From positions 23,402-87,401 of the forward strand of contig JAKPQL010000065.1 of assembly GCA_029547045.1 (NCBI GenBank): a DNA stretch of 64,000 bases, read 5' to 3'. The notes beneath the pieces were generated by a model, which saw only the letters and a program-made list of their open reading frames with translations, was not told the origin of the DNA and did not search any database. This document shows, piece after piece, positions 1 through 64,000 of this stretch. This DNA is from Deltaproteobacteria bacterium (lineage in GTDB: Bacteria > Desulfobacterota > Desulfomonilia > UBA1062). The position numbers were made by a program, and so were the translations under genes. The first letter of the stretch is position 1. Every line of letters begins with the position of its first letter.

Positions 1-28
1 CCGAACGAGGGGCTCGAACCCTCCCTCT

Positions 29-1420
29 TTAAGCCGGGACCGGCTGAAGGCGATAGTGCGCGATCATCCTCGCATACGCCTTGAGCGCCCTCTCCGGGGT
101 GGGGAAGACCGCCATGCCGCTGTCGTGCAGGGGCTTCAGGAGGTGCGCCTGGTCGATCTGGACGAACCCGGGGTACGCGATGGCAATGATGTGCTTGTCC
201 GTGCCTCGCTGTGCGCGTATGAGGTCCTGGACATAGACCGCGCTCATGTCCTCGGACGCCCCGCCGCCCAGCATGAGAACGGCATCCACACCCGGGTCGG
301 CAAGCACGATGGCCAGGGCCTCCCGGTACAGCCCCACCTCGAAGGCTGCGCCGAGCCCCACGTCCACGGGGTTGGCGGGGGACGTCCCGGTGGGCGGGAT
401 CACCTTCCTCAGGGCAGCCACGGTCTCACCGGATAGCTCTGCCATGCTCAGGCCGCACCGCTCCACCGCATCGGAGGCCGACACCGCGGGCCCGCCCGGG
501 CCCGAGATGATCGCCACCCGGCCCGTGCCCTGCGGGGCCATGCACGAGAAGGCCATGGCCAGGTCGCACATCTCCTCGATGTCGTACACGTCCATGATGT
601 GGAACTGCCGGAACAGGCTCCTCCACAGCCTCTCCTCCCCGGTGAGCGCGCCGGTGTGGGATGCGGCTGCCCTGGCGCCCGAGGCCGTGAGCCCCACCTT
701 CCACATGATCACGGGCTTGTCCCTCGTGGTCTCCCGCAGGGCGGCGATGAGGCCGGCCGGGTCCCGCACGCCCTCGCAGTAGGTGCAGATGAGCCGGGTT
801 TTCTCGTCGCGGCCCATCCACGCGAGGAGGTCGGCCAGCTCGAGGTCCGCGCCGTTGCCCGTGCTGAGGACGTGGCTGAAGGCAAGCCCCTTGGCCGAGC
901 AGAGGTTCACGAACAGGTTCACGAGCGACCCGCTCTGGCTGATGAACCCGAGGCTGCCGGGCGTCTTGGGCATGCCCGGAAACGGTGCGATGCGGGAACC
1001 CGGCGAGAACACGCCCATGCAGTTGGGCCCCAGGATACGGAACCCCCCCTCCCGGGCCATGGCCTTCATGCGTTCCTCGTCGGCGCGGCCTGAATCACCC
1101 CCCAGCTCGGAGAACCCCGAGGTGTAGAGGATCACCGCCTTCACCCGCTTCCGGGCGCACTCGGCGAGCGCCGAAAAGACCGTTTCCTTCGGCGACATGA
1201 CGATGACCAGGTCCACCCCGTTGGGCACCGCATCGAGGTCCTTATAGGTGCTATGGCCGTCGATCTCCTTCGCAGAGGGGTGGATGAGGTGGATGGGTCC
1301 CTCGAAGCCCTGGTCCAGGAGCCCCAGGAGAAAGACCTTGCCCGGTTTGAGCCCCCGGGGTATGCCGTAGAGCGCCACTGACTGCGGGGAGAACAGGCCC
1401 TGGAGATCGTCGCGCACCGT
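29..1420 (-). CDS. Acetate--CoA ligase (ADP-forming) alpha-like / CoA-binding domain protein (succinyl-CoA synthetase-like fold)
   Basis: The 486-aa ORF has the N-terminal motif 'LFSPQSVALYGIP...KPGKV' typical of NDP-forming acyl-CoA synthetase alpha subunits, followed by 'ILGPNCMG' and a C-terminal ligase-CoA domain. I prefer a GTG start at 1420 because AGGAGG sits 6 nt upstream; the ORF finder used TTG at 1489. Confidence 0.7.
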   Translation of the reverse strand, partial: TVRDDLQGLFSPQSVALYGIPRGLKPGKVFLLGLLDQGFEGPIHLIHPSAKEIDGHSTYKDLDAVPNGVDLVIVMSPKETVFSALAECARKRVKAVILYTSGFSELGGDSGRADEERMKAMAREGGFRILGPNCMGVFSPGSRIAPFPGMPKTPGSLGFISQSGSLVNLFVNLCSAKGLAFSHVLSTGNGADLELADLLAWMGRDEKTRLICTYCEGVRDPAGLIAALRETTRDKPVIMWKVGLTASGARAAASHTGALTGEERLWRSLFRQFHIMDVYDIEEMCDLAMAFSCMAPQGTGRVAIISGPGGPAVSASDAVERCGLSMAELSGETVAALRKVIPPTGTSPANPVDVGLGAAFEVGLYREALAIVLADPGVDAVLMLGGGASEDMSAVYVQDLIRAQRGTDKHIIAIAYPGFVQIDQAHLLKPLHDSGMAVFPTPERALKAYARMIAHYRLQPVPA

Positions 1421-1588
1421 GTCACCTCCTGCCACACACATTCGCCGCGCTGACAACGCACTGCACCGCCATAGTACCACCCCTTGCAAAGAACAGAAAG
1501 GGGCATGCCCAGCGCAGGGCTATCCCTTGAAAATCTCCTTTCCTCTCATATCATGGATTGAAAGAACGATTCCACGAGGGACCGGGCC

Positions 1589-2791
1589 ATGCTGAACAGG
1601 GTTATCCTCCCCATTACAGCGGCGCTGCTGCTCTCCGGCCTCTTTCTGCTCTTCCTCAGCTACCGGACCGTGGAAGACAGGACCATAGAGCAGCTCAATG
1701 CCCGCCAGGCCATCCACGCCGAGCAGGCCATCCTGACCATTCGAGAATCCTTCGAGCATGACCTGCGGTTCCTGTCATCCCTGGCGGGGAACGCCCACAT
1801 CAGGGAGCTGGACGCCCAGGGCAGGGACCTGATGGACCAGTTCTTCAACGCGCACCGGGAGAACATATCCGCCGTCACCCGCATCGGCAAGGATGGCGAC
1901 ATCACCTACACCTCCCCCCTGGTGCAGGGGGTCATCGGCAGAAATGTCCTGCACCAGAAGCACAATGCGCCGGAGGTCTTCCGGTCGGACAGGCGGGTGA
2001 TCAGCGATGTCTTCAGGGCCGTGCAGGGATACGATGCAGTGGCGGTCCACGTCCCGGTGACCCATGACGGCGTCTTTTTGGGGCGCCTGTCCATCCTGCT
2101 CCCCTTCCAGACCATCTCGAGACGATTCCTGACCACCATCAGGGTGGGCGAAACCGGTCATGCATGGATGGTGGGCAGGGACGGCACCATCCTCTACCAC
2201 CCCGTTCAGGCGTATGTGGGAAGGCCAGCCCGGGAGGTCTTCAGCGAATCCCCGGAGCTCGTCGCAGTGATCGACGCCATGACCGCCGGCGCAAGCGGCA
2301 CTGCAGAGCATCTCTCCCACGGCCAGGTGATGGAAACGGTCTACCGCCCCATCGACCTGGGCACGACCCTGTGGTCCCTGGCGGTTTCCACCCCCCGGAA
2401 AGAGGCCCTGGCCATCATCGCGGGGTTCAGGAACCAGTGGCTGCTCATCATGGCCATCCTGGTGGCGACCTTCCTCCTGTACGGGTACGGCATGGCGCGG
2501 GGACGCCGCGCCCTCGCCAGGCGGGCAGCCGAGCTTGCCGAGGCCAACGAGAGTCTCCAGAAGGCCCTGGCAGAGGTGAAGACGCTCAGCGGCCTGCTGC
2601 CCATCTGCGTGAACTGCCACAAGATCAGGGACGACTCCGGCTACTGGAGCCAGGTGGAGTCCTACGTGGAAAAGCACTCCGATGCCCAGTTCAGCCACAG
2701 TCTCTGCCCGGAGTGCGAGGGGAAGCTCTACGGCGGCGAGGACTGGTACCGGTCCCTGAAAAAGGGGAAGGGTGAGCGCGAAGAAGGCTGA
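1589..2791 (+). CDS. Membrane sensor protein: periplasmic Cache-like domain, TM helix, coiled-coil, and a C-terminal Cys/His zinc-ribbon-like module. It has no kinase, GGDEF or MCP domain.
   Basis: Two TM segments lie at about aa 8-30 and 272-296, flanking a periplasmic domain of about 245 aa. The C-terminus reads 'LAEANESLQKALAEVKTLSGLLPICVNCHKIRDDSGYWSQVESYVEKHSDAQFSHSLCPECEGK'. Confidence 0.6.
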   Translation: MLNRVILPITAALLLSGLFLLFLSYRTVEDRTIEQLNARQAIHAEQAILTIRESFEHDLRFLSSLAGNAHIRELDAQGRDLMDQFFNAHRENISAVTRIGKDGDITYTSPLVQGVIGRNVLHQKHNAPEVFRSDRRVISDVFRAVQGYDAVAVHVPVTHDGVFLGRLSILLPFQTISRRFLTTIRVGETGHAWMVGRDGTILYHPVQAYVGRPAREVFSESPELVAVIDAMTAGASGTAEHLSHGQVMETVYRPIDLGTTLWSLAVSTPRKEALAIIAGFRNQWLLIMAILVATFLLYGYGMARGRRALARRAAELAEANESLQKALAEVKTLSGLLPICVNCHKIRDDSGYWSQVESYVEKHSDAQFSHSLCPECEGKLYGGEDWYRSLKKGKGEREEG

Positions 2792-3134
2792 GCCCGCAAC
2801 AACAGGACCTGCCCCCCTTATCGCCAGTCCTCCAGATCGTACCTTTCCGCCCCCCCCTCACCTCGCCGGACGCGCGCGACATCCACTCCTTGGAGGCGCC
2901 CACGACCCCTGTCGCCCTGCCCCTCCGGCATTCCTGAACGGCCCGCTCCCAGGGCATGGTCACGTACTTCACCGTATGCGAGGCACGGATGAATGAAGGA
3001 ATCATGTATCAAGAACCCGGGGACCCCCTTCTTTCATAGATTGGTCCTTCACCACGTCGAATGTCATTCCGCCAGGGGCCGGCCGGAGCGTCCTCAACGC
3101 GGGACGAGGGCACGGAAGGAGGGCGTACCCTTCG

Positions 3135-3665
3135 TCAACCCTCAGCCGCAGCGAGCACGGCGTTAAGGTCCGCATGGTCCCCGGCAGAGGTGTTGCGGTG
3201 CTGGAACAGGAGTGTCTCTCCCGGGCCCAGGACAAAGACGCCGCCCTGCTGCCACAGGTCGCCGTCTGGCCGGCCCTGGCGGAAACCCTGCATCATGGCC
3301 CTGATGCCGCGGACGAGGGAGGCTGGGCCCAGGGTCTTCCAGATGCCCCGTTCGAGCCGGAAGGCCCGGTACGCGCTGAGGTCCGGGTTCACGTACATGT
3401 CAGCTGAGAACCCGAGCGTATCCATGAACCGCCTCGCGCCCTCGGGGCTGCCGCTGCCGATGGCGATCAGAGCGACCCCTGAAGCCTCCAGCCTTCCTTT
3501 GATAACCATGAGGGCAGCAGCCTGCTGCCTGGCGAACATTCAGCCGAAGTGGCGGAGAAAGACAAGCACGACCCTCCTGCCCTGCCACAGCGACTCCAGC
3601 GCCACATCCTTCCCGTCGATGCCTGTCACGGAAATGCCCGCAATGCGAGTCTTCAGTTCGTCATA
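3135..3665 (-). CDS. AhpC/TSA (peroxiredoxin-like, thioredoxin fold) protein with an in-frame TGA at 3540-3542, read as a putative selenocysteine
   Basis: The upstream part MTELKTRIAGISVTGIDGKDVALESLWQGRRVVLVFLRHFG-[TGA]-MFARQQAAALMVIKGRLEASGVALIAIGSGSPEGARRF... lies in the same frame as the 134-aa ORF at 3135..3539. The TGA falls exactly where Prx-like proteins carry the redox Cys ('FLRHFGC'). Confidence 0.55.
3513..3529 (-). promoter_or_regulatory. SECIS-like hairpin (GGCAGCA-GGC-UGCUGCC) starting 11 nt 3' of the in-frame UGA
   Basis: The mRNA-sense sequence is UGA AUG UUC GCC A GGCAGCAGGCUGCUGCC. It forms a 7-bp perfect stem with a G-rich apical loop. Its spacing from UGA matches bacterial SECIS elements such as the one in fdhF. 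Confidence 0.35.
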
Positions 3666-3694
3666 GGTCATGGACCCCTCCTCCGAGTGTTTCA

Positions 3695-3707
3695 TTCAAT
3701 TTGAATC
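3695..3707. promoter_or_regulatory. Perfect palindrome ATTCAA-T-TTGAAT in the prx-like/marR intergenic region; candidate MarR operator
   Basis: The 13-bp inverted repeat sits about 30 nt upstream of the start of the Prx-like gene. Confidence 0.35.
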
Positions 3708-3817
3708 TCATGTCTTCTGTAGTAATGAGTCCTTTCTGTTTATCAAGGTGCAGGGGATCAGTGAACAAGGATCTTCCTGCCCGGGGGTCCAGTACCGGGA
3801 ATCGGCTCTTGTCTTTT

Positions 3818-3831
3818 GTTTGACATCAAAC
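3818..3831. promoter_or_regulatory. Palindrome GTTTGA-CA-TCAAAC overlapping a TTGACA -35-like hexamer just upstream of marR
   Basis: The 14-bp inverted repeat lies 13 nt upstream of the marR ATG. This is the usual position for a MarR autoregulatory operator. Confidence 0.4.
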
Positions 3832-3843
3832 TATTCTGGCCCC

Positions 3844-4266
3844 ATGAAACCCGAGCTCATCATGCTCCAGATCAGCAGGATCCGGGACAAGGGACACGCC
3901 TTCCTCGCCCGGGAGCTTGCCGCCAGGAACCTCAAGGGCATCGCTCCCACCCATGGCGACATCCTCTGGGCGCTCTTCACCCACGGCGACCTGCCCATGA
4001 AGAGGATCGCCGAGCTCATCAACCGGGACAAATCCACCGTCACCGCGCTGGTGGCCAAACTCATCGACGGCGGGTACGTGGCGCGCACGGCCCATGACTC
4101 GGACCTCCGCAGCACCGTGGTGTCACTCACCGAGAAAGGCCGTGCCATGCAGAAGGACTTCTGGCAGGTGTCCGAACGCCTGCGGGAAAAGGCATACCGG
4201 GGGCTGTCCGATGAGGAAAAGCACACCCTCGTGAACCTCCTCACGAAGATACATGACAATTTCTAA
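3844..4266 (+). CDS. MarR family transcriptional regulator
   Basis: The 140-aa product has a winged-helix MarR signature ('KRIAELINRDKSTVTALVAKLIDGGYVAR...DLRSTVVSLTEKG'). Its start is taken at the internal ATG (MKPELIM...). Confidence 0.8.
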   Translation: MKPELIMLQISRIRDKGHAFLARELAARNLKGIAPTHGDILWALFTHGDLPMKRIAELINRDKSTVTALVAKLIDGGYVARTAHDSDLRSTVVSLTEKGRAMQKDFWQVSERLREKAYRGLSDEEKHTLVNLLTKIHDNF

Positions 4267-4316
4267 ATTTTTTTCTGCATAAAGTTGGACATCAAACCAA
4301 TGGAGGGGTTCTGAAC

Positions 4317-4743
4317 ATGGACAAGAAGACACAGGATATGATCCAGGCACACCTGGGCTACACGGATGAGGAGATGGCGATCTTCATGGAAAACCCCCGC
4401 AACCTCGATGTCATCGCAAAGGCACCGGCGCTCCAAGGCAAGACCATCATCGCCGAGGTGGTGGAGGCGTCCGGGTGCAACTCGGGGCACAGGAAGGGCG
4501 ACCGGTTCGTGTTCGACGGCGCAGGGGAACCTGATCACCGCGCTGAACCCAAAAAGGGTCTGCTGCTTCGCCCTGAGCCCTCTCCTGCCGCTCATCCACG
4601 CGGCTGACGAACTCCTCTATGCGGGCATCGACCCCAACGCCATGCGCTTCAGGCGCACCGGGTGCTTCGACACCGGCATACAGTGCGGCGGATGGGGCCA
4701 CATCGTGATGGAGATAAGGGTGGAAGACCGCGCAAAGACATGA
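4317..4743 (+). pseudogene. Small Cys-rich conserved protein (TIGR04076-like) split by a +1 frameshift in a GGGG run near 4524-4527
   Basis: Frame 0 ends ...HRKGDRFVFDGAG and frame +1 continues NLITALNPKRVCCFALSPLLPLIHAADELLYAGIDPNAMRFRRTGCFDTGIQCGGWGHIVMEIRV. Removing one G from 'gcaggggaac' joins them into a single ~135-aa protein. A sequencing error is possible. Confidence 0.5.
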
Positions 4744-4759
4744 ATGAAGGGAGATCCAT

Positions 4760-5158
4760 ATGATGAACAGAGAGCAAGCCAGAGAATTCGCGTCGAGGTG
4801 GCTGCCGGCGTGGACCGGGAACGATCCTGAGCGGCTTGCCGCCTTCTATTCCGATGACGTCTTGTATATCGACCCGGCCATACCGGACGGGGTGAGGGGC
4901 AAGGATGCGCTGCTGAGGTATTTCCGGAAACTCCTCGCTGCCAATCCGGAATGGGTCTGGACGCAGATCGAGCCCATTCCCATGGAAGGAGGGTTCGTGA
5001 ACAAGTGGCACGCACGGATCCCGGTGGGACCCAAGGTCCTCGAATGCATCGGCGTCTGCTTCGTGCAGTTCGACGATGACGGGAAGATCAGGCGCAACGA
5101 GGTCTATTTCGACCGGCACGAGCTCATCACCGAGATCATGGCTCTCCAGAAGAAATGA
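4760..5158 (+). CDS. SnoaL-like / NTF2-like domain protein
   Basis: The 132-aa product has the N-terminus 'EFASRWLPAWTGNDPERLAAFYSDDVLYIDPA' and a C-terminal 'IRRNEVYFD' typical of SnoaL/DUF4440 folds. Confidence 0.65.
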   Translation: MMNREQAREFASRWLPAWTGNDPERLAAFYSDDVLYIDPAIPDGVRGKDALLRYFRKLLAANPEWVWTQIEPIPMEGGFVNKWHARIPVGPKVLECIGVCFVQFDDDGKIRRNEVYFDRHELITEIMALQKK

Positions 5159-5234
5159 ATCGCATCCTGTGTCACACTCCGCTTCTCACATGCGTATAAG
5201 GGGCAGGCAGGCAACAAAACACGGGAGGTCAGCG

Positions 5235-6116
5235 GTGCACAACCCCTTCATGGAAAGACAGGGTACGGACCGGAAGGACCAGGAGCTCATCGAGCTGGCC
5301 CTCGCGGGCAGTGGCGCCGACCTCGAGGCACTCATCCTCAGGCACCAGGCCTGGATCTACAACATCGCACTGGGCATGACCTGCGACCCCCACGGAGCCC
5401 AGGACATCACCCAGGAGATCCTGGTGAAGGCGATCACCGCGCTCGCCACCTTTGACAGGGCAAAGGCGTCGTTCAGGACATGGCTCTACCGGATCGTGGC
5501 GAACCACGTGCTGTCGCTCAGACGCATGAAAAGGGAAGAGACCTTTTCCTCCCTCGTCACCCCTGAAGCGTATCACGAGTACGTGGAGTCCATCCCGGAC
5601 GAGAAACCGGGCAACGGGCCCGAGCACAAGGCCCTGACGCGAGAGGCGAGGAACACCTGCATCGCGGGCATGCTCCTGTGCCTGGACCACCGGCAGCGCC
5701 TGGTCTTCATCCTGGGCGCCATCTTCGGGGTGAGCGACGCCGTGGGCAGCGAGATCCTCGAGATGTCCCGGCCGAACTTCCGCAAGATCCTCTCCCGGTC
5801 GCGGAGCAGGCTGGCGAATTTCTTCACCGGCACGTGCAGCCTCGTAAACGAGAACAACCCCTGCAGGTGCGACAGGTGGATCGAACCCATGCAAAGGCTC
5901 GAGCTCATCGGGAGAGATGATGCGTCCGGACAGACCCGTTTCCGGCGTATCGCCGAGGTCGTGGAGGGTCGGGCCAGGGAGTTCCGCGACTTCTATGACC
6001 GTGAGGTGGTGGGCCTCTACCGGGAGCTGCCCTTCGCGGATCCGCCGGACATGGTGTCCTGGATCAGGAGGGCAATAACCACCGAGGAGTTCAAGGGTTT
6101 CATGGACCTGCACTAG
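5235..6116 (+). CDS. ECF (sigma-70 family) RNA polymerase sigma factor with a ~100-aa C-terminal extension
   Basis: Region 2 reads 'AQDITQEILVKAITALATFDRAKASFRTWLYRIVANHVLSLRR' and region 4 reads 'VFILGAIFGVSDAVGSEILEMSRPNFRKILSRSRSRLANF'. An extra C-terminal region contains 'CSLVNENNPCRC'. The GTG start at 5235 has GGAGG 5 nt upstream. Confidence 0.75.
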   Translation: MHNPFMERQGTDRKDQELIELALAGSGADLEALILRHQAWIYNIALGMTCDPHGAQDITQEILVKAITALATFDRAKASFRTWLYRIVANHVLSLRRMKREETFSSLVTPEAYHEYVESIPDEKPGNGPEHKALTREARNTCIAGMLLCLDHRQRLVFILGAIFGVSDAVGSEILEMSRPNFRKILSRSRSRLANFFTGTCSLVNENNPCRCDRWIEPMQRLELIGRDDASGQTRFRRIAEVVEGRAREFRDFYDREVVGLYRELPFADPPDMVSWIRRAITTEEFKGFMDLH

Positions 6117-6229
6117 CGTCCGCGGAGCCGGGGCAGCAGGTCGAATCAGGTGCTTTCCATGCGCGGGGATATCCCTGCGCGCATGATGGAGGATCCGTTT
6201 CCAAACAGAATAGACAAAGGAGAAGGACG

Positions 6230-6592
6230 ATGAATGCCAGACTTTCATATTGCGGTATCGACTGCAGCGCCTGCCCGACTTACCGGGCCACCCAGGCGGA
6301 CGACGACGCGAAGCGGGCCAAGGTGGCGGCCTTCTGGTCCAGGATGTTCGGCACAGAGATCGCACCCTCGGACATCAACTGCGACGGGTGCAGGAAGGAC
6401 GGCGGCAGGCTCTTCGGCCACTGCCGAACCTGCGCGGTCAGGCTGTGCGCCAGGGACAGGGCGCTCGCATCATGCGGCCGCTGCGGGGAGTACTCCTGCG
6501 ACAAGCTCGACGGCCTGCTCGCCCTCCTGCCCATGGAGGAGCCGCGGAAGAACCTTGATGCCATCCGGCAGGGGAGCATGGACCCTCTCTGA
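6230..6592 (+). CDS. DUF3795 family Cys-rich protein
   Basis: The protein begins 'LSYCGIDCSACPTY' and has further CxxC pairs at CDGC and CGRC. An AAGGAGAAGGA RBS lies upstream. Confidence 0.7.
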   Translation: MNARLSYCGIDCSACPTYRATQADDDAKRAKVAAFWSRMFGTEIAPSDINCDGCRKDGGRLFGHCRTCAVRLCARDRALASCGRCGEYSCDKLDGLLALLPMEEPRKNLDAIRQGSMDPL

Positions 6593-6745
6593 GAACCACG
6601 ACGACGCGTGTTCGGCCATGCACGGACATTGCCCGGGGAAAGAAGAGGCGTCCTTCATAGAACGATCGCTCGCTTTTCGACATTGACACGGCCGTCCTCC
6701 ACTCTTAGAATGCGTGCCATCACCAGGCCCGAAGGGAGGGTGACC

Positions 6746-7837
6746 ATGGAACGTGACATCTACCAGGAGCTCCGGGAGCGCATCGACCAGTACTCCGTGG
6801 GCATGAGCGCCTCGGGTAGCGGCAAGGAGATCGCCATCCTGAGGCGCCTGTTCAGCGAGGAGGAGGCCCTCGTGTACCTTGCGCTCAGCCGCAGGCTCGA
6901 ACCGGTGCGGTCCGTGGCGGCGAAGACCGGCATGTCAGAGAAGGAAGCGGCCCGCATCCTTGAGCGCATGAAAGAGAAGGGGCTGGTCTTCCCGAAGACC
7001 TCCCGGGGCGAGAAGTACTACGCCGCAGCCCCCTTCATGCACGGCTTCTTCGAGCACCAGCTCTACCGGAAGGACCCGGACCCGGAGCTCCCGCGGCTCA
7101 TCGAGGACTACCTCACCGGCGGTTTCTTCCCCCGGACCCGGACGCTCCGCACCATACCCATCCGCGCCGAGCTGCCCGACCACAAGAAGGTGCTCCCCTT
7201 TGACGACGTGCGGGAGATCATCAGGAGCAAGGACCGTATCGGCCTGTTCGAATGCGCCTGCGGCCACCACCTGAAGACCCTGGGCCTGCGCAGGTGCACC
7301 CACTCTGGCGAGGTGTGCATCGCCTTTGACTTCTATGCAGAATACCCCATCGAGGAGGCCGGGGTGGGTCGCTGGATCAGCCAGGCCGAGGCCCTGAACG
7401 TTGTAGAGTACGCAGAGGAGCAGGGACTGGTCCACCAGGTTGGCGGGGATGCGCGCAACGTGGAGTGCGTCTGCAACTGCTGCCCCGACTGCTGCACCAT
7501 CCTGCGCTTCCTCAAGCTCCTGCCCAACCCGGGCAGGGTGCTCTCGTCCAACTATACGCCGGGGTTCGACGGGGAGAAGTGCACTGCCTGCGGCGCATGC
7601 GTGAAGATCTGCCCCATGAAGGCGCTGCGCCTCGATGGCGAGACCATGGTGACCGAGACCGAGCGCTGCATCGGCTGCGGGCTCTGCGTGAGCGCCTGCA
7701 CCCACGGGGCACGCACGGTTCTCCTCAAGCCCGATGGAGTCATCAGAAGGCCGCCATCCCCGGAGAAGTACACCTTCATGCGCTCCTCCGTGGATTTCTG
7801 GGCAGACCTCGCCGTGGATGGAACGGACCGGCGATAA
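6746..7837 (+). CDS. Fe-S protein with an N-terminal winged-helix-like domain, a central Cys cluster and a C-terminal 2x[4Fe-4S] ferredoxin domain
   Basis: The ferredoxin motifs are 'CTACGACVKICP' and 'CIGCGLCVSAC'. The central Cys-rich stretch is 'CACGHH...CTHSGEVC...CVCNCCPDCC'. A GGGAGGG RBS lies 5 nt upstream of the ATG. Confidence 0.7.
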   Translation: MERDIYQELRERIDQYSVGMSASGSGKEIAILRRLFSEEEALVYLALSRRLEPVRSVAAKTGMSEKEAARILERMKEKGLVFPKTSRGEKYYAAAPFMHGFFEHQLYRKDPDPELPRLIEDYLTGGFFPRTRTLRTIPIRAELPDHKKVLPFDDVREIIRSKDRIGLFECACGHHLKTLGLRRCTHSGEVCIAFDFYAEYPIEEAGVGRWISQAEALNVVEYAEEQGLVHQVGGDARNVECVCNCCPDCCTILRFLKLLPNPGRVLSSNYTPGFDGEKCTACGACVKICPMKALRLDGETMVTETERCIGCGLCVSACTHGARTVLLKPDGVIRRPPSPEKYTFMRSSVDFWADLAVDGTDRR

Positions 7838-7966
7838 TATATCCGGGCAGGGATTTTTCATGCCGGATGACGCGTTCGAGCGGCTGGCCGTCATCCTCGA
7901 CCACTCCTGCAGGGCATCCTGGTTCAGTCGCCCGCTGCCTGGTACGTTCTGGGAAAGGAGGTTTTC

Positions 7967-9166
7967 ATGGACCGCAGAACATTCCTGAAACTCGCTGCGG
8001 GTGCCGCCGCAATGGCGGCCTGCCCGATGGGAGGAGGCGCACATGCATCCCCCGGCGGACAGCGTGCACGCACTCCCCTCGTCCCGGGTCCGGGCGCGAA
8101 GGTGTTCCTCGCCGGGTTGAAGAAGGGCGCCGGCGGAGAGGACATCAGGCGCGCGGTCCGTTCCTGCGCAGAAGCGGCCACCGACTTCTCCTGGCTCTGT
8201 CGGGGCGACGCCGTGTTCATCAAGCCGGTCATCAACTCGGGCAACCCGTACCCCGCCACCACCAGCCCCGCCGCCGTTGCTGCCATGGTGGGGCTCCTCA
8301 GGGAAAGGGGGGCGGGCAGGATCATCGTGGGTGACATGTCAGGGGTGGAGCACGTGCGGTTCTCGGCCGACGCATGCAGGGGAAGCACCCGCAGCCTCAT
8401 GGAGTCTTCGGGCCTGGCCCAGGCTGTGAAGGCCTCCGGCGCCGAGCTGCACTGCTTCGAGGAGGCGGGGTGGGACGCATTTCATGAAGAGGCACCAATG
8501 GCCGGCTCCCACTGGAAGAAGCCCCTCATGATGCCAGCCATCCTGAAACAGGTCCAGCACATCGTCCTCATGCCCCGCTGCGGCCGGCACGTGCTGGCGG
8601 GGAGCACGCTCGGGCTGAAGGCCGCCGTGGGGTACTGGCGGCACGACACCCGCCTGGAGTACCACCGGGATGCGTCATCGTTCCACGAGAAGACCGCGGA
8701 AGGCAACACCGTGGAGACCCTGAGGTTGAAGCAGCGCCTCGTGGTCACCGCAGCCCACAAGGTGCTCACCACCTTCGGCCCGGACCGGGGGCATGTATAC
8801 GAACCGGAAACGGGCCTCATCATCGCATCGGACTCGGTTCTCGCCCACGACATGGTTTCACTGGCCTGGCTTTTGGAGAACAGGCGGGCAATGCCGGATG
8901 GGGCCAAGGGCGACTACATGGATACCAGCACGATCGTGCCCAGGGTCGGCAACCACCTGGTGGTGAGCTGGCTGAGCGGATGGGGACAGGCCCTTGCCTC
9001 CGAGGGCCTGGCCAAGAACCCCCTGAACGCCGTCTGGGACGACCGGGTGATCACCCGCGCCTGCGAGGTCATGGGCGGCGTGCCCGGCGTGGTCCTGGAG
9101 GCTCTCGACAAAACGGTGGGCGAGACGCTGAAGGCACGGCTCGAAGGGATGCTCGTCCCCGCGTGA
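7967..9166 (+). CDS. Tat-signal DUF362 domain protein
   Basis: The product carries the twin-arginine signal 'MDRRTFLKLAAGAAAMAA' and the DUF362 core 'VFIKPVINSGNPYP'. An AGGAGG RBS precedes the start. Confidence 0.75.
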   Translation: MDRRTFLKLAAGAAAMAACPMGGGAHASPGGQRARTPLVPGPGAKVFLAGLKKGAGGEDIRRAVRSCAEAATDFSWLCRGDAVFIKPVINSGNPYPATTSPAAVAAMVGLLRERGAGRIIVGDMSGVEHVRFSADACRGSTRSLMESSGLAQAVKASGAELHCFEEAGWDAFHEEAPMAGSHWKKPLMMPAILKQVQHIVLMPRCGRHVLAGSTLGLKAAVGYWRHDTRLEYHRDASSFHEKTAEGNTVETLRLKQRLVVTAAHKVLTTFGPDRGHVYEPETGLIIASDSVLAHDMVSLAWLLENRRAMPDGAKGDYMDTSTIVPRVGNHLVVSWLSGWGQALASEGLAKNPLNAVWDDRVITRACEVMGGVPGVVLEALDKTVGETLKARLEGMLVPA

Positions 9167-9260
9167 GGTCAACGACCCATGCGGAGACGGAAGGATACCG
9201 GTTCAGGGACGGACCGTTTCCTTTCCGCGTCTGCCCTCGGTCGTCGCTGCCCCGTGCCCC

Positions 9261-11222
9261 TCATACCTCGATGCCATCGCCTCCCATGAGCTCCTCCGCC
9301 GTGATGGCCTCGGCCATGACCGCACCGACGGTCCTCGAGAACCGCGCCGGGTCTTCCACCTTGCCGCCCTCGGCGATGAGGGCCAGGTCGTACAGCAGGC
9401 CCGCATAGTCCGCAAGGAGCGGGTCCTTGCCGTTCTTCTCGAACAGGAAGCGGATGTTGGCGACGGCCGGGTGGTCGATGTTGATTTCCAGGATCCTCTT
9501 TGCGGGCTCGGTCTTCTGGCCGGTGGCCTTCATGATGCGCTCCAGGTAGGGGCTCATGTCGTAGGTCTCGCCTGACAGGCAGGACAGCGAGTCCTTCAGG
9601 TGCGTGGAGGCCTTCACGTCCTTCACGTGGTCCTTGAGCTCCTCTTTGAGGAAGGCGAAGAAGCCGTCGAACTCGTGCCTCTTCTTCTCGTCAACCGTGG
9701 TGATGCCGAGGTCGCCCTTTTCCGCGCTCACGAACTTCTTGGTGTCGAAGACCCGCAGGACCTGCACGATGAACTCGTCGATGGGGTCGGTCATGAGCAC
9801 CACCTCGAGGCCCTTCTCCTTGAGCCGCTCCAGGTGGGGACTGTTCAGGAGCGTGGCCGCGTTCTCTCCCGTGATGTAGTAGATGGCGTCCTGGCCCTCC
9901 TGCATGCGGCTCACGTAATCGGCCAACGACACGAGTTTCCCTTCCGAGGCTGTGGTCTGGTACCGAAGGAGTTTGGCGATCCGGTCCCTGTTCTCGTGAT
10001 CCGTGGGGATGCCGATCTTGAGGATGGGGCCGAACTCGGCGAAGAACTTCGCGTACTTCTCGGTGTCCATGCCCTCCAGGAGGTCGAAGAGCCTTTTCAC
10101 GAGGTTCTTGCGGATGTTCCGCACCAGGCCGTCCTGCTGGAGGATCTCGCGGCTGATGTTGAGGTTCAGGTCCGGGGCGTCCACCACGCCCTGCACGAAG
10201 CTGAAGTACTCGGGCAGGAGCTCCCTGCAGTCGTCCATGATGAACACGCGCTTGCAGTAGAGGTGGATGCCGTGCCTGCGCTCGCGCATGGTGAAGTCGA
10301 GGGGCAGCCTCGAGGGTATGTACAGCAGCGCGTTGTACTCGGTGGTGCCCTCGAACCTGATATGCACGTGCTCCAGTGGTTCGGACCAGTCGTGGCTGAT
10401 GTGCTTGTAGAACTCCGAGTACTCCTCGTCCGTGACCTCCGACTTGTTCCTCGTCCAGATGGCCTTCATGGAGTTGAGGGTCTCTTCCCGCTTCACCTTT
10501 CTGGTCGTTTCACCGATGGGCTTGCCGTCGGCGTCCTTGAGGATCTCTGCCTCGGCCAGGGGTTCCTGGCGCTCCACGTCCATGACGATGGGGTAGCTCA
10601 CGAAGTCCGAGTGGCGTTTCACCACGCCCCGGATTGTCCACTCGTCCGTGTAGTCGGGTTCGCCCTCGGAGGGCTCCTTGAGGTGGAGGGTCACGGAGGT
10701 TCCCCTGCCCTTCTTCTTGGTCTCCTCGATGGTGTAGGTCCCGTCGCCCGTGGACTCCCACTTCGTCGCTGTCCTGGCGCCCGGCGCCTTCGTGACGAGG
10801 GTGACCTTGTCCGCCACGATGAAGGAGCTGTAGAACCCCACGCCGAACTGGCCGATGAGCTCGGGTGCGATGGTGTCCTTCTTCATGGCCTCCACCGCCT
10901 CCAGAAAGGCCTTCGTGCCGCTCTGGGCGATGGTGCCGATGTTCTCCACCACCTCCTCGTGTGTCATGCCGATGCCGTTGTCCTCGATGGTGATGGTCCG
11001 GTTCTTCCGGTCGGGGATGATCCTGATCTTGAACTCTCCGTCACCGGCCAGGATGTCGGGGTCGGTCTGGGACTTGAACCTGATCTTGTCAATGGCGTCA
11101 GAGGCGTTCGAGATGAGCTCCCGCAGGAAGATCTCCGGGTGCGAGTACAGGGAGTTGATGATGAGTTTGAGGACCTTCTGGACCTCGGCCTTGAACTGGT
11201 GTGTCTCCTTCTTGTGCTCCAT
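9261..11222 (-). CDS. htpG: Molecular chaperone HtpG (Hsp90)
   Basis: The 653-aa product contains '[14 protein letters not shown]', '[10 protein letters not shown]' and a full-length Hsp90 architecture. Confidence 0.95.
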
Positions 11223-11273
11223 GGGCTCTCTCCGTGTCGTGAGAAGTATGAATGATATCGGATGTCATGGATT

Positions 11274-11303
11274 TACATAGGTATTCCAGCGCGAAAAATC
11301 AAG
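11274..11303 (-). promoter_or_regulatory. Possible sigma-32-type heat-shock promoter upstream of htpG
   Basis: The minus-strand sense reads CTTGATTT-N14-CCTATGTA, which resembles CTTGAA...CCCCATNT. Confidence 0.25.
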
Positions 11304-11379
11304 ACCGGGCTCAGCATGACAGACACACCCCGTCATGGTCATGCCGTGACCATACGGGCGTTCCCGCCTTCTGCCTGGT

Positions 11380-12309
11380 TCATTCACCCGCCACCGGTAT
11401 GTCCACATCCCGTCCGGTCTCTGTCCTGGCGGCGATGACGCCGGCGATGAACACGAGGACCGAACCGGCGATGCTCAGGCCGTCCAGCGACTCGTCGAAG
11501 AACACCCACCCGATGACGGACGCGAATACCACGGAGCAGTACACGAAGGGGCCCACCTGTGCCGCAGGGGCGAGGCCGTACCCCTTGGTCATGAGGAGCT
11601 GCCCCGCCGTGGCGGCGAGGCCCAGGAAGAACAGGGTCACCCACACCCCGCGGCCAGGGGTCTGCCATGCCCAGGCCAGCGGGACCGCCGATATGACCGT
11701 GGAGAGCAGGGTGTAGGAAAAGACAATGGTCTCGGGCCGCTCGGTATCGGACATGCAGCGGATGGAAACCATGGCCAGCGAGGCGAACAGGGCCGCGGTC
11801 AGGGCGAGCAGTGCGATGGGCTGAAAGATGGACAGCCCCGGCTTGAGCAGCAGGAGCACCCCCGCGAAGCCTATCACGATGGCCGTACGTACGCGCCTGC
11901 CCATGGGCTCGTGCAGCCATACGAGGGCGATCACGGGGATGATGAGCGGGCTCGTGTACGAGAGCAGCACCGCCTCGGCGAGCTTCATGTGGGCGAGCGT
12001 GTAGAAGTAGCAGTACATGGCGACGAGTCCAGCCAGTGCCCGCAGGACGTGGAGATGCATCCTGCCGGTGGTGACCACGGGGAGCGACCGCCTCACCGCA
12101 AACACCGGCAGGAGGAAGACCAGGACGAAGGCGTTACGGAAGAAGACCACCACCTCGTTGGGCAGCGATGCCGAGGAGACCCTCACCAGTGCCCCGAGGA
12201 CCGCGAACATGAACGAGGCCCCCAGGATGCAGAGCGCCCCCTTCACGGGCTCGTCGGTGGTCCTGTATGATCGGGGCCGGGTCTTCAGGGCTGCTCCTCC
12301 GGGTGGCAT
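11380..12309 (-). CDS. DMT superfamily (EamA-like) transporter
   Basis: The product has ten predicted TM helices and duplicated EamA-like halves. The start is uncertain; 12363 and 12393 are alternatives. Confidence 0.7.
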   Translation of the reverse strand: MPPGGAALKTRPRSYRTTDEPVKGALCILGASFMFAVLGALVRVSSASLPNEVVVFFRNAFVLVFLLPVFAVRRSLPVVTTGRMHLHVLRALAGLVAMYCYFYTLAHMKLAEAVLLSYTSPLIIPVIALVWLHEPMGRRVRTAIVIGFAGVLLLLKPGLSIFQPIALLALTAALFASLAMVSIRCMSDTERPETIVFSYTLLSTVISAVPLAWAWQTPGRGVWVTLFFLGLAATAGQLLMTKGYGLAPAAQVGPFVYCSVVFASVIGWVFFDESLDGLSIAGSVLVFIAGVIAARTETGRDVDIPVAGE

Positions 12310-12470
12310 GACCACACCATACCCGTTTTTCCCACCGGAGAGAACGTGGTTTTCTCCTGTCATTACTCCCTGATTCTGGTGTATACAATTCTGCATTGTC
12401 CTGGCCCGCGTGGGGCCGGTTCTCTGAAGGAGGTGTGCGGGGGCCGAGGCTTTTCCCGAAGAATACAGCC

Positions 12471-14741
12471 ATGGAACGATTCGCCCATCTCCTGTTCCGC
12501 CTCCGGTACGCACTGTTCGGCCTGATCCTGGCCGTAACCGTGTTCTTCGGCCTGTCCATCCGGGTGGAGATGGACAACACCATCAGCTCGTGGTTCTCCC
12601 CCACAGACCCGGTCTCGGTGAGCTACCGGACCTTCCGGGACACCTTCGAGGGGAGCAGATACCTCATCGTTGCGGTGCGATCAGAGGACCTCTTCACCAC
12701 GCCGGTTCTCACATATCTCAAGCGCAAGACCCAGGATCTCAAAGAGATGACCCTGGTGAAGCACGCCTACAGCATGGCCAATGCCAACAAGATCCTGGGC
12801 ACTGAAGCGGGCATCGAGGTGAACCCCCTCCTGAAGGACGTGGACACCGCGGACGCCCGCACCATCAGGGAGCAGGCGCTCACCGACGAGCTCTTCGTGG
12901 GCAACCTGGTCTCGGAGAACGGGACGCTCGCCACCATCGTCCTGGTATTCGACGACATGAACGCCAGGACCACCACGGAGACCATCGCCCGGATCGAAGA
13001 CGTCATGGGCCAAGGCAGACCGGACGGCGTGCAGACCTTCCTGTCCGGCGACATCATGGTGAACAACGAGTTCAACAAGGTATCGGAGCAGAACGGGACC
13101 GTGCTCCCCATCATCGGCCTGCTGGTGGTCGTCGCCATCATCTTCTCCCTGTTCCGATCCGCGTGGAAGATCGCCATCGCGGTCTCGGTCATCGCGCTCA
13201 GCCTGTGCTGGACCATGGGGCTCTACTCCCTGCTGGGCTACACCTTCAACGCGCTCAGCGGCATGATCATGCCGCTCATCATCATCCTGTCGGTGTCCAA
13301 CACCATCCACATGATGGAGTACTACGACGAGGTGAGGGAGTCCTCCGGCAGGAGACGGGCCTACATCAACACGCTCACGTACATCACCGTGCCCTGTTTC
13401 AATACCGCCATCACCACGGCGTTCGGCCTCCTGTCCCTCACCACGAGCTCCATAAGCACGGTGCGGCACTTCGGGCTCGTGTCCGCGGCAGGGATCCTGT
13501 TCGCCTTCTTCATCTCGGTGTGCACCGTGCCCCTGCTCCTCACCTTCTCCCGCGCCACCCGGAGGGTCCCCCACCCGTTCTGGGGCCACCTCCTGGCCCT
13601 GGTGAACCGGGTGAATGAGCGGCACACCACGCTCATCCTCTTCATCACAGCCCTGGCGGTTGCCGTGGCCATCGGGGGCATCACCAGGCTCACCATCGAG
13701 ACGAACGAGCTCGAGTGGTTCCCGGACGACAGCGAGATGAATGTCAACGCCGAGATCCTGGACAAGGAGCTCTCGGGCATCGGCACCATGGAGGTCATCG
13801 TCGAGGGGGAACCGGAGGCCATGAAGCAGCCGGAGATCCTGGCACGCATGGACACGCTCAGCCGGGACATCCGGACCCTGCCACAGGTGAGGAAGGTCAT
13901 CTCGCTCGCCGATTACGTGAAGGCCCTGAACCGGGCCCTGAACGGCGGCGACCCGGAGGCCTACCGGGTCCCTGACTCAAGGGAGCTTATCGCCCAGGAG
14001 CTGCTGCTCTTCAGCTTCTCCGAGACCGGGACCGAGGAGCTGGAACGGATATCGAACAACGACTTCTCCAGGGCGAGGGTCTCGGTGAAGCTCTCCTACA
14101 GCAGCTCCGAGGAGGGAAGGAGGATCTCGGGCATCATCATGGACAAGGCCCGCAATGCCTATGCCGGCGTGGAAGGGGTGAAGCTGTCCATCACCGGGTC
14201 GTCGTACCTGCTGAGCATGCTGGACAAGTACATCGTGGAGAGCCAGATCCGGTCCATCACGCTCTCCTTCATCCTGGTCTTCGGCATCCTCTTCCTCATC
14301 CTGTGGTCAGTGAAGTTCGGCCTTCTCTCCATGCTCCCGAACATCATCCCCATCGTGCTCATCCTGGGCATCATGGGGTGGATGGGGATCCACCTGAACG
14401 TGGGCACCGTGATGATCTCCTCCATCGCCCTGGGCATCGCGGTGGACGACACCATCCACATGATATCGCGCTTCCGGAAGGAGCACGCGGATGGGACCCA
14501 CACGGTGCACAGCGCCATGCGCCGCGCCACCATCATGGTGGGCAAGGCGGTCATCTTCACCTCGCTCATCAACATGGCCGGGTTCTCGGTGGTGGTGTTT
14601 TCCGACTTCCAGCCGTCCCGGGACTTCGGGTTCCTGCTGGCCGTGACCATGTTCATCGCCCTGCTCTGCGACCTGTTCTTCCTCACGTCGTGCATCCTGA
14701 AGGCCAGTCGCTTCATCGAGAAGACGCCGGCGCAGGGCTGA
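12471..14741 (+). CDS. MMPL/RND-superfamily (sterol-sensing domain, HpnN-like) exporter
   Basis: The 757-aa product has two 6-TM bundles, each preceded by a large periplasmic loop, in the usual MMPL topology. Confidence 0.8.
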   Translation: MERFAHLLFRLRYALFGLILAVTVFFGLSIRVEMDNTISSWFSPTDPVSVSYRTFRDTFEGSRYLIVAVRSEDLFTTPVLTYLKRKTQDLKEMTLVKHAYSMANANKILGTEAGIEVNPLLKDVDTADARTIREQALTDELFVGNLVSENGTLATIVLVFDDMNARTTTETIARIEDVMGQGRPDGVQTFLSGDIMVNNEFNKVSEQNGTVLPIIGLLVVVAIIFSLFRSAWKIAIAVSVIALSLCWTMGLYSLLGYTFNALSGMIMPLIIILSVSNTIHMMEYYDEVRESSGRRRAYINTLTYITVPCFNTAITTAFGLLSLTTSSISTVRHFGLVSAAGILFAFFISVCTVPLLLTFSRATRRVPHPFWGHLLALVNRVNERHTTLILFITALAVAVAIGGITRLTIETNELEWFPDDSEMNVNAEILDKELSGIGTMEVIVEGEPEAMKQPEILARMDTLSRDIRTLPQVRKVISLADYVKALNRALNGGDPEAYRVPDSRELIAQELLLFSFSETGTEELERISNNDFSRARVSVKLSYSSSEEGRRISGIIMDKARNAYAGVEGVKLSITGSSYLLSMLDKYIVESQIRSITLSFILVFGILFLILWSVKFGLLSMLPNIIPIVLILGIMGWMGIHLNVGTVMISSIALGIAVDDTIHMISRFRKEHADGTHTVHSAMRRATIMVGKAVIFTSLINMAGFSVVVFSDFQPSRDFGFLLAVTMFIALLCDLFFLTSCILKASRFIEKTPAQG

Positions 14742-14750
14742 AAAATCCCT

Positions 14751-16048
14751 CTAGAAAGGCCTCCCCGTGGCCATGTCTGCTTCAGCAGAAGCCTGGTGGG
14801 CCATGTCGATGGAACGCCCCAGGGTGTTCATGACCTGGGACGGGTTGTGGAAGCCCATGCCGTTCTCTGCGGCCACCACGTCCCAGAACCACTGGGCCCT
14901 GCGGATCAGTTCCCTGGCCTTCTCGAGGCGGGTCTTGTCCGCCGTCTGGATCGCAGCCGCCCTGGAGATGGTCTCGTGGGCCCTGGCCACGGTCTGACCG
15001 GCGATATGCTGGAGCTGCCAGCAGTTGTCCTGCACGGTCTTGACACGGTCCAGCAGCCACTTCTCGTCCTGGGTGTGGCAGGTCATGCAGGATGCCTGCA
15101 CATGCTTCAGCGGGCTCGTCACCCAGTGGGAGGAGTACTTCTGGCCCTTGTCCCGCATGAAGGGCATGTGGCAGTCGGCACATGCCACGCCGGATCTCGC
15201 GTGCACACCACCCGTGAAGGTCTCGAAGTCCGGGTGCTGGGCCTTGAGCATCCTGGCCCCGGAGTCGGGGTGGACCCAGTCCTGCTCGAAGCCGGCGGGC
15301 TTCTGTGCATAGTAGGAGTACATCTCTTCCGGCAGGTATCCCTTGTCCCAGGGAAACACCACTTTCTTGGAGGCGGGTTCGAAGTAGTACTCGCTGTGGC
15401 ACTGGCCGCAGACATAGCTGCGCATGTCCTGCCGTGAGGCCTTGCTCACGTCTATGCCCAGGCGCTCCATGGCCTCGATGAATGCCGGGTTCACCACGGT
15501 GAGCTTCATGGTCACCGGGTCGTGGCAGTTGGCGCAGGTGACGGGGTGCTTCACGCCAAGGAGGATGTCGGCCAGGGGCAGTTTCGCATATTCCCACCCC
15601 TTGTCCCTGTAGATGTCGGATCGGCTGTCTTGCAGGTCATGCACGCGCCGACGCTGGCTGGCGTGACCCTCCTGGTCTCCTTGAGGTCCTCCAGGGCATA
15701 GGGATGACCCCGGTCTTCGGCGTAATCCTTGCTGAAGGGCATGCCCTTGAAGTTCATGAGGATCTCCGGTTCCTTCACGGACTTCTGCACCTTCTCGCTG
15801 CCGCCGAAGCCCGTGGGTGACAGGGCCATGCCGCGGTTCTTCAGGTAGCTTGCGTATTGCAGCGTGTAGTGCTGACCCCACACGGCCGGGTCATGCTCAC
15901 CTGCCGGGATCCTTGCCAGCTTGATGGTGGTCTCGGGTCGAAGGAAGAAGGCCTGCGCCATGATGGCGGCAAAGAGAAAGGCAGCGAGCACTGCGACGGC
16001 CAGGACGATCTTTGTGTTCCTATTCAACGCTGATCCCTCCTTGTACAA
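14751..16048 (-). pseudogene. nrfA: Cytochrome c nitrite reductase NrfA (pentahaem), interrupted by a -1 frameshift near 15617
   Basis: The N-terminal frame (16048..15551) has a signal peptide and haem 1 'CMTCK'. The C-terminal frame (15881..14751) has CANCH, CGQCH, CADCH and CMTCH. One G missing in 'gtcggatc' separates ...CKTAD from DIYRDKGWEY; the native sequence was likely ...ADPDIYRDKGW. A sequencing error is possible. Confidence 0.8.
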
Positions 16049-16493
16049 GGCCGGTGCCGTGGATGAGGGCCCGGTGACAGTTCAGGCACGCGGTTCCCGG
16101 TGAAGCCATGAACGTGTTCTGCACGGTGGAGAAGTGGCACCGCAGGCAGTTTCCCTCCACGATGCCGCGCCCCTCATCGGAGAGCCGCAGGGAGGCGGGA
16201 TAGGATCTCAGGGTCTCGTGGTACAGGTCGTTGAGGCCGGCCCTTGTCTTGTAAGCGGCCTGCGCCACGAGATTGGAATCGGGCAGGTGGCATTCGATGC
16301 ACGCATACTGCTTGTGAAGGGACCGGCCCCATGTGTCTCCCACGTCCTTCATGCTGTGGCAGGCCGTGCAGAAGGCGGGATTGCCCGATGCGTGGTAGCC
16401 CGAGACCACCGCAGCACAGAAGACGACACCCACGACTACCCCTGCAGCGAGAATCCTGAGGGCCGGCGCTCGAAGTATATCACGATAGCCCAC
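16020..16493 (-). CDS. nrfH: NrfH, a tetrahaem NapC/NirT-family membrane quinol dehydrogenase
   Basis: The product has an N-terminal TM helix and four CxxCH motifs (CTACH, CIECH, CLRCH, CLNCH). Its 3' end overlaps the nrfA start by 29 nt. GGAGG lies 10 nt upstream of the GTG start. Confidence 0.85.
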   Translation of the reverse strand: MGYRDILRAPALRILAAGVVVGVVFCAAVVSGYHASGNPAFCTACHSMKDVGDTWGRSLHKQYACIECHLPDSNLVAQAAYKTRAGLNDLYHETLRSYPASLRLSDEGRGIVEGNCLRCHFSTVQNTFMASPGTACLNCHRALIHGTGLVQGGISVE

Positions 16494-16516
16494 GACTGAA
16501 GCCCCTCCTGCCTGAA

Positions 16517-16534
16517 CGAATGCTCACCATGCCA
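16517..16534 (-). promoter_or_regulatory. Possible sigma-54 promoter (TGGCAT-N5-GAGCAT) upstream of nrfHA
   Basis: On the minus strand the sequence reads cTGGCATggtgaGCATtc. GG and GC are spaced as in -24/-12 promoters, about 24 nt upstream of the nrfH start. Confidence 0.3.
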
Positions 16535-16584
16535 GAGAAACAGCGCACAGATGGAACCACCCTTTGGATATCAATATACCGTCC

Positions 16585-16596
16585 AGGGGGGGGGGG
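16585..16596. repeat. G12 (C12 on the minus strand) homopolymer tract about 90 nt upstream of nrfH
   Basis: Twelve consecutive G residues were read directly from the sequence. Confidence 0.9.
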
Positions 16597-16804
16597 GACT
16601 TTCAAGCTGTGCCTTGTCTGCTCATTATCCAGGACAGCGCGAATGTCCATGGTATACCCCCCTCCAGAGCCTTCTCAACTGCATGTTCTGTATTGGTTTT
16701 ATCGGAAAGTCATGCTATCTGGGTTCCAGTGGATTGAGCGTGCATCGATGATTCTCTCCGAGATGCAGCACGCCTTTGGCGGCCATGCAGGAAGGGGGCA
16801 TGGA

Positions 16805-17194
16805 GTGGAAAGCGGGGGAGGGAATAAGCAGGAGAAGATCTTCTACAGCAAGGGCAACGTCACGGTGACGAACGCCCGCTTCATCGTGTCGAAGCAGGTC
16901 TTTGCCATGAGAAACATCACCTCCATCAAGCTCGACGAAGACAAGCCCTCGCGCACCGTCCCGGCCTTCCTCATCCTCACGGGCATCGTCGGCCTGTTCT
17001 TCGGCAGGACCGTGGCGCCCTATGCCGCGTCGTGCATCGCCCTGGGCGCCGCCTGGTATGCCCTGCAGAAATCACAGTATCATGTGCTGATCACCTCGTC
17101 GTCCGGCGAGTCGAGGCCCCTGTCCAGCAAGAACAAGAAGTGGATCAAGAGCGTGGTGGCGGCCCTGAACGAATCCATCGTCCACCGGGGCTGA
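16805..17194 (+). CDS. Hypothetical small membrane protein with a PH-like N-terminus and one TM helix
   Basis: The sequence reads 'KIFYSKGNVTVTNARFIVSKQVFAMRNITSIKL...AFLILTGIVGLFFG...YHVLITSSSGE'. The GTG start has AGGAAGGGGG upstream, and the start is uncertain. The long ORF-finder extension back to 16520 looks spurious. Confidence 0.4.
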   Translation: MESGGGNKQEKIFYSKGNVTVTNARFIVSKQVFAMRNITSIKLDEDKPSRTVPAFLILTGIVGLFFGRTVAPYAASCIALGAAWYALQKSQYHVLITSSSGESRPLSSKNKKWIKSVVAALNESIVHRG

Positions 17195-17305
17195 GGAAGC
17201 AGGCAGATCCCCACGGGTTCAGGGCAGGCATACTGCCACTGCAGAAGGCCGGAGGAATCTCCGCAGAGACCCTCCGACCCGATACCCCAGGAAGACCTGT
17301 GCCCC

Positions 17306-17956
17306 TCAGTACCTCCAGCCCGAGGCGTAGGCGATCACGTTCATGACGACGGGCACCGCATAGAAGAAGAGCAGCAGAGAGATCTTGGCCTGCATGGTCT
17401 TGCGCGTGATCACCCAGATGGCGGCGCAGAAGAAGTGGAAGTACCCGATGAGGAAGATGAGCGGGATGCCCTTGGGCGAGAGGTACCAGTAGGGGTACTC
17501 CCAGACCAGGTGTCCACCGATGTTCAGCAGGCACTCCACGAACACGCAGAAGGCAGAGTACCCGATGGCCCAGAACCACATCTCCGGCAGGCCCAGGATC
17601 TTCACCTTCCTGCCCTCGGTGAGCGTGTGGTAGAAGATGATTCCCAGGATGGCGAACATGAACATGATCTCTATGTTCCAGCCAACCATGGTGCGCAGCG
17701 CCGTGTCCCCCGGCGTGGTCCAGAACGCGCTGCGCTGGGAGAAGTGCAGCACCCAGCCGTTCCAGGTCTCGTTGAAGAAGTCCACCCCGAAGATGGCAGC
17801 CCCGGAGAAGACAGCATCCCAGTTCCCGTTCTCCTTTGCCAGCTTGATCTCCTTGGTGTAGATGTAGAACACGATGGCCAGCAGCGGAATAACGTACCAC
17901 TTCACCATGCTCAGATCCCTGAGCCCGCTCAATGCCTGAACCGTTGCCTCTGTCAT
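17306..17956 (-). CDS. Integral membrane protein (uncharacterised, ~6 TM)
   Basis: The 216-aa product is hydrophobic and Trp/Phe-rich, with a GAGGGGG RBS. It lies immediately downstream of tetR. Confidence 0.6.
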   Translation of the reverse strand: MTEATVQALSGLRDLSMVKWYVIPLLAIVFYIYTKEIKLAKENGNWDAVFSGAAIFGVDFFNETWNGWVLHFSQRSAFWTTPGDTALRTMVGWNIEIMFMFAILGIIFYHTLTEGRKVKILGLPEMWFWAIGYSAFCVFVECLLNIGGHLVWEYPYWYLSPKGIPLIFLIGYFHFFCAAIWVITRKTMQAKISLLLFFYAVPVVMNVIAYASGWRY

Positions 17957-18006
17957 AACCGAACCCCCTCTCTTGTATGGTGGTATTCCATGCCTTTTTC
18001 AGGCAG

Positions 18007-18585
18007 TCATGCCTGCAGACCCCGCAGGACGAGCCTGACGGCCTCGTCGTACATGCGCGAGGCGCTCACGCCCTCGGACTTCACGTACCGCTTGATGAGG
18101 AACATGATGTAGATGGAGAAGAAGAGCTCCGCGGCGTGGTCCACGTCCACCTCCACGAAGCGGCCCTCGTCGATGCCCTGAGCGATGATGTCCTTGATGA
18201 GCTGCATGGCGCCCAGATTGATCTCGTAGAAGCGGTCCTCCCGGGGGGTGAGGCTGAAGATGCTCGGGTCCTTCATGAGCACGGCCCTCAGATCCTCGTG
18301 GTCCACCAGATACTCGAAGGACAGCCTCGCCATGACGGAGAACTTCTCCACAACATCCTCCGAGCGGGCCACGGCAGCGCCCACGGCGTCGCGCCACTCC
18401 TGCAGGGCGCTGCTCACGGTCTTCTCGTACAGGTCGCGCTTGCTGGAAACGTAGAAATAGATGTTGCCCTTGGACATGCCCATGGCGGCGGCCACGTCGT
18501 CCACCGTGGTCTTCTGGTACCCGAACCTGGCGAACAGCTTCAGTGCCGCGTTCAGAATGTCCTTCCTCTTCTGCTCCTTGTCCAT
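18007..18585 (-). CDS. TetR/AcrR family transcriptional regulator
   Basis: The N-terminal HTH reads 'ILNAALKLFARFGYQKTTVDDVAAAMGMSKGNIYFYVSSKRDLY'. Confidence 0.85.
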   Translation of the reverse strand: MDKEQKRKDILNAALKLFARFGYQKTTVDDVAAAMGMSKGNIYFYVSSKRDLYEKTVSSALQEWRDAVGAAVARSEDVVEKFSVMARLSFEYLVDHEDLRAVLMKDPSIFSLTPREDRFYEINLGAMQLIKDIIAQGIDEGRFVEVDVDHAAELFFSIYIMFLIKRYVKSEGVSASRMYDEAVRLVLRGLQA

Positions 18586-18599
18586 GGCCGTAATGAATA

Positions 18600-18626
18600 A
18601 TTGACCATTTGATTATTTCGGTCAAT
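18600..18626. promoter_or_regulatory. Inverted repeat ATTGACC-N13-GGTCAAT upstream of tetR; candidate operator
   Basis: The two 7-bp arms are perfect and lie 15-40 nt upstream of the tetR start. Confidence 0.4.
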
Positions 18627-18907
18627 CGGTATACTAGCCGAAGATGCTTTCCCTGTCAATCTGCGGGAACATGACGGCTCCCTCCTGTGACAATATCCAT
18701 GCTCTTCAGGTTGAACGATCCGATGATTCGGGTACTCCTGCCGGTCAGTCGCCACCCGGGCCTCTGCCGGCACAGGCGATAGTCCTCCGCGGCCGCGACC
18801 CTCAGGACGGCCTTGCAGTGTGACCGTCCATGGTATAGAAACTGAGGGGACCTCGTCGGCAGGTTGTGCCGGCCTGGCGAAGATCTCCCCAAAGGCGGGC
18901 ATGCTCC

Positions 18908-20305
18908 ATGGCACACGACCACGGCATCTTCCTCGACCACGCCGCCTCCACCCCCGTGCACCCGCAGGTCCTGGGCCTCATGCTCCCCTTCTTCGGCAAC
19001 CACTTCGCCCCGCCCTCGAGTCCATTCTCCGCCGGGGGAAAGCCCCGGGCGGCCCTGGAGCAGGCACGGCAGTGCGTTGCAGGGCTCATCGGGGCGGGTG
19101 CGTCAGAGATCGTCTTCACCGCTACGGGCACCGAGGCGAACAACCTGGCCCTGCTGGGCGTTGCCCAGGGCCGCAGGGGCCACGCCGTGGTGAGCGGCTT
19201 CGAGCACGCCTCGGTCCTGCACGCCATGGAGCATCTGCAGTCCGCTGGCATGGAGCTCACCGTGCTGGGCGCCGGTCCCGGCGGCATGGTGGACCCTGCG
19301 GAGGTCAGCGACGCCCTGCGGGACGACACGGTCATGATCAGCGTCATGCATGCGTGCAACGAGACCGGGGTGATCCAGCCCGTGGAGGAGATCGGCCGCA
19401 TGGCCAGGGAGCGCGGCATAACCTTCCACTGCGACTGCGTGGCCAGCGCGGGGAAGATCCCCGTGGACGCTGCCGCCCTGCACGCCGACCTCATCTCCCT
19501 CTCCTCCCACAAGCTCTACGGGCCCAAGGGCGCAGGCGCGCTCTACGTGCGCAGCGGCACCAGGATATCCCCCGTCCTCTTCGGCTCCGCCCAGGAGAGA
19601 GGGCTGCGGCCTGGCGCGCTCAACATGCCCGCCATTGTGGGTTTCGGCAGGGCCTGCGAGGAGGCGCGCTCCGCCCTGGTTTCAAACGCGGACCATACCC
19701 GGGGGCTGCGGGACCTGCTGGAGCGAGAGATCTCATCGCGCATCCCCGGCGTGACGATCAACGGCGCCGGCTGCTGCCGGGTCCCCCACATCTCGAGCAT
19801 CTCCTTTAGCGGTATCCAGGCCGATAACCTGGCGGCCTGGCTCGACCTGCACGACATCACCGTGTCCGGAAGGGGATCGCGCCTGTCGAGCGTCTCCCCC
19901 CGGCGCCTGGAGGCGCTGGGCATCGCCCAGGACCTCGCACCGGGCACGGTCCGGTTCAGCCCCGGGTGGGAGAACACCGAAGACGAGATGCGCGAGGTGG
20001 CCCATGCCGTTGAAAAGGCAGTCTCCGGGCTCAGGGAATTCGCCCTGCAGCTCCGGGACGCGCCCGTCTGCATCATGGCCCTCCTCTCCAGGAACCACGT
20101 GGAAAGGGCATGCGCCTACCTCTCTGGGGAAGGCATCCCCTGCGCTGTCACGGCCCGGCCCGAGGGGCTCTCCCATCTGCCGGGGCCCGAGGCGGCCATC
20201 GCTGTTCCATACGCCCGCCGGCAGGACGTGGAAAGGATCCTGGGCTCCCACAGGGTCACTGCCGCAGGCAGGCATTGTCTCTCCCGTTGGGGGCACAGGC
20301 CATGA
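18908..20305 (+). CDS. Cysteine desulfurase (NifS/IscS-like class V aminotransferase) with a ~90-aa C-terminal DUF3343-like extension
   Basis: The PLP lysine region is 'SLSSHKLYGPKGAGALYV'. The active-site loop is 'ACNETG...RSG'. The C-terminus 'VCIMALLSRNHVERACAYLSGEGIPCAVTARPEGLSHLPGPEAAIAVP' resembles the stand-alone DUF3343 protein at 34615..34863. Confidence 0.8.
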   Translation: MAHDHGIFLDHAASTPVHPQVLGLMLPFFGNHFAPPSSPFSAGGKPRAALEQARQCVAGLIGAGASEIVFTATGTEANNLALLGVAQGRRGHAVVSGFEHASVLHAMEHLQSAGMELTVLGAGPGGMVDPAEVSDALRDDTVMISVMHACNETGVIQPVEEIGRMARERGITFHCDCVASAGKIPVDAAALHADLISLSSHKLYGPKGAGALYVRSGTRISPVLFGSAQERGLRPGALNMPAIVGFGRACEEARSALVSNADHTRGLRDLLEREISSRIPGVTINGAGCCRVPHISSISFSGIQADNLAAWLDLHDITVSGRGSRLSSVSPRRLEALGIAQDLAPGTVRFSPGWENTEDEMREVAHAVEKAVSGLREFALQLRDAPVCIMALLSRNHVERACAYLSGEGIPCAVTARPEGLSHLPGPEAAIAVPYARRQDVERILGSHRVTAAGRHCLSRWGHRP

Positions 20306-20339
20306 CACGCATAGCCATCCTGTCCGTCAGGGGGTGCAG

Positions 20340-21254
20340 ATGAAGACCGTGGTGTTCGCCCAGGGCGGCATGGGCATCATGGGCATCAGGAGGCTGCTGC
20401 TCGACGGCTTCACCGTGGATCTCATCGTGTCAGACAGGGATCAGCCGGGCTGCTCAGTGGACATGGTATCGGTGGAGGACCTGGCCCGGGAGCTCTCGAT
20501 ACCGTGCGTCTTCCCCGCCAACCCGAACCAGTTCGGGTGGATGGAGAGGATCAGGGACCTCAAGCCGGACATGATCTTCTCGCTGGGATACCGCAGGGAG
20601 CTCAAAAGGCAGCTCCTGGCCATCCCTGCGCACGGAGCCTTTGCCGTGCACGAGTCGTACCTGCCCCTCTTCCGCGGCCCCTGCCCGGTGAACTGGGCCA
20701 TCATCAGGGGCGAGGCCTCCACCGGGGTGACGCTCTTCGAGATGACCGACCAGCCGTATGCCGGGCCCGTTCTCGTCCAGCGCCGGGTGGACATCGCCCC
20801 CCTGGAAACGGCCCGCACCCTCTCAGACAGACTCATGCACGAGGCCGACACGATGCTGGCAGGCATCCTGCCCCGCATGAAGTCCCTGGACATCCCCCGG
20901 ACCCCCCAGGACCCTTCCCAGGCCACCACCTTCGGGGAACTGACGCCCGAGGACGGCCGCATCACCTGGGAGAAGCCTGCCACCGAGCTCTTCAACCTCA
21001 TCAGGGCCTGCTCACCTCCCCACGCCGGCGCCTTCGGCCTGCTGGGGGACGACATGGTCTTCTTCCGGTGGGCACTGCCTGCCCAGGACGTGCATCACGA
21101 GCCGGGCGCCATCGTGACCTCGGGGGAAACGGTCCTTGTCGGGACCGGCTACGGGTGCCTGCGGCCCGAGGAGATCGAAGTGAACGGCAGGACCCTGAAG
21201 GGGAGCGCCCTGACCCGGTTCTTCCACGAACACCGGGGAGAATCCCTGCAGTGA
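20340..21254 (+). CDS. Formyltransferase family protein (Fmt-like N- and C-domains)
   Basis: The 'HESYLPLFRGPCPVNWAII' stretch corresponds to the Fmt 'HxSLLPxxRG' motif, and a C-terminal Fmt-type domain follows. AGGGGG lies 5 nt upstream. Confidence 0.7.
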   Translation: MKTVVFAQGGMGIMGIRRLLLDGFTVDLIVSDRDQPGCSVDMVSVEDLARELSIPCVFPANPNQFGWMERIRDLKPDMIFSLGYRRELKRQLLAIPAHGAFAVHESYLPLFRGPCPVNWAIIRGEASTGVTLFEMTDQPYAGPVLVQRRVDIAPLETARTLSDRLMHEADTMLAGILPRMKSLDIPRTPQDPSQATTFGELTPEDGRITWEKPATELFNLIRACSPPHAGAFGLLGDDMVFFRWALPAQDVHHEPGAIVTSGETVLVGTGYGCLRPEEIEVNGRTLKGSALTRFFHEHRGESLQ

Positions 21255-21300
21255 GGCGTACGTCTCTCGGGCAGAGCCCGCATACCGTGCGGCCCTCTCT

Positions 21301-21903
21301 CTACTCCTCTTTCCGGTGCATCCGGGAGATGAACCTCGTCCACCTGCGCGGCCCCGGGAGCCGGTACGGCGTGACCGCCTCGCTCACGAAGCGCACGTCC
21401 TCCACCGAGTAGAAGGCCTGGGGGTTGTGCTCCTTGATCATGTTGACAATGTGCTCGATGTTGGTGCGCTCAACGATGGTGAAGATGACCTTCACCGGGC
21501 CCGTCACCCCTGCGGCGTCGATGATGGTGAGCCCGAACCCTGCCTTGCGAAGCACGCCGATGAGCCCGTCCGCCTCCCTGCGGGTGATGATGCGCACGAT
21601 CACCTTGCCTATGGAGAGCCTGTTCTCGATGAGGATGCCCACGAAGTTCCCCGCGGCGAAGCCTGCCGCGTAGGCGATGAAGCAGACCGGGTTGTCCAGG
21701 TTCGCGAAGATCTGCCGGATGACCATGAGCCAGATAAGCACCTCGAAGAAGCCGATGAGTGCGGCATAGTACCTGAGGTTGCGGTTGATGAAGATGATCC
21801 GGACCGTGTCCAGGCTCACGTCCAGGATGCGGGCCGAGAAGATGAGCACAGGCAGGACCACCCATGTGTACGCCGCAGAATTGAAGAATTCCGGCATTGC
21901 CAT
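21301..21903 (-). CDS. DUF2179/YitT-family (UPF0316) membrane protein
   Basis: The N-terminus 'WVVLPVLIFSARILDVSLDTVRIIFINRN' and the C-terminal DUF2179 stretch 'VIVRIITRREADGLIGVLRKAGFGLTIIDAAG' are diagnostic. The start is uncertain. Confidence 0.7.
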   Translation of the reverse strand: MAMPEFFNSAAYTWVVLPVLIFSARILDVSLDTVRIIFINRNLRYYAALIGFFEVLIWLMVIRQIFANLDNPVCFIAYAAGFAAGNFVGILIENRLSIGKVIVRIITRREADGLIGVLRKAGFGLTIIDAAGVTGPVKVIFTIVERTNIEHIVNMIKEHNPQAFYSVEDVRFVSEAVTPYRLPGPRRWTRFISRMHRKEE

Positions 21904-21963
21904 GGTCTTTTCTATCATTTTTACGCTATATGATACAAGCAGCACGCGTATGGGGGGCCGGAC

Positions 21964-22851
21964 ATGGGCATGTTCGATTTCTTCAGGGGCAGGATCGGGT
22001 TCATCCGCGGCGGGAAATACCCGCACTGCCACACCGTGGTGGTCGACGACGACATGAGGGCGTTCATCGACGCCTCCAGCGACCGGGACAAGCTGCTGGC
22101 CTTAGACGGCGAGCGGGAGGCGGACATCATCCTCACCAGTCATGCCCACGAGGACCACATGCTCTACAACTCGCTGTTCCCCCGTGCACAGCTGTTCGTC
22201 CACGCCCTGGACGAGCTACCGTTCCGGGACATCCGGGCGCTGAACGCCCAGTACGGGCTCAGCCCCGAGGAGGAGCTCTTCTGGGAGGACTTCCTCGTGA
22301 AGGAGTGCAACTATGTGCCCCGGAGGCCCGACAGGCTTCTCGCAGACGGCAATACCGTGGACTTCGGCCGCACCCAGGCCCGGGTGATCCACACCCCGGG
22401 CCATACGCCCGGACACTGCTGCCTCCACTTCCCGAACGAAGGCCTGCTCTACCTGGCGGACTACGACCTCGCCAGGTCGGGCCCGTACTATGCCGATGTC
22501 TGCTCCAGCATCGAGGACACCCTGCGCTCCCTGGACCTGCTCGCAGCCATCGATGCCGACACCTTTCTCACTGCGCACGGCGAAGGCGTGTACAGTGCCT
22601 CCCCGGACCTCATCCGCGCCTACCGCGACACCATATACCAGCGCGAGGAGCGGCTGCTCGACCTGCTGGCGGACGGCGCCCGGACCATGGACGAGATCGC
22701 GGCGGCATGCATCGTGTATGGAAGGCCCAGGACAATGGGCGCCTGGGACCTGTCCCTGTCCGAGCGCATGATGATGAAGAAGCACCTCGAGCTGCTCATG
22801 GGACAGGGCAAGGTGACGTCCGAAGACGGCAGGTTCTCCCTGGCCGGGTGA
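21964..22851 (+). CDS. MBL-fold metallo-hydrolase
   Basis: The product carries the 'TSHAHEDH' zinc motif and downstream His/Asp ligands. Confidence 0.8.
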   Translation: MGMFDFFRGRIGFIRGGKYPHCHTVVVDDDMRAFIDASSDRDKLLALDGEREADIILTSHAHEDHMLYNSLFPRAQLFVHALDELPFRDIRALNAQYGLSPEEELFWEDFLVKECNYVPRRPDRLLADGNTVDFGRTQARVIHTPGHTPGHCCLHFPNEGLLYLADYDLARSGPYYADVCSSIEDTLRSLDLLAAIDADTFLTAHGEGVYSASPDLIRAYRDTIYQREERLLDLLADGARTMDEIAAACIVYGRPRTMGAWDLSLSERMMMKKHLELLMGQGKVTSEDGRFSLAG

Positions 22852-22869
22852 TCCCGCCTGCGCGGTCCG

Positions 22870-23550
22870 TCAGGAAAACGCGCTCACGTACTTGTATATG
22901 GTCCAGAAGTGCGCGAGCGTGCCCAGCATGACGAAGATGTGGAAGATCTCGTGGAAGCCGAACACCTCGGGGAAGGGGTCGGGCCTCTTGACGGCGTAGA
23001 TGAGGCCGCCAGCGGTGTAGAGGAGGCCCCCGGTCACGAGCCAGAAGAGCCCGCCCGGCTGCAGGGTCCTCACCAGGGGCACGATGCCCACGATGACGAT
23101 CCAGCCCATGCACACGTACATGGCCGCCGAGAGCCAGCGGGGGGCGTGGATCCAGAAGGCCTTGAACACGATGCCCATGAGTGCCACGGCCCACACCGTG
23201 CCGAAGATGCTCCACCCCCAGGCGCCCCGGAGCGGCACCAGGCAGAACGGGGTGTAGGTGGCGGCGATGAGCACGAAGATCATCATGTGGTCGAGCTTGC
23301 GCAGCCTCGACCTGCCGGTGCTCCCCAGGGGAAGCCAGTGGTACAGCGTGCTCGCCGTGTAGAGCAGGATCATGCCCGCGCCGAAGACGCAGTAGGTGGT
23401 GAGGTGCCAGGGCCTCAGCGGGTTCGATGCCTTGACGATGAGAGCCGCCAGACCGGCCACTGCCAGCAGCGCGCCGATGAAGTGGGTGAGCCCGCTCACC
23501 GGGTCGCGCAGACTCCTGGCGATCCGGGAGAAGAGGTTGTGTCCATGCAT
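22870..23550 (-). CDS. Hemolysin III / PAQR family membrane protein
   Basis: The product is a 7-TM HlyIII-like protein ('GNLFSRIARSLRDPVSGLTHFIGALLAV...'). GAGGA lies 8 nt upstream of the ATG at 23550. Confidence 0.8.
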   Translation of the reverse strand: MHGHNLFSRIARSLRDPVSGLTHFIGALLAVAGLAALIVKASNPLRPWHLTTYCVFGAGMILLYTASTLYHWLPLGSTGRSRLRKLDHMMIFVLIAATYTPFCLVPLRGAWGWSIFGTVWAVALMGIVFKAFWIHAPRWLSAAMYVCMGWIVIVGIVPLVRTLQPGGLFWLVTGGLLYTAGGLIYAVKRPDPFPEVFGFHEIFHIFVMLGTLAHFWTIYKYVSAFS

Positions 23551-23735
23551 GGGTGTCGTCCTCGTTTCGCTTCGCCTACCCCTGTACGCGTAAGGAACGC
23601 TCGGGTGCACTCACCATGTACCATGGGGAGGCCCATGGCTTGTGTCAAACAAGATCAAAGAAAATGTCACAGTTGTGCAAAGGGATGAGCCGGGCTGTCG
23701 ACGTGGTGCATGCCTTTGCAGTATCTGCGGAACCA

Positions 23736-24176
23736 TCAGTCCTTGGCTTCAACGCCCATCCCCCTGAGCCAGGCCAGGATGCGTTCCCTGATCTGGTCCC
23801 TGACCCTTCGGAACTCCTGGAGCCGCTCTTCTTCAGTCCCCTCGAAAGCCGCAGGGTCGTCGAACTCCCAGTGCATGCGCTTGCCCACGCCCGGGAACAC
23901 GGCAGGGCAGTTCGCGTCCGCGTGGCCGCACACCGTGATAAGGTAGCCGAACATGAGCCTGCCCATGTACTCGTCCACGGACTTGGAGCGCTGGCCGCTC
24001 ACGTCTATGCCCGCCTCGGCCATGACCTGCACGGTGAGGGGATGGATGCCTTTCGGTTCGAGCCCCGCGCTGTAGGGTTCGAACACATGCGGGGCATATC
24101 TCCGCAGAAACCCTTCCGCCATCTGGCTGCGGGCCGAATTACCGGTGCACAGAAAGAGTACGCGTGCCTTGTCCAT
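23736..24176 (-). CDS. arsC: Arsenate reductase ArsC (LMW-PTP / thioredoxin-coupled type)
   Basis: The P-loop is 'CTGNSARS' and the downstream Cys residues are in 'VCGHADANCP'. Confidence 0.85.
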   Translation of the reverse strand: MDKARVLFLCTGNSARSQMAEGFLRRYAPHVFEPYSAGLEPKGIHPLTVQVMAEAGIDVSGQRSKSVDEYMGRLMFGYLITVCGHADANCPAVFPGVGKRMHWEFDDPAAFEGTEEERLQEFRRVRDQIRERILAWLRGMGVEAKD

Positions 24177-24181
24177 GTTTA

Positions 24182-24190
24182 CCCCCCCCC
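24182..24190. repeat. C9 (G9 on the minus strand) homopolymer 5 nt upstream of the arsC start codon, acting as its SD-like sequence
   Basis: Nine consecutive C residues were read directly from the sequence. Confidence 0.9.
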
Positions 24191-24563
24191 ATGTAGAGAT
24201 AAACCTCTCACTACCGCCTGATTGTTAAGTTTTCATAAAGCTGCCCGAAAACCGACATTACCTCGGGAAAGGGGCTGAATGAAGTTCACCGAGAATTCAC
24301 GATCCGTTCACATGCCCTTCACCATACCCCCCTATCCTGGGAAAGAACAGGACAAGGAGCAGACGACCCGCATGATCGCACCTATCCATCAGACCCTCGG
24401 CATGAAAAGGAACCGTGATACGCTTACCCACACCGTACACAGGGAACACCCGGGCAACAGGATACAGGCGGTCGTCTTCGACTGGAACGGCACCCTGGTG
24501 ACTACGGATGCTTCGCGCCGGTGGACGCCCTGGTGAAGACATTCCTGTCACGGGGTACCCGCA

Positions 24564-24950
24564 TCAGGCATGATGAAGTTCGGTGTGCGTTGTCCGGGAT
24601 GGGAGGAGGCTGTTGCCCCCGCCCAGATCAAAGGAATAGGAACCGTAGAAGTGCCTGACCCCCACCGTGTTGTCCGTCTTCAACCCCATCTCCGCATACC
24701 CGGTCATGTTCTCGAAGACCGCCTTCAGCCTGACCCTGCTGTTCCCCGGATTCCTCAGGAAGTAATCGGTCCCCGAATCGAGCTTTCCATCGGCAACATC
24801 GCCGTAATCCGAGAACCGCCACCCGGCATCCACACGGGCACTGCCTCCAAGCGTTACATCCACGTCGCTCATCTTGAAATTCATTGTTTGCACGTACCCT
24901 TGAAGGGAAAGAAGCATGGCCCCTGCTGCGAATATAACCCTGTACCGCAT
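24564..24950 (-). CDS. Signal-peptide protein resembling the N-terminal part of an outer-membrane beta-barrel protein; possibly truncated
   Basis: The sequence 'MRYRVIFAAGAMLLSLQGYVQT' is followed by alternating-hydrophobic, beta-strand-like segments. It stops after 128 aa. GGAG lies 7 nt upstream. Confidence 0.35.
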   Translation of the reverse strand: MRYRVIFAAGAMLLSLQGYVQTMNFKMSDVDVTLGGSARVDAGWRFSDYGDVADGKLDSGTDYFLRNPGNSRVRLKAVFENMTGYAEMGLKTDNTVGVRHFYGSYSFDLGGGNSLLPSRTTHTELHHA

Positions 24951-25226
24951 GTCGTGACTCCTTTCTGGTTCTGATTCATTATCCAGAGGAGGTACCCAAG
25001 CACGGTGAAGGACGTATGAAGAACGTGATACTGTATGATGAAGACATCTTACTCGGGTTGTTATCTCGTTGCAGGCAAGAATCATGGGAAGAATGCCAGG
25101 AGCTCTATGCATGTCTGGAGAGATCACATCCCGGGGCTGACAACCCATTCCGAGGAACTCCTCATTGACCATGCATAGCCATCTCAGCTACACTTCTTGC
25201 CAATTCATCCTGTGGGGTGCAGGGCC

Positions 25227-25904
25227 ATGAACATCCATATCGCCGTGGTCGACGACGAGCCTGACATCATCCATTTGGTGAGCATCCACCTCAAGAAGGC
25301 GGGGTTCATGGTGGACGGGTACCATGACGGCGATTCGTTCATGAGGTCGCTGCAGCGCAGAACCCCGGGGCTCGTCATCCTCGACCTCATGCTCCCGGGC
25401 ATGGACGGCTTCGAGGTCTGCCGCATGCTCAAGCGCGACCCTGCCACCTCGTCCATCCCGGTGATCATGCTCACGGCCAAGGGCCACGAGGCGGACAAGG
25501 TGGACGGGCTGGAACTGGGAGCCGACGACTACGTGACCAAGCCCTTCTCGCCCAGGGAGCTCGTCGCGCGGGTGAAGGCGGTGCTCAGAAGGAGGGGCCG
25601 CACAGAGCCTGAGACGCTTGCACTGGGAGATCTCATCACCATCGACCCGGAGCGCTTCGAGGTGAAGGTGAACGGGGAGGTCGTGGTCCTCACCCCGGTG
25701 GAGTTCAAGATCCTGCACCTGCTGGCCAGGAACCAGGGCAAGGTCTTCACCCGAGACCGCATCCTCGACCACCTCTGGGGAAACGAGAAGGCGGTGCTGG
25801 ACCGGACCGTGGACGTCCACATCAAGAACCTGAGGGAGAAGCTCGGAGACGCGGGCGACATCATCAGGAACGTGCGCGGCGTGGGGTACAAGCTGCAGGT
25901 ATGA
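25227..25904 (+). CDS. phoB: Phosphate regulon response regulator PhoB (OmpR family)
   Basis: The receiver domain is 'IAVVDDEPDI...LDLMLPGMDG' and the winged helix is 'RVKAVLRR...VHIKNLREKLG'. The stop overlaps the phoR start (ATGA). Confidence 0.9.
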   Translation: MNIHIAVVDDEPDIIHLVSIHLKKAGFMVDGYHDGDSFMRSLQRRTPGLVILDLMLPGMDGFEVCRMLKRDPATSSIPVIMLTAKGHEADKVDGLELGADDYVTKPFSPRELVARVKAVLRRRGRTEPETLALGDLITIDPERFEVKVNGEVVVLTPVEFKILHLLARNQGKVFTRDRILDHLWGNEKAVLDRTVDVHIKNLREKLGDAGDIIRNVRGVGYKLQV

Positions 25905-27616
25905 AACGGCCCATCTTCCTCAAGATCTTTTCCGGCTTCCTGGTGGTGACGATCCTGCTCGCCTCTCTCATCCTGCTGGCCTTCTACAATGTCATCCAGA
26001 CCCATTACCTGCGGTTCACCGAGCAGAAGCTGGAGCGCATCGGAATCCCGCTCCGGCAGGTCATCGCCCCGCTGTTGCTGGGAAAGGATGCCGCCTCCCT
26101 GAACAGCATGGCCAGAGATTACGGGCCTCGGCTCGACCTGAGGATCACCGTCATCGACCCTTCCGGCACGGTGCTTGCCGATTCCGAGCGCGACCCGGCC
26201 ACCCTGGAGAACCACCTGCAGCGGCCCGAGGTGAAGGGAGCCCTCGAAGCGGCGGCAAGCAGTGCCATCCGCTACAGCAAGACCCTGGACGAGGACCTCC
26301 TCTACGTCGCCCTGCCCGTGGAAGACCGTGGCAGGATCATCGGCGTGCTGCGCCTGAGTATGTCGCTCAAGCACATCAGCGACCTGAACAAGGCGCTGCT
26401 GGTACGGCTCGTCGTGCTCAGCGCCGTGATCATCCTGGTCTCGCTCGTGCTGGCCGCGATCTTCTCCCACCTTCTGGCCACCCCCATCCGGGCCCTGAGC
26501 AAGGCTGCATCCCGCATCGCCGGTGGAGACTTCTCGGCGCGGGTAAGCCCTTCGACCACGGACGAAATCCAGGACCTCTCCAACGGCTTCAACACCATGG
26601 CAGGCAAGCTCGAGCAGTCATTCAGCGAGCTCAGCTCCCGCAAGGAGGAGCTGGAGGGGATCCTGGCATCCATCACCGGACCGCTGTTCGTGCTGGACGC
26701 GCAGGGCAGGGTGACGCTCTCCAATGCCGCCGCACGCAGGGTCATCGCCACCGAAACAGCCTCGGGCAGGTATTACTGGGAGCTCATACGATCCGCCAGG
26801 CTCAACGAGCTTATGGGCGAGGCCACGAAAGGAACGGCCTCGGGAGAGGTGGAGTTCGCCGGACTCACCTACCTGTGCAGCATCACGCCCCTGGCATCCC
26901 GCCAGGGCAACGTCATGCTGCTCCACGACATCACCCAGATGAAGGAGCTCGAGAGGATCAAGCAGGACCTGGCCGTGAATGTTTCCCACGAGCTGAGGAC
27001 CCCGCTGACCGCCATCAAGGGCTTCACCGAGACCCTCATGGAGGAGGCCTCCGAAGGCCAGGCCGAGTACCTCAGGATCATCCTTCGCCATACCGAGCGC
27101 CTCATCGCCATGGTGAACGACCTGCTCGTGCTGTCCGAGATGGAAGAGACGGCCAGGATCGACCGAGAAAGGGTTGATCTGCAGGACATTCTGTCATCCG
27201 TCCTTGTTGTCTATGAGCCCCGGATAAGGGCCAAGGGGATCGATCTCGTGGTGGACTGCCCCCATCTGGAAATCTCGGCCGATGCCTTCAGGCTGGAACA
27301 GCTCCTCACGAACCTGGTGGACAACGCGCTGAAGTACACGGACAAGGGGGCCATCCGCATACGGGCCGGGATCACAGGCGGTATGGTGACCATCGAGGTG
27401 CAGGATACCGGCCCGGGCATCCCCCGGGAGCACCTGAGCAGGATCTTCGAGCGGTTCTACGTAGCGGACAAGTCCAGGTCGCGGAGCATGGGCGGCACGG
27501 GCCTGGGTCTTTCCATTGCCAAGCACATCGCCACGCTCCACGGTGGCAGGATCGAGGTAATGAGCACACCCTACCAGGGTACCACTTTTTCCGTCATCCT
27601 CCCTGTCGGTCCCTGA
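25901..27616 (+). CDS. phoR: Phosphate regulon sensor histidine kinase PhoR-like (TM-HAMP-PAS-HisKA-HATPase)
   Basis: The H-box is 'NVSHELRTPLTAI'. The G-boxes are 'DTGPGIPREHLSRIFERFY' and 'GGTGLGLSI'. Confidence 0.9.
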   Translation: MKRPIFLKIFSGFLVVTILLASLILLAFYNVIQTHYLRFTEQKLERIGIPLRQVIAPLLLGKDAASLNSMARDYGPRLDLRITVIDPSGTVLADSERDPATLENHLQRPEVKGALEAAASSAIRYSKTLDEDLLYVALPVEDRGRIIGVLRLSMSLKHISDLNKALLVRLVVLSAVIILVSLVLAAIFSHLLATPIRALSKAASRIAGGDFSARVSPSTTDEIQDLSNGFNTMAGKLEQSFSELSSRKEELEGILASITGPLFVLDAQGRVTLSNAAARRVIATETASGRYYWELIRSARLNELMGEATKGTASGEVEFAGLTYLCSITPLASRQGNVMLLHDITQMKELERIKQDLAVNVSHELRTPLTAIKGFTETLMEEASEGQAEYLRIILRHTERLIAMVNDLLVLSEMEETARIDRERVDLQDILSSVLVVYEPRIRAKGIDLVVDCPHLEISADAFRLEQLLTNLVDNALKYTDKGAIRIRAGITGGMVTIEVQDTGPGIPREHLSRIFERFYVADKSRSRSMGGTGLGLSIAKHIATLHGGRIEVMSTPYQGTTFSVILPVGP

Positions 27617-27683
27617 TCCGCTCACGAATATCCCGTGTGAGCCCTTGCATCTCCTCACCCCGTCGATGCCCCTGACTCTCCCC

Positions 27684-27712
27684 TTGACTCATCCTCCCAA
27701 TACTTATACAAA
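27684..27712 (+). promoter_or_regulatory. Sigma-70-like promoter (TTGACT-N15/17-TATACA/TACAAA) upstream of the DUF47-pitA pair
   Basis: The hexamers were read directly from the sequence. No clear Pho-box was recognised. Confidence 0.25.
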
Positions 27713-27764
27713 ATCACAAGGCCATCGACGATGTTTCTCAAGCGAGTACAGGGGAGGGACGGAT

Positions 27765-28391
27765 ATGGGCTTCAGCTTCATCCCGAAAGATTCGAATTTC
27801 TTTGTCCTTTTCAATAAGCAGGCACAATTCGCGGTTACCGCTGCATCCATGTTCGCCCAACAGACCTCCCGGGGCCCCTTTGACGCCGAATCGGTCTCCA
27901 AGATGAGGGACATCGAGCACCAGGCGGACGAGGTGGCCCACGAGATCATGAACCGCCTGAACAAGACCTTCATCACCCCCTTTGACCGCGAGGACATCCA
28001 CTCCCTGGCATGCGCCATGGACGACGTCATCGACATGATCTACACCATCACCAACCGCATGTATGTCTACAAGATCAAGAACGTGGATCAGGACCTCATC
28101 GAGTTTGCGGTCATCATCGAGAAGTCTGTCCGTGCCCTGGCCAAGGCGATAGAAGGCCTGCAGAATACCAAAAATCCACAGTGCGCCCTGGACTCGTGCA
28201 TCGAGGTGAACCGGCTCGAGAACGTGGGTGACACCATGAGGGACAACATCCTGGGCAAGCTCTTCGAGACGTCCACCGACCCCATCCACCTGGTCAAGTG
28301 GAAGGAGATCTACCAGTTCGCCGAGACCGTCCTCGACATGTGCGAAGACGTGGCACACGTGGTGGAATCCATCTTCGTGAAACAGGCATGA
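27765..28391 (+). CDS. DUF47 / PhoU-like Pit accessory protein
   Basis: The product is a TIGR00153-like helical protein located immediately upstream of pitA. AGGGGAGGGA RBS is present. Confidence 0.85.
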   Translation: MGFSFIPKDSNFFVLFNKQAQFAVTAASMFAQQTSRGPFDAESVSKMRDIEHQADEVAHEIMNRLNKTFITPFDREDIHSLACAMDDVIDMIYTITNRMYVYKIKNVDQDLIEFAVIIEKSVRALAKAIEGLQNTKNPQCALDSCIEVNRLENVGDTMRDNILGKLFETSTDPIHLVKWKEIYQFAETVLDMCEDVAHVVESIFVKQA

Positions 28392-28395
28392 TCCA

Positions 28396-29376
28396 ATGAC
28401 GATCTACATCGTCCTTCTCATCCTGCTGGCACTCTTCTTCGATTTCCTGAACGGGTTTCACGACTCGGCCAATTCCATTGCCACCATTGTCTCCACGCGG
28501 GTCCTCTCACCGAAGTACGCGGTGATCTGGGCCGCCTTCTTCAACTTCATCGCCTTTCTGTTCCTGGGCCTGCACGTGGCCAACACCATCGGCAAGGGGA
28601 TCATCGACGTGGGCATCATCGATGCGCACGTCATCTTCGCCACCCTCGTGGGCGCATGCCTGTGGGACATCCTCACCTGGTACCTCGGCCTGCCCACGAG
28701 CTCGTCCCACGCACTGATCGGCGGCATGGTGGGAGCTGCGCTGGTCAAGGCGGGTCCAGACTCGCTGGTTGCAGCGGGGATCATCAAGACCGTGGCCTTC
28801 ATCTTCGTCTCCCCCACGGTGGGGCTCCTCCTCGGCCTGACCATCGGGATAGTCGTCTACTGGGCATTCAGGAAGGCCACCCCGCTGCACGTGGACCACA
28901 TCTTCCGCAAGGGGCAGCTCGTCTCCGCCGCCCTGTACAGCCTCGGCCACGGCGGAAACGACGCCCAGAAGACCATGGGCATCATCGCGGGCCTGCTGTT
29001 CAGCGCCGGGGCGCTTGGCGAAACCTTTCACATCCCCTTCTGGGTGGTCTTTTCCTGCCAGGCCTCCATCGCCCTGGGCACCCTGTTCGGCGGGTGGAGG
29101 ATCGTCAAGACCATGGGCCAGAAGATCGCCAAGCTCAGGCCCGTGGACGGCTTCTGCGCCGAGACCGGGGCGGCAGCGAGCCTGTTCATCTCCACCATGA
29201 TGGGAGTTCCGGTGAGCACCACCCACACCATCACGGGCGCCATCATGGGCGTGGGTTCTCTCAGGCGCCTGAGCGCGGTGCGCTGGGGCGTGGCGGGGCG
29301 CATCGTGTGGGCCTGGATCCTCACCATCCCGGGTGCTGCGATCATCTCGGCAATAACCTATACGATTACGCAATAA
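28396..29376 (+). CDS. pitA: Inorganic phosphate transporter, PiT family
   Basis: The conserved motifs are 'FLNGFHDSANSIAT' and 'GHGGNDAQKTMG'. Confidence 0.9.
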   Translation: MTIYIVLLILLALFFDFLNGFHDSANSIATIVSTRVLSPKYAVIWAAFFNFIAFLFLGLHVANTIGKGIIDVGIIDAHVIFATLVGACLWDILTWYLGLPTSSSHALIGGMVGAALVKAGPDSLVAAGIIKTVAFIFVSPTVGLLLGLTIGIVVYWAFRKATPLHVDHIFRKGQLVSAALYSLGHGGNDAQKTMGIIAGLLFSAGALGETFHIPFWVVFSCQASIALGTLFGGWRIVKTMGQKIAKLRPVDGFCAETGAAASLFISTMMGVPVSTTHTITGAIMGVGSLRRLSAVRWGVAGRIVWAWILTIPGAAIISAITYTITQ

Positions 29377-29450
29377 ACCAAGATTTCACGATATCTTCAT
29401 CCTTCCTTAACACTGTCGGGTGTAGTGTAACGGAAAAACAGTTCGGAGGA

Positions 29451-30296
29451 ATGAAGATGAATACACGGTTGTCTCTATCAGTGTTCCTGTGCATCCTGGC
29501 GGCGGGGCTTCTCATCCCTGTTGTCCCGGCTACCGGCCATGCGTCGGGTGGAGCCATCACCATCAAGGGATCCACCACGGTGCTCCCGATCGCCCAGGTG
29601 GCGGCCGAGGAATTCATGGACAGGAACCCGGGCATCAAGATCTCGGTGCAGGGCGGAGGATCAGGCGTGGGGATCTCCTCGCTCATCGACAAAACCACGG
29701 ACATCGCCACCTCGTCCCGCAGGATCAAACCCGAAGAGATCGAGAAGGCCAAGGCCAAGGGCGTGACACCCAGCGAGATCGTCATCGCCCTGGACGGTAT
29801 CGCGGTGATCGTGCACCCGGGCAACAAGGTGAGCGCGCTCACCAAGGCCCAGCTCAAGGACATCTACACCGGCAGGATCTCCAACTGGAAGGAACTCGGC
29901 GGAGCCGACGCCAAGATCGTCACGGTGAGCCGCGACACCTCGAGCGGAACCTACGAGGCCTTTGAGGCGCTGGCCATCAACAAGGAGAAGGTGAGGCCCG
30001 ATGCGCTGACCACGGCATCCAACCAGGCTGTGGCCCAGACCGTTGCCCAGACCCCGGGCGCCATCGGGTATGTGGGTCATGGCTACCTCACCGGCAAGGT
30101 GAAGGACGTGACCGTGGACGGCGTCAAGTGCACCAAACAGAACATCCAGTCCGGCAAGTACCCCCTTGCACGGGAGCTGTACATGTATACGAACGGCAAG
30201 CCGTCGGGCAACACGGCCCTGTTCGTACACTTCGTGCTCAGCAAGGACGGGCAGAAGCTGGTGGAAGACGAAGGTTTCGTGGACATCCTGAAATAG
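29451..30296 (+). CDS. pstS: Phosphate ABC transporter substrate-binding protein PstS
   Basis: The product has a signal peptide and the PstS motifs 'ITIKGSTTVLPIAQ' and 'GGGSGVG...SSR'. The start is 29451 or 29457. Confidence 0.9.
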   Translation: MKMNTRLSLSVFLCILAAGLLIPVVPATGHASGGAITIKGSTTVLPIAQVAAEEFMDRNPGIKISVQGGGSGVGISSLIDKTTDIATSSRRIKPEEIEKAKAKGVTPSEIVIALDGIAVIVHPGNKVSALTKAQLKDIYTGRISNWKELGGADAKIVTVSRDTSSGTYEAFEALAINKEKVRPDALTTASNQAVAQTVAQTPGAIGYVGHGYLTGKVKDVTVDGVKCTKQNIQSGKYPLARELYMYTNGKPSGNTALFVHFVLSKDGQKLVEDEGFVDILK

Positions 30297-30312
30297 CCTC
30301 TTTGAACGAACT

Positions 30313-30349
30313 GCCGGGGAGAAAGGTCTCCATGCCCTTTCTCCCCGGC
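30313..30349 (+). terminator. Perfect 14-bp stem / 9-nt loop hairpin (GCCGGGGAGAAAGG...CCTTTCTCCCCGGC) between pstS and pstC
   Basis: Both arms are exact reverse complements. A T/C-rich tract follows the hairpin. The position is typical of an intra-operon attenuator or stabiliser after pstS. Confidence 0.55.
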
Positions 30350-30440
30350 TCTCTTCCCTGTTCTCAGGCTCGAGAAAAAGAACGAAAACTTCACACAATC
30401 TTAACCAATCCCGACTATAGGTACAGACCGGGGAACAGCA

Positions 30441-31340
30441 ATGGATATCAGGAGATTCAGATCATTCAAAGAGGGCGTGTACAAGTACAGCTTCGCCATG
30501 CTCGCCTTTGCATCCCTGGTCTTCCTCTTGGGTATCATCCTCACCCTGTTCATGCAGTCATGGCAGGTCTTCTCCACCATCCCCCTGACCGACATGGTCT
30601 TCGGGAAACACTGGTACCCCACCCACGAAGATGCCGCGTTCGGCATGTGGCCGCTGATGGCGGGCACCGCCCTGGTAACGCTGGGCGCCATGTTCGTCTG
30701 CGTACCCATCGGCGTGGGGACCGCGCTCTACATCCACGAGCTGGCAGGCCAGCGGCAGAGGGCCTTCCTGAAGCCCCTCATCGAGGTGCTGGCCGGGGTC
30801 CCGTCCATCGTGTACGGCTTCTTCGGCATGGTCATCGTGGCGCCCTTCCTGCAGGACCTCCTGGATATCCCCACGGGCCTGTGCGCCTTCACCGCGAGCC
30901 TGATCCTCGGTATCATGGCCACCCCCACGGTGGCGAGCCTGTCCGAGGACGCGCTGAGCTTCGTCCCGCGGAGCTTCCGCGAGGCCTCGCTGGCGCTCGG
31001 GGCCAACCGGTGGCAGACCCTCACGAAGGTGGTGGTCCCGGCGGCCGGGTCCGGCATCTCCACGGCCATCATCCTGGGCCTCGGCAGGGCCGTGGGCGAG
31101 ACCATGACCGTGCTCATGGTGGCGGGCGGTGCAGCGGCCATACCGAAGGGCATCTTCGACCCGGTGCGCCCCATGACGTCCACCATCGCGGCCGAGATGG
31201 GAGAAGCGGTCATGGGGAGCCTCCATTTCAGCGCACTCTTCGCCATCGGGCTGATCCTGTTCCTCATCACGCTTGGTGTAAACGTCATCGCCGAGGTCGT
31301 CAGCAGGAGATTCCGGCTGAAGCTGGGGCTGGGCAGATGA
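30441..31340 (+). CDS. pstC: Phosphate ABC transporter permease PstC
   Basis: The product has 6 TM helices and the EAA-like loop 'ALGANRWQTLTKVVVP'. Confidence 0.9.
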   Translation: MDIRRFRSFKEGVYKYSFAMLAFASLVFLLGIILTLFMQSWQVFSTIPLTDMVFGKHWYPTHEDAAFGMWPLMAGTALVTLGAMFVCVPIGVGTALYIHELAGQRQRAFLKPLIEVLAGVPSIVYGFFGMVIVAPFLQDLLDIPTGLCAFTASLILGIMATPTVASLSEDALSFVPRSFREASLALGANRWQTLTKVVVPAAGSGISTAIILGLGRAVGETMTVLMVAGGAAAIPKGIFDPVRPMTSTIAAEMGEAVMGSLHFSALFAIGLILFLITLGVNVIAEVVSRRFRLKLGLGR

Positions 31341-32254
31341 ACATATCGGATACGGCGATCCAGACCACCGGGAAAGGCATGGGGCTTGTCGGGAAGCGCC
31401 TGCGCACGAGCGACCTGGTGCAGGCCCTGGGCTTTGCGTGCCTGATCCTGTGCGTCCTGTTCGCCCTGTTCTTCCTGGGGTCCCTCATATACTTCATCAC
31501 CGCCAAGGGCATATCCGTCATTTCCTGGGAATTCCTCACTTCGGTGCCGCGGCGCGCCATGACCAGAGGAGGCGTGGCGCCCGCCATCGTGGGCACCTTC
31601 TACCTCACCGTGGGGGCGCTCTCCTTCGCCCTGCCCCTGGGGCTGGCCTGCGCCATCTACCTGTGCGAGTACAGCCCTGGCACCACGGTGGTGAATATCA
31701 TCAGGCTCTCCATCAACAACCTCGCAGGGGTCCCGTCCGTGGTGTTCGGGCTCTTCGGGTTCGCGGTCTTCGTGAAAATGTTCGGCTTCGGCGTGTCCAT
31801 CCTCTCGGGCAGCCTGACGCTCGGCATCATGGCCCTGCCCGGCATCATCTCTGCCTCCCAGGAGGCCATCCTGGCCGTGCCGCAGTCGTACAAGGAGGCG
31901 TCCCTGGCGCTCGGGGCCACCCACTGGCAGACCATCAGGAAGGTGGTGCTGCCCACGGCCCTGCCGGGGATCCTCACCGGCGTGATACTGAACGTGGGCC
32001 GGGTGGCGGGCGAGACCGCGCCCATCCTGTTCACGGCCGCCACCTTCTACACCAGGGGATACCCGGACTCCGTCTTCTCCGAGGTCATGGCCCTGCCGTA
32101 CCACATCTATGCCCTCATGACCGAGGGGACCAGGCCCGAGGTGCAGACCGGCATCGCGTACGGCTGCGCGCTCATCCTGCTGGCCCTGGTGCTTGCCATA
32201 TCGGCCCTGGCCATTATCCTGAGACAGAGACAGAGGATCAACTATGGCTCCTGA
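31337..32254 (+). CDS. pstA: Phosphate ABC transporter permease PstA
   Basis: The conserved loop is '[18 protein letters not shown]'. The start overlaps the pstC stop (ATGA). Confidence 0.9.
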
Positions 32255-33005
32255 GACCAAGATCAGCGCGAGAGACGTCGATTTCTACTATGGCAGGACC
32301 AAGGCCCTGAAAGGCATCTCGCTGGACATCCACTCCAAGCAGGTCACCGCGCTCATCGGGCCTTCCGGGTGCGGCAAGTCCACCTTCATCCGGCTGTTGA
32401 ACCGCATGAACGACCTCATCCCTGGCTCGAAGGTTCAAGGCTCCATCCTCATGGACGGTCTCGACATCAACCACCCCAAGACCGACGTGGTGGAGCTCCG
32501 TCGCAGGGTGGGCATGGTCTTTCAGAAGCCCAACCCCTTTCCCAAGAGCATCTACGACAACATGGCCTACGGGCTCGTCATAGGCGGCATCAGGGACAGG
32601 GACATCATCGAGCAGCGGGTCGTCACCTCGCTCAAGAAGGCGGCCCTGTACGATGACGTGAAGGACCGCCTCCACGACAGCGCGCTCATGCTCTCGGGCG
32701 GCCAGCAGCAGCGGCTCTGCATCGCGCGGTGCCTCGTGGTGGAGCCCGAGGTGATCCTGTTCGACGAGCCCTGCGCGAGCCTGGACCCCATCTCCACCCG
32801 CAAGATCGAGGAGCTGATCCTGGAGCTCAAGCAGGACTACACCATCGCCATCGTCACCCACAACATGCAGCAGGCTGCCCGGGTCTCGGACTACACCGCC
32901 TTCATGTACCTGGGCGAGCTCGTCGAGTACGACCGCACGGAACGGATGTTCACCGTTCCCAAGGAGCGCATGACAGAGGAATACCTGAGCGGCAAGTTCG
33001 GATAA
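32244..33005 (+). CDS. pstB: Phosphate ABC transporter ATP-binding protein PstB
   Basis: Walker A is 'GPSGCGKST', the signature is 'LSGGQQQRL' and Walker B is 'ILFDEP'. Confidence 0.95.
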
Positions 33006-33014
33006 GGAGACACC

Positions 33015-33674
33015 ATGCTGGAAGAGTCGAAACTGGTACAGGTGAAGAGAGAGCTCATGGAGTTCGCCGCCCTGGTGGAGTCCATGGTGGACAAGAGCGT
33101 CACCGGGCTGAAGAACCGCACCGCGGATCTCCTCCACGAGGTGATCGAGACGGACGAGCCCAGGGCAAACAGCTTCGAGACGGACCTTGACGAGCGGTGC
33201 GTGTCCATCATCGCCCAGCACCAGCCCGCGGGCAAGTCGCTCCGCACCATCCTCATGGTGCTGCACATCAACTCCACCCTTGAGCGCATAGGCGACCACG
33301 CGGTGACCATCGCAGAGAGCTCGCTCTTCCTCATGGAAAGGGCGCCGGTGAAGCAGCTCATCGACATCCCCCACATGGCCGAGGTGGTCAAGACCATGAT
33401 CACGGACAGCATCGACTCCTTCATCAACGAAGACGCCGAGCTCGCAAGGGCCGTGTGCGAGCGGGACGACGTCGTGGACGGACTGCGCACCCAGATCCTG
33501 CGGGAACTCATCACCTTCATGACCTCGGACCCCACCACCATCGAACGGGCCCTGCAGATCATGAAGATCGCGAGCAACCTGGAGCGAGTGGCCGACCTCG
33601 CCACGAACATCTGCGAGGACGTCATCTACATGGTCAAGGGTAAGGTGATCAAGCACCACAAGGACAGCGAGTGA
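33015..33674 (+). CDS. phoU: Phosphate signalling complex protein PhoU
   Basis: The product is a duplicated PhoU domain with 'ERIGDHAVTIAE' and 'ERVADLATNICE'. Confidence 0.9.
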   Translation: MLEESKLVQVKRELMEFAALVESMVDKSVTGLKNRTADLLHEVIETDEPRANSFETDLDERCVSIIAQHQPAGKSLRTILMVLHINSTLERIGDHAVTIAESSLFLMERAPVKQLIDIPHMAEVVKTMITDSIDSFINEDAELARAVCERDDVVDGLRTQILRELITFMTSDPTTIERALQIMKIASNLERVADLATNICEDVIYMVKGKVIKHHKDSE

Positions 33675-33716
33675 ACTGGTTCTCCCCTGGCCGCGTCGCC
33701 CGGGAGAGGCCTCCTG

Positions 33717-34499
33717 TCAGAATGACCTGAAGACCTCGTACGAGACGAACATGACGATCTCGATGGCGATGAGCGCGATGATGATCCACTCGAGGCTGGC
33801 CGAGTGCTTGTGGTACTGCTCGGCGGCGAGCATGCTGAAGAGCTCATGGATGACCTCGAGCTTGTCGTTGAGCGTCTCGGCCCGCTGGGTCACTTCCAGG
33901 TAGCGGGCCATCATCACGTAGGTCTTCTCCCATTCCGGGTACTCCCAGAAGAACTCCGGCGTTTCGAGCAGGTTGTTGCGCAGGTTGATGTCGCTCTTCA
34001 CCAGGTAGAGCCTGCCCCGCATCATGGCGATCTCCTTCCGCTTCAGGCGGGTCTCTCCGGTGTGCGCGATGTTGATGGGGATCTGGGAGGTCTCCTCGAT
34101 GGTGTTCTGGGCCGCGATCTCGAACTCCTCGAGCTTCACCGACTGGGCGATGCCGTGCGACAGGGCGAGCTTTTCCAGGACCTCGTCCGTCTCCAGACTG
34201 ATGTGGTCATCCTTTACGCGGCTCGCACCGTCCACTGAGAAGCTGAACTCGTCCAGGATGTGCCGGGCAAAGGGCTCGATGCGGTATGCGTCCACGGCGG
34301 CGAGCACCCGGTCGAGATCGTTCTGGGGAAGGCCCCAGGCCACCAGTGCCCCGTAGGAGAAGAGGAACACGTCACCCGCCTTGAGCTTCAGGTGCAGCAC
34401 GTCGCGGTATGCAGTGCACTTGTGCTGGTCCTCCAGACCGGCCTTCAATGCCGGGAAGTCGAAATTCTTGGCCACGCACAGGGCGATGCAGGTTTCCAC
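33717..34499 (-). CDS. DUF155 / RMD1-family protein
   Basis: The product has a DUF155 core and a C-terminal TM helix. A GTG start is proposed at 34499 because GGGGAGGGAG sits 7 nt upstream. Confidence 0.65.
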   Translation of the reverse strand: METCIALCVAKNFDFPALKAGLEDQHKCTAYRDVLHLKLKAGDVFLFSYGALVAWGLPQNDLDRVLAAVDAYRIEPFARHILDEFSFSVDGASRVKDDHISLETDEVLEKLALSHGIAQSVKLEEFEIAAQNTIEETSQIPINIAHTGETRLKRKEIAMMRGRLYLVKSDINLRNNLLETPEFFWEYPEWEKTYVMMARYLEVTQRAETLNDKLEVIHELFSMLAAEQYHKHSASLEWIIIALIAIEIVMFVSYEVFRSF

Positions 34500-34614
34500 C
34501 GGGTCGCTCCCTCCCCTTGTCTCGCGGCGTCTGTCTGCCGCACAGTGCACAGTATACCAGAAAAACAAAAGGAGCAGGAGCTCCTTATCGGATCAGGGGG
34601 TCCCAGGCGGGCTG

Positions 34615-34863
34615 TCAGGACGGACGTGGCCGGGAATCGGGCAGCCTGTGGACGCCTGCCACCCTGACCCTGCCTGCCAGGACCTCCTCGGCGAGGGCCC
34701 GCTGGTGGGCGTCCACGCGGATGCAGACACCGCAGTCTGAGCTGATATGCCGGGGGATCGGCACGAGTTTGTAGGGTATGCCCTTCTCCTTCAATGCCTG
34801 CTCGGCGGCCAGGGTCGCGCTCACCGACTCGAAGACGAGCACCCAGCGTTCCACCGTGCTCAT
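34615..34863 (-). CDS. DUF3343 (putative Se/S carrier-like) small protein
   Basis: The 82-aa product carries 'VLVFESVSATLAAEQALKEKGIPYKLVPIPRHISSDCGVCIRV'. Its start overlaps the yedF stop (ATGA). Confidence 0.7.
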   Translation of the reverse strand: MSTVERWVLVFESVSATLAAEQALKEKGIPYKLVPIPRHISSDCGVCIRVDAHQRALAEEVLAGRVRVAGVHRLPDSRPRPS

Positions 34864-35441
34864 ACCCGCACGATCCGGCCCGCCTGGAGCATGGTCTGGG
34901 CGATGTCGTACATGTTGGACACCGATCCCACCGCGAGCCTGTCCTTGAGGTCGAAGAAGCCCAGGCAGGTCCCGCACACCAGTATGCGCGTCCCCTGGCC
35001 GGCCAGGGCCTGCAGGTCGTCCAGCACCTCGGATCCTGCCACGGCGAGCCTCACACCGGTGTTGAACAGGATGAGCACATCGGGTCGGGGGGACGTGTCC
35101 TGAAGCGTGTGGATGAAGCTCTTCATGAGGACCGACCCCAAGGTGTCGTCGCCGCTGCCCATGGTGTCGGAGCCGAGGACAGCCACCACCGGTCCCCCCT
35201 CCGCGATGATCTCCCCCGCCATGGGACATGCGACCTGCCGGGTTATGGTGAGCAGGGTGTCGAGACCCTGCTCCTGCTCGGAAACCGCACAGCCGAGACT
35301 GGTCGCGAGCTTCCTGACGTTCTCCCGGGCAATGGCGTCGTTCACTAGGACCACGACTTCGTCGTGATCAGCCAGGGCCTTCTTCGCCAGGATCACTGGC
35401 TGCGGGCATGCCAGCCCGCGGGCGTCAACGGTATGTGCCAT
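34860..35441 (-). CDS. yedF: YedF-type selenium-metabolism protein (TusA-like N-domain plus DsrE/DsrF-like C-domain)
   Basis: The TusA 'CPxP' motif is 'TVDARGLACPQPV'. The C-terminal half is DsrE-like ('VLILFNTGVRL...ILVCGTC'). GGAGGGAG RBS is present. Confidence 0.7.
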   Translation of the reverse strand: MAHTVDARGLACPQPVILAKKALADHDEVVVLVNDAIARENVRKLATSLGCAVSEQEQGLDTLLTITRQVACPMAGEIIAEGGPVVAVLGSDTMGSGDDTLGSVLMKSFIHTLQDTSPRPDVLILFNTGVRLAVAGSEVLDDLQALAGQGTRILVCGTCLGFFDLKDRLAVGSVSNMYDIAQTMLQAGRIVRV

Positions 35442-35475
35442 GGGTTCTCCCTCCTTGCGTTGTCCTGTTGCGCGC

Positions 35476-36639
35476 TCACCGATTGTATGCGATGGATGCA
35501 ACGGCATCAATGGTCTCGTCGATATCCCGGGCCGTGTTGAAGAACCCGATGCTCGCCCGTACGGTGCCCTGGGGGAAGGTCCCCAGCGCCCTGTGGGCCG
35601 AGGGCGCGCAATGCAGCCCGGACCGGATCATGATGCCGAACTCGTCGTCGAGCCTGAAGGCCACTTCGGAGGGCTCCACGCCCTCCAGGGTGAAGGACAC
35701 CACGGCGATCCTGTGATAAGGGTCCCGCGGGCCGATGACCCTTATGCCCTCGATGGCGGCGAGGCCCTCCATGAGTCTGCGGGCGAGCGTCATCTCGTGT
35801 TCCCTGATCCGCTCGACGCCCTGGGAGGCCACGAAGTCGATCCCGGCGAGCAGCCCAGCGATGCCGGGAGTGTTCGGGGTGCCGGACTCGTACTTGTCCG
35901 GCATGAAGAGCGGCTGCTCCTCGCGCTCCGAGGCGCTCCCCGTCCCGCCCATGGCCAGCGGCGAGATGCGTGCTTCGAGCCCTTCCCGGACATAGAGCCC
36001 CCCGGTTCCCTGGGGACCGTACAGGGACTTGTGCCCGGTGAAGGCGAGGAGGTCTATGCCGTCGCGTCCCACGTCGATGGGCAGGCACCCGGCGGTCTGG
36101 GAGGCATCCACGCACAGGGGGATGCCCCGCTCACTGGTGATGGCCCCCACCTGGGACACGGGCATGACGGTGCCGGACACGTTGGACGCATGGGTGAGCA
36201 CCACCAGCGCGGTCTGCCTTCTGATGGCCTTCCCCACGTCGTCCGGATCGAGGGTTCCGTCCGCGGAGCATGCCACCACGCTCACCTCGACGCCCCGCAG
36301 CTCCATGGCGCGCAGGGGCCGCATCACCGAGTTGTGCTCCATGGCGGAGGTGATGACGTGGTCCCCGGGCCCGAGCATGCCCTGGATGACTATGTTCAGC
36401 GCCCCGGTTGCGTTCCCGGTGAACACGAGCCGCAGGGGATCGGATATTCCGAACAGGGCCGCTGTTTGCCGTCGGGCCTCTGCGATGACGCGGGCCGCCT
36501 CTATGGACAGCGTGTGCCCGGACCTCCCGGGGTTCGCAGCTGCCTCCCTGATGATATGCTCCACGGCACGCGGCACGCATTCGGGCTTGGGCCAGGTGCT
36601 CGCGGCGTTGTCGAGATAGATGCGCAGCTTCTCTTCCAT
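35476..36639 (-). CDS. Cysteine desulfurase family protein (class V aminotransferase; possible selenocysteine lyase)
   Basis: The PLP lysine region is 'LAFTGHKSLYGPQGTGGLYV' and the catalytic Cys loop is 'RSGLHCAPSAH'. AAGGAAGA RBS is present. Confidence 0.85.
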   Translation of the reverse strand: MEEKLRIYLDNAASTWPKPECVPRAVEHIIREAAANPGRSGHTLSIEAARVIAEARRQTAALFGISDPLRLVFTGNATGALNIVIQGMLGPGDHVITSAMEHNSVMRPLRAMELRGVEVSVVACSADGTLDPDDVGKAIRRQTALVVLTHASNVSGTVMPVSQVGAITSERGIPLCVDASQTAGCLPIDVGRDGIDLLAFTGHKSLYGPQGTGGLYVREGLEARISPLAMGGTGSASEREEQPLFMPDKYESGTPNTPGIAGLLAGIDFVASQGVERIREHEMTLARRLMEGLAAIEGIRVIGPRDPYHRIAVVSFTLEGVEPSEVAFRLDDEFGIMIRSGLHCAPSAHRALGTFPQGTVRASIGFFNTARDIDETIDAVASIAYNR

Positions 36640-36873
36640 GTCTTCCTTGGCGAGTGGGGTTTGCGTGCAGAGGCTTGCTTGTTTGCCGGAGCAGGTACCT
36701 GCACGTGTTCCTGTGCCGAGCACTAGAGGATCAGGCCTGCCCTGTCAAATGCAGAAAATGCATACCGCGCACAGTCCGATGCGTAATGAGAATGCATCAA
36801 GACACAGATCCGAGGGTGAAGGCCCGGGCCGCCCATCGCGCCGGGGCCTTCTCCTCCATGCCTGGGGAAGATT

Positions 36874-37989
36874 CTAGATTCCGCCTGGAGACAACAGAAC
36901 TGCCAGAACGGTAAACTGGTCATCTCCGGTATCGTACCTGCCGATGATCTCCGCGTCGCTGCCGACGGCGATGTCGCTCATAAGGAGATCTTCGCCGCAG
37001 GGGGTCATGACAAGGCTCTGCGCCAGCAAGACCGCATCCACGTCCCCGGAGAGCTCTTCACCCGCACCGGGACTCAGCGTGAACTCACCTTCAGCGGGAA
37101 GCGCGGTCACCGAGCCTTCCACCACCAGCACATCCCCGATGACCACGAGCCGCGCCTGCAGGACCCCGTCCATGGTCAGATAGCCGTATACCACCACGGC
37201 CTGGTCCTCCTGCAGGGAGTCAGGGGTGACGTACTGGTTGTTTTCAGAAAAGGTCAGCATGTCATCGGCGAAGTGCACCCTCAGGTCGCCCAGCACCTCA
37301 AACTCCCGGCCCATGATGAACCCGTCTGGAGAGGCATCAAGGTCCGCGTCCAGCAGCGAATCGATGGCGCCCCTGAAGAGCATGGAGCACGGGGTCGAGG
37401 TCGATCCCCGGGCGATGACGTCGGCAAAGACCACGGGCCTGAAAACGCATTTTCCGGAATTGCCCGCTTCGTGCAGGTGAATGGACCTGTCGGCATCGAT
37501 ATCAAGGCGGAGATACAGGACCTGCCCTTCATCCACTGTGAAGGCGCCCTGGGGATTGATATCGATCCTGCCGCCGGGCAGGAAGAGGTCCATGCCCTCG
37601 CAGGGGCCGCCCACGGCGTGGAGACCGCTGATGGCGAGCCTGATCTTCTCGTATCTGCCCACCGGAACCTCCTCGTTCAGGATGAGCAGGAAGTCTTCGT
37701 CGCGCAGGTCAAGAAGATCGACGGTATACCCGTCGCTGGACGTGAAGACCACGACGGGATTGGATTCCTCCCCCTCCGGCAGCAGGGACACCCCGGTGAT
37801 GGTGATGTAGATGTGATCGAACCCATCCGTGGGCGCATCCGTGAGCAGGACACCCACGGATCCATAGGAACCTTCTGCTTCGGGATGAGACGATCCGCCG
37901 CTGCTGCATGCCGCAAGGTATACGCTGACGAGTGCTGCTGCACCAAGGACGAGGAGAAGCGCTGCACCGGTACGCAGATATCTGTTCAT
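36874..37989 (-). CDS. DUF4382-like lipoprotein
   Basis: The signal peptide carries the lipobox 'LAAC'. 'GVLLTDAPTDGFDHIYITITGVSLL' is characteristic of DUF4382. AGGAGG lies 5 nt upstream. Confidence 0.65.
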   Translation of the reverse strand: MNRYLRTGAALLLVLGAAALVSVYLAACSSGGSSHPEAEGSYGSVGVLLTDAPTDGFDHIYITITGVSLLPEGEESNPVVVFTSSDGYTVDLLDLRDEDFLLILNEEVPVGRYEKIRLAISGLHAVGGPCEGMDLFLPGGRIDINPQGAFTVDEGQVLYLRLDIDADRSIHLHEAGNSGKCVFRPVVFADVIARGSTSTPCSMLFRGAIDSLLDADLDASPDGFIMGREFEVLGDLRVHFADDMLTFSENNQYVTPDSLQEDQAVVVYGYLTMDGVLQARLVVIGDVLVVEGSVTALPAEGEFTLSPGAGEELSGDVDAVLLAQSLVMTPCGEDLLMSDIAVGSDAEIIGRYDTGDDQFTVLAVLLSPGGI

Positions 37990-38171
37990 GCCTGCCTCCT
38001 TTGAGGATCCTGCCATCCATGGCCCTGACACGGAGCGGTCAGGGAGGCGGAACACCCCTTTATACGCGCGGTGCTACCCATCGCACCGGGTCACATCGGC
38101 GACAATATACTGTGCCATAAATCCACCGGAATGTCCATCAGGAGGCAGGTGCGGGCCCGTATATCCCCCCC

Positions 38172-39044
38172 TCAGCGAAGGCCCGCAACCTCTGCGAAGG
38201 TTTCACCCAGAAGGCGCTTCTGCACGGACCGGTCCGGGAAGATCCGCTCGATGCGTCGCTTGATGAAGCCGTAGTCGTAGCGGCCGTCCGCGCCGTGGAA
38301 CCCGTAGGGACCGTCCGTGCCGTAGAAAAGGCGGTCGATCCCGATGGCCCGGGCAGCCCCCAGGGTGGCCCGCTCGCTCGTGTAGCTCGTCTGGGACACG
38401 TCCAGGTAGACGTTCTTCCGGCCCCTGATCCGCTCCCAGGTGTCCGCGTACCCCGGGAACCCCGCATGGGCGAGGATGAGCTTCAGGTCGGGCACGTTCT
38501 GTAGCAACGCTTCGAAGTCCCCCTCTTCGCCGAAGCCCGCGTGGATGAGGAGCGGCTTGCCGATCTTTGCCAGACGCTGCGCCACCTCCGTCAGCTCCAC
38601 GGGCCTGAAGTGGTGCCAGAACGGGTGTGCCTTCACTCCCACGAATCCCGGGCTGTCCCTGTACTTCTCCAGCTCGTCCACCGGGTTGAGCCTGCCCCGG
38701 GGGTTCACGAAGACCCAGCCGAGGAACCGGTCCGGGTGAGCGTGCACGGCGGAGAAGACCCGGGCGTTGTCCGGGTCCGGCTCGATGAAGTAGGGCAGGC
38801 CGAGGATCTTCACCTCGCCCCTGTCCGTGAAGTTGGAAACGAGCGCCTTGCCGATGCCCCTGAGTGAGCGGTTCTCCAGCAGCACCTGCAGGACCCAGAT
38901 GAGGAACCGGGGCGGCTCATGGAAGGGCGCCACCATGCTCCCCATGAGCGCCACCTTGTCCACGCCGCTGCGGTCCATCTCCTTGAGCAGACCGCCGGTG
39001 TCGAGCACCCTGTCCTCCAGGTGGTAATGACAGTCGATGACCAT
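38172..39044 (-). CDS. Amidohydrolase-2 family (TIM-barrel metal-dependent hydrolase)
   Basis: The product begins 'VIDCHYHL' and has 'LLIHAG' and 'ILAHAG' strands. Confidence 0.8.
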   Translation of the reverse strand: MVIDCHYHLEDRVLDTGGLLKEMDRSGVDKVALMGSMVAPFHEPPRFLIWVLQVLLENRSLRGIGKALVSNFTDRGEVKILGLPYFIEPDPDNARVFSAVHAHPDRFLGWVFVNPRGRLNPVDELEKYRDSPGFVGVKAHPFWHHFRPVELTEVAQRLAKIGKPLLIHAGFGEEGDFEALLQNVPDLKLILAHAGFPGYADTWERIRGRKNVYLDVSQTSYTSERATLGAARAIGIDRLFYGTDGPYGFHGADGRYDYGFIKRRIERIFPDRSVQKRLLGETFAEVAGLR

Positions 39045-39178
39045 AGTCCCTCCCCGTCATGTGACGTGCCTGCACAGGCACCACACCGGACGTACCCATG
39101 GCCCCGGAGAAGGTGCCTGCCGTATGCTTCATATTATAATGCCAGGGAGGGACTTCTCAAGATGCACGAGCGGCATGC

Positions 39179-41089
39179 TCAGCAGAACTGTCTGAGGAGG
39201 ATCTGTGTGGAGAGTACGCCCAGGAGCGCGCTGCTGTCCCGGAACCCGGCGCGCTCCGTACGGGAGCACTTGGCGATGAGCGCCTCCACCCGGTCCGCAT
39301 CGAAGACCCCGCCAGCGTTGACGGCGTCGCGCTCCAGGTAGGGCCTTACCTCGGGCCTGAGCGAGCCCGATGTGAAGAACGCCTCCTTGTTGGGCGCGCC
39401 GTAGGGCCGCTTCACCCGGGAGAAGATCTCTGGGGGCAGCTCGGCGCGGAAGGCCTTCTTGAGTATGTACTTCTCCCTGATCCCCCTCATCGTGAGGTGC
39501 GGGCTCAGGCGCGAGGCGTATTCGGCCACATGGTGGCTCAGGAAGGGGTAGCGCCCCTCCACCCCGTGGGCCAGTGCCATGCGCTCGCCCTGGGAGGAGA
39601 GCAGGTACCCTGCCAGCAGGAGCTTGATCTCCAGATACTGTGCCTGGTTCAGTGGGTGCCACTGCGGGAATTCCCCGGGGATCATGGCCGACAGGTCCTC
39701 CACCGGGTCATAGGCCCCCGCGGCGCCCCGGAACTCCTCGCTGAAGAACTGCTGGATGGCGGCGGTGGTGCGCCAGGTGGGCAGGTGGGAATAGGCGAAA
39801 TGCGCCGTGTCGAGAAGTCCCTCCCGGTAGAAGGACATGAGCATGCGGCCCGAGCGCCTCATCTGGACCTGGGAGTGGGGGTACAGGGCAAGGAGCAGCA
39901 GGGGGCGGAGCCTGGATTCGGGAACGCGCGACCAGAATCGCCGGATCAGGGCCTCCTTGAAGATGTCGTATCCGCCGAAGAGCTCGTCCGCCCCCTCCCC
40001 GGTGAGCACCACCTTGATGCCGCACTCCCGGGCGAGCCGTGAGAGGTGGAACATGGGTGCGGGCGCCGAGCGCAGCAGTGGCGTCTCTGCGTGCCAGACC
40101 ACCTGCTCGAAGGCGCTGCCGATGTCCTCGTAGGCGATCCTGCGCACGTGGTGGTGCGTGCCCAGGCTCCTCCCCATGGTCTCCTGGAACGCGGACTCGT
40201 CGAAGGCCGGGTCTGCGAAGCTCACCGAGAAGGTTTCCATGCCCGGGACATGCCGCTTCACCAGCGCGGAGATGACGCTCGAGTCGAGACCCCCGCTCAG
40301 GTAGGCGCCCACCGGCACGTCGGCGCGGAGTCTCAGCGAGGCAGCCTCGTCCAGGACACCCCGCAGTCCCTCCATGGCCTGATCCTCGTCCGTGACGTCA
40401 TGGTCACCCCTGGCGGGGAAGGTGACGTCCCAGTACTGGAACGATCTCATGGTGCCGTTCTCCAAGACCAGGCACTCGCCGGGTCTGAGCTGGAACACGC
40501 CGTCGAACACGGTCCTCGGCGCCACGGCTGCCCAGAAGGTGAAGACCTGGACGATGCCCGCGGGCGACAGCCTGAGCCTGCCCAGCAGCGGGAGCATGGC
40601 CTTGACCTCGGAGGCGAAGATGAGGCAGTCCCCCTGCACGGCATAGTGCAGGGGCGCGATGCCGAACCGGTCCCGGGCCAGCACGAGGCGGCCCTTGGGA
40701 ACGTCCCACAGGGCGAGGGCGAACTGTCCCTCCAGGCGGCTGAACAGCTCGAGCCCGTGCTCCTCGTAGAGGTGGAGAAGCACCTCGATGTCGCAGCTCG
40801 TCCGGAAGCGGTGACCCCGTCGCGTTAGGTCCGCGGTGAGCTCCTTGTAGTTGAAGATCTCGCCGTTGGCGCACACGTGGATGGTGCCGTCCTCGTTGGC
40901 CATGGGCTGCGCGCCCGAGGCCAGGTCGATGATGGAGAGCCTCCGGTGCCCCAGGACCACGGAGTCGTCCTGGAACACGCCCTGGCCGTCCGGGCCACGG
41001 TGGACCATGCCGGAGAGCATGGTCCTGATGGCACGGCTGCTGATGCCGCCCGCGTGGCGCGGGTGGTGGACACCCATGATACCGCACAT
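39179..41089 (-). CDS. asnB: Asparagine synthase (glutamine-hydrolysing)
   Basis: The product has an 'MCGI' Ntn-glutaminase N-terminus and the 'SGGLDSS' PP-loop. Confidence 0.85.
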   Translation of the reverse strand: MCGIMGVHHPRHAGGISSRAIRTMLSGMVHRGPDGQGVFQDDSVVLGHRRLSIIDLASGAQPMANEDGTIHVCANGEIFNYKELTADLTRRGHRFRTSCDIEVLLHLYEEHGLELFSRLEGQFALALWDVPKGRLVLARDRFGIAPLHYAVQGDCLIFASEVKAMLPLLGRLRLSPAGIVQVFTFWAAVAPRTVFDGVFQLRPGECLVLENGTMRSFQYWDVTFPARGDHDVTDEDQAMEGLRGVLDEAASLRLRADVPVGAYLSGGLDSSVISALVKRHVPGMETFSVSFADPAFDESAFQETMGRSLGTHHHVRRIAYEDIGSAFEQVVWHAETPLLRSAPAPMFHLSRLARECGIKVVLTGEGADELFGGYDIFKEALIRRFWSRVPESRLRPLLLLALYPHSQVQMRRSGRMLMSFYREGLLDTAHFAYSHLPTWRTTAAIQQFFSEEFRGAAGAYDPVEDLSAMIPGEFPQWHPLNQAQYLEIKLLLAGYLLSSQGERMALAHGVEGRYPFLSHHVAEYASRLSPHLTMRGIREKYILKKAFRAELPPEIFSRVKRPYGAPNKEAFFTSGSLRPEVRPYLERDAVNAGGVFDADRVEALIAKCSRTERAGFRDSSALLGVLSTQILLRQFC

Positions 41090-41411
41090 GCCTGTTCACC
41101 CTTTGTATGGTTTGAGAACGCAAGGACCGATCTTGCCAGAAGGGTGCCACCGAAGGGTTCACCATGGGCCCGGCGCTCCTCAGGCCCATGGTAAACCAAG
41201 GCCGGTACAGGTTCTGCTGGGATTCACACGCGGACAGGACAGGCATGGAACAGCAGGGGCAATTCCGCCACACAATGGTATCATGGTGAACCGTTCTGAA
41301 CGTTTTTGTGTCAGCCACCTTCCCGGACAGACCCTGGAACAAGAGGGCCAGAAGAGCTCCCGGCAAGGGCTTTCGAGCTGGGGCCGAGGAGCGCCTCTCC
41401 TGCGCCGGTGA

Positions 41412-41427
41412 TGGCACCCGGTTTGCT
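41412..41427 (+). promoter_or_regulatory. Sigma-54 promoter TGGCAC-N5-TTGCT upstream of amtB-glnK
   Basis: The sequence is an exact -24 GG / -12 GC consensus with correct spacing, about 45 nt upstream of the amtB ATG. Confidence 0.6.
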
Positions 41428-41471
41428 CTGTAGCCCTCAGTTCGATACCCATCTGCGAGGAGGCAGTCGCC

Positions 41472-43060
<1,589 letters not shown>

Positions 43061-43084
43061 GAGGACCTGCCCGTCCATCCCTGC

Positions 43085-44764
43085 CTAGGCTGCTCCCTCA
43101 CGCTTCTTCCGTTCCAGATCCCTGAGCTCCTTGCGCAGGATCTTGCCCACCGCGCTCTTGGGCAGCTCGTTCATGATCTCGATGTCCTTGGGCACCTTGT
43201 AGGCCGCAAGCCTCTCCTTGAGAAAGCGTATGAGCTCGTCTCTGTCGATGGTCTCTCCGGGCTTGGGCACCACGTACGCCTTGGGCGCCTCGCCCCTGTA
43301 CGCGTCGGGGATGCCGATGGTGCAGGCCTCAAGAACCTTGGGGTGCGTAAAGAGGATCTCGTCGATCTCCTGGGGGAAGATGTTGTAGCCGGCCGCCACG
43401 ATCATGTCCTTCTTGCGGTCCACGATGGTGAGGTAGCCGTCCTCGTCCAGGAAACCGATGTCGCCGGTGAAGAGCCACCCGTCCTTCAGGACGTTCGCCG
43501 TCTCCTCGGGCTTCTTGTAGTAGCCCTTCATGACCTGGGGGCCTCTGAAGCAGATCTCGCCGGAGGCCCCCTGCTTCATCTCCCTGGTCCCGGTTTCCAC
43601 GTCCACGATCTTCAGGTCGGTGCTCGGGAACGGCACGCCCACCGTGCCCGGCTTGATGTTCCCCCTCCAGGGGGAGGCCGTGCCCATGGGCGAGGTCTCG
43701 GTGAGTCCGTAGACGTTGATGAGGTCTCCCCCGGTGAGGTTCTTCAGGTCGTTGATGGTCTCCACGGAAAGCGGGGCCGCCCCGGCGATGAAGCCTTTGA
43801 TGAAGCGCAGGTCCATGCTCCTGAACTCCGGGGTGTTGAGCAGGCCGATGAAGATGGTGGGCACGCCGGGCATGAAATCGGGCCGGTACTTCCTGAGCAG
43901 TTCTATGATGACCGAGGGCTCGGGCCTCGGCACCAGCACGTCGGTCCAGCCCCCCCACACCGAGAAGTTCTGCATGCCCGTGAACCCTGCGGAGTGGAAG
44001 AACGGGAAGATGGCGAGGATGCTGGCGTTGCCGTCCTCGATGTCGTAGAACCAGCTCCTGAGCTGCTGCACGTTGCACGACATGTTGGCGTGCGTGAGCA
44101 TCACCCCTTTGCTCACCCCCGTGGTGCCGCCGGTGTAGATGAGCGTTCCCACGTCGTCCCAGCCAGCCTCGTTCGGAAGTGCTGACGAGTCCCTTCCCTC
44201 CATGAGGTCCAGGAACTCCGAGACGCCGTCCTGCCGTTCCACCTTCTTGTACATCTGCTTCTTTACGAAGGGGAAGAGCTGCTTCTTGGGGAACGGCAGG
44301 TAGTCGCTGATGTGGCAGGTCACGATATGCCGTACCTTGGTGTCCGCCCTGATCTTGAGCGCCCTGGGCAGGAGGAGGTCCAGGGTGACGAGCACCGTGG
44401 CGTCAGAGTCGTTCAGCTGGTAGGTGAGTTCGCGCTCGGTGTAGAGCGGGTTGTTCTGGGCCGCCACCGCCCCGATGCGCCAGGCGGCATAGTTGGCGAT
44501 GACCACCTGGGGGATGTTTGGCAGGAGCATGGCCACGGTGTCGCCCTTCTTCACGCCCATGCCCGTGAGCGCCCGTGCAAAGGCGTTCACCATGGCATCC
44601 AGCTTCTCATAACTGATGAATCTGCCCATGTAGTTGAGCGCGGCCCGGCGGGGGAAGCGCCTTGCTGTGCGGGTGAGCACCTCGGGCATGGTGATGCGGT
44701 CGAAGGCGATCTCTGTTGGTACCGCCGCGGGATAACTCCTGTGCCAGCTCCTCTCGAAGGACAT
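43085..44764 (-). CDS. fadD: Long-chain fatty-acid--CoA ligase (AMP-dependent synthetase)
   Basis: The AMP-binding motif is 'IYTGGTTGVSKG' and the conserved 'GYGLTE' and 'GEICFRGP...KGY' are present. Confidence 0.85.
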   Translation of the reverse strand: MSFERSWHRSYPAAVPTEIAFDRITMPEVLTRTARRFPRRAALNYMGRFISYEKLDAMVNAFARALTGMGVKKGDTVAMLLPNIPQVVIANYAAWRIGAVAAQNNPLYTERELTYQLNDSDATVLVTLDLLLPRALKIRADTKVRHIVTCHISDYLPFPKKQLFPFVKKQMYKKVERQDGVSEFLDLMEGRDSSALPNEAGWDDVGTLIYTGGTTGVSKGVMLTHANMSCNVQQLRSWFYDIEDGNASILAIFPFFHSAGFTGMQNFSVWGGWTDVLVPRPEPSVIIELLRKYRPDFMPGVPTIFIGLLNTPEFRSMDLRFIKGFIAGAAPLSVETINDLKNLTGGDLINVYGLTETSPMGTASPWRGNIKPGTVGVPFPSTDLKIVDVETGTREMKQGASGEICFRGPQVMKGYYKKPEETANVLKDGWLFTGDIGFLDEDGYLTIVDRKKDMIVAAGYNIFPQEIDEILFTHPKVLEACTIGIPDAYRGEAPKAYVVPKPGETIDRDELIRFLKERLAAYKVPKDIEIMNELPKSAVGKILRKELRDLERKKREGAA

Positions 44765-44886
44765 AACACCTCCTCTTTTCAATGGAAATCGACATGCCCT
44801 GCAGGACCGGGCGAATATGTAATATGGTATTACAATAATAGCATGGTGTTCACTGTCAATTCAAGGTGATTTTCCTGCTGGAGGAC

Positions 44887-44913
44887 CTGCCGCCGGCAAG
44901 GACCGGGCGGCAG
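44887..44913 (-). terminator. 8-bp palindromic hairpin (CTGCCGCC...GGCGGCAG) just downstream of typA; weak terminator candidate without a U-tract
   Basis: The inverted repeat was read directly from the sequence. Confidence 0.25.
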
Positions 44914-44931
44914 CATGGATGTGCGGATATG

Positions 44932-46773
44932 CTACCCGGCCGCCTTCTTCCGGGCAATGCTCAAGGTGTGCCTCTTGCCCGACGAGAGCTCGGCCTTGCG
45001 GAGCCTCACCGACCTCGGGGTCACCTCCACCAGCTCGTCGTCCCGGATGAACTGCAGGGCCCGCTCCAGGGTCATGGGCACCACCGGGGTGAGCAGGATG
45101 TTGTCGTCCCTGCCCGCTGCCCGCATGTTGGTGAGCTTCTTCATCTTGCAGGGGTTCACGTCGATGTCGTTCTCCCGGCTGTGCTCGCCCACGATCATGC
45201 CCTCGTACACCGGCTCCCCAGGGGTTATGAAGAGCCTGCCCCGGGGCTCCAGGCCGGAGATGCCGTAGGACACGGCCACGCCTCTCCGGTCGGCCACCTG
45301 CGAGCCGGTGAAGCGGGTCGGGAACTCGCCCCGGTGCTCCTCGTAGCCCAGGAGGTACGAGCTCATGATGCCCGTGCCCTTGGTGTCGGTGAGGAACTCG
45401 TCGCGGTAGCCGATGAGCCCGCGGGACGGGATGTTGAACTCGATCCTGACCCGGCCCGTGCCCTGGGACGCGTAGTTGATCATCCTGCCCTTGCGGATGG
45501 AGAGCTTCTGGGTGACCACGCCCAGGAACTCCTCGTCGCAGTCCACGTAGAGGTGCTCGACGGGCTCGAGCACGCGTCCGTTCCTGTACTCGCAGATGAC
45601 CTCGGGCCTGCCCACGCAGAGCTCGAAGCCCTCGCGCCGCATGGTCTCGATGAGGATGGCGAGCTGGAACTCCCCACGGCCCTTGATGACGAACCCCTCG
45701 GAGCCGGGCAGGACCTCCAGCCGTATGGCCACGTTGCGCAGGGTCTCCCGCTGGAGCCGCTCGTGGATCCTGGTGGACTGCACGTACGTGCCCTCGGTGC
45801 CCGCCAGGGGGGAGGTGTTGGGCATGATGCGCATGGACACGGTGGGCTCGTCCACGGTGATGCGCTTGAGCGCCCTGGGTCTTTCCTGCGTGCAGATGGT
45901 GTCGCCGATCTTCACGTCCTCGATGCCCGCAATGACCACGATGTCGCCGGGCTCTGCGCCCGGGGTCTCGCGGATGCTCACGCCGTCGTAGCACTGCAGC
46001 TTGGTGACCTTCAGCGGCAGGTGCCGGCCCTGGGCGTCGATGCAGAGCAGTGCGTCGCTTCCGGCCACATGCCCGTGGAACACCCGGCCGATGGCGAGCC
46101 TGCCCACGTAGTCTGAGTAGTCCAGGTCGGCCACCAGCATCTGGAAAGGCTCCGCGGGGTCGTGGGCCGGGCCCGGCACCTCGGCGAGGATGGCCTCGAA
46201 GAGGCAGGAGAGGTCAGTCCCCTGCTCATCCAAAGAGCGCATGGCCACCCCGTCGCGGCCCACTGCGTACAGGCAGGGAAATTCGATCTGGGAGTCGTCC
46301 GCGCCCAGGTCGATGAAGAGATCGTAGACCTCGTTGAGCACCTCCTGGGGTCTGGCGTCCCTGCGGTCGATCTTGTTGATGACCACGATGACCTTGAGCC
46401 CTGCTTCCAGGGTCTTCTTCAGGACGAATCGCGTCTGCGGCAGCGGGCCCTCGGAGGCGTCCACCAGGAGGATGGCGCCGTCGGCCATGGTAAGCGCCCG
46501 CTCCACCTCCCCTCCGAAGTCGGCATGGCCCGGGGTGTCGATGATGTTGATCTTCACGCCTTTCCACATGACGGAGCAGTTCTTGGCCGCGATGGTGATG
46601 CCGCGCTCGCGCTCCAGTTCCAGCCGGTCCATGACCCGTGCCTGCACCTCCTGTCCCTCCCGGAATACCCCGCCCTGGCGGAACATTGCGTCCACCAGCG
46701 TGGTCTTGCCGTGGTCGACATGGGCGATGATGGCGACGTTCCTGATGTTCTCATTGGTGTGGAGCATGCTCAT
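44932..46773 (-). CDS. typA: Translational GTPase TypA/BipA
   Basis: The conserved stretch is '[19 protein letters not shown]...DTPGHADF'. The product is an EF-G-like multidomain protein of about 610 aa. Confidence 0.95.
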
Positions 46774-47041
46774 GTTGTGTGGTCTCCCGGTGCTCTCGCG
46801 TATTTTCCGGCACAGAGCGCATATACCAGCTCATGCGCCTTGGCAACACAAATCTCATGCATCCGCCCGGCAGGACTGCCGCCGGGGAATGCCTGTGCGT
46901 TTCCGCCCTATGGTATTGAATATCAGACCACCGGGGCTATAATGTATGCATGTCAGCCGGGACACCGATACCGGATCTTCCCGCAGCGCCAGGCGCTTGC
47001 AGCTGATTGATATAATTGAGAAATAGGACAGAGGGGTGCAC

Positions 47042-47857
47042 ATGGAGAATCTCGTCGTCAAGGTCCAGGAGTGGATTGCCTTGTATGGGTTCAGGATCAT
47101 CGCCGCACTGGTCATCTTCATCGTGGGCCGCTGGGTCGCACAGGCCGTTCAGGGACTGATCGTGAGGATCCTTGCCAGGAAGAACGTGGACACAACCATC
47201 GTGTCCTTTGTGGGACACCTGTCCTACCTGGCGCTCCTCACCTTCGTTGTCATCGCTGCCCTGGCCCAGCTCGGCATCCAGACAACGTCGTTCATCGCGG
47301 TCATCGGCGCCGCGGGCCTGGCCATCGGCCTGGCATTACAGGGATCGCTCGCCAACTTCGCGGCCGGTTTCCTCATGATCATCTTCAAGCCCTTCAAGGC
47401 GGGTGACTACATCGACGGCGGCGGAGCGTCAGGCACGGTGGAGAAGATCGAGGTGTTCACCACCACGATCACCACGGTGGACAACAAGGTGGTCATCATC
47501 CCCAACGCCAAGATGATGGGCGACAACATCACAAACTATTCCACCAAGGAGCTCCGGAGGGTGGATCTGGACTTCTCCGTGAGTTACCGTGACAGCATCG
47601 ACGAGGTGCGTACGTGCATCCGGGACGTCATAAGCGGTGATGCACGGATCCTCAAGGATCCTGAACCGGCGATCCTCGTCAAGGAGCTCGCTGACAGCAG
47701 CGTGGTCTTCCAGGTCAGGTCATGGGTGAAGAGCGCCGATTACTGGGGGGTGTACTTCCATGCCATCGAGGCGGTGAAGAAACGGTTCGACGCCCAGGGC
47801 ATCACCATCCCGTTCCCGCAGCGGGACGTGCACATGTACGAGCACAAGACTGCGTGA
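47042..47857 (+). CDS. mscS: Mechanosensitive ion channel, MscS family
   Basis: The product has 3 TM helices and a conserved MscS beta-domain ('IIFKPFKAGDYI...GTVEKIEVFTTTI'). The ATG at 47042 has a GAGGGG RBS; a GTG at 47036 is an alternative start. Confidence 0.85.
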   Translation: MENLVVKVQEWIALYGFRIIAALVIFIVGRWVAQAVQGLIVRILARKNVDTTIVSFVGHLSYLALLTFVVIAALAQLGIQTTSFIAVIGAAGLAIGLALQGSLANFAAGFLMIIFKPFKAGDYIDGGGASGTVEKIEVFTTTITTVDNKVVIIPNAKMMGDNITNYSTKELRRVDLDFSVSYRDSIDEVRTCIRDVISGDARILKDPEPAILVKELADSSVVFQVRSWVKSADYWGVYFHAIEAVKKRFDAQGITIPFPQRDVHMYEHKTA

Positions 47858-47868
47858 GCGGTCCCCAT

Positions 47869-47902
47869 GACTGCCTGTGGAGGGATCCCTCCACGGACAG
47901 TC
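47869..47902 (+). terminator. Strong hairpin (GACTGcctGTGGAGGGA.TCCCTCCACggaCAGTC) after mscS
   Basis: The hairpin has a 9-bp perfect inner stem plus a 5-bp outer stem. No T-tract follows. Confidence 0.35.
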
Positions 47903-47972
47903 AGACGCCCTGTTCAACTATTCCCCGCCGGATGACGATGTACCCAGAAAGACCGGAATCCAAGGGCATGGC

Positions 47973-50483
47973 ATGAAGGGTTATGGCACACAGTCGCGGC
48001 TCACGGGGCACCTCGGGCTCCTGGGAGTGCTTGTCGGACTCCTCTTCTGGATCGCAGAGTCGCTGATCCATGTGATCGTCTCCCACGAACATACCCTCCT
48101 CGAGGAGATCCTGTCGCCGGACATCCACGAGGTCTCCGTCAGAACCGTCTTCCTGGTCGCGATCTGTGTCTTCGGGTTCCTGGCACAGAGCCTCGTTGTG
48201 AAAAGAAGGCGGGCCGAGGAGGCCCTGAAGGAGAGCGAGCGCAAGCACCGGCTCATCTTCGAGACGCTCACGGACGTGGTATTCTCCTTGGACACCCAGG
48301 GTCGGCTCACCTACCTCAATCCCCAGTTCGAGAAGATCACCGGGTACCGGCCCGAAGATCTCTACGGCCGTCCGTACACGGACATCATCGACCCCGCGTA
48401 CCACGCACTCACCCTGGACATGTTCCAAAAGGGTCTGTCCGGGCGGGAGAACCCCATGTACCAGATGGACCTCGTCGCCGCGGACGGCAGGAAGATCCCC
48501 ATCGAGATCAATGCCAGGACCGTGTGGGACAGATCGGGCAGGCCCGTCGGCAGGATCGGCGTCGCCCGGGACCTGACCCAGCGGCTGGAGGTGGAGGCTG
48601 CCCTCCGCGAGAGCGAGGAAAAATTCAGGGTCCTGGCGGACTCAACACCAACGGCCATCATGCTCTACCAGAACAACAAGTGGACGTACGCGAACCCGGC
48701 CGCCGAGAGGATCAGCGGATACAGCGCTCAAGAGCTCAGGGAAATGAACTTCTGGGACATCGTGCACCCCGACTACAAGCACCTGGTACAGCAGCGGGGC
48801 CAGAAACGCCAGCAGGGCGAAGACACCATACGGCGGTACGAGTTCAAGATCATCTCCAAACAGGGCAGGGAACTCTGGGTCGACCTCTCCGGCGCCTCGA
48901 CCATGCTGGGCGGGAGCCCGGCGGGAATCATTTCGGTCATGGACATCAACGACCGCAAGATCGCCGAGGAGGCGCTCAGGGAGAGCGAGGCCAAGTACCG
49001 GTCCATCCTCGAGAACATTCAGGAGGGGTATTTCGAGCTCGACCTGGCAGGCACCCTCACCTTCTTCAACGAGTCCCTGTGTGCGATATTCGCTTACCCG
49101 AAAGAGAGGCTCGTGGGGGCCGACGTCGGCAGTTTCATCCCCACGAAATCCAGAAGCCAGTTGGACCGAGTGATGGAGCAGATCAGGCGGACCGGCCTGT
49201 CTGAGGAGATCATCGACCTCGACATACTCAAGGGGGACGGGAATACAGGGGCCATCGCCATGACCATGTCTGCAATCCGTGATTCCTCCGGCTCAGTCAC
49301 CGGTTTCAGGGGGGTGGCCAGGGACGTGACGGAGCACAGGAGGCTCGAGGCCCAGCTCCTCCAGGCCCAGAAGATGGAGGCCATCGGGACCCTTGCGGGA
49401 GGCATCGCCCATGACTTCAACAACCTACTCATGGCCATCCAGGGGAACGTGTCCCTCCTCAGTCTCGACCTGCCGCAGTCTAGCCCCGACCGGAAGCGGA
49501 TCGAACACATCGAGCAGTGCATACGGAGCGGGTCCGACCTCACCCGGCAGCTCCTCGGCTTCGCAAGGGGCGGCAAGTACGAGGTGACGCCCACGGACCT
49601 GAACAGGCTCATCACGAAGACAGCGGACATGTTCGGCCATGCCAGGAAGGAGATCTCCATCCATACGGACCTCGATGAAGGTCTCTGGAGCGTGGAGGTG
49701 GACCAGGGACAGATCGAGCAGGTACTCCTCAACCTGTACGTAAACGCCTGGCACGCCATGCCCGGCGGTGGAGAGCTCTTCCTGAAATCAGACAATCTCA
49801 TCCCTGACGAGAGCTTTACCCAGGCCTACGAAGCAAGGCCCGGCAGGTTCGTGCGCGTCTCGGTCACCGACACCGGGGTGGGGATGGACGAGGCGACCCG
49901 CCAGCGTGTGTTCGAGCCCTTCTTCACCACCAGGGACAAGTCGCGGGGCTCGGGGCTCGGACTCGCCTCGGCCTACGGGATCGTCCGCAACCACGGCGGG
50001 TTCATCAGCGTGTACAGCGAGGTGGGCATGGGATCCACCTTCAACGTCTACCTCCCCGCATCGGACAAGGCCGCCAAGGAGCATGAAGACTCGAAACAAT
50101 CGGATGTCATCAGGGGCACGAAACGGGTGCTGCTCATCGACGACGAGGACATGGTCCTCACGATAGGCGGCGAAATCCTCGAGAAGCTCGGCTATACGGT
50201 CCTGAGGGCGGAAAGCGGCGAAGAGGCGCTGGAGCTGTTCCATGAGCACAAGGACGGGATCGACCTGGTGATTCTGGACATGATCATGCCAGGGATCGGC
50301 GGCTCCGAGGTCTTTGACCGGATCAGGGCAGAATCCCCCGAGGTCAAGGTCATCCTCTCCAGCGGCTACAGCATGAACGACGACACCGACCGGATCATGA
50401 AGCGCGGATGCAACGGGTTCATCCAGAAGCCCTTCGACATACAGACCCTGTCCAGGAAGATCCGCACGGTCCTCGATGTATAA
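47973..50483 (+). CDS. Hybrid sensor histidine kinase / response regulator with multiple PAS domains
   Basis: The product has an N-terminal TM segment and three or four PAS/PAC repeats. The HisKA box is 'GGIAHDFNNLL'. HATPase boxes are 'DTGVGMDE' and 'GSGLGLA'. A C-terminal receiver domain carries 'LLIDDE' and 'ILDMIMPG'. Confidence 0.85.
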   Translation: MKGYGTQSRLTGHLGLLGVLVGLLFWIAESLIHVIVSHEHTLLEEILSPDIHEVSVRTVFLVAICVFGFLAQSLVVKRRRAEEALKESERKHRLIFETLTDVVFSLDTQGRLTYLNPQFEKITGYRPEDLYGRPYTDIIDPAYHALTLDMFQKGLSGRENPMYQMDLVAADGRKIPIEINARTVWDRSGRPVGRIGVARDLTQRLEVEAALRESEEKFRVLADSTPTAIMLYQNNKWTYANPAAERISGYSAQELREMNFWDIVHPDYKHLVQQRGQKRQQGEDTIRRYEFKIISKQGRELWVDLSGASTMLGGSPAGIISVMDINDRKIAEEALRESEAKYRSILENIQEGYFELDLAGTLTFFNESLCAIFAYPKERLVGADVGSFIPTKSRSQLDRVMEQIRRTGLSEEIIDLDILKGDGNTGAIAMTMSAIRDSSGSVTGFRGVARDVTEHRRLEAQLLQAQKMEAIGTLAGGIAHDFNNLLMAIQGNVSLLSLDLPQSSPDRKRIEHIEQCIRSGSDLTRQLLGFARGGKYEVTPTDLNRLITKTADMFGHARKEISIHTDLDEGLWSVEVDQGQIEQVLLNLYVNAWHAMPGGGELFLKSDNLIPDESFTQAYEARPGRFVRVSVTDTGVGMDEATRQRVFEPFFTTRDKSRGSGLGLASAYGIVRNHGGFISVYSEVGMGSTFNVYLPASDKAAKEHEDSKQSDVIRGTKRVLLIDDEDMVLTIGGEILEKLGYTVLRAESGEEALELFHEHKDGIDLVILDMIMPGIGGSEVFDRIRAESPEVKVILSSGYSMNDDTDRIMKRGCNGFIQKPFDIQTLSRKIRTVLDV

Positions 50484-50487
50484 AAAA

Positions 50488-50519
50488 CGGGAGGGGAGCA
50501 TCGTTATCCCCCCCTCCCG
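50488..50519 (-). terminator. Rho-independent terminator hairpin (CGGGAGGGG...CCCCTCCCG) followed by a U-tract on the minus strand; bidirectional between the hybrid kinase and the acyl-CoA dehydrogenase
   Basis: The 9-bp GC stem is flanked by 'taaaaaac' on the plus strand, which reads as a U6 run after the hairpin on the minus strand. Confidence 0.5.
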
Positions 50520-50573
50520 GTTCATACGTGCCGGTGATCCGGCATGTGCTTACCGTTCTAGACCAGGCCTACC

Positions 50574-52289
50574 CTACTCGTTCATGGCGTACTCACCGTT
50601 GAGCACGGCCAGGTACTTCTCCCACACCTTGTTGTACTGCTCGGGGTTCGGGACCGCCTTGATGAGCATGATCTTGGTGCAGTACTCGCGCTGGGCGTCC
50701 GTGGAGCTGTGGTTGCCGTAGATCTGCAGGCCGAAGTGGGCGAAGTCGCGCACCATGAAGTCGAAGATCTGGTTGATGACGTCGTCGTCAACCTTGTCGA
50801 ACTTGGCCTGCTCGAGGATGAGCTGGCCGTAGACCACGATGGAGAACATCTCGCCCACGGGCAGCGACCACGAGGGGTCCATGTCCTGGGCCTTGCTGGG
50901 GCCGGCCTTTTCCAGCATCTCCTTGAAGATCTCTATCTGCTGCATGAAGGTGGCCACGTTCGGGAGCTTCTTGTTGGCCTCGAAGACCGGCTTGTAGTCG
51001 TGGAACTGGACCGAGCCCAGACCCTTCGTGGGTCCCTGGTTGAAGAGGAACTCGTCGTCCTTGAGCGAGAAGTCGGGAGAGACGGGCGCGTACTCGGCCG
51101 GGTTGAAGAAGTAGTTCTTCATGAACTTCCGGATGAGCTGCACGTTCACGTGCACCGTGCCCTCGAGCTTGGACGGGCCGCGCACGTCGGCGGCGGCCAT
51201 GTGGAAGTAGGTGTCCTTCTCGAAACCCTTGGCCGCGATGACATCCCAGAGCAGGTTGATGACGTCCTCGCTTTGCAGGGTCACCTTCATCTTGCTCGTG
51301 GGGTTGTAGAGGAGGTAGCGCCGGTCATTGGCGTTTGAGTTCCGGAAGTAATCCGTGGCTCGGCGCTGGTACATCTTCATGGCCACGAGCCTGAGCCATG
51401 CGTCCATGAAGTTCTTGCGCACGTGGGGCATGTCCGTGACCTTCATGCCGTAGAGGATGCGGTTGGAGGCGTGGGTGATGGCCTCGTAGAAGCAGTGCTC
51501 GGCCACGCCGATGGAGGCGGGCCCGATGTTGAACTTGCCGATGTTCACCGTGTTCAGCGCCGAGTCCCACGCGTGCGGGCCCCTCGAGAGGATGTCGTCG
51601 GCGGTGATGGGGTAGTCGTGGAGCGCGAAGTTGGACACGTACTCCTGGTGGCTGATGACGTTCTTCTTCAGCTCGTAGGCCTTGTGGCGGTAGTTGGTGA
51701 CGAAGAAGGTGTAGTCGTCCGTGCCGTCCTTGACCTTGCCCAGGGTGGAGACCATTTCGGCCTCGTTGCCATTGCCGATGTAGTACTTCTCGCCGTTGGC
51801 CACGAACGTGCCGTCGCCCTTGGGGGTCAGCGTGGTCTCGGTGGAGTAGATATCCGCGCCGTGGGTACGCTCGGACAGGCCGAAGGCGAAGATGGCCCCG
51901 CCCCGGAGCAGCTCTGCGGCCCTCTGCTTGGCCTTCTCGTTCGTGCCCATCCAGATGGGGCCCAGGCCCAGGATGGTCACCTGGAAGCAGTACCAGTAGC
52001 CCAGCCCGTAGAAGGCGAGCAGCTCGGAGTACTCGGAGTTGCGCGCCGTGTCCCAGCGGGCGTCCGGGTCGCCGCCCGCGTACTTCTTGGGCGTGAGCAG
52101 CTTGAAGAAGATCCGCTCGCGGGCGAGGAAGTCGATGAACTCACGGTACCATATCGTCCTGTGGTAGTCATCGAGGAGCCTCTGCTTTCCCATGTTCTCG
52201 AAGAAGGCTATGGTCTTGTCCATGATGGCCTTGGACCCTTCGTCGGCCATGAGGCTCTTGTACTTCTTTGGCTGGATCAGATAGTTCAT
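50574..52289 (-). CDS. Acyl-CoA dehydrogenase family protein (long N-terminal form)
   Basis: The 572-aa product shows ACAD N-, middle- and C-domains ('GLSERTHGADIYSTETTL', 'YYIGNGNEAEM'). AGGAGAG RBS is present. Confidence 0.85.
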   Translation of the reverse strand: MNYLIQPKKYKSLMADEGSKAIMDKTIAFFENMGKQRLLDDYHRTIWYREFIDFLARERIFFKLLTPKKYAGGDPDARWDTARNSEYSELLAFYGLGYWYCFQVTILGLGPIWMGTNEKAKQRAAELLRGGAIFAFGLSERTHGADIYSTETTLTPKGDGTFVANGEKYYIGNGNEAEMVSTLGKVKDGTDDYTFFVTNYRHKAYELKKNVISHQEYVSNFALHDYPITADDILSRGPHAWDSALNTVNIGKFNIGPASIGVAEHCFYEAITHASNRILYGMKVTDMPHVRKNFMDAWLRLVAMKMYQRRATDYFRNSNANDRRYLLYNPTSKMKVTLQSEDVINLLWDVIAAKGFEKDTYFHMAAADVRGPSKLEGTVHVNVQLIRKFMKNYFFNPAEYAPVSPDFSLKDDEFLFNQGPTKGLGSVQFHDYKPVFEANKKLPNVATFMQQIEIFKEMLEKAGPSKAQDMDPSWSLPVGEMFSIVVYGQLILEQAKFDKVDDDVINQIFDFMVRDFAHFGLQIYGNHSSTDAQREYCTKIMLIKAVPNPEQYNKVWEKYLAVLNGEYAMNE

Positions 52290-52458
52290 ATCACTCTCCT
52301 TTTCTCGGTTCTTGACGGATTCACGAAACCCTAGGGTGCCAGTTCTCCCCTGCGGGTACAGGGGGGAACGGAACCTTTTTTTCATACACGATCGTGCCGA
52401 AAAAGAAAACGTATTTTGTGAAACGATCGTTCACGGTTCTTTTACACGGCAAGCGTTC

Positions 52459-53817
52459 TCAGACGTTCACCGGCATTGTCGCAGGGATCAGGAGACCGGC
52501 CTCGAAGGCCTGCCTCTCCAGGTCCTCCCGGAAGTCCGGGTGCGCTATGGAGATCATGGACTTTACCCTGTCCGGGATGGACTTCATGTAGATGTCCGCC
52601 ACGCCGTACTCGGTGACTATGTACATGGCGTCGGACCGGGGCGTGGTCACCACGGTTCCCGGTGCGAAGTTCAGCACGATCCTGGACATGAGAGAACCGT
52701 CCTTGTTTTTACCCGTGGCCGGCAGGGCGATGAACGACTTGCCGCCCTTGGAGGCTATGGCACCGCGGACGAAGTCCGCCTGGCCGCCCGTGGCGCTGTA
52801 CTGCGTATGGCCGATGGTCTCGGACGCGATCTGTCCGGTAAGGTCCACGGTCAGCGCTGAATTGATGGAGCACAGGTTGTCGTGACGCCTGATGGTGTCG
52901 TAGTGGTTTGCGATCTGGATGGGCATGGCCAGGATGGTCGGGTTGTCGTCGCAGAAGTCCAGGAGTCTCTTGGTACCGATGATCAGTCCTCCCACCGCGA
53001 TCTTGTCACGGAAGATGGTCTTCTTCCTTCCGGTGATCACCCCGAGCTCGGCCAGCTCGGCCACAGCGTCGGAAAGAATCTCCGCATGGACTCCCAGATC
53101 CTTCTTCTCGTGGAGGAAGTAGGCAACGGCATTGGGAATGCCGCCGATGCCCAGCTGGATGGTGGATCCGTCCGGGATGCGTTCGGCAATGAACTCGCCG
53201 ATCCTCTTTTCCACATCCGTTATCTCGATCTCGGGCACGACAGGGAGATCATGGTCCTTTTCCACGATGAAGTCCACCTCGCTCACGTGGATCACATTCT
53301 CGATGCCATGGATCCACGGTGCCCTGCTGTTCACCTGGGCGATCACCTTTCTGCACCTCTTCGTTGCGTACCTCCCATAGACCACCCCGCAGGGGCCGAA
53401 GTTCATGTATCCGCGGTCATCCGGCGGGGTTACCTCTATCATGGCCACGTCGTGAGCCCGGGCCTGATCAAGGGCGATATAGGCCTTGGAGAGGTGCATG
53501 GGAAAGGGCACCACATTCCCCTGGGGCAGGAACATCCTCTCCAGTGGGCCGCAGTAGCCGCTGTAGTACGTGATCTTGCCGACATAATCGCCCCCCAGGA
53601 ACGCAAAGGGGTATATGAGAAGGTTGCTCGCGATCTTCACCTTCTGAAGCTCGTCCTTGCGCGCTGCCAGCGCGTTCAGGATGTCTATCGGTGCACTGTT
53701 GACCGGCGGCACGATGATCCAGTCGCCCGATTTGACCTGGGCTGCTGCCTCCTCGGCCGTCACGAGCTTGCCCTTGTAGTCTTCCCTCCATCTCCCCGGT
53801 ACTGCCTTTCCCGTCAT
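52459..53817 (-). CDS. Acetyl-CoA hydrolase/transferase family protein (4-hydroxybutyrate / succinyl-CoA:acetate CoA-transferase-like)
   Basis: The product has two CoA-transferase halves and a catalytic-Glu region 'GIGGIPNAV'. GGAGGACAC RBS is present. Confidence 0.85.
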   Translation of the reverse strand: MTGKAVPGRWREDYKGKLVTAEEAAAQVKSGDWIIVPPVNSAPIDILNALAARKDELQKVKIASNLLIYPFAFLGGDYVGKITYYSGYCGPLERMFLPQGNVVPFPMHLSKAYIALDQARAHDVAMIEVTPPDDRGYMNFGPCGVVYGRYATKRCRKVIAQVNSRAPWIHGIENVIHVSEVDFIVEKDHDLPVVPEIEITDVEKRIGEFIAERIPDGSTIQLGIGGIPNAVAYFLHEKKDLGVHAEILSDAVAELAELGVITGRKKTIFRDKIAVGGLIIGTKRLLDFCDDNPTILAMPIQIANHYDTIRRHDNLCSINSALTVDLTGQIASETIGHTQYSATGGQADFVRGAIASKGGKSFIALPATGKNKDGSLMSRIVLNFAPGTVVTTPRSDAMYIVTEYGVADIYMKSIPDRVKSMISIAHPDFREDLERQAFEAGLLIPATMPVNV

Positions 53818-53843
53818 GGTGTCCTCCTTGGATGCGTGAATGG

Positions 53844-53859
53844 CCTGCAGAGCAGCAGG
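53844..53859 (-). promoter_or_regulatory. Sigma-54 promoter (minus strand TGGCAC-agctc-cTGCT) upstream of the CoA-transferase / acyl-CoA dehydrogenase operon
   Basis: The spacing between GG and GC is correct. The site lies about 27 nt upstream of the start codon and is divergent from the sigma-54 activator gene. Confidence 0.5.
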
Positions 53860-54019
53860 AGCTGTGCCATACGTGACATTTCCACATCATTCCAACATTA
53901 TTGACGTTTTATTTCGCGATACCGACGACCTGCCCATATTTCGTCAGCATGTGCCCAAATGTTGTCTTGCCTCCGCGGAGGAAGGGGGTTATACCGGGAG
54001 AACGCCCGGGGGGTTCATC

Positions 54020-57000
54020 ATGGCAGACCTGAAGACCAGACACTGGGAGACCCTGGCACTGCTCAGGGCAGTCGGGGAACCTGCGGATTCAGACCTCGTG
54101 TCTGCCCTTGTCCCGCTGAGCCCCACAGAGCTGCAGGATTTTCTGCGCGCCGGGTTTGACGCTGGCCTCGTGCTCATCCATTCCGACGGCCGCATCGCAC
54201 TGACACGGGACCTGCCTCACGAGGTCATCCGGAAGCTGACCCGCATCACCACCAGGGAGCACCTCTCGGGGCTCATCGAGAGGATACGGCGGCTCGGGTT
54301 GCAGGAGAGCCTGCCCGGCCGCGCACTTGTCTCGCTCCTGGCGAAGGCTGGCCGCGACCACGAGGCCGCCGTGTTCGCCGGGGAATCGGCCCGGAGGTGC
54401 GTCCGCACCGGAGACAAGCAGGAGGCCCTGGACCTCCTGGAGACTGCCCTGGCGCTGGCAGGTCCGCATATCGGAAGGCCCGAGTGGGACCCGCTCTTTC
54501 TTGGCACGGCAAACGAGCTGTGCCGCCTGCGGCTCAACCTCACCCGGGACATCCACGGCATCCCCGCGATCCTCGAGCAGGCCTACCCTGTTGCCGAACG
54601 GCTCGGCGACCGCAGGACGCTCGCCCGCTGTGACCTTGTCATGGGACTGTACCGCTACATCATCGGCCGTACCGCCGAAGGACTCGGACTCATCGCCTCG
54701 GGGCTCGATCAGGCCCGGGCACTGGGAGACGATGACATCATGGCCGCCTCGGCCGAGTTCAGGGGCATCTACTACTACCTTCAGGGCATGTACAAGGAGG
54801 CCGTGGACAGCTTCGAGGCCGTGGTGCGCCTCGCCGGGAAGGCGCCCACCTTCCTCCCCGAGCACCTGGCGTCGTCTTCGGCCCTGGGCTACTGCTGCGC
54901 CCTGCTGGGACAGTACCACCGCGCCGTGGGCGTACTCGACTCCCACTGGCGCAGGTCAAAAATGACCGGGAACGACCGCAACACCTGCTTCTTCGAGGCC
55001 CTGCTCGGCATCGTGCTCATCATCATGGGGCGGAGGGAAGAGGCGCACGAGCACCTCCTCTGCGCCCTCAGGGAGGCCGAGGAAAACGGCAATGTCCCTG
55101 CCCTGCATGTGGTCCAGAAGGGGCTCGCCTACTACAGCTACTTCGAGGGCGACCTCGAGGAGGCATACCGGATCACCAGGGACACGGTCTACGCCGAGGC
55201 CATCGGACCCCAGTACAACTGGCCCGTCACCCTGGAGATGCTCCATGCCTTCCAGGCCAGGGGCCTTCCGCCCATCCCCTCCTTCGGCTTCGAGGAGGAG
55301 ATGGCGCGCGTCCTGTCCGGGCCCAACATCCACCTGCGGGGGGTGGCGCTTCGTCTGCGCGCCCTCCAGGCCCGCAGCAGGGACGAGGGCCCGGAGGTGG
55401 TGCTCCAGCTCCTGGAGGCCAGCGAGGCCGACCTGCTCAGGACCGGCGACACCATCGAGCTCGCCAAGACCCGCGCCGAGATGGCACGGGTTAAGCTCAC
55501 ACAGCGAGACCGCGCCGCTGCCCGCAACCTTGCCCTCATGGCATGGGAAGGACTGGGGGGATATGGCAGGGATTTCTTTCCGCACGATCTCACGTCCCTC
55601 CTGGGCACAGGCGCCACGAACAGGGTCCCGCCACGAAGGAAGGACCTCATGGACCGCTTCATGGATCTCCTGGACGAGTTTGTGCCCAGTACGGACCTCG
55701 ATGAGCTCCTCGCCCGCCTCGTATCGGCCGCGGGCAGGTTCTTCGGCGCCGAGCGCGGCGGTCTGTTCTGGTTTTCCGGTCCGAAGGAGACGGCCAGGCC
55801 GGTGCTGAGGGCCTCGTTCAACCTCGACAGGGCAGAGGTCTTCTCCGAAGATTTCCGTTCAACACTGGGGCTCATATTCAAGGTCTTCCGGAACGCCGAA
55901 CCGCTGGTGATCCGCCCGTCCGGCGACTCCCGCGGCGCCGTGAAGCACCAGACCCTGGCCGTCATCTGCCTGCCCGTGGTGGTCTCCAGCGAGGTGGCCG
56001 GGGTGCTGTACCTGGACAACACCTACCTCAACCCTGCGGGCGAAGTCATCGACCGGGACGTGGTGGTCAGGGTGGCCCGCCACATCAGCGTCTCCATCGA
56101 ACGTATCCTCCACTACACCGCCATGATGGACGCCCACACCTCTCGGTTCTCTTCAGCCCATGTCATGGAGGAGGGCGCGTCTGTGCCGGGAGATATCCTC
56201 GGGCACAGCCCGGTCATAACCGCGCTGCTCGCCCAGGCAGACCAGGCCGCCGGCACCGACGCCACTGTGCTCATCACCGGGGAGACGGGCTCAGGCAAGG
56301 AACTCCTGGCCCGCAGGATCCACGACATGGGGAAGCGCAAGGCCGGACCCTTCGTCGTGGTGGATCTGGCCGCAGTGCCTGAAGCGCTGGTGGAGAGCGA
56401 ACTCTTCGGCCACGAGAAAGGCGCCTTCACGGGCGCAGACCGCCAGAAGCAGGGCAGGGTCGAGCTGGCTCACACTGGAACGCTCTTCATCGACGAGATC
56501 GGCGACGTGCCCCCGTCGGTCCAGGTGAAGCTGCTGGGTGCTCCAGGAGAAGAGCTTCACCCGCGTGGGCGGAACCCGCGCCATGGTATCCGATTTCCGG
56601 CTCGTGGCCGCCACCAACCGCGACCTGAAAAAGGACATGGAAGACGGCCGCTTCCGTCAGGACCTCTACTTCAGGCTCAACGTGGTGCCGCTGGTTCTTC
56701 CTCCGCTGCGCGAACGCGGATCCGACGTGGTGCTCCTGGCGCGGGAGTTCCTTGGCCAGTATGCCAGGAAATACCACCGGTCCCTGCCCGACCTCTTGGA
56801 CGAGGACATCCGGGCGATCACGACCTACCCATGGCCTGGAAACGTGCGGGAGCTGAAAAATGTGATGGAGCGCGCCGCCATCCTCTCCTCACCGGAGAGG
56901 CTGCTGCTGAACCTGCCCCTTCCCCCGGCCAGTGGCCGGGAACCCCAGTTCACGGACAGGCCCACCATGGACGAGCTCCAGCGCCGGTACATCACCCATG

Positions 57001-57110
57001 TGCTCGGCATCACGGGTGGACGCATCGGCGGGCCCGGGGGCGCGGCCAGGATCCTGGGCATGAAACGCACCACGCTGCAGGCGCGGATGAGGAAACTCGG
57101 GATCACCTGA
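54020..57110 (+). pseudogene. Sigma-54-dependent transcriptional activator with a large N-terminal helical-repeat domain, GAF domain, AAA+ sigma-54 domain and Fis-type HTH; frame disrupted near 56538
   Basis: Frame A carries '...[15 protein letters not shown]...GAFTGA...[16 protein letters not shown]' and frame B continues '(R)[13 protein letters not shown]...[13 protein letters not shown]...[13 protein letters not shown]'. The conserved LLRVLQE motif is reduced to 'ctgctgg|gtgctc', which implies a net 2-nt loss. A sequencing error is possible. Confidence 0.8.
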
Positions 57111-57161
57111 GGGGCATCCGCAGGGCCCCCGAAGTCTCGACGCGGCTTTGTGCACGGATGG

Positions 57162-58652
57162 CTAGCGCACCTCCACCCGGATGTTGCCGGTCCGGCCGGT
57201 CCGGTGGTCCAGCGCCATGAGCGTCACCTTCTGGCCGGACTCCAGGACGCCGGCGCCCTGCACGAACTCCTCCACGCCTTCCACCGGCTGTCCCTCAATG
57301 CCTAAGATGACATCATTGAGTTCGAACCCCACCTTCGCCATGGGGCCCTTGGGGTCGAGCCACTTGATGGCCACGCCCTGGCCTTTCTCGAGGCCGTAGC
57401 GCTCCTGTTCTTTGTCGGAAAGCTCCCGCACGTCCACGCCCAGCTTTTCACGCAGGGACGATGCGATGAAACGGGCCGAGTCCTCGAGGTTTCCCACCTT
57501 CACTGAGATGGTGAGCCGCTTCCCGCCACGCATGATGCCGAGCTTCACATCCTTTCCCAGGGGCATGCCCGCGATGAGGTTGCGCAGCGTGCTGGAATCG
57601 GGGATGTCTTTCCCGTCCAGGGTCATGATCACGTCCTCCGGGAGGATCCCCGCAGCTGCGGCCGGGCCTCCCTTGACCACGTCCACCACGAAGGCGCCCC
57701 TGGGCGAATCCAGCTTCAGGGCCTTCATCTTGGCAAAGGGCACATCCTGTATGGTGATGCCGAGCCAGCCCCTGGTGACCTTGCCGGTTTTCATGAGCGA
57801 CCTGGCGATGTGCACGGCCATGTTGCTGGGTATGGCGAACCCCAGGCCCTCGGAGCCCCCGGACTGAGAGGCGATGACCGCGTTGACGCCGATGACCTGG
57901 CCGTCGAGGTTCAGCAGCGGCCCGCCGCTGTTGCCCGGGTTGATGGCCGCATCGGTCTGGAGGAAGTCCTGGTAGGTGTTGGGGTCTGTGATGCCCTTGC
58001 GGTGCTTGGCACTGATGATGCCCTGGGTCACGGTCTGGTCCAGACCCCTCGGGTGTCCGATGGCCACCACCCACTCCCCCACCTGCACCTTGTCGGAGTC
58101 GCCGAAGGTGACGAAGGGGAGTTTCGTTTCAGCCGCCACCTTGATCACGGCCAGGTCCGTCCTGGGGTCTGCACCGATGATCTTCGCCTTGTACTGGTTT
58201 CCGTCGGACAGGATCACCTGGATCTCGGTTGCGCCGTCCACCACGTGGTTGTTGGTGAGGATGTAGCCGTCGGTGCTCATGATCATGCCGGTGCCGATCC
58301 CCCTGAACTCGCGCTTGAACTGCCGCGGCCCCTGGGGAAAGTTGAAGAAGTGGCGGAAGAACGGGTCGCTCTCGAAGGGGGAAAAGGGATTCGCCACCTC
58401 CTGGCTCTGGGTCACCTCGATGTGCACCACCGCCGGGATGTTCTTCTGTGCCACCTGGACGATTATGGTCCTGAAGTCCTTCTCGCTCACAACGGTCTGT
58501 TTCGTTTCTTCCTGGGTGATGGAGTCGTCGATGGACTTGAACCTGGGGCTGTAGATGGACACCTTTTCGTCATCACCCCTGGTACATGAAGCCATGGACC
58601 ATACAACAATGACCAGGAGCACTGCAAGACAGCGGACACTGCTGCTCTTCAT
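57162..58652 (-). CDS. degP: Do/DegP/HtrA family periplasmic serine endopeptidase with two PDZ domains
   Basis: The product has a signal peptide and the catalytic triad motifs 'LTNNHVV', 'D...DLAV' and 'GNSGGPL'. Confidence 0.9.
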
Positions 58653-58780
58653 GGATCCCTCCCTTCACTGCGTTGGGGATATCATACCACCAGAAAGCAT
58701 TCAAGCAAGAGCCGTCTCTTTTGTGGATTGCCCTTGCCGGTACTTGGTGCTATAGACTGCCGACGGTTAGCGAGGCGGCC

Positions 58781-59866
58781 ATGAAGATCGGACTCATCGG
58801 ACTTAAGAAATCTGGCAAGACCACCATATTCAACGCGCTCACGGGCATGGACATCACCACTGACCAGTACTCGGCCTCCAAGGACGAGCCCAACATCGCG
58901 TCCGTGCGGGTGAGTGATCCCCGCATCACGGCGCTGAGCGAGATGTACCGGCCGAAGAAGACCACCTATGCCACGCTGGAGTGCATGGACTTCGGCGGGT
59001 TCAAGGACAGTCAGGGCGGCGAACGGAAGGAGATCTTCTCGGGCACGGAGCTGGGCCTCATCAAGACCGTGGACGCCCTGGGGCTGGTGGTGAGGAACTT
59101 CCACGACCAGTACATCGACAGCGTGCTCGGGGAGCCGGACCCCTTCTCGGACATCGACACCGTCCTGTCCGAGCTCATCCTGGCCGACCTCATCGTGGCC
59201 GAGACGAGGCTCGAGCGGATCAATCACCAGATCCAGCGTGGGACAAAGACACCCGCCCTGGAGCTCGAACGCGACGCCCTGGCCAGAATCCATGCCTTCC
59301 TCGAGCAGGGCGACGTCGCGGTCCCGCCCGAGCTCACCGCTGACGAGGACAAGGCCGTGCGCGGCTTCCGTTTCCTGACGCTCAAGCCCATAATCGTGAT
59401 CCTCAACTCCGACGAGTCCACCTTCGGCCGCAGCACCGAGCTCCTGGGCATGATCTGGAAGCGCTTCTGCGGCATCGAGTTCGCCGGCCAGTTCGAGATG
59501 GAGCTGAACCGGCTCGAGCGGGACGAGGCGAAGGCGTTCATGGACGACATGGGCATCGGCACGTCTGCCCGGGAACGCCTCACCATGGCCGCCTATGAAC
59601 TCCTTGGCTACATCTCCTTCTTCACCGTGGGCGCCGACGAGGTGCGGGCCTGGACCATCCGCAGGGGGGGGACGGCCGTGGACGCGGCCGGGGCAATCCA
59701 TTCAGACCTGGCCCGGGGGTTCATCCGGGCCGAGTGCTTCGCCTACGACGACCTCATGACCCATGGCTCGGAAAAGGCCCTCAGGGACAAGGGGCTGATC
59801 CGGCTCGAGGGCAAGACCTACCCGGTGAGGGACGGGGACATCCTGTCCATCCGCTTCAACACGTAG
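58781..59866 (+). CDS. ychF: Redox-regulated ATPase YchF (Obg-family GTPase fold)
   Basis: The G1 motif is 'IGLIGLKKSGKTTIFNALT' and the C-terminal TGS domain carries 'RAWTIRRG'. Confidence 0.9.
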   Translation: MKIGLIGLKKSGKTTIFNALTGMDITTDQYSASKDEPNIASVRVSDPRITALSEMYRPKKTTYATLECMDFGGFKDSQGGERKEIFSGTELGLIKTVDALGLVVRNFHDQYIDSVLGEPDPFSDIDTVLSELILADLIVAETRLERINHQIQRGTKTPALELERDALARIHAFLEQGDVAVPPELTADEDKAVRGFRFLTLKPIIVILNSDESTFGRSTELLGMIWKRFCGIEFAGQFEMELNRLERDEAKAFMDDMGIGTSARERLTMAAYELLGYISFFTVGADEVRAWTIRRGGTAVDAAGAIHSDLARGFIRAECFAYDDLMTHGSEKALRDKGLIRLEGKTYPVRDGDILSIRFNT

Positions 59867-59952
59867 GGACCGGCCGTTCGCTGCTGTCCGGGGCAACTGC
59901 TCCCGAGAATTTCCCTTGATGAAAACCCTTCGTCCGGATACATACACATCTC

Positions 59953-60820
59953 ATGAAACCCAGGATCACCCTGAGCCCTGCTGTGCCAGCAATCCTCACG
60001 GCCGCCCTGCTCCTCATCAACCAGGGGTGTTCCTCCGAGGACGGAGGCGGCACCAACACCGGCACGGGCGACCCCCTGGCACTGAGCCTTCCCTGGGTCT
60101 ACTCGTCCATGACCTCGCTGACCTTCACCGTGTCCTATGAACCGGACGCCGAGCCCCATATCGGAACCCTCTGGGACGGCACGCCGTACTGGTGCATCCT
60201 GCAGAACAACGTGGGTGCGCTGCTCCTGGGACGGGGCATCACGGTGAACGTCCCCTGGGACCTCGAGGACATGGATCCCATCGCCGACCAGGCTGAGGAA
60301 TCCTGGACGGGAACGGAGATCCTCGCCCTGGCGAGATCGCTGCACACCGCCTCCACGAGCGGGTCCACCGGATACATCCACGTGCTCTTCCTGAACGGCT
60401 CCTATGAAAAGGACAACGTGGTGATACCCGAGGTCACCGGTCTCGCCTTCAGTGGCATTCCTGTCTTGGCCATCTTCAAGGACGCCATCTTCTATCCCGG
60501 TCACTCCCCTGCCATCGCCCGATTCTCGTAACAGGCCACCCTGGTGCACGAGGCAGGGCATGTCCTGGGACTGGTGGACATCGGCCTGCCCATGGGGTCT
60601 GACCACCTGGATGCCGGGCACACTGCGCAAACCCCGGATGCGTCATGTTCTGGCAGAACGAAGGGGCGTCCGATCTCAGGGACTTCGTGCAACAGGTTAT
60701 CGCGGCGGACTCCCTGGTCCTGTTCTGCGACGATTGCCTGAACGACGCGTGGGGCTACACACCCAGCACGGCAAACGAATCCTCCATGGAACACGTTCCC
60801 ATGGATACTGGAGTCAACCC

Positions 60821-60823
<3 letters not shown>
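59953..60823 (+). pseudogene. Lipoprotein zinc-metallopeptidase-like gene (HEAGHVLGLVD motif) interrupted by an in-frame TAA (60529-60531) and a frameshift in a CCCC run (~60633-60636)
   Basis: The N-terminal ORF has a signal peptide and Cys lipobox ('LLINQGCSS'). The same frame resumes immediately after TAA with 'QATLVHEAGHVLGLVDIGLPMGSDHLDAGH'. The protein-like C-terminus 'FWQNEGASDLRDF...CDDCLNDAWGY' is in the -1 frame. Confidence 0.45.
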
Positions 60824-62506
<1,683 letters not shown>

Positions 62507-62526
62507 TGGAGCAAAGGGAGACGCGC

Positions 62527-63105
62527 ATGAAGGTGGTGGCATTCAACGGAAGCGCCCGCAGGGACGGCAACACGGCCATGCTCATCAGACAGGTGTTCGA
62601 ACCGCTTACGAGGCAGGGCATCGAAACCGAGCTCGTCCAGCTTGCCCGCAAGGACATCCGGGGCTGCATCGTGTGCTACAAGTGCTTCACCAACCAGGAC
62701 TCCCGGTGCTCGGTGAAGAACGACTCGGTGAACGAGTGCATCGCAAAGATGCAGGAGGCCGACGGCATCATCCTGGCCTCCCCCACCTACTTCTCGGACG
62801 TGACGAGCGAGATGAAGGCGCTCATCGACCGGGCCGGCATGGTGGCCAAGGCCAATTCGGACATGTTCAGGCGCAAGGTGGGCGCGGCGGTGGTGGCAGT
62901 GCGCCGCGGCGGGGCCATCCACACCTTCGACACGCTCAACCACTTCTTCCTCATCAGCCAGATGGTCGTGCCCGGATCGAACTACTGGAACGTGGGCCTC
63001 GGCATGGAGCCGGGCGAGGTGGAGAAGGACCAGGAGGGCATGCTCACCATGAAGGTGCTGGGCGAAAACATGGCCTGGCTCCTGAAGAAGATCTCGGGCT
63101 CCTGA
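62527..63105 (+). CDS. Iron-sulfur flavoprotein (Isf-like NADPH-dependent FMN reductase / flavodoxin fold)
   Basis: The FMN loop is 'VVAFNGSARRDGNT' and the compact Cys cluster is 'CIVCYKCFTNQDSRC'. Confidence 0.8.
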   Translation: MKVVAFNGSARRDGNTAMLIRQVFEPLTRQGIETELVQLARKDIRGCIVCYKCFTNQDSRCSVKNDSVNECIAKMQEADGIILASPTYFSDVTSEMKALIDRAGMVAKANSDMFRRKVGAAVVAVRRGGAIHTFDTLNHFFLISQMVVPGSNYWNVGLGMEPGEVEKDQEGMLTMKVLGENMAWLLKKISGS

Positions 63106-63117
63106 GAGTCGGAACCG

Positions 63118-63582
63118 CTACGATCCCATGCCGCACTGCTTGCCGGCGCAGACCTCCCGGATGAACCTGCCCACGAAGTAGTACCCCCCGGAGAGCGCCA
63201 CGATGACTGCGGCGATGCCGACGAGCGTCAGGCCGTCCAGATTCTTCACGTCAAGGATGATGACCTTGCGGGCCACGGCGATGAGCGCCATGGCGAAGAC
63301 CACCTCCACGTGCACCTCGCTGTCCGTGAGGTAGGCCCGCAACGTGTAGACCAGCTCGATGCCGATGAGCACCAGGAGGAACAGGCCGAAGATGTCCAGC
63401 AGCTCGTCGATCTCCAGCAGGAAGAGCGGGTAGGTGAAGACATCCTGGATGATGACCCAGCCGAGCTCCACGGTGGACAGGAGGATGACGAGGATCATCA
63501 TACAGATGAGCGCGGTGACGATGATGCGTTCGAAGCGTCCGAGAAAGGTCAGAAGCTTGTTGCTCGAATCGTTGGTATTCAT
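63118..63582 (-). CDS. psiE: PsiE family (phosphate-starvation-inducible) membrane protein
   Basis: The product is a 4-TM PsiE-like protein ('FERIIVTALICMMILVILLSTVEL...'). Confidence 0.75.
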   Translation of the reverse strand: MNTNDSSNKLLTFLGRFERIIVTALICMMILVILLSTVELGWVIIQDVFTYPLFLLEIDELLDIFGLFLLVLIGIELVYTLRAYLTDSEVHVEVVFAMALIAVARKVIILDVKNLDGLTLVGIAAVIVALSGGYYFVGRFIREVCAGKQCGMGS

Positions 63583-63758
63583 GGCATACCTTTACCGCAC
63601 CTGGGGCACTTCATCAAGGAGCGAACAGGCCGCCCCGGGTGCTCTGTGACGGATATGCGGCCCGTACAAACCCGGCACGAACACATCCCTTGACTTCTCC
63701 AAGGGCTTCACTTACCGATGCTTCAGTATTATCTGATGTATCAGGCCAGGAGGCATGC

Positions 63759-64000
63759 ATGCCAAAGAAGGCCACAGGTAAGAGCTGCTGCCTCACTGTC
63801 CAGGGCAGCTGCTGCAATGTAGAATCGCTCATCGGCATCGACGAGCGGGGTCAGATGGTCCTTCCTAAGGACCTGCGCGAACGGGCGAACATAGTGCCCG
63901 GCGACAAGCTGGCCGTGATCAGCTGGATAAGGGATGGAGAGGTCTGCTGTATCATCCTCATCAAGGCAGACCACCTGGCAGGCCGTGTTATGGACTTCAT
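63759..64000 (+). CDS. Partial (3'-truncated at the window edge) AbrB/MazE/SpoVT-type swapped-hairpin domain protein with N-terminal paired-Cys motifs
   Basis: The sequence reads 'KSCCLTVQGSCCNVESLIGIDERGQMVLPKDLRERANIVPGDKLAVISW...GEVCC'. AGGAGG lies 5 nt upstream. Confidence 0.5.
   Translation, partial: MPKKATGKSCCLTVQGSCCNVESLIGIDERGQMVLPKDLRERANIVPGDKLAVISWIRDGEVCCIILIKADHLAGRVMDF

Follow-up and report, generated by a model that had tools for sequence, protein, structure and literature searches.

A three-gene operon encoding a selenocysteine-lyase-like enzyme, YedF, and a DUF3343 protein, a candidate selenium relay in an uncultured deltaproteobacterium

The window that we analyzed, a 64-kb stretch (64,000 nucleotides) of a deltaproteobacterial contig, carries on its minus strand (34615..36639) a three-gene operon that encodes a selenocysteine-lyase-like enzyme, YedF, and a DUF3343 protein. 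As the best explanation we favor, with slightly better than even confidence and as one joint reading, that the trio is a single transcription unit and that its products would form a protein-bound chalcogen relay working mainly for selenium, for which we infer the substrate, the transfer steps, and the final acceptor.

Layout and extent of the operon

As the initial annotation had placed them, the three genes are co-directional on the minus strand and tightly packed. The features of the locus are:

36640..36873, minus strand: upstream intergenic region of 234 nt, a candidate promoter/operator
35476..36639, minus strand: desulfurase/lyase gene, 387 aa, with an ATG start preceded by AAGGAAG; a class-V PLP enzyme of the cysteine desulfurase / selenocysteine lyase family with key residues His102, Asn103, PLP-Lys204, and catalytic Cys344
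34860..35441, minus strand: yedF, 193 aa, with AGGAGG before the start
34860..34863, minus strand: overlapping ATGA shared by the stop codon of yedF and the start codon of the DUF3343 gene, read directly in the sequence
34615..34863, minus strand: DUF3343 gene, 82 aa
34569..34586, minus strand: terminator-like site, a 7-bp hairpin followed by TTGTTTTT, directly 3' of the DUF3343 stop

The desulfurase stop is separated from yedF by 34 nt, and the stop/start overlap of yedF and the DUF3343 gene noted earlier is indeed present at 34860-34863; among the 80 related loci described below, yedF and DUF3343 abut (start no more than 3 nt from the yedF end) in 13. Terminator-like hairpins in the region are at chance level (1 found, 1.1 expected), so the site at 34569..34586 owes its credibility to its position directly past the DUF3343 stop. 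The upstream intergenic region contains a GC-rich hairpin at 36815-36854, past the end of the upstream gene, and a repeat search revealed two copies of GA(A/G)AATGCAT with 34 nt spacing (36754-36797); no sigma-70 consensus was found in 36640..36873. The trio is bordered by a DUF4382 gene upstream (36874..38055) and by a DUF155 gene (33717..34568) and a pst-phoU cluster downstream. We rejected DUF155 and DUF4382 as parts of the module: they lie beside the trio in near-identical contigs only (L001-L006) and in none of the 80 loci from other species, and the terminator-like hairpin stands between DUF155 and the trio.

The lyase-like enzyme

The 387-aa protein, initially annotated as a class-V enzyme of the cysteine desulfurase family, matches PF00266 in a profile search (7e-95) and scores 475.4 bits against TIGR01977, above the curated threshold of 377. 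The founder of TIGR01977 is SclA of Enterococcus faecalis (EF2568), whose H99, K202, and C341 correspond to H102, K204, and C344 here. Since the enzyme falls below the cut-off of the SclA-specific, exception-level model NF040779 (375.1 bits; cut-off 525), it is not filed as SclA itself. Among solved structures, those nearest to it belong to type II desulfurases (5b7s, SufS, CsdB).

When the enzyme was aligned with 48 yedF-linked homologues, Lys204 was invariant and Cys344 was present in 48 of the 49 sequences. Asn103, which occupies the site of SclA His100 and of human SCL Asp146, was Asn in 49/49. In the human enzyme, the equivalent site reportedly influences the discrimination between Sec and Cys (PMC3266270), and the H100N mutant of SclA retains Sec lyase activity (bioRxiv 10.1101/2020.02.07.939272). 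An invariant Asn at this site, shared by lyases encoded beside yedF, is one of the points that our survey adds.

YedF and the DUF3343 protein

The second protein had been described as YedF-type with a TusA-like CPxP domain and a DsrE/DsrF-like domain, a description that profile and structure comparisons bear out. It scores 204.1 bits against TIGR03527 (cut-off 110), covering profile positions 1-193 of 194, and its N-terminal TusA/SirA-like domain matches PF01206 with 55 bits. The match to DsrE PF02635 is slightly below the gathering score (22.2 vs 22.7 bits), and a structure model (AF2, pLDDT 87) confirms that the C-terminal domain is DsrE-like. The N-domain of this model matches 3hz7 and 3lvj_C, the TusA of the IscS-TusA complex; the C-domain matches the DsrE-family structures 1l1s, 2pd2, and 3pnx together with TusD 2d1p_A, and the model also matches YeeD. 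YedF does not reach the cut-off of the TusA equivalog NF001423 (19 vs 78 bits), and its likeness to TusA is one of fold and logic only. The N-domain carries C12-P-Q-P (CPxP) and the C-domain C156-G-T-C159 (CGxC), the latter motif having been proposed to be redox-active (PMC5322559); none of C12, P13, P15, C156, and C159 varies among 25 homologues. YedF is reported to be known also as FdhU and to have a role in both biogenesis and expression of selenium-dependent formate dehydrogenase (PMC5322559).

The assignment of the 82-aa protein to DUF3343 likewise stands, with 68.6 bits against PF11823 ('Se_S_carrier'; gathering score 25) over profile positions 2-68 of 69. For the motif SSDCGVC, an alignment of 30 homologues shows no variation in S41-S-D-C44-G-V and at least 90% conservation of C47. 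The AF2 model (pLDDT 84) has a beta-alpha-beta-beta-alpha-beta topology, in which the loop between beta2 and beta3 carries the Cys motif; a structure search found no specific solved relative. A selenocysteine variant of the motif (SSD-TGA-G) occurs in none of the 80 loci. DUF3343 is not obligatory, because in certain Chloroflexota loci yedF is followed directly by selD without it. The family is found also in organisms lacking SelD, and a selenium-specific subfamily could not be defined (PMC5322559).

Conservation of the trio and its selenium linkage

We surveyed 80 yedF loci from other species and counted selenium genes within 8 kb. In 63 of them yedF is followed downstream by a DUF3343 gene at a distance of no more than 200 nt, and a desulfurase gene adjoins yedF on the same strand in 48, indicating that the arrangement is not due to chance; the exact gene order of the window recurs in 30. 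The module is spread over Desulfobacterota, Chloroflexota, Spirochaetota, Zixibacteria, Clostridia, and others.

In 36/80 loci the surrounding 8 kb include one or more of the genes selD, selA, selB, yedE, and the selenium-metabolism LysR regulator, when for one given gene the chance expectation is well below 1% of loci. The most frequent was selD (TIGR00476, 353 bits; 23/80), mostly directly downstream, followed by the selenium LysR (NF040786; 9/80), yedE (TIGR04112; 8/80), selA (5/80), and selB (5/80); in the other 44/80 the canonical selenium genes are absent within that distance. A gene for an ATP-driven double-cubane reductase (NF040772, 442 bits) lies beside yedF in 25/80 loci and an activase gene in 7, and we also noted rhodanese-related genes (8 loci) and ArsS-family radical-SAM (seleno)protein genes (TIGR04167; 5 loci). 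Linkage of YedF to selenium genes has been reported before by comparative genomics (PMC5322559), and double-cubane proteins are nearly confined to SelD-positive genomes (bioRxiv 10.1101/2022.07.06.499078). The selenium link of the module is thus supported by genomic context, in keeping with the initial annotation, which had tied the YedF and DUF3343 families to selenium utilization and proposed a neighborhood analysis. What the survey contributes is figures on gene order, selD linkage, and double-cubane reductase linkage over 80 species.

Selenium genes within the window

Pfam scans of the ~55 window proteins revealed no selD, selA, selB, yedE, double-cubane protein, or activase, and no xanthine-dehydrogenase-type hydroxylase, yqeB/yqeC, selU/ybbB, or senABC was seen among the window genes. 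The 64-kb window contains no tRNA gene, hence no tRNA-Sec, and no Rfam family at gathering threshold. Beyond the window ends, exact-protein look-ups, which reached short contigs only, found no relevant gene. Because the window is without selD, selA, selB, and yedE, the selenium trait of the host rests on one candidate selenoprotein gene:

3135..3695: peroxiredoxin-like gene, candidate selenoprotein, with an in-frame TGA at the catalytic (peroxidatic) Cys site

The putative selenoprotein had been pointed out earlier at 3135..3665, and we find it plausible, with homology on both sides of the TGA. When the TGA is read as Cys, PF00578 (AhpC-TSA) covers residues 13-108, spanning position 44, and PF13911 covers residues 55-161; the gene call on an NCBI MAG contig reads through the TGA to give one 186-aa product. 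For a SelD-containing host this gene is indirect support, as is selD beside yedF in 23 of the 80 other species. As a candidate SECIS we considered a GC-rich hairpin of 7 bp with a GGC loop, starting 13 nt past the UGA; the hairpin exists, and statistically its fold is no better than that of shuffled sequences (z = 0.25).

A second, fused locus

The initial annotation had also reported a second, independent desulfurase-DUF3343 pairing at 18908..20305. The domain fusion is real, but its DUF3343-like tail lies below threshold (PF11823 15.4 bits, E = 0.013; gathering score 25) and both cysteines are gone. Homology of the tail to DUF3343 is supported by full-length homologues that keep the tail, some of them with a recorded PF11823 hit. 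In the tail, SHLPGPE replaces SSDCGV and the conserved cysteine is lost; in the NifS-like part, SGRGSRLSS aligns with SGSAC of canonical NifS homologues and the catalytic loop cysteine is lost, and the PLP lysine is kept (SSHKLYGP). Genomic contexts of the fusion vary among relatives and are not selenium-linked, and a formyltransferase-like neighbor is not conserved; a conserved context was therefore rejected. The fusion is a cysteine-less and probably non-relay version, and it may act as a lyase for selenocysteine alone or serve as a regulatory decoy. Mihara et al. reportedly found in 2000 that E. coli NifS homologues mutated Cys-to-Ala keep Sec lyase activity; if so, the fusion would be expected to act on Sec only.

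The proposed relay and its alternatives

In the relay that we propose, L-selenocysteine would be bound on Lys204-PLP of the TIGR01977 enzyme and its selenium taken onto Cys344 as a Cys-S-Se(-) selenosulfide, with release of alanine. Type II desulfurases act with dedicated acceptors (SufS-SufE, CsdA-CsdE), and since the enzyme appears to be of type II (SufS/CsdA-like) with a short cysteine loop, it would need one as well. This acceptor would be YedF, receiving the selenium on Cys12 (TusA-like domain) before it moves on to the CGTC pair (DsrE/TusD-like domain). From YedF the selenium may pass to the SSDCGVC loop of the DUF3343 protein, an order that is itself a proposal, and the overlapping ATGA may keep DUF3343 and YedF in a fixed ratio. 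The DUF3343 protein would finally deliver to SelD (selenophosphate synthetase), which would be encoded elsewhere in the genome, for selenocysteine synthesis. The logic would be that of the E. coli sulfur relay from IscS to TusA to TusBCD, with a single fusion protein combining TusA and a TusD-like domain.

For selenium speak the predicted family memberships, catalytic residues, and cysteine motifs, all of which are present, the TusA-like N-domain and DsrE/TusD-like C-domain in the YedF model, the conservation of the module and its linkage to selenium genes in 36/80 loci, the presence of SelD in nearly all genomes with YedF (PMC5322559), the peroxiredoxin-like candidate selenoprotein gene of the window, and the precedent of SclA, a Sec lyase for which cysteine is merely a competitive inhibitor (bioRxiv 10.1101/2020.02.07.939272). 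Against it, sulfur is the classical cargo of TusA and DsrE domains; the enzyme scores under the SclA cut-off and carries Asn where SclA has His100; selD, selA, selB, and yedE are absent near the module, as they are within 8 kb in 44/80 loci; and DUF3343 occurs without SelD and is missing from certain Chloroflexota yedF-selD loci. The operon had initially been read as mobilizing Se or S, an interpretation that the family tests and the context support; the choice between Se and S is not set by sequence.

An ordinary cysteine desulfurase, with YedF and DUF3343 passing on sulfur as persulfide to a target of thiolation (for example a tRNA, a cofactor, or a cluster of the Fe-S or double-cubane type), would account for these carrier domains, the selenium association then reflecting shared anaerobic lifestyles. 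The matches of the YedF model to TusA, YeeD, and TusD agree with this, as do the presence of DUF3343 in SelD-lacking organisms (PMC5322559), the NifS-like/DUF3343-like fusion in contexts that are not selenium-linked, and the tighter binding of cysteine than of selenocysteine by SclA (bioRxiv 10.1101/2020.02.07.939272). We nevertheless consider a sulfur relay unlikely: linkage to selD, selA, selB, yedE, or the selenium LysR in 36/80 loci is far above chance, YedF is nearly confined to SelD-positive genomes, nearly all genomes that encode it having SelD (PMC5322559), the sole characterized TIGR01977 enzyme turns over Sec and not Cys, and for housekeeping sulfur there are further desulfurase-like genes in the genome.

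Selenium might also be handled or detoxified by redox chemistry and not delivered. The CGTC dithiol of YedF would then reduce Se(0), or selenotrisulfides arising from selenite, to selenide, or would keep reactive selenide buffered; DUF3343 would be a selenium-binding buffer, and the lyase would remove mis-made free selenocysteine as a guard against misincorporation. The invariant CGxC, proposed as a redox motif (PMC5322559), the double-cubane reductase gene beside yedF in 25/80 loci with activase in 7, the near confinement of double-cubane proteins to SelD-positive genomes (bioRxiv 10.1101/2022.07.06.499078), and the yedE transporter genes close by in 8 loci fit such a role. It is made decidedly unlikely by the DsrE/TusD relatives, in which the equivalent region carries persulfide and is not a reductase, by the direct yedF-DUF3343-selD order of many loci, which suggests SelD supply over disposal, and by the absence of a double-cubane gene from the window. 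The least probable account, in our view a very doubtful one, has the module supplying selenium for uses other than selenocysteine, for example the labile selenium cofactor of molybdenum hydroxylases, tRNA 2-selenouridine, or selenium small molecules. SclA is encoded in a selD-containing operon of E. faecalis, a species not known for selenoproteins (bioRxiv 10.1101/2020.02.07.939272; PMC13188914), sclA of the E. faecalis selD-xdh cluster is suspected of a role in the molybdenum hydroxylase cofactor, and rhodanese-related (8 loci) and ArsS family TIGR04167 genes (5 loci) accompany the module; yet the window genes include no xanthine-dehydrogenase-type hydroxylase, yqeB/yqeC, selU/ybbB, or senABC, and the linked genes in related loci are mainly the Sec-decoding selA, selB, and selD.

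How selenium is selected from a large excess of sulfur and safely delivered to selenophosphate synthetase is the question for which YedF and DUF3343 are the main uncharacterized candidates. Extending the selenium relay favored here, one may tentatively picture YedF, DUF3343, and the TIGR01977 lyase as a dedicated protein-bound selenium route to SelD and a counterpart of the Tus system, in many genomes fed or assisted by the ATP-driven double-cubane reductase and present here in the same genome as a doubly cysteine-less fusion, a picture that we regard as possible but rather improbable as a whole.

Comparison with known systems

A YedF / 'Sec lyase family' / DUF3343 cluster was described by Lin et al. 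2015 in Slackia heliotrinireducens (Shel_25430-25450; PMC5322559). The two loci share the same three clustered families, the CPxP and CGxC motifs of YedF, the DUF3343 cysteine, and the SelD link; 'activase' and '2-hydroxyglutaryl-CoA-dehydratase-like' genes also occur in related loci, and the latter are identified here as double-cubane reductase. They differ in that the window trio stands alone among unrelated genes, with no selD, selA, selB, yedE, or reductase nearby, and in the host, here an uncultured, Desulfomonilia-like deltaproteobacterium known from metagenomes of the anaerobic digester type. The locus is a clean further example of the module of Lin et al. 2015, its biochemistry being predicted, and as a genomic observation it adds little to that work and to present NCBIfam/Pfam annotation. 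It is compact and self-contained, with three genes, its own upstream region, a terminator, and all predicted active residues intact, and is for this reason a handy construct for biochemistry.

Among better-known systems, SclA shares TIGR01977 and the catalytic residues given above, whereas the window enzyme lies under the NF040779 cut-off, has Asn103 for SclA His100, and is encoded with YedF and DUF3343; sclA is in a selD-containing operon and yedF is unmentioned in the SclA paper. The E. coli IscS-TusA-TusBCD-TusE relay for tRNA 2-thiouridine has the same succession of a PLP desulfurase, a TusA-fold CPxP carrier, and a DsrE/TusD-fold carrier, but here the TusA and DsrE-like modules are in one chain, TusB, TusC, and TusE are lacking, the desulfurase is of type II and not IscS-type, and the context points to selenium. 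The pairs SufS-SufE/SufU and CsdA-CsdE resemble the window system in that the closest structures to its enzyme are SufS, CsdB, and CsdA-type enzymes, which rely on a co-encoded cysteine-bearing acceptor; the proteins co-encoded here do not have SufE, SufU, or CsdE folds, one being a fusion of TusA and DsrE modules and the other small and ferredoxin-like. The Campylobacter jejuni FdhT/FdhU case concerns YedF and formate dehydrogenase with no lyase-DUF3343 module, and FdhT is the YedE homologue; the window has no yedE. The two cases are alike in that FdhU is reported to be YedF (PMC5322559), and C. jejuni needs FdhT/FdhU for formate dehydrogenase activity.

A variant contig (L003) carries an activase gene, an HGD-D family gene, and a second YedF-like gene together with the trio; HGD-D is the Pfam family that double-cubane reductases match too. 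L003 matches the window (99.1%) only from window position 36436 downstream, the break falling within the lyase gene, toward its 5' end, and it may be either a genuine variant of the strain or a chimera of metagenome assembly.

Organization of the lyase, yedF and DUF3343 genes

The three minus-strand genes that the initial annotation had interpreted as a selenium or sulfur relay module sit exactly where it had placed them:

36639 to 35476, minus strand: lyase gene (387 aa), with AAGGAAG ahead of its ATG
35441 to 34860, minus strand: yedF gene (193 aa), after a 34-nt gap from the lyase gene that holds AGGAGG
34863 to 34615, minus strand: DUF3343 gene (82 aa)

Reading the sequence, we found that the yedF TGA and the DUF3343 ATG share ATGA (34863-34860), and that a 7-bp hairpin (AAGGAGC/GCTCCTT) lies 30 bases past the end of the DUF3343 gene, followed by TTGTTTTT. 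The intergenic region 5' of the operon is 234 nt long and extends up to a DUF4382 gene. Because of the gene packing, the ATGA overlap, the 3' hairpin and this upstream region, the trio looks like a self-contained transcription unit. Two GA(A/G)AATGCAT repeats, 34 nt apart (36754..36797), lie 5' of the operon and may constitute an operator; a GC-rich hairpin with a 15-nt inverted repeat (36815..36854) directly follows the DUF4382 gene.

Identical proteins were found, with gene order unchanged, on metagenome contigs and also on contigs bearing the label "MAG TPA: Deltaproteobacteria bacterium"; one short NCBI contig is part of assembly GCA_035375005.1. Among named relatives, Desulfomonilia and Syntrophales MAGs are the nearest. 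On the opposite strand, the operon is adjoined by a dense phosphate-regulon block (25197..33674). It contains a two-component pair resembling phoB/phoR, a PHO4 transporter together with PhoU_div, pst-type genes for an ABC-transporter permease and ATPase accompanied by a PhoU-like gene, and, close to the window end, psiE (63118..63582). This block was not linked to yedF in related loci.

Family membership and conserved residues of the three proteins

The lyase is a class-V PLP enzyme (PF00266, 7e-95) and its proposed desulfurase/lyase family was borne out by NCBIfam TIGR01977 (475 bits; cut-off 377). It scored below NF040779 (375 vs. a cut-off of 525), the model specific for SclA, the Enterococcus faecalis Sec lyase. 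The closest solved structures are type II desulfurases (5b7s, SufS, CsdB), and in alignment His102, PLP-Lys204 and Cys344 are the counterparts of SclA H99, K202 and C341 (bioRxiv 10.1101/2020.02.07.939272). In 49/49 aligned sequences (the window enzyme and 48 yedF-linked homologues), Asn occupies the position that corresponds to His100 of SclA and Asp146 of human SCL. Group II enzymes are reported to have His there, and the D146K exchange conferred cysteine desulfurase activity on human SCL (PMC3266270); the SclA variant H100N remained active as a Sec lyase and, of the variants tested, had the highest turnover (bioRxiv 10.1101/2020.02.07.939272). Asn at this specificity-related position of yedF-linked lyases is a small new observation.

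YedF had been described as a TusA-like CPxP domain joined to a DsrE-like domain, and both parts held. The protein exceeded the TIGR03527 cut-off (204 vs. 110) and passed Pfam TusA (55 bits), with a marginally sub-threshold DsrE match (22.2 vs. 22.7). In its two-domain AlphaFold model (pLDDT 87), the N-domain can be superposed on 3hz7, a SirA-like protein, on TusA of the IscS-TusA complex (3lvj_C) and on YeeD, and the C-domain on DsrE-family structures, TusD (2d1p_A) among them. Since the predicted fold superposes in this way, we regard the DsrE-like assignment as settled at the level of the model despite the marginal Pfam score. C12 (CPxP) and C156/C159 (CGTC) are invariant among 25 aligned YedF homologues.

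The DUF3343 assignment was likewise upheld by PF11823, the family once called DUF3343 and since renamed "Se_S_carrier", with 68.6 bits vs. a gathering score of 25. Across 30 aligned homologues SSDCGV and C44 are invariant and C47 is nearly so.

Gene neighborhood of yedF

We surveyed 80 yedF loci from different species using tblastn and clustering of all flanking ORFs. Their hosts are Desulfobacterota, Chloroflexota, Spirochaetota, Zixibacteria, Clostridia, Myxococcota and Bdellovibrionota-like MAGs.

Table. Features of the 80 yedF loci.
DUF3343 gene ≤200 nt downstream of yedF: 63/80
DUF3343 start no more than 3 nt from the yedF end (abutting): 13/80
TIGR01977-like enzyme adjacent, same strand: 48/80
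Exact window order (lyase, yedF, DUF3343): 30/80
selD within 8 kb: 23/80
Double-cubane anaerobic reductase: 25/80
Selenium-metabolism LysR (LysR_Se): 9/80
yedE: 8/80
Rhodanese-related protein: 8/80
Acyl-CoA dehydratase-type activase: 7/80
Small TusA-like protein: 7/80
selA: 5/80
selB: 5/80
ArsS radical-SAM (seleno)protein family: 5/80
At least one of selD, selA, selB, yedE, LysR_Se: 36/80

The most interesting recurrent neighbors were named through NCBIfam scans of cluster representatives, among them SelD (TIGR00476, 353 bits), YedE (TIGR04112, 480 bits), the double-cubane reductase (NF040772, 442 bits) and the selenium-metabolism LysR (NF040786, 275 vs. a cut-off of 250). For SelA and SelB, the assignment is based on sequences only, without such a scan. 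By chance, well under 1% of loci would be expected to have a given gene inside an 8-kb range; the linkage of the module to selenium genes is therefore real, as the initial annotation had anticipated. The flanking DUF155 and DUF4382 genes were rejected as module parts, being absent as its companions in the 80 loci.

In four loci from Chloroflexota MAGs (L041, L043, L054, L066) selD directly follows yedF with no DUF3343 gene between them; thus, DUF3343 is a non-obligatory partner of YedF. The double-cubane reductase gene lies beside yedF in L010-L013, L015, L016, L023, L024, L026, L029 and others, and in the closest relatives directly upstream of the lyase gene; its activase was detected in 7 loci. 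The reductase gene is absent from the window. One metagenome contig, L003 (JGI 3300025720 contig), is 99.1% identical to window 33299..36436 across the yedF-DUF3343-DUF155 region. The nucleotide homology breaks off within the lyase gene, in its 5' part (36436). Upstream of the break L003 carries an activase gene, a gene of the HGD-D family and another YedF-like gene (199 aa); it represents a strain variant or else a chimeric assembly.

A proposed selenium relay

The best-supported reading of the trio is a protein-bound selenium relay. To the observed architecture, motifs, folds and contextual linkage, this reading adds an inferred substrate, acceptor and direction for each transfer: the lyase would act on selenocysteine to give a selenosulfide on Cys344, selenium would pass to the TusA-like Cys12 of YedF and from there to its DsrE-like CGTC, and DUF3343 would carry it onward to SelD. 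The logic follows two established precedents, the E. coli IscS-TusA-TusBCD relay and the reliance of type II desulfurases on an acceptor.

Rival readings are a plain sulfur relay, selenium supply for non-Sec uses, and a role in selenium redox chemistry or detoxification in which the double-cubane reductase might take part. Double-cubane proteins are reported to be almost confined to SelD-positive genomes (Haft 2022 preprint, 10.1101/2022.07.06.499078). The trio locus is a good construct for testing these readings.

The clustering of DUF3343 with YedF and a "Sec lyase family" gene, and the association of these genes with SelD, were reported by Lin et al. 2015 (PMC5322559). That study also pointed out the CPxP and CGxC motifs as well as the conserved cysteine of DUF3343, for which it suggested a selenium/sulfur chaperone function; this view is now built into NCBIfam and Pfam names. 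The initial annotation thus correctly recognized a module already known from comparative work.

A NifS-like fusion lacking both cysteines

A second desulfurase-DUF3343 pairing had been proposed in the window:

18908..20305, plus strand: NifS/IscS-like PLP protein with a DUF3343-like C-terminal domain (465 aa)

The C-terminal extension of ~90 residues matches PF11823 weakly (15.4 bits, E = 0.013). Since it is kept in ~50 full-length homologues (460-492 aa), 5 of them with a precomputed PF11823 match, we take the predicted fusion architecture to be real. In the clade of the window protein, the DUF3343 cysteine is replaced (SHLPGPE for SSDCGV), and the catalytic loop cysteine is also lost (SGRGSRLSS vs. 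canonical NifS SGSAC), with the PLP lysine kept; the cysteine-less form recurs in the full-length homologues closest to it (42-89% identity, 460-492 aa). An E. coli IscS sequence was used as a ruler only in the alignment of the catalytic loop; canonical database homologues (P0204-P0252) show SGSAC independently. Judged by these residues, the fusion would be incapable of a cysteine-based relay. Its genomic contexts are variable, with no selenium link. The pairing thus stands as an architecture and is no independent confirmation of the main module.

Selenium use and other genes in the window

Pfam scans of about 55 window proteins found no selD, selA, selB or yedE in the 64-kb window, which also has no tRNA and no Rfam match at gathering threshold. 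A putative selenoprotein had been proposed at 3135..3665:

3135..3695, minus strand: peroxiredoxin-like gene with an in-frame TGA (RHFG-TGA-MFAR)

With the TGA read as Cys, an AhpC/TSA profile match spans it and an AhpC-TSA_2 match lies downstream. We take the TGA to lie approximately at the peroxidatic cysteine position of AhpC/TSA. On an NCBI MAG contig the gene is called as one 186-aa product across the TGA; other sources split it. A 7-bp hairpin begins 13 nt past the UGA, with a stability no different from shuffled sequence. The gene thus stays a candidate selenoprotein gene, and the evidence it offers for selenocysteine decoding in this organism is reasonable, not conclusive.

Elsewhere in the window, an nrfA-like cytochrome c552 gene (14751..16048, minus strand) is split over two reading frames matching profile positions 1-99 and 104-380, with a junction near 15605-15613, which suggests a frameshift, pseudogene or sequencing error. 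A NapC/NirT-type gene (16020..16493) lies just upstream of it.

Follow-up and report, generated by a model that had tools for sequence, protein, structure and literature searches.

We describe a divergent gene arrangement in which a large bacterial enhancer-binding protein faces an operon of two genes, one for a class-I CoA-transferase and one for a long-form acyl-CoA dehydrogenase-family protein (ACAD). The arrangement lies in a 64-kb stretch of DNA, called the window throughout. We consider it likely that the intact activator switches on the CoA-transferase/ACAD operon through sigma-54; the copy in the window is split by a 2-nt deletion. This deletion is either a knock-out in the strain or an error of the sequence, and the locus does not amount to a new kind of system. 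The features are collected in Table 1; loci used for comparison carry L numbers.

Table 1. Features of the divergent regulator/CoA-transferase/ACAD locus, in window coordinates
Feature	Position	Strand	Evidence or remark
Regulator, repaired	54020-57110	+	1,030 aa once CG is added
Regulator 5' part, codons 1-839, frame A	54020-56536	+	Translation; start agrees with the N-termini of orthologues
Regulator 3' part, codons 841-1030 and stop, +1 frame	56538-57110	+	Translation, Pfam
Frameshift site	56535-56538	+	CTGCTG/GGTG here, CTGCTGCGGGTG in intact alleles
N-terminal sensor module, aa 1-556	54020-55687	+	Winged-helix-like (~1-62), then TPR-type alpha-superhelix of ~13 hairpins
GAF, aa 557-694	55688-56101	+	Pfam PF01590, E 1.2e-8, 35.9 bits against cut-off 22.4
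Sigma-54 interaction AAA+, aa 726-892	56195-56693	+	PF00158, E 4.4e-67 (repaired); frameshift inside
Walker A	56279-56302	+	GETGSGKE, residues 754-761
GAFTGA loop	56420-56437	+	Residues 801-806
Walker B	56483-56500	+	LFIDEI, residues 822-827
AAA_lid_14, aa 898-962		+	Pfam, repaired protein
Fis-type HTH (HTH_8, PF02954), aa 984-1027	56967-57098	+	21.7 bits against cut-off 22
Predicted sigma-54 promoter TGGCACAGCTCCTGCT, TGGCAC-agctc-CTGCT (-24 GG, -12 GC)	53854-53869	-	Pattern match, conservation
Candidate enhancer (UAS), two ATAT(N)TGGGC boxes	53929-53969	-	Invariant island in alignment
Class-I CoA-transferase, 452 aa	52459-53817	-	AcetylCoA_hydro and AcetylCoA_hyd_C (Pfam)
Ribosome-binding site AAGGAGGA of CoA-transferase	53822-53829	-	Sequence; kept as AAGGAGGA in orthologues
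Long-form ACAD, 571 aa	50574-52289	-	Acyl-CoA_dh_M, Acyl-CoA_dh_1
Palindromic block in CoA-transferase/ACAD spacer (GTGAACGATCGTTTCAC ... CACGATCGTG)	52376-52430	-	Alignment of four species, inverted repeats

Domain architecture of the regulator and its relation to known activators

With the missing nucleotides restored, the regulator is a bacterial enhancer-binding protein in which a winged-helix domain, a TPR superhelix, a GAF domain, the sigma-54 AAA+ ATPase and a Fis-type HTH follow each other in this order. Of the parts that the initial annotation had proposed, the helical-repeat N-terminal domain, GAF and the AAA+ domain are recovered by Pfam with the repaired protein, and the HTH by a match slightly under its cut-off. 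The GAF match spans residues 559-693, with GAF_2 likewise above its own cut-off; Sigma54_activat (PF00158) covers profile positions 1-167 of 168, and TPR matches lie at residues ~127-317. The HTH_8 match spans positions 2-42 of the 42 in the profile, and many orthologues carry HTH_8 on record. The best structural matches of the winged-helix/TPR module are the peptide receptors Rap and NprR.

In NifA, FhlA and NorR, as in the regulator, GAF immediately precedes a sigma-54 AAA+ domain that carries the GAFTGA loop; they end in a Fis-type HTH, which is probable in the regulator, and activate their -24/-12 promoters from enhancer sites located upstream, as is proposed here. All three also give the regulator's best NCBIfam matches (NifA, 341.6 against a cut-off of 528.85; FhlA, 328.6 against 830; NorR, 312.9 against 476), but all of these scores are far under the curated cut-offs, and the regulator is not an equivalog of any of the three. 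It differs from them in the additional 556-aa winged-helix and TPR module that precedes GAF, and in its predicted target, which belongs to CoA-thioester catabolism, whereas theirs belong to nitrogen fixation, formate and NO detoxification, respectively.

AtoC and PrpR are sigma-54 activators of a CoA-transferase operon (atoDAEB) and an acyl-CoA catabolic operon (prp), respectively, with the regulator gene divergent or adjacent; AtoC contains the receiver domain of a two-component response regulator, PrpR an N-terminal PrpR_N domain of its own, and neither contains TPR or GAF. Both match the regulator via AAA+ and under their cut-offs (302 against 714 for AtoC, 263 against 499 for PrpR). A superhelical sensor domain of the TPR/SUPR type is shared with MalT/STAND (LAL) proteins, which, together with the RRNPP receptors (Rap, NprR, PlcR, AimR), count among the closest known systems. 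In contrast to MalT and STAND proteins with their N-terminal NB-ARC/STAND NTPase and C-terminal LuxR-type HTH, the regulator has its only P-loop in the sigma-54 AAA+ domain, and residues 1-556 have no NTPase or LuxR match in Pfam. We found nothing specific in the literature on a characterised TPR-GAF sigma-54 activator, or on sigma-54 control of a CoA-transferase/ACAD pair in syntrophs.

The N-terminal module is common to ~333 clusters (at 50% identity), mostly from Desulfobacterota/Syntrophales-type MAGs, and no characterised member was found among them. In a scan of genome contigs, the matches listed (at least 600) were generic sigma-54 activators, and the full-length relatives among them were L007 and L008 only. 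The regulator is divergent from the (CoA-transferase)-ACAD unit in 14 metagenome loci; its orthologues across species are 60-85% identical and preserve the architecture, which indicates purifying selection. CoA-ligase and thiolase genes are also found beside distant members of the family; in the locus of one, L112, GGCAT-N5-TTGCT is preceded by a palindrome at a distance of ~110 nt.

The predicted sigma-54 promoter and the candidate enhancer

The predicted promoter ends, on its 3' side, 36 nt before the CoA-transferase start codon (ATG, 53817), and transcription is predicted to start near 53844, ~27 nt upstream of the ATG. The pattern TGGCAC-N5-YTGCW matches the window twice, where chance would give 0.18; two matches were reached in 3 of 100 shuffles. 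The other match is directly upstream of amtB-glnK, and from its sequence and position we take it as a sign that sigma-54 is used in the host. No sigma-70-like promoter was found by a scan of the operon strand in the intergenic region; the one weak intergenic match faces the regulator and is no better than those in shuffled sequence. Within 50300-57400, Rfam gave no RNA-family match at an E-value of 1 or less.

When nine orthologous intergenic regions are compared, only the promoter and the box pair stand out as invariant islands. The TGGCA and TGC of the promoter are invariant across these nine loci at a regulator identity of 60-85%; absence of the element from orthologous regions had been named as part of what would refute the regulon assignment, and the element is conserved in all nine. 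The two boxes (AAGACAACATTTGGGCA at 53952-53968 and TGACGAAATATGGGCA at 53931-53946) are 21 bp apart and precede the predicted transcription start by ~95 and ~115 bp, and the gap between boxes and promoter is constant at 54-58 nt across orthologous loci although the spacer sequence diverges. AT[AT]TGGGC occurs three times in the window, twice at the candidate enhancer. In distant orthologues the boxes are near-perfect GCCCATATATGGGC palindromes, and a near-perfect palindrome GCCCATAT(A)TGGGC is present in L097, L102, L087 and L100; the left halves of both window boxes are degenerate, so that here the boxes read as direct repeats, not palindromes. We regard the ATAT(N)TGGGC pair as the candidate enhancer of the regulator, to which the protein would bind. 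The assignment of the CoA-transferase and ACAD genes to its regulon, made in the initial annotation, is upheld by the conserved promoter together with the enhancer-like box pair at fixed spacing.

The CoA-transferase/acyl-CoA dehydrogenase operon

The positions and identities given earlier for the two operon genes agree with Pfam, NCBIfam and PDB matches. The CoA-transferase is placed in the clade of 4-hydroxybutyrate and butyryl-CoA:acetate CoA-transferases and matches 4-hydroxybutyrate CoA-transferases in PDB with E from 1e-77 to 1e-90 (3eh7, E 1e-90); its score of 337.5 bits against TIGR03948 is under the 674.8 cut-off, so that the match supports the family and not a substrate assignment. 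In the 571-aa ACAD, the C-terminal domain Acyl-CoA_dh_1 exceeds its cut-off with 50.1 bits, the middle domain falls just short of its own (32.9 against 33.3), and no Pfam match was found for the N-terminal domain; the match to butyryl-CoA dehydrogenase 1buc in PDB has E 6e-18. Both enzymes score under the NCBIfam equivalog cut-offs; the short or branched acyl-CoA metabolism suggested earlier is a tentative assignment.

ACAD is 83-93% identical in all orthologous loci and is unusually conserved across anaerobe phyla, and the CoA-transferase is missing from some of these loci. The conserved target, as judged from these comparisons, is the 571-aa ACAD and not the CoA-transferase. In Syntrophaceae the ACAD gene is grouped with a FadB-like gene and thiolase. 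The palindromic block in the spacer between the two genes is also found in 17 related loci, and may be a second control element that gives ACAD its own, sigma-54-independent expression.

The frame change and the alleles of the regulator gene

The regulator starts at ATG 54020 in frame A, which after codon 839 runs from ...VQVKLL into GAPGEE..., and the +1 frame is open from 56538 to the stop at 57108-57110 and encodes what is left of the AAA+ domain, followed by its lid and by the Fis-type HTH. Relative to CTG CTG CGG GTG, two nucleotides (CG or GC) are missing between 56536 and 56537, and therefore codon R840 is lost; this arginine of KLLRVLQE is at least 90% conserved among 38 homologues. 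The disruption of the motif (KLL/G/VLQE, with net 2 nt missing near 56538) had been pointed out before and is seen in the window sequence, and the CGG predicted for the undamaged gene is found in three near-identical independent assemblies.

These assemblies (L001, L109/L110 and L111) come from the same population, are up to 99.94% identical to the window, and carry the intact allele CTGCTGCGGGTG, so that the frame through the AAA+ and DNA-binding domains, interrupted in the window, is continuous in them. Intact versions of the protein are HOS96949.1 and HQI81945.1. The deleted allele is seen in the window alone (one assembly against three), and the lesion is therefore a singleton, either a recent loss-of-function allele or an error. 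L001 and the window differ over 8,994 bp by three SNPs and the 2-nt gap; outside the gap the regulator has zero substitutions and shows no decay.

That the gap is an assembly or consensus error, with an intact 1,030-aa activator and a fully functional system behind it, has in our judgement somewhat less than an even chance. The CGG of the three independent assemblies, the singleton state of the deletion and the absence of decay elsewhere in the gene argue for it, as does the record of the frameshifted product from only one NCBI contig, without a protein accession. However, neither short nor long reads typically produce 2-nt deletions away from homopolymers and simple repeats, and no other split gene was found among ~50 other genes checked in the window. 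Adjacent same-strand ORF pairs in different frames were considered as further split genes there, and each proved to be two complete genes. A comparable 1-nt frameshift in a sister species, with its linked SNP, was moreover recovered in two differently built assemblies (L091/L106), and real frameshift alleles of the regulator gene therefore exist.

The sister species has two independent 1-nt frameshifts in the regulator gene, at ~codon 645 in L088 and at ~codon 603 in L091/L106, both in the GAF domain. Each of the three frameshifts is the sole indel in 7.5-9.3 kb of at least 99.94% identical DNA with flanking genes untouched, and the chance that all three land in the regulator is ~0.047 if indels land uniformly. 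Downstream of both GAF-domain lesions a 372-aa ORF remains, which holds the HTH and the whole AAA+ domain; truncation at the N-terminus often makes enhancer-binding proteins, for example NorR, DmpR and XylR, constitutively active. These observations would fit a regulator that is a recurrent target of inactivating or truncating mutation in natural populations, selected or tolerated, with the window as one allele, a reading which we consider rather doubtful. Three frameshifts in two sister species are few, the p-value is borderline, and read sets may be common to some of the assemblies. Most assemblies of both species have an intact gene, purifying selection acts on it across species, and the window lesion, within the ATPase core, can only inactivate. 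The further proposal that recurrent frameshifts, by loss or by constitutive truncation, tune fatty-acid oxidation genes in wild anaerobic populations, and that the winged-helix/TPR module, with its Rap and NprR matches, may make the regulator an activator gated by a protein or peptide and not a sensor of small molecules, appears unlikely.

The remaining orthologues examined read straight through the codon-840 site, and frame breaks were seen only in L088, L091/L106 and L087. L087, a 71% orthologue on a 159-kb contig that had looked like another truncated regulator, was set aside, as nearly all genes of the contig are split in what is an error-ridden assembly; the errors are probably of long-read origin. 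L094, which seemed to lack the N-terminus, contains an NN scaffold gap.

Both halves of the regulator are intact and in adjacent frames, as would be expected of programmed ribosomal frameshifting or of a phase-variation switch, but none of the three lesion sites (CTGCTG/GGTG, CAGG/CGTG and CTCG/CCGC) has a slippery heptamer or a simple-sequence repeat. A +1 bypass would still drop the nearly invariant R840, and the other orthologues have no break at the window's lesion site. For want of a slippery site or repeat tract, we reject these explanations as extremely improbable.

Proposed mode of action and implications

The likely course of events, in which the intact activator drives the operon through sigma-54, may be outlined as follows. 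The HTH of the regulator would bind the two ATAT(N)TGGGC boxes between the divergent genes. The TPR module, the GAF module or both would sense a signal, and this would relieve inhibition of the AAA+ ring; a guess from family-level homology is that a fatty acid, acyl-CoA or partner protein probably acts as the signal. The ring would then remodel sigma-54 RNA polymerase at TGGCAC-N5-CTGCT, and the operon so activated would, for a short- or medium-chain fatty acid, provide activation and the first oxidation step, the substrate being a guess from family-level homology as well. Codon 840 is located after Walker B and before the arginine fingers, and the deletion at this codon splits the ATPase and detaches the HTH. 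If it is real, the strain cannot activate the promoter, which should be silent, not constitutive; a constitutive operon, one of two outcomes considered at first, is implausible after loss of a sigma-54 activator. The activator is intact at the level of the species, so a silent operon should be called from the window copy with caution. If the recurrent frameshifts are real, the locus would offer, on a small scale, a natural case in which loss of a regulator segregates within populations of bioreactors or sediments.

For a family of ~1,035-aa sigma-54 activators that is so far uncharacterised, the locus provides a regulatory unit open to testing, made up of the promoter, two GCCCATAT(A)TGGGC copies 21 bp apart as candidate enhancer and the 571-aa ACAD as conserved target. 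This unit gives a handle on the control of entry into beta-oxidation in uncultured syntrophic and anaerobic fatty-acid oxidisers.

Architecture of the regulator

The plus-strand gene had been described in the initial annotation as a sigma-54 activator with a disrupted frame, and its account of both gene and lesion is accurate. Past the junction, frame A turns into GAPGEE..., and the +1 frame from 56538 carries the regulator on to its stop. The junction DNA reads CTG CTG GGT G; inserting CG gives CTG CTG CGG GTG, which restores KLLRVLQE and a repaired protein of 1,030 aa with the Pfam domains listed in the table. Walker A, GAFTGA and Walker B are encoded 5' of the break, and the arginine-finger and sensor regions, together with the HTH, 3' of it. 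Among 38 aligned homologues, R840, at the broken codon, reaches at least 90% conservation.

Residues 1-556 were modelled with AlphaFold2 from an 18-sequence alignment (pLDDT 86.9, pTM 0.79); in the model, a small winged-helix-like domain (~1-62) precedes ~13 helical hairpins. The profile of this N-terminal module matched 333 clusters (E <=1e-30) among 1.84 billion representative proteins. Among the 150 matches listed, most full-length entries are ~1,020-1,060 aa long, i.e., have the same architecture as the regulator; their names in the source records are generic ('sigma 54-interacting transcriptional regulator' or 'GAF, ATPase, Fis / TPR'). NifA, FhlA, NorR, AtoC and PrpR are the best curated families for the regulator, every score being far under the cut-off, and literature searches found no characterised member of its own family.

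Features of the regulator, its targets and neighbouring loci
Feature	Position	Strand	Remarks
Regulator gene	54020-57110	+	ATG at 54020, stop 57108-57110; 2-nt deletion at codon 840
TPR motifs	residues ~127-317 of repaired regulator		Pfam
GAF	residues 559-693 of repaired regulator		Pfam, above cut-off
Sigma54_activat	residues 726-892 of repaired regulator		Pfam, E 4e-67
AAA_lid_14	repaired regulator		Pfam
HTH_8	residues 984-1027 of repaired regulator		Pfam, 0.3 bits under cut-off
Box block CAAGACAACATTTGGGCACATGCTGACGAAATATGGGCAGG	53929-53969		conserved across orthologous intergenic regions
Weak sigma-70-like match GTGACA-17-CATTAT	53873-53901	+	toward regulator
Sigma-54 promoter TGGCACAGCTCCTGCT	53854-53869	-	canonical GG/GC spacing
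CoA-transferase	52459-53817	-	divergent from regulator
Spacer block TGTAAAAGAACCGTGAACGATCGTTTCACAAAAG ... GATCGTGTATGAAAGAAAGG	spacer 52290-52458, core 52376-52430	-	common to four species
ACAD (acyl-CoA dehydrogenase-family protein)	50574-52289	-
Hybrid histidine kinase (three PAS, HisKA, HATPase, receiver)	47877-50483	+	convergent with ACAD
Second sigma-54 -24/-12 match TGGCACCCGGTTTGCT	41412-41427	+	perfect; directly 5' of amtB-glnK
Amt (ammonium transporter) and P-II (glnK-like) genes	41412-42701, 42650-43060	+

The sigma-54 promoter and a candidate enhancer

Between the sigma-54 promoter and the CoA-transferase ATG, 36 nt downstream, is a ribosome-binding site, AAGGAGGA. Two copies of TGGCAC-N5-YTGCW occur in the window vs 0.18 expected, and the second is found in front of amtB-glnK, a classic NtrC/sigma-54 target. 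The motif thus has specificity in this sequence, and the organism evidently makes use of sigma-54.

All orthologous metagenome loci gathered (regulators 60-88% identical) have the regulator transcribed divergently from the same set of genes. Alignment of 9 distinct intergenic regions contains only two invariant islands, namely the promoter elements (-24 TGGCA and -12 TGC) and, 54-58 nt further upstream, the box block, in which two ATAT(N)TGGGC boxes stand 21 bp apart. Both boxes are near-perfect palindromes, GCCCATAT(A)TGGGC, among the more distant orthologues. The stretch from boxes to promoter is AT-rich, unconserved in sequence and fixed in length. Such an arrangement is what a sigma-54 promoter served by an enhancer (UAS) across a looping spacer would be expected to show, and makes the boxes a candidate enhancer. 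The proposal that the CoA-transferase and ACAD genes form the regulon stands, since the TGGCAC element is present across the aligned orthologous regions.

A promoter scan of the regulator/CoA-transferase intergenic region found no sigma-70-like promoter on the operon strand. The weak match that faces the regulator is no better than shuffled sequence; it and the sigma-54 promoter stand back-to-back, and it precedes the boxes on their upstream side, a position that would be compatible with autorepression of the regulator.

Predicted target genes and their neighbours

The CoA-transferase is a class-I enzyme of the 4-hydroxybutyrate / butyryl-CoA:acetate CoA-transferase clade (PDB 3eh7, E 1e-90; TIGR03948 under cut-off). 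The 571-aa ACAD is a long-form acyl-CoA dehydrogenase relative (1buc, E 6e-18) from a very large family (>8,000 matches at E <1e-30); of its Pfam domains, the C-terminal one alone clears the cut-off. It is 83-93% identical across all loci, a conservation that exceeds the regulator's. The clade whose regulators are 60% identical (L098-L101) lacks the CoA-transferase, and there ACAD follows the promoter and a 230-380-nt leader. On these comparisons, ACAD, rather than the CoA-transferase, is the conserved partner of the regulator. The leader carries no called gene (L098:2462-2700, L100:3902-4290). In the window, an Rfam scan of positions 50300-57400 found no RNA families.

ACAD (the window gene and loci L103, L104 and L105) is 83-91% identical across MAGs of Desulfobacterota, Syntrophaceae, Desulfomonilia and even Chloroflexi/Dehalococcoidia, the last at 83%. 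Such cross-phylum conservation is unusually high and would reflect strong constraint, or else horizontal transfer. In Syntrophaceae, ACAD is grouped with nitroreductase, FadB-like hydratase/dehydrogenase and thiolase; the latter two neighbours indicate a role in beta-oxidation.

The conserved block in the spacer between CoA-transferase and ACAD contains palindromes GTGAACGATCGTTTCAC and CACGATCGTG, and is lacking in L097 and L102, which have short spacers. For ACAD, it might serve as operator, internal promoter or RNA hairpin. Because of this block, ACAD may have an additional control element, and perhaps is not wholly silent without the activator. Within the species (L001, L002), the hybrid histidine kinase adjoins ACAD; in the sister species (L088) it does not, and it is probably unrelated to the operon.

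Frameshifts in the regulator

A search for exact matches to the neighbouring CoA-transferase gave 6 contigs from the same population as the window. The longest, L001 (JGI 3300010345, 8,994 bp), is 99.94% identical to window 49352-58343, the differences being three substitutions, all within the ACAD gene, and one 2-nt gap at the lesion, where L001 reads CTGCTGCGGGTG and encodes an unbroken 1,030-aa protein. L109/L110 (ERZ773284, corresponding to GCA_035419925.1; protein HQI81945.1) and L111 (ERZ27257440) carry the intact allele as well, and another MAG has a full intact regulator (HOS96949.1). Among the assemblies compared, only the window has the deleted allele; its 1,066-aa read-through product is recorded, without protein accession, from one NCBI contig (102,921 bp). 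The frameshift is not a feature of the species; it is a singleton, whether a true allele or an error.

There are no other split genes in the window: all adjacent same-strand ORF pairs in different frames are two complete genes (response regulator and histidine kinase; PhoU_div; ABC-F; FMN reductase; SnoaL and ECF sigma factor; TusA/DsrE and cysteine desulfurase; Amt and P-II; a TetR-family gene and an ORF without Pfam match). The deletion site has no homopolymer or repeat tract. In an otherwise clean window and at such a site, the deletion is either a recent strain allele or an isolated error. We lean towards a recent strain-specific loss-of-function allele; an isolated consensus error is the less probable explanation, if a serious one. 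Programmed frameshifting and phase variation were rejected: the lesion has neither a slippery site nor a simple-sequence repeat, and all other orthologues examined are uninterrupted here.

In the sister species (five contigs sampled), the regulator is ~85% identical in protein, and the gene order is the same. The regulator is intact in L089, L090 and 3 NCBI MAGs. Two different 1-nt deletions fall in its GAF domain, at ~codon 645 in L088 (JGI 3300010338; L088:9933) and at ~codon 603 in L091/L107 (JGI 3300009712; position 4564), each the sole indel in 7.5-9.3 kb of >=99.97% identical DNA. The codon-603 allele recurs with a linked SNP in L106 (L106:5150), a MEGAHIT contig of different length (ENA ERZ27257437), and is therefore present in the reads and not an assembler artefact. 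If indels were uniform, all three would fall in the regulator with a chance of ~0.047; the clustering is suggestive, not conclusive. Downstream of both GAF-domain lesions, a 372-aa ORF still encodes the complete AAA+ domain together with the HTH. N-terminally truncated enhancer-binding proteins can be constitutively active, and the 372-aa product could in principle be so; the window allele, with its lesion within the ATPase core, can only inactivate.

L087 (ENA ERZ25039462 contig_18506, 159 kb) was dropped as a case of a truncated regulator: nearly all of its genes are in 2-3 ORFs, ACAD, CoA-transferase, Ni_insertion and Amidase_3 included, and the contig resembles a long-read assembly left uncorrected.

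Implications for the regulator family

The interpretation as a sigma-54 activator with its promoter was essentially right, and our analysis adds the candidate enhancer motif and the conserved target. The regulator, an enhancer-binding protein whose winged-helix/TPR/GAF sensor is uncharacterised, belongs to a system of a known kind, not a new one; the sole mildly surprising element is that frameshifts may recur in this gene across sister populations. Two distant family members (40% and 34% identical) also adjoin thiolase, CoA-ligase and ChsH2-like genes. The former, in L112 (L112:5661-6000), is transcribed divergently from a cluster with two DUF2148 copies and ChsH2-like, thiolase and CoA-ligase genes, with a perfect palindrome, TGTTCACATATGAACA, ~110 nt upstream of GGCAT-N5-TTGCT; the box sequence differs, and the enhancer-plus-promoter layout is alike. 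Control of CoA-thioester catabolism through sigma-54 seems to be the theme of the family.
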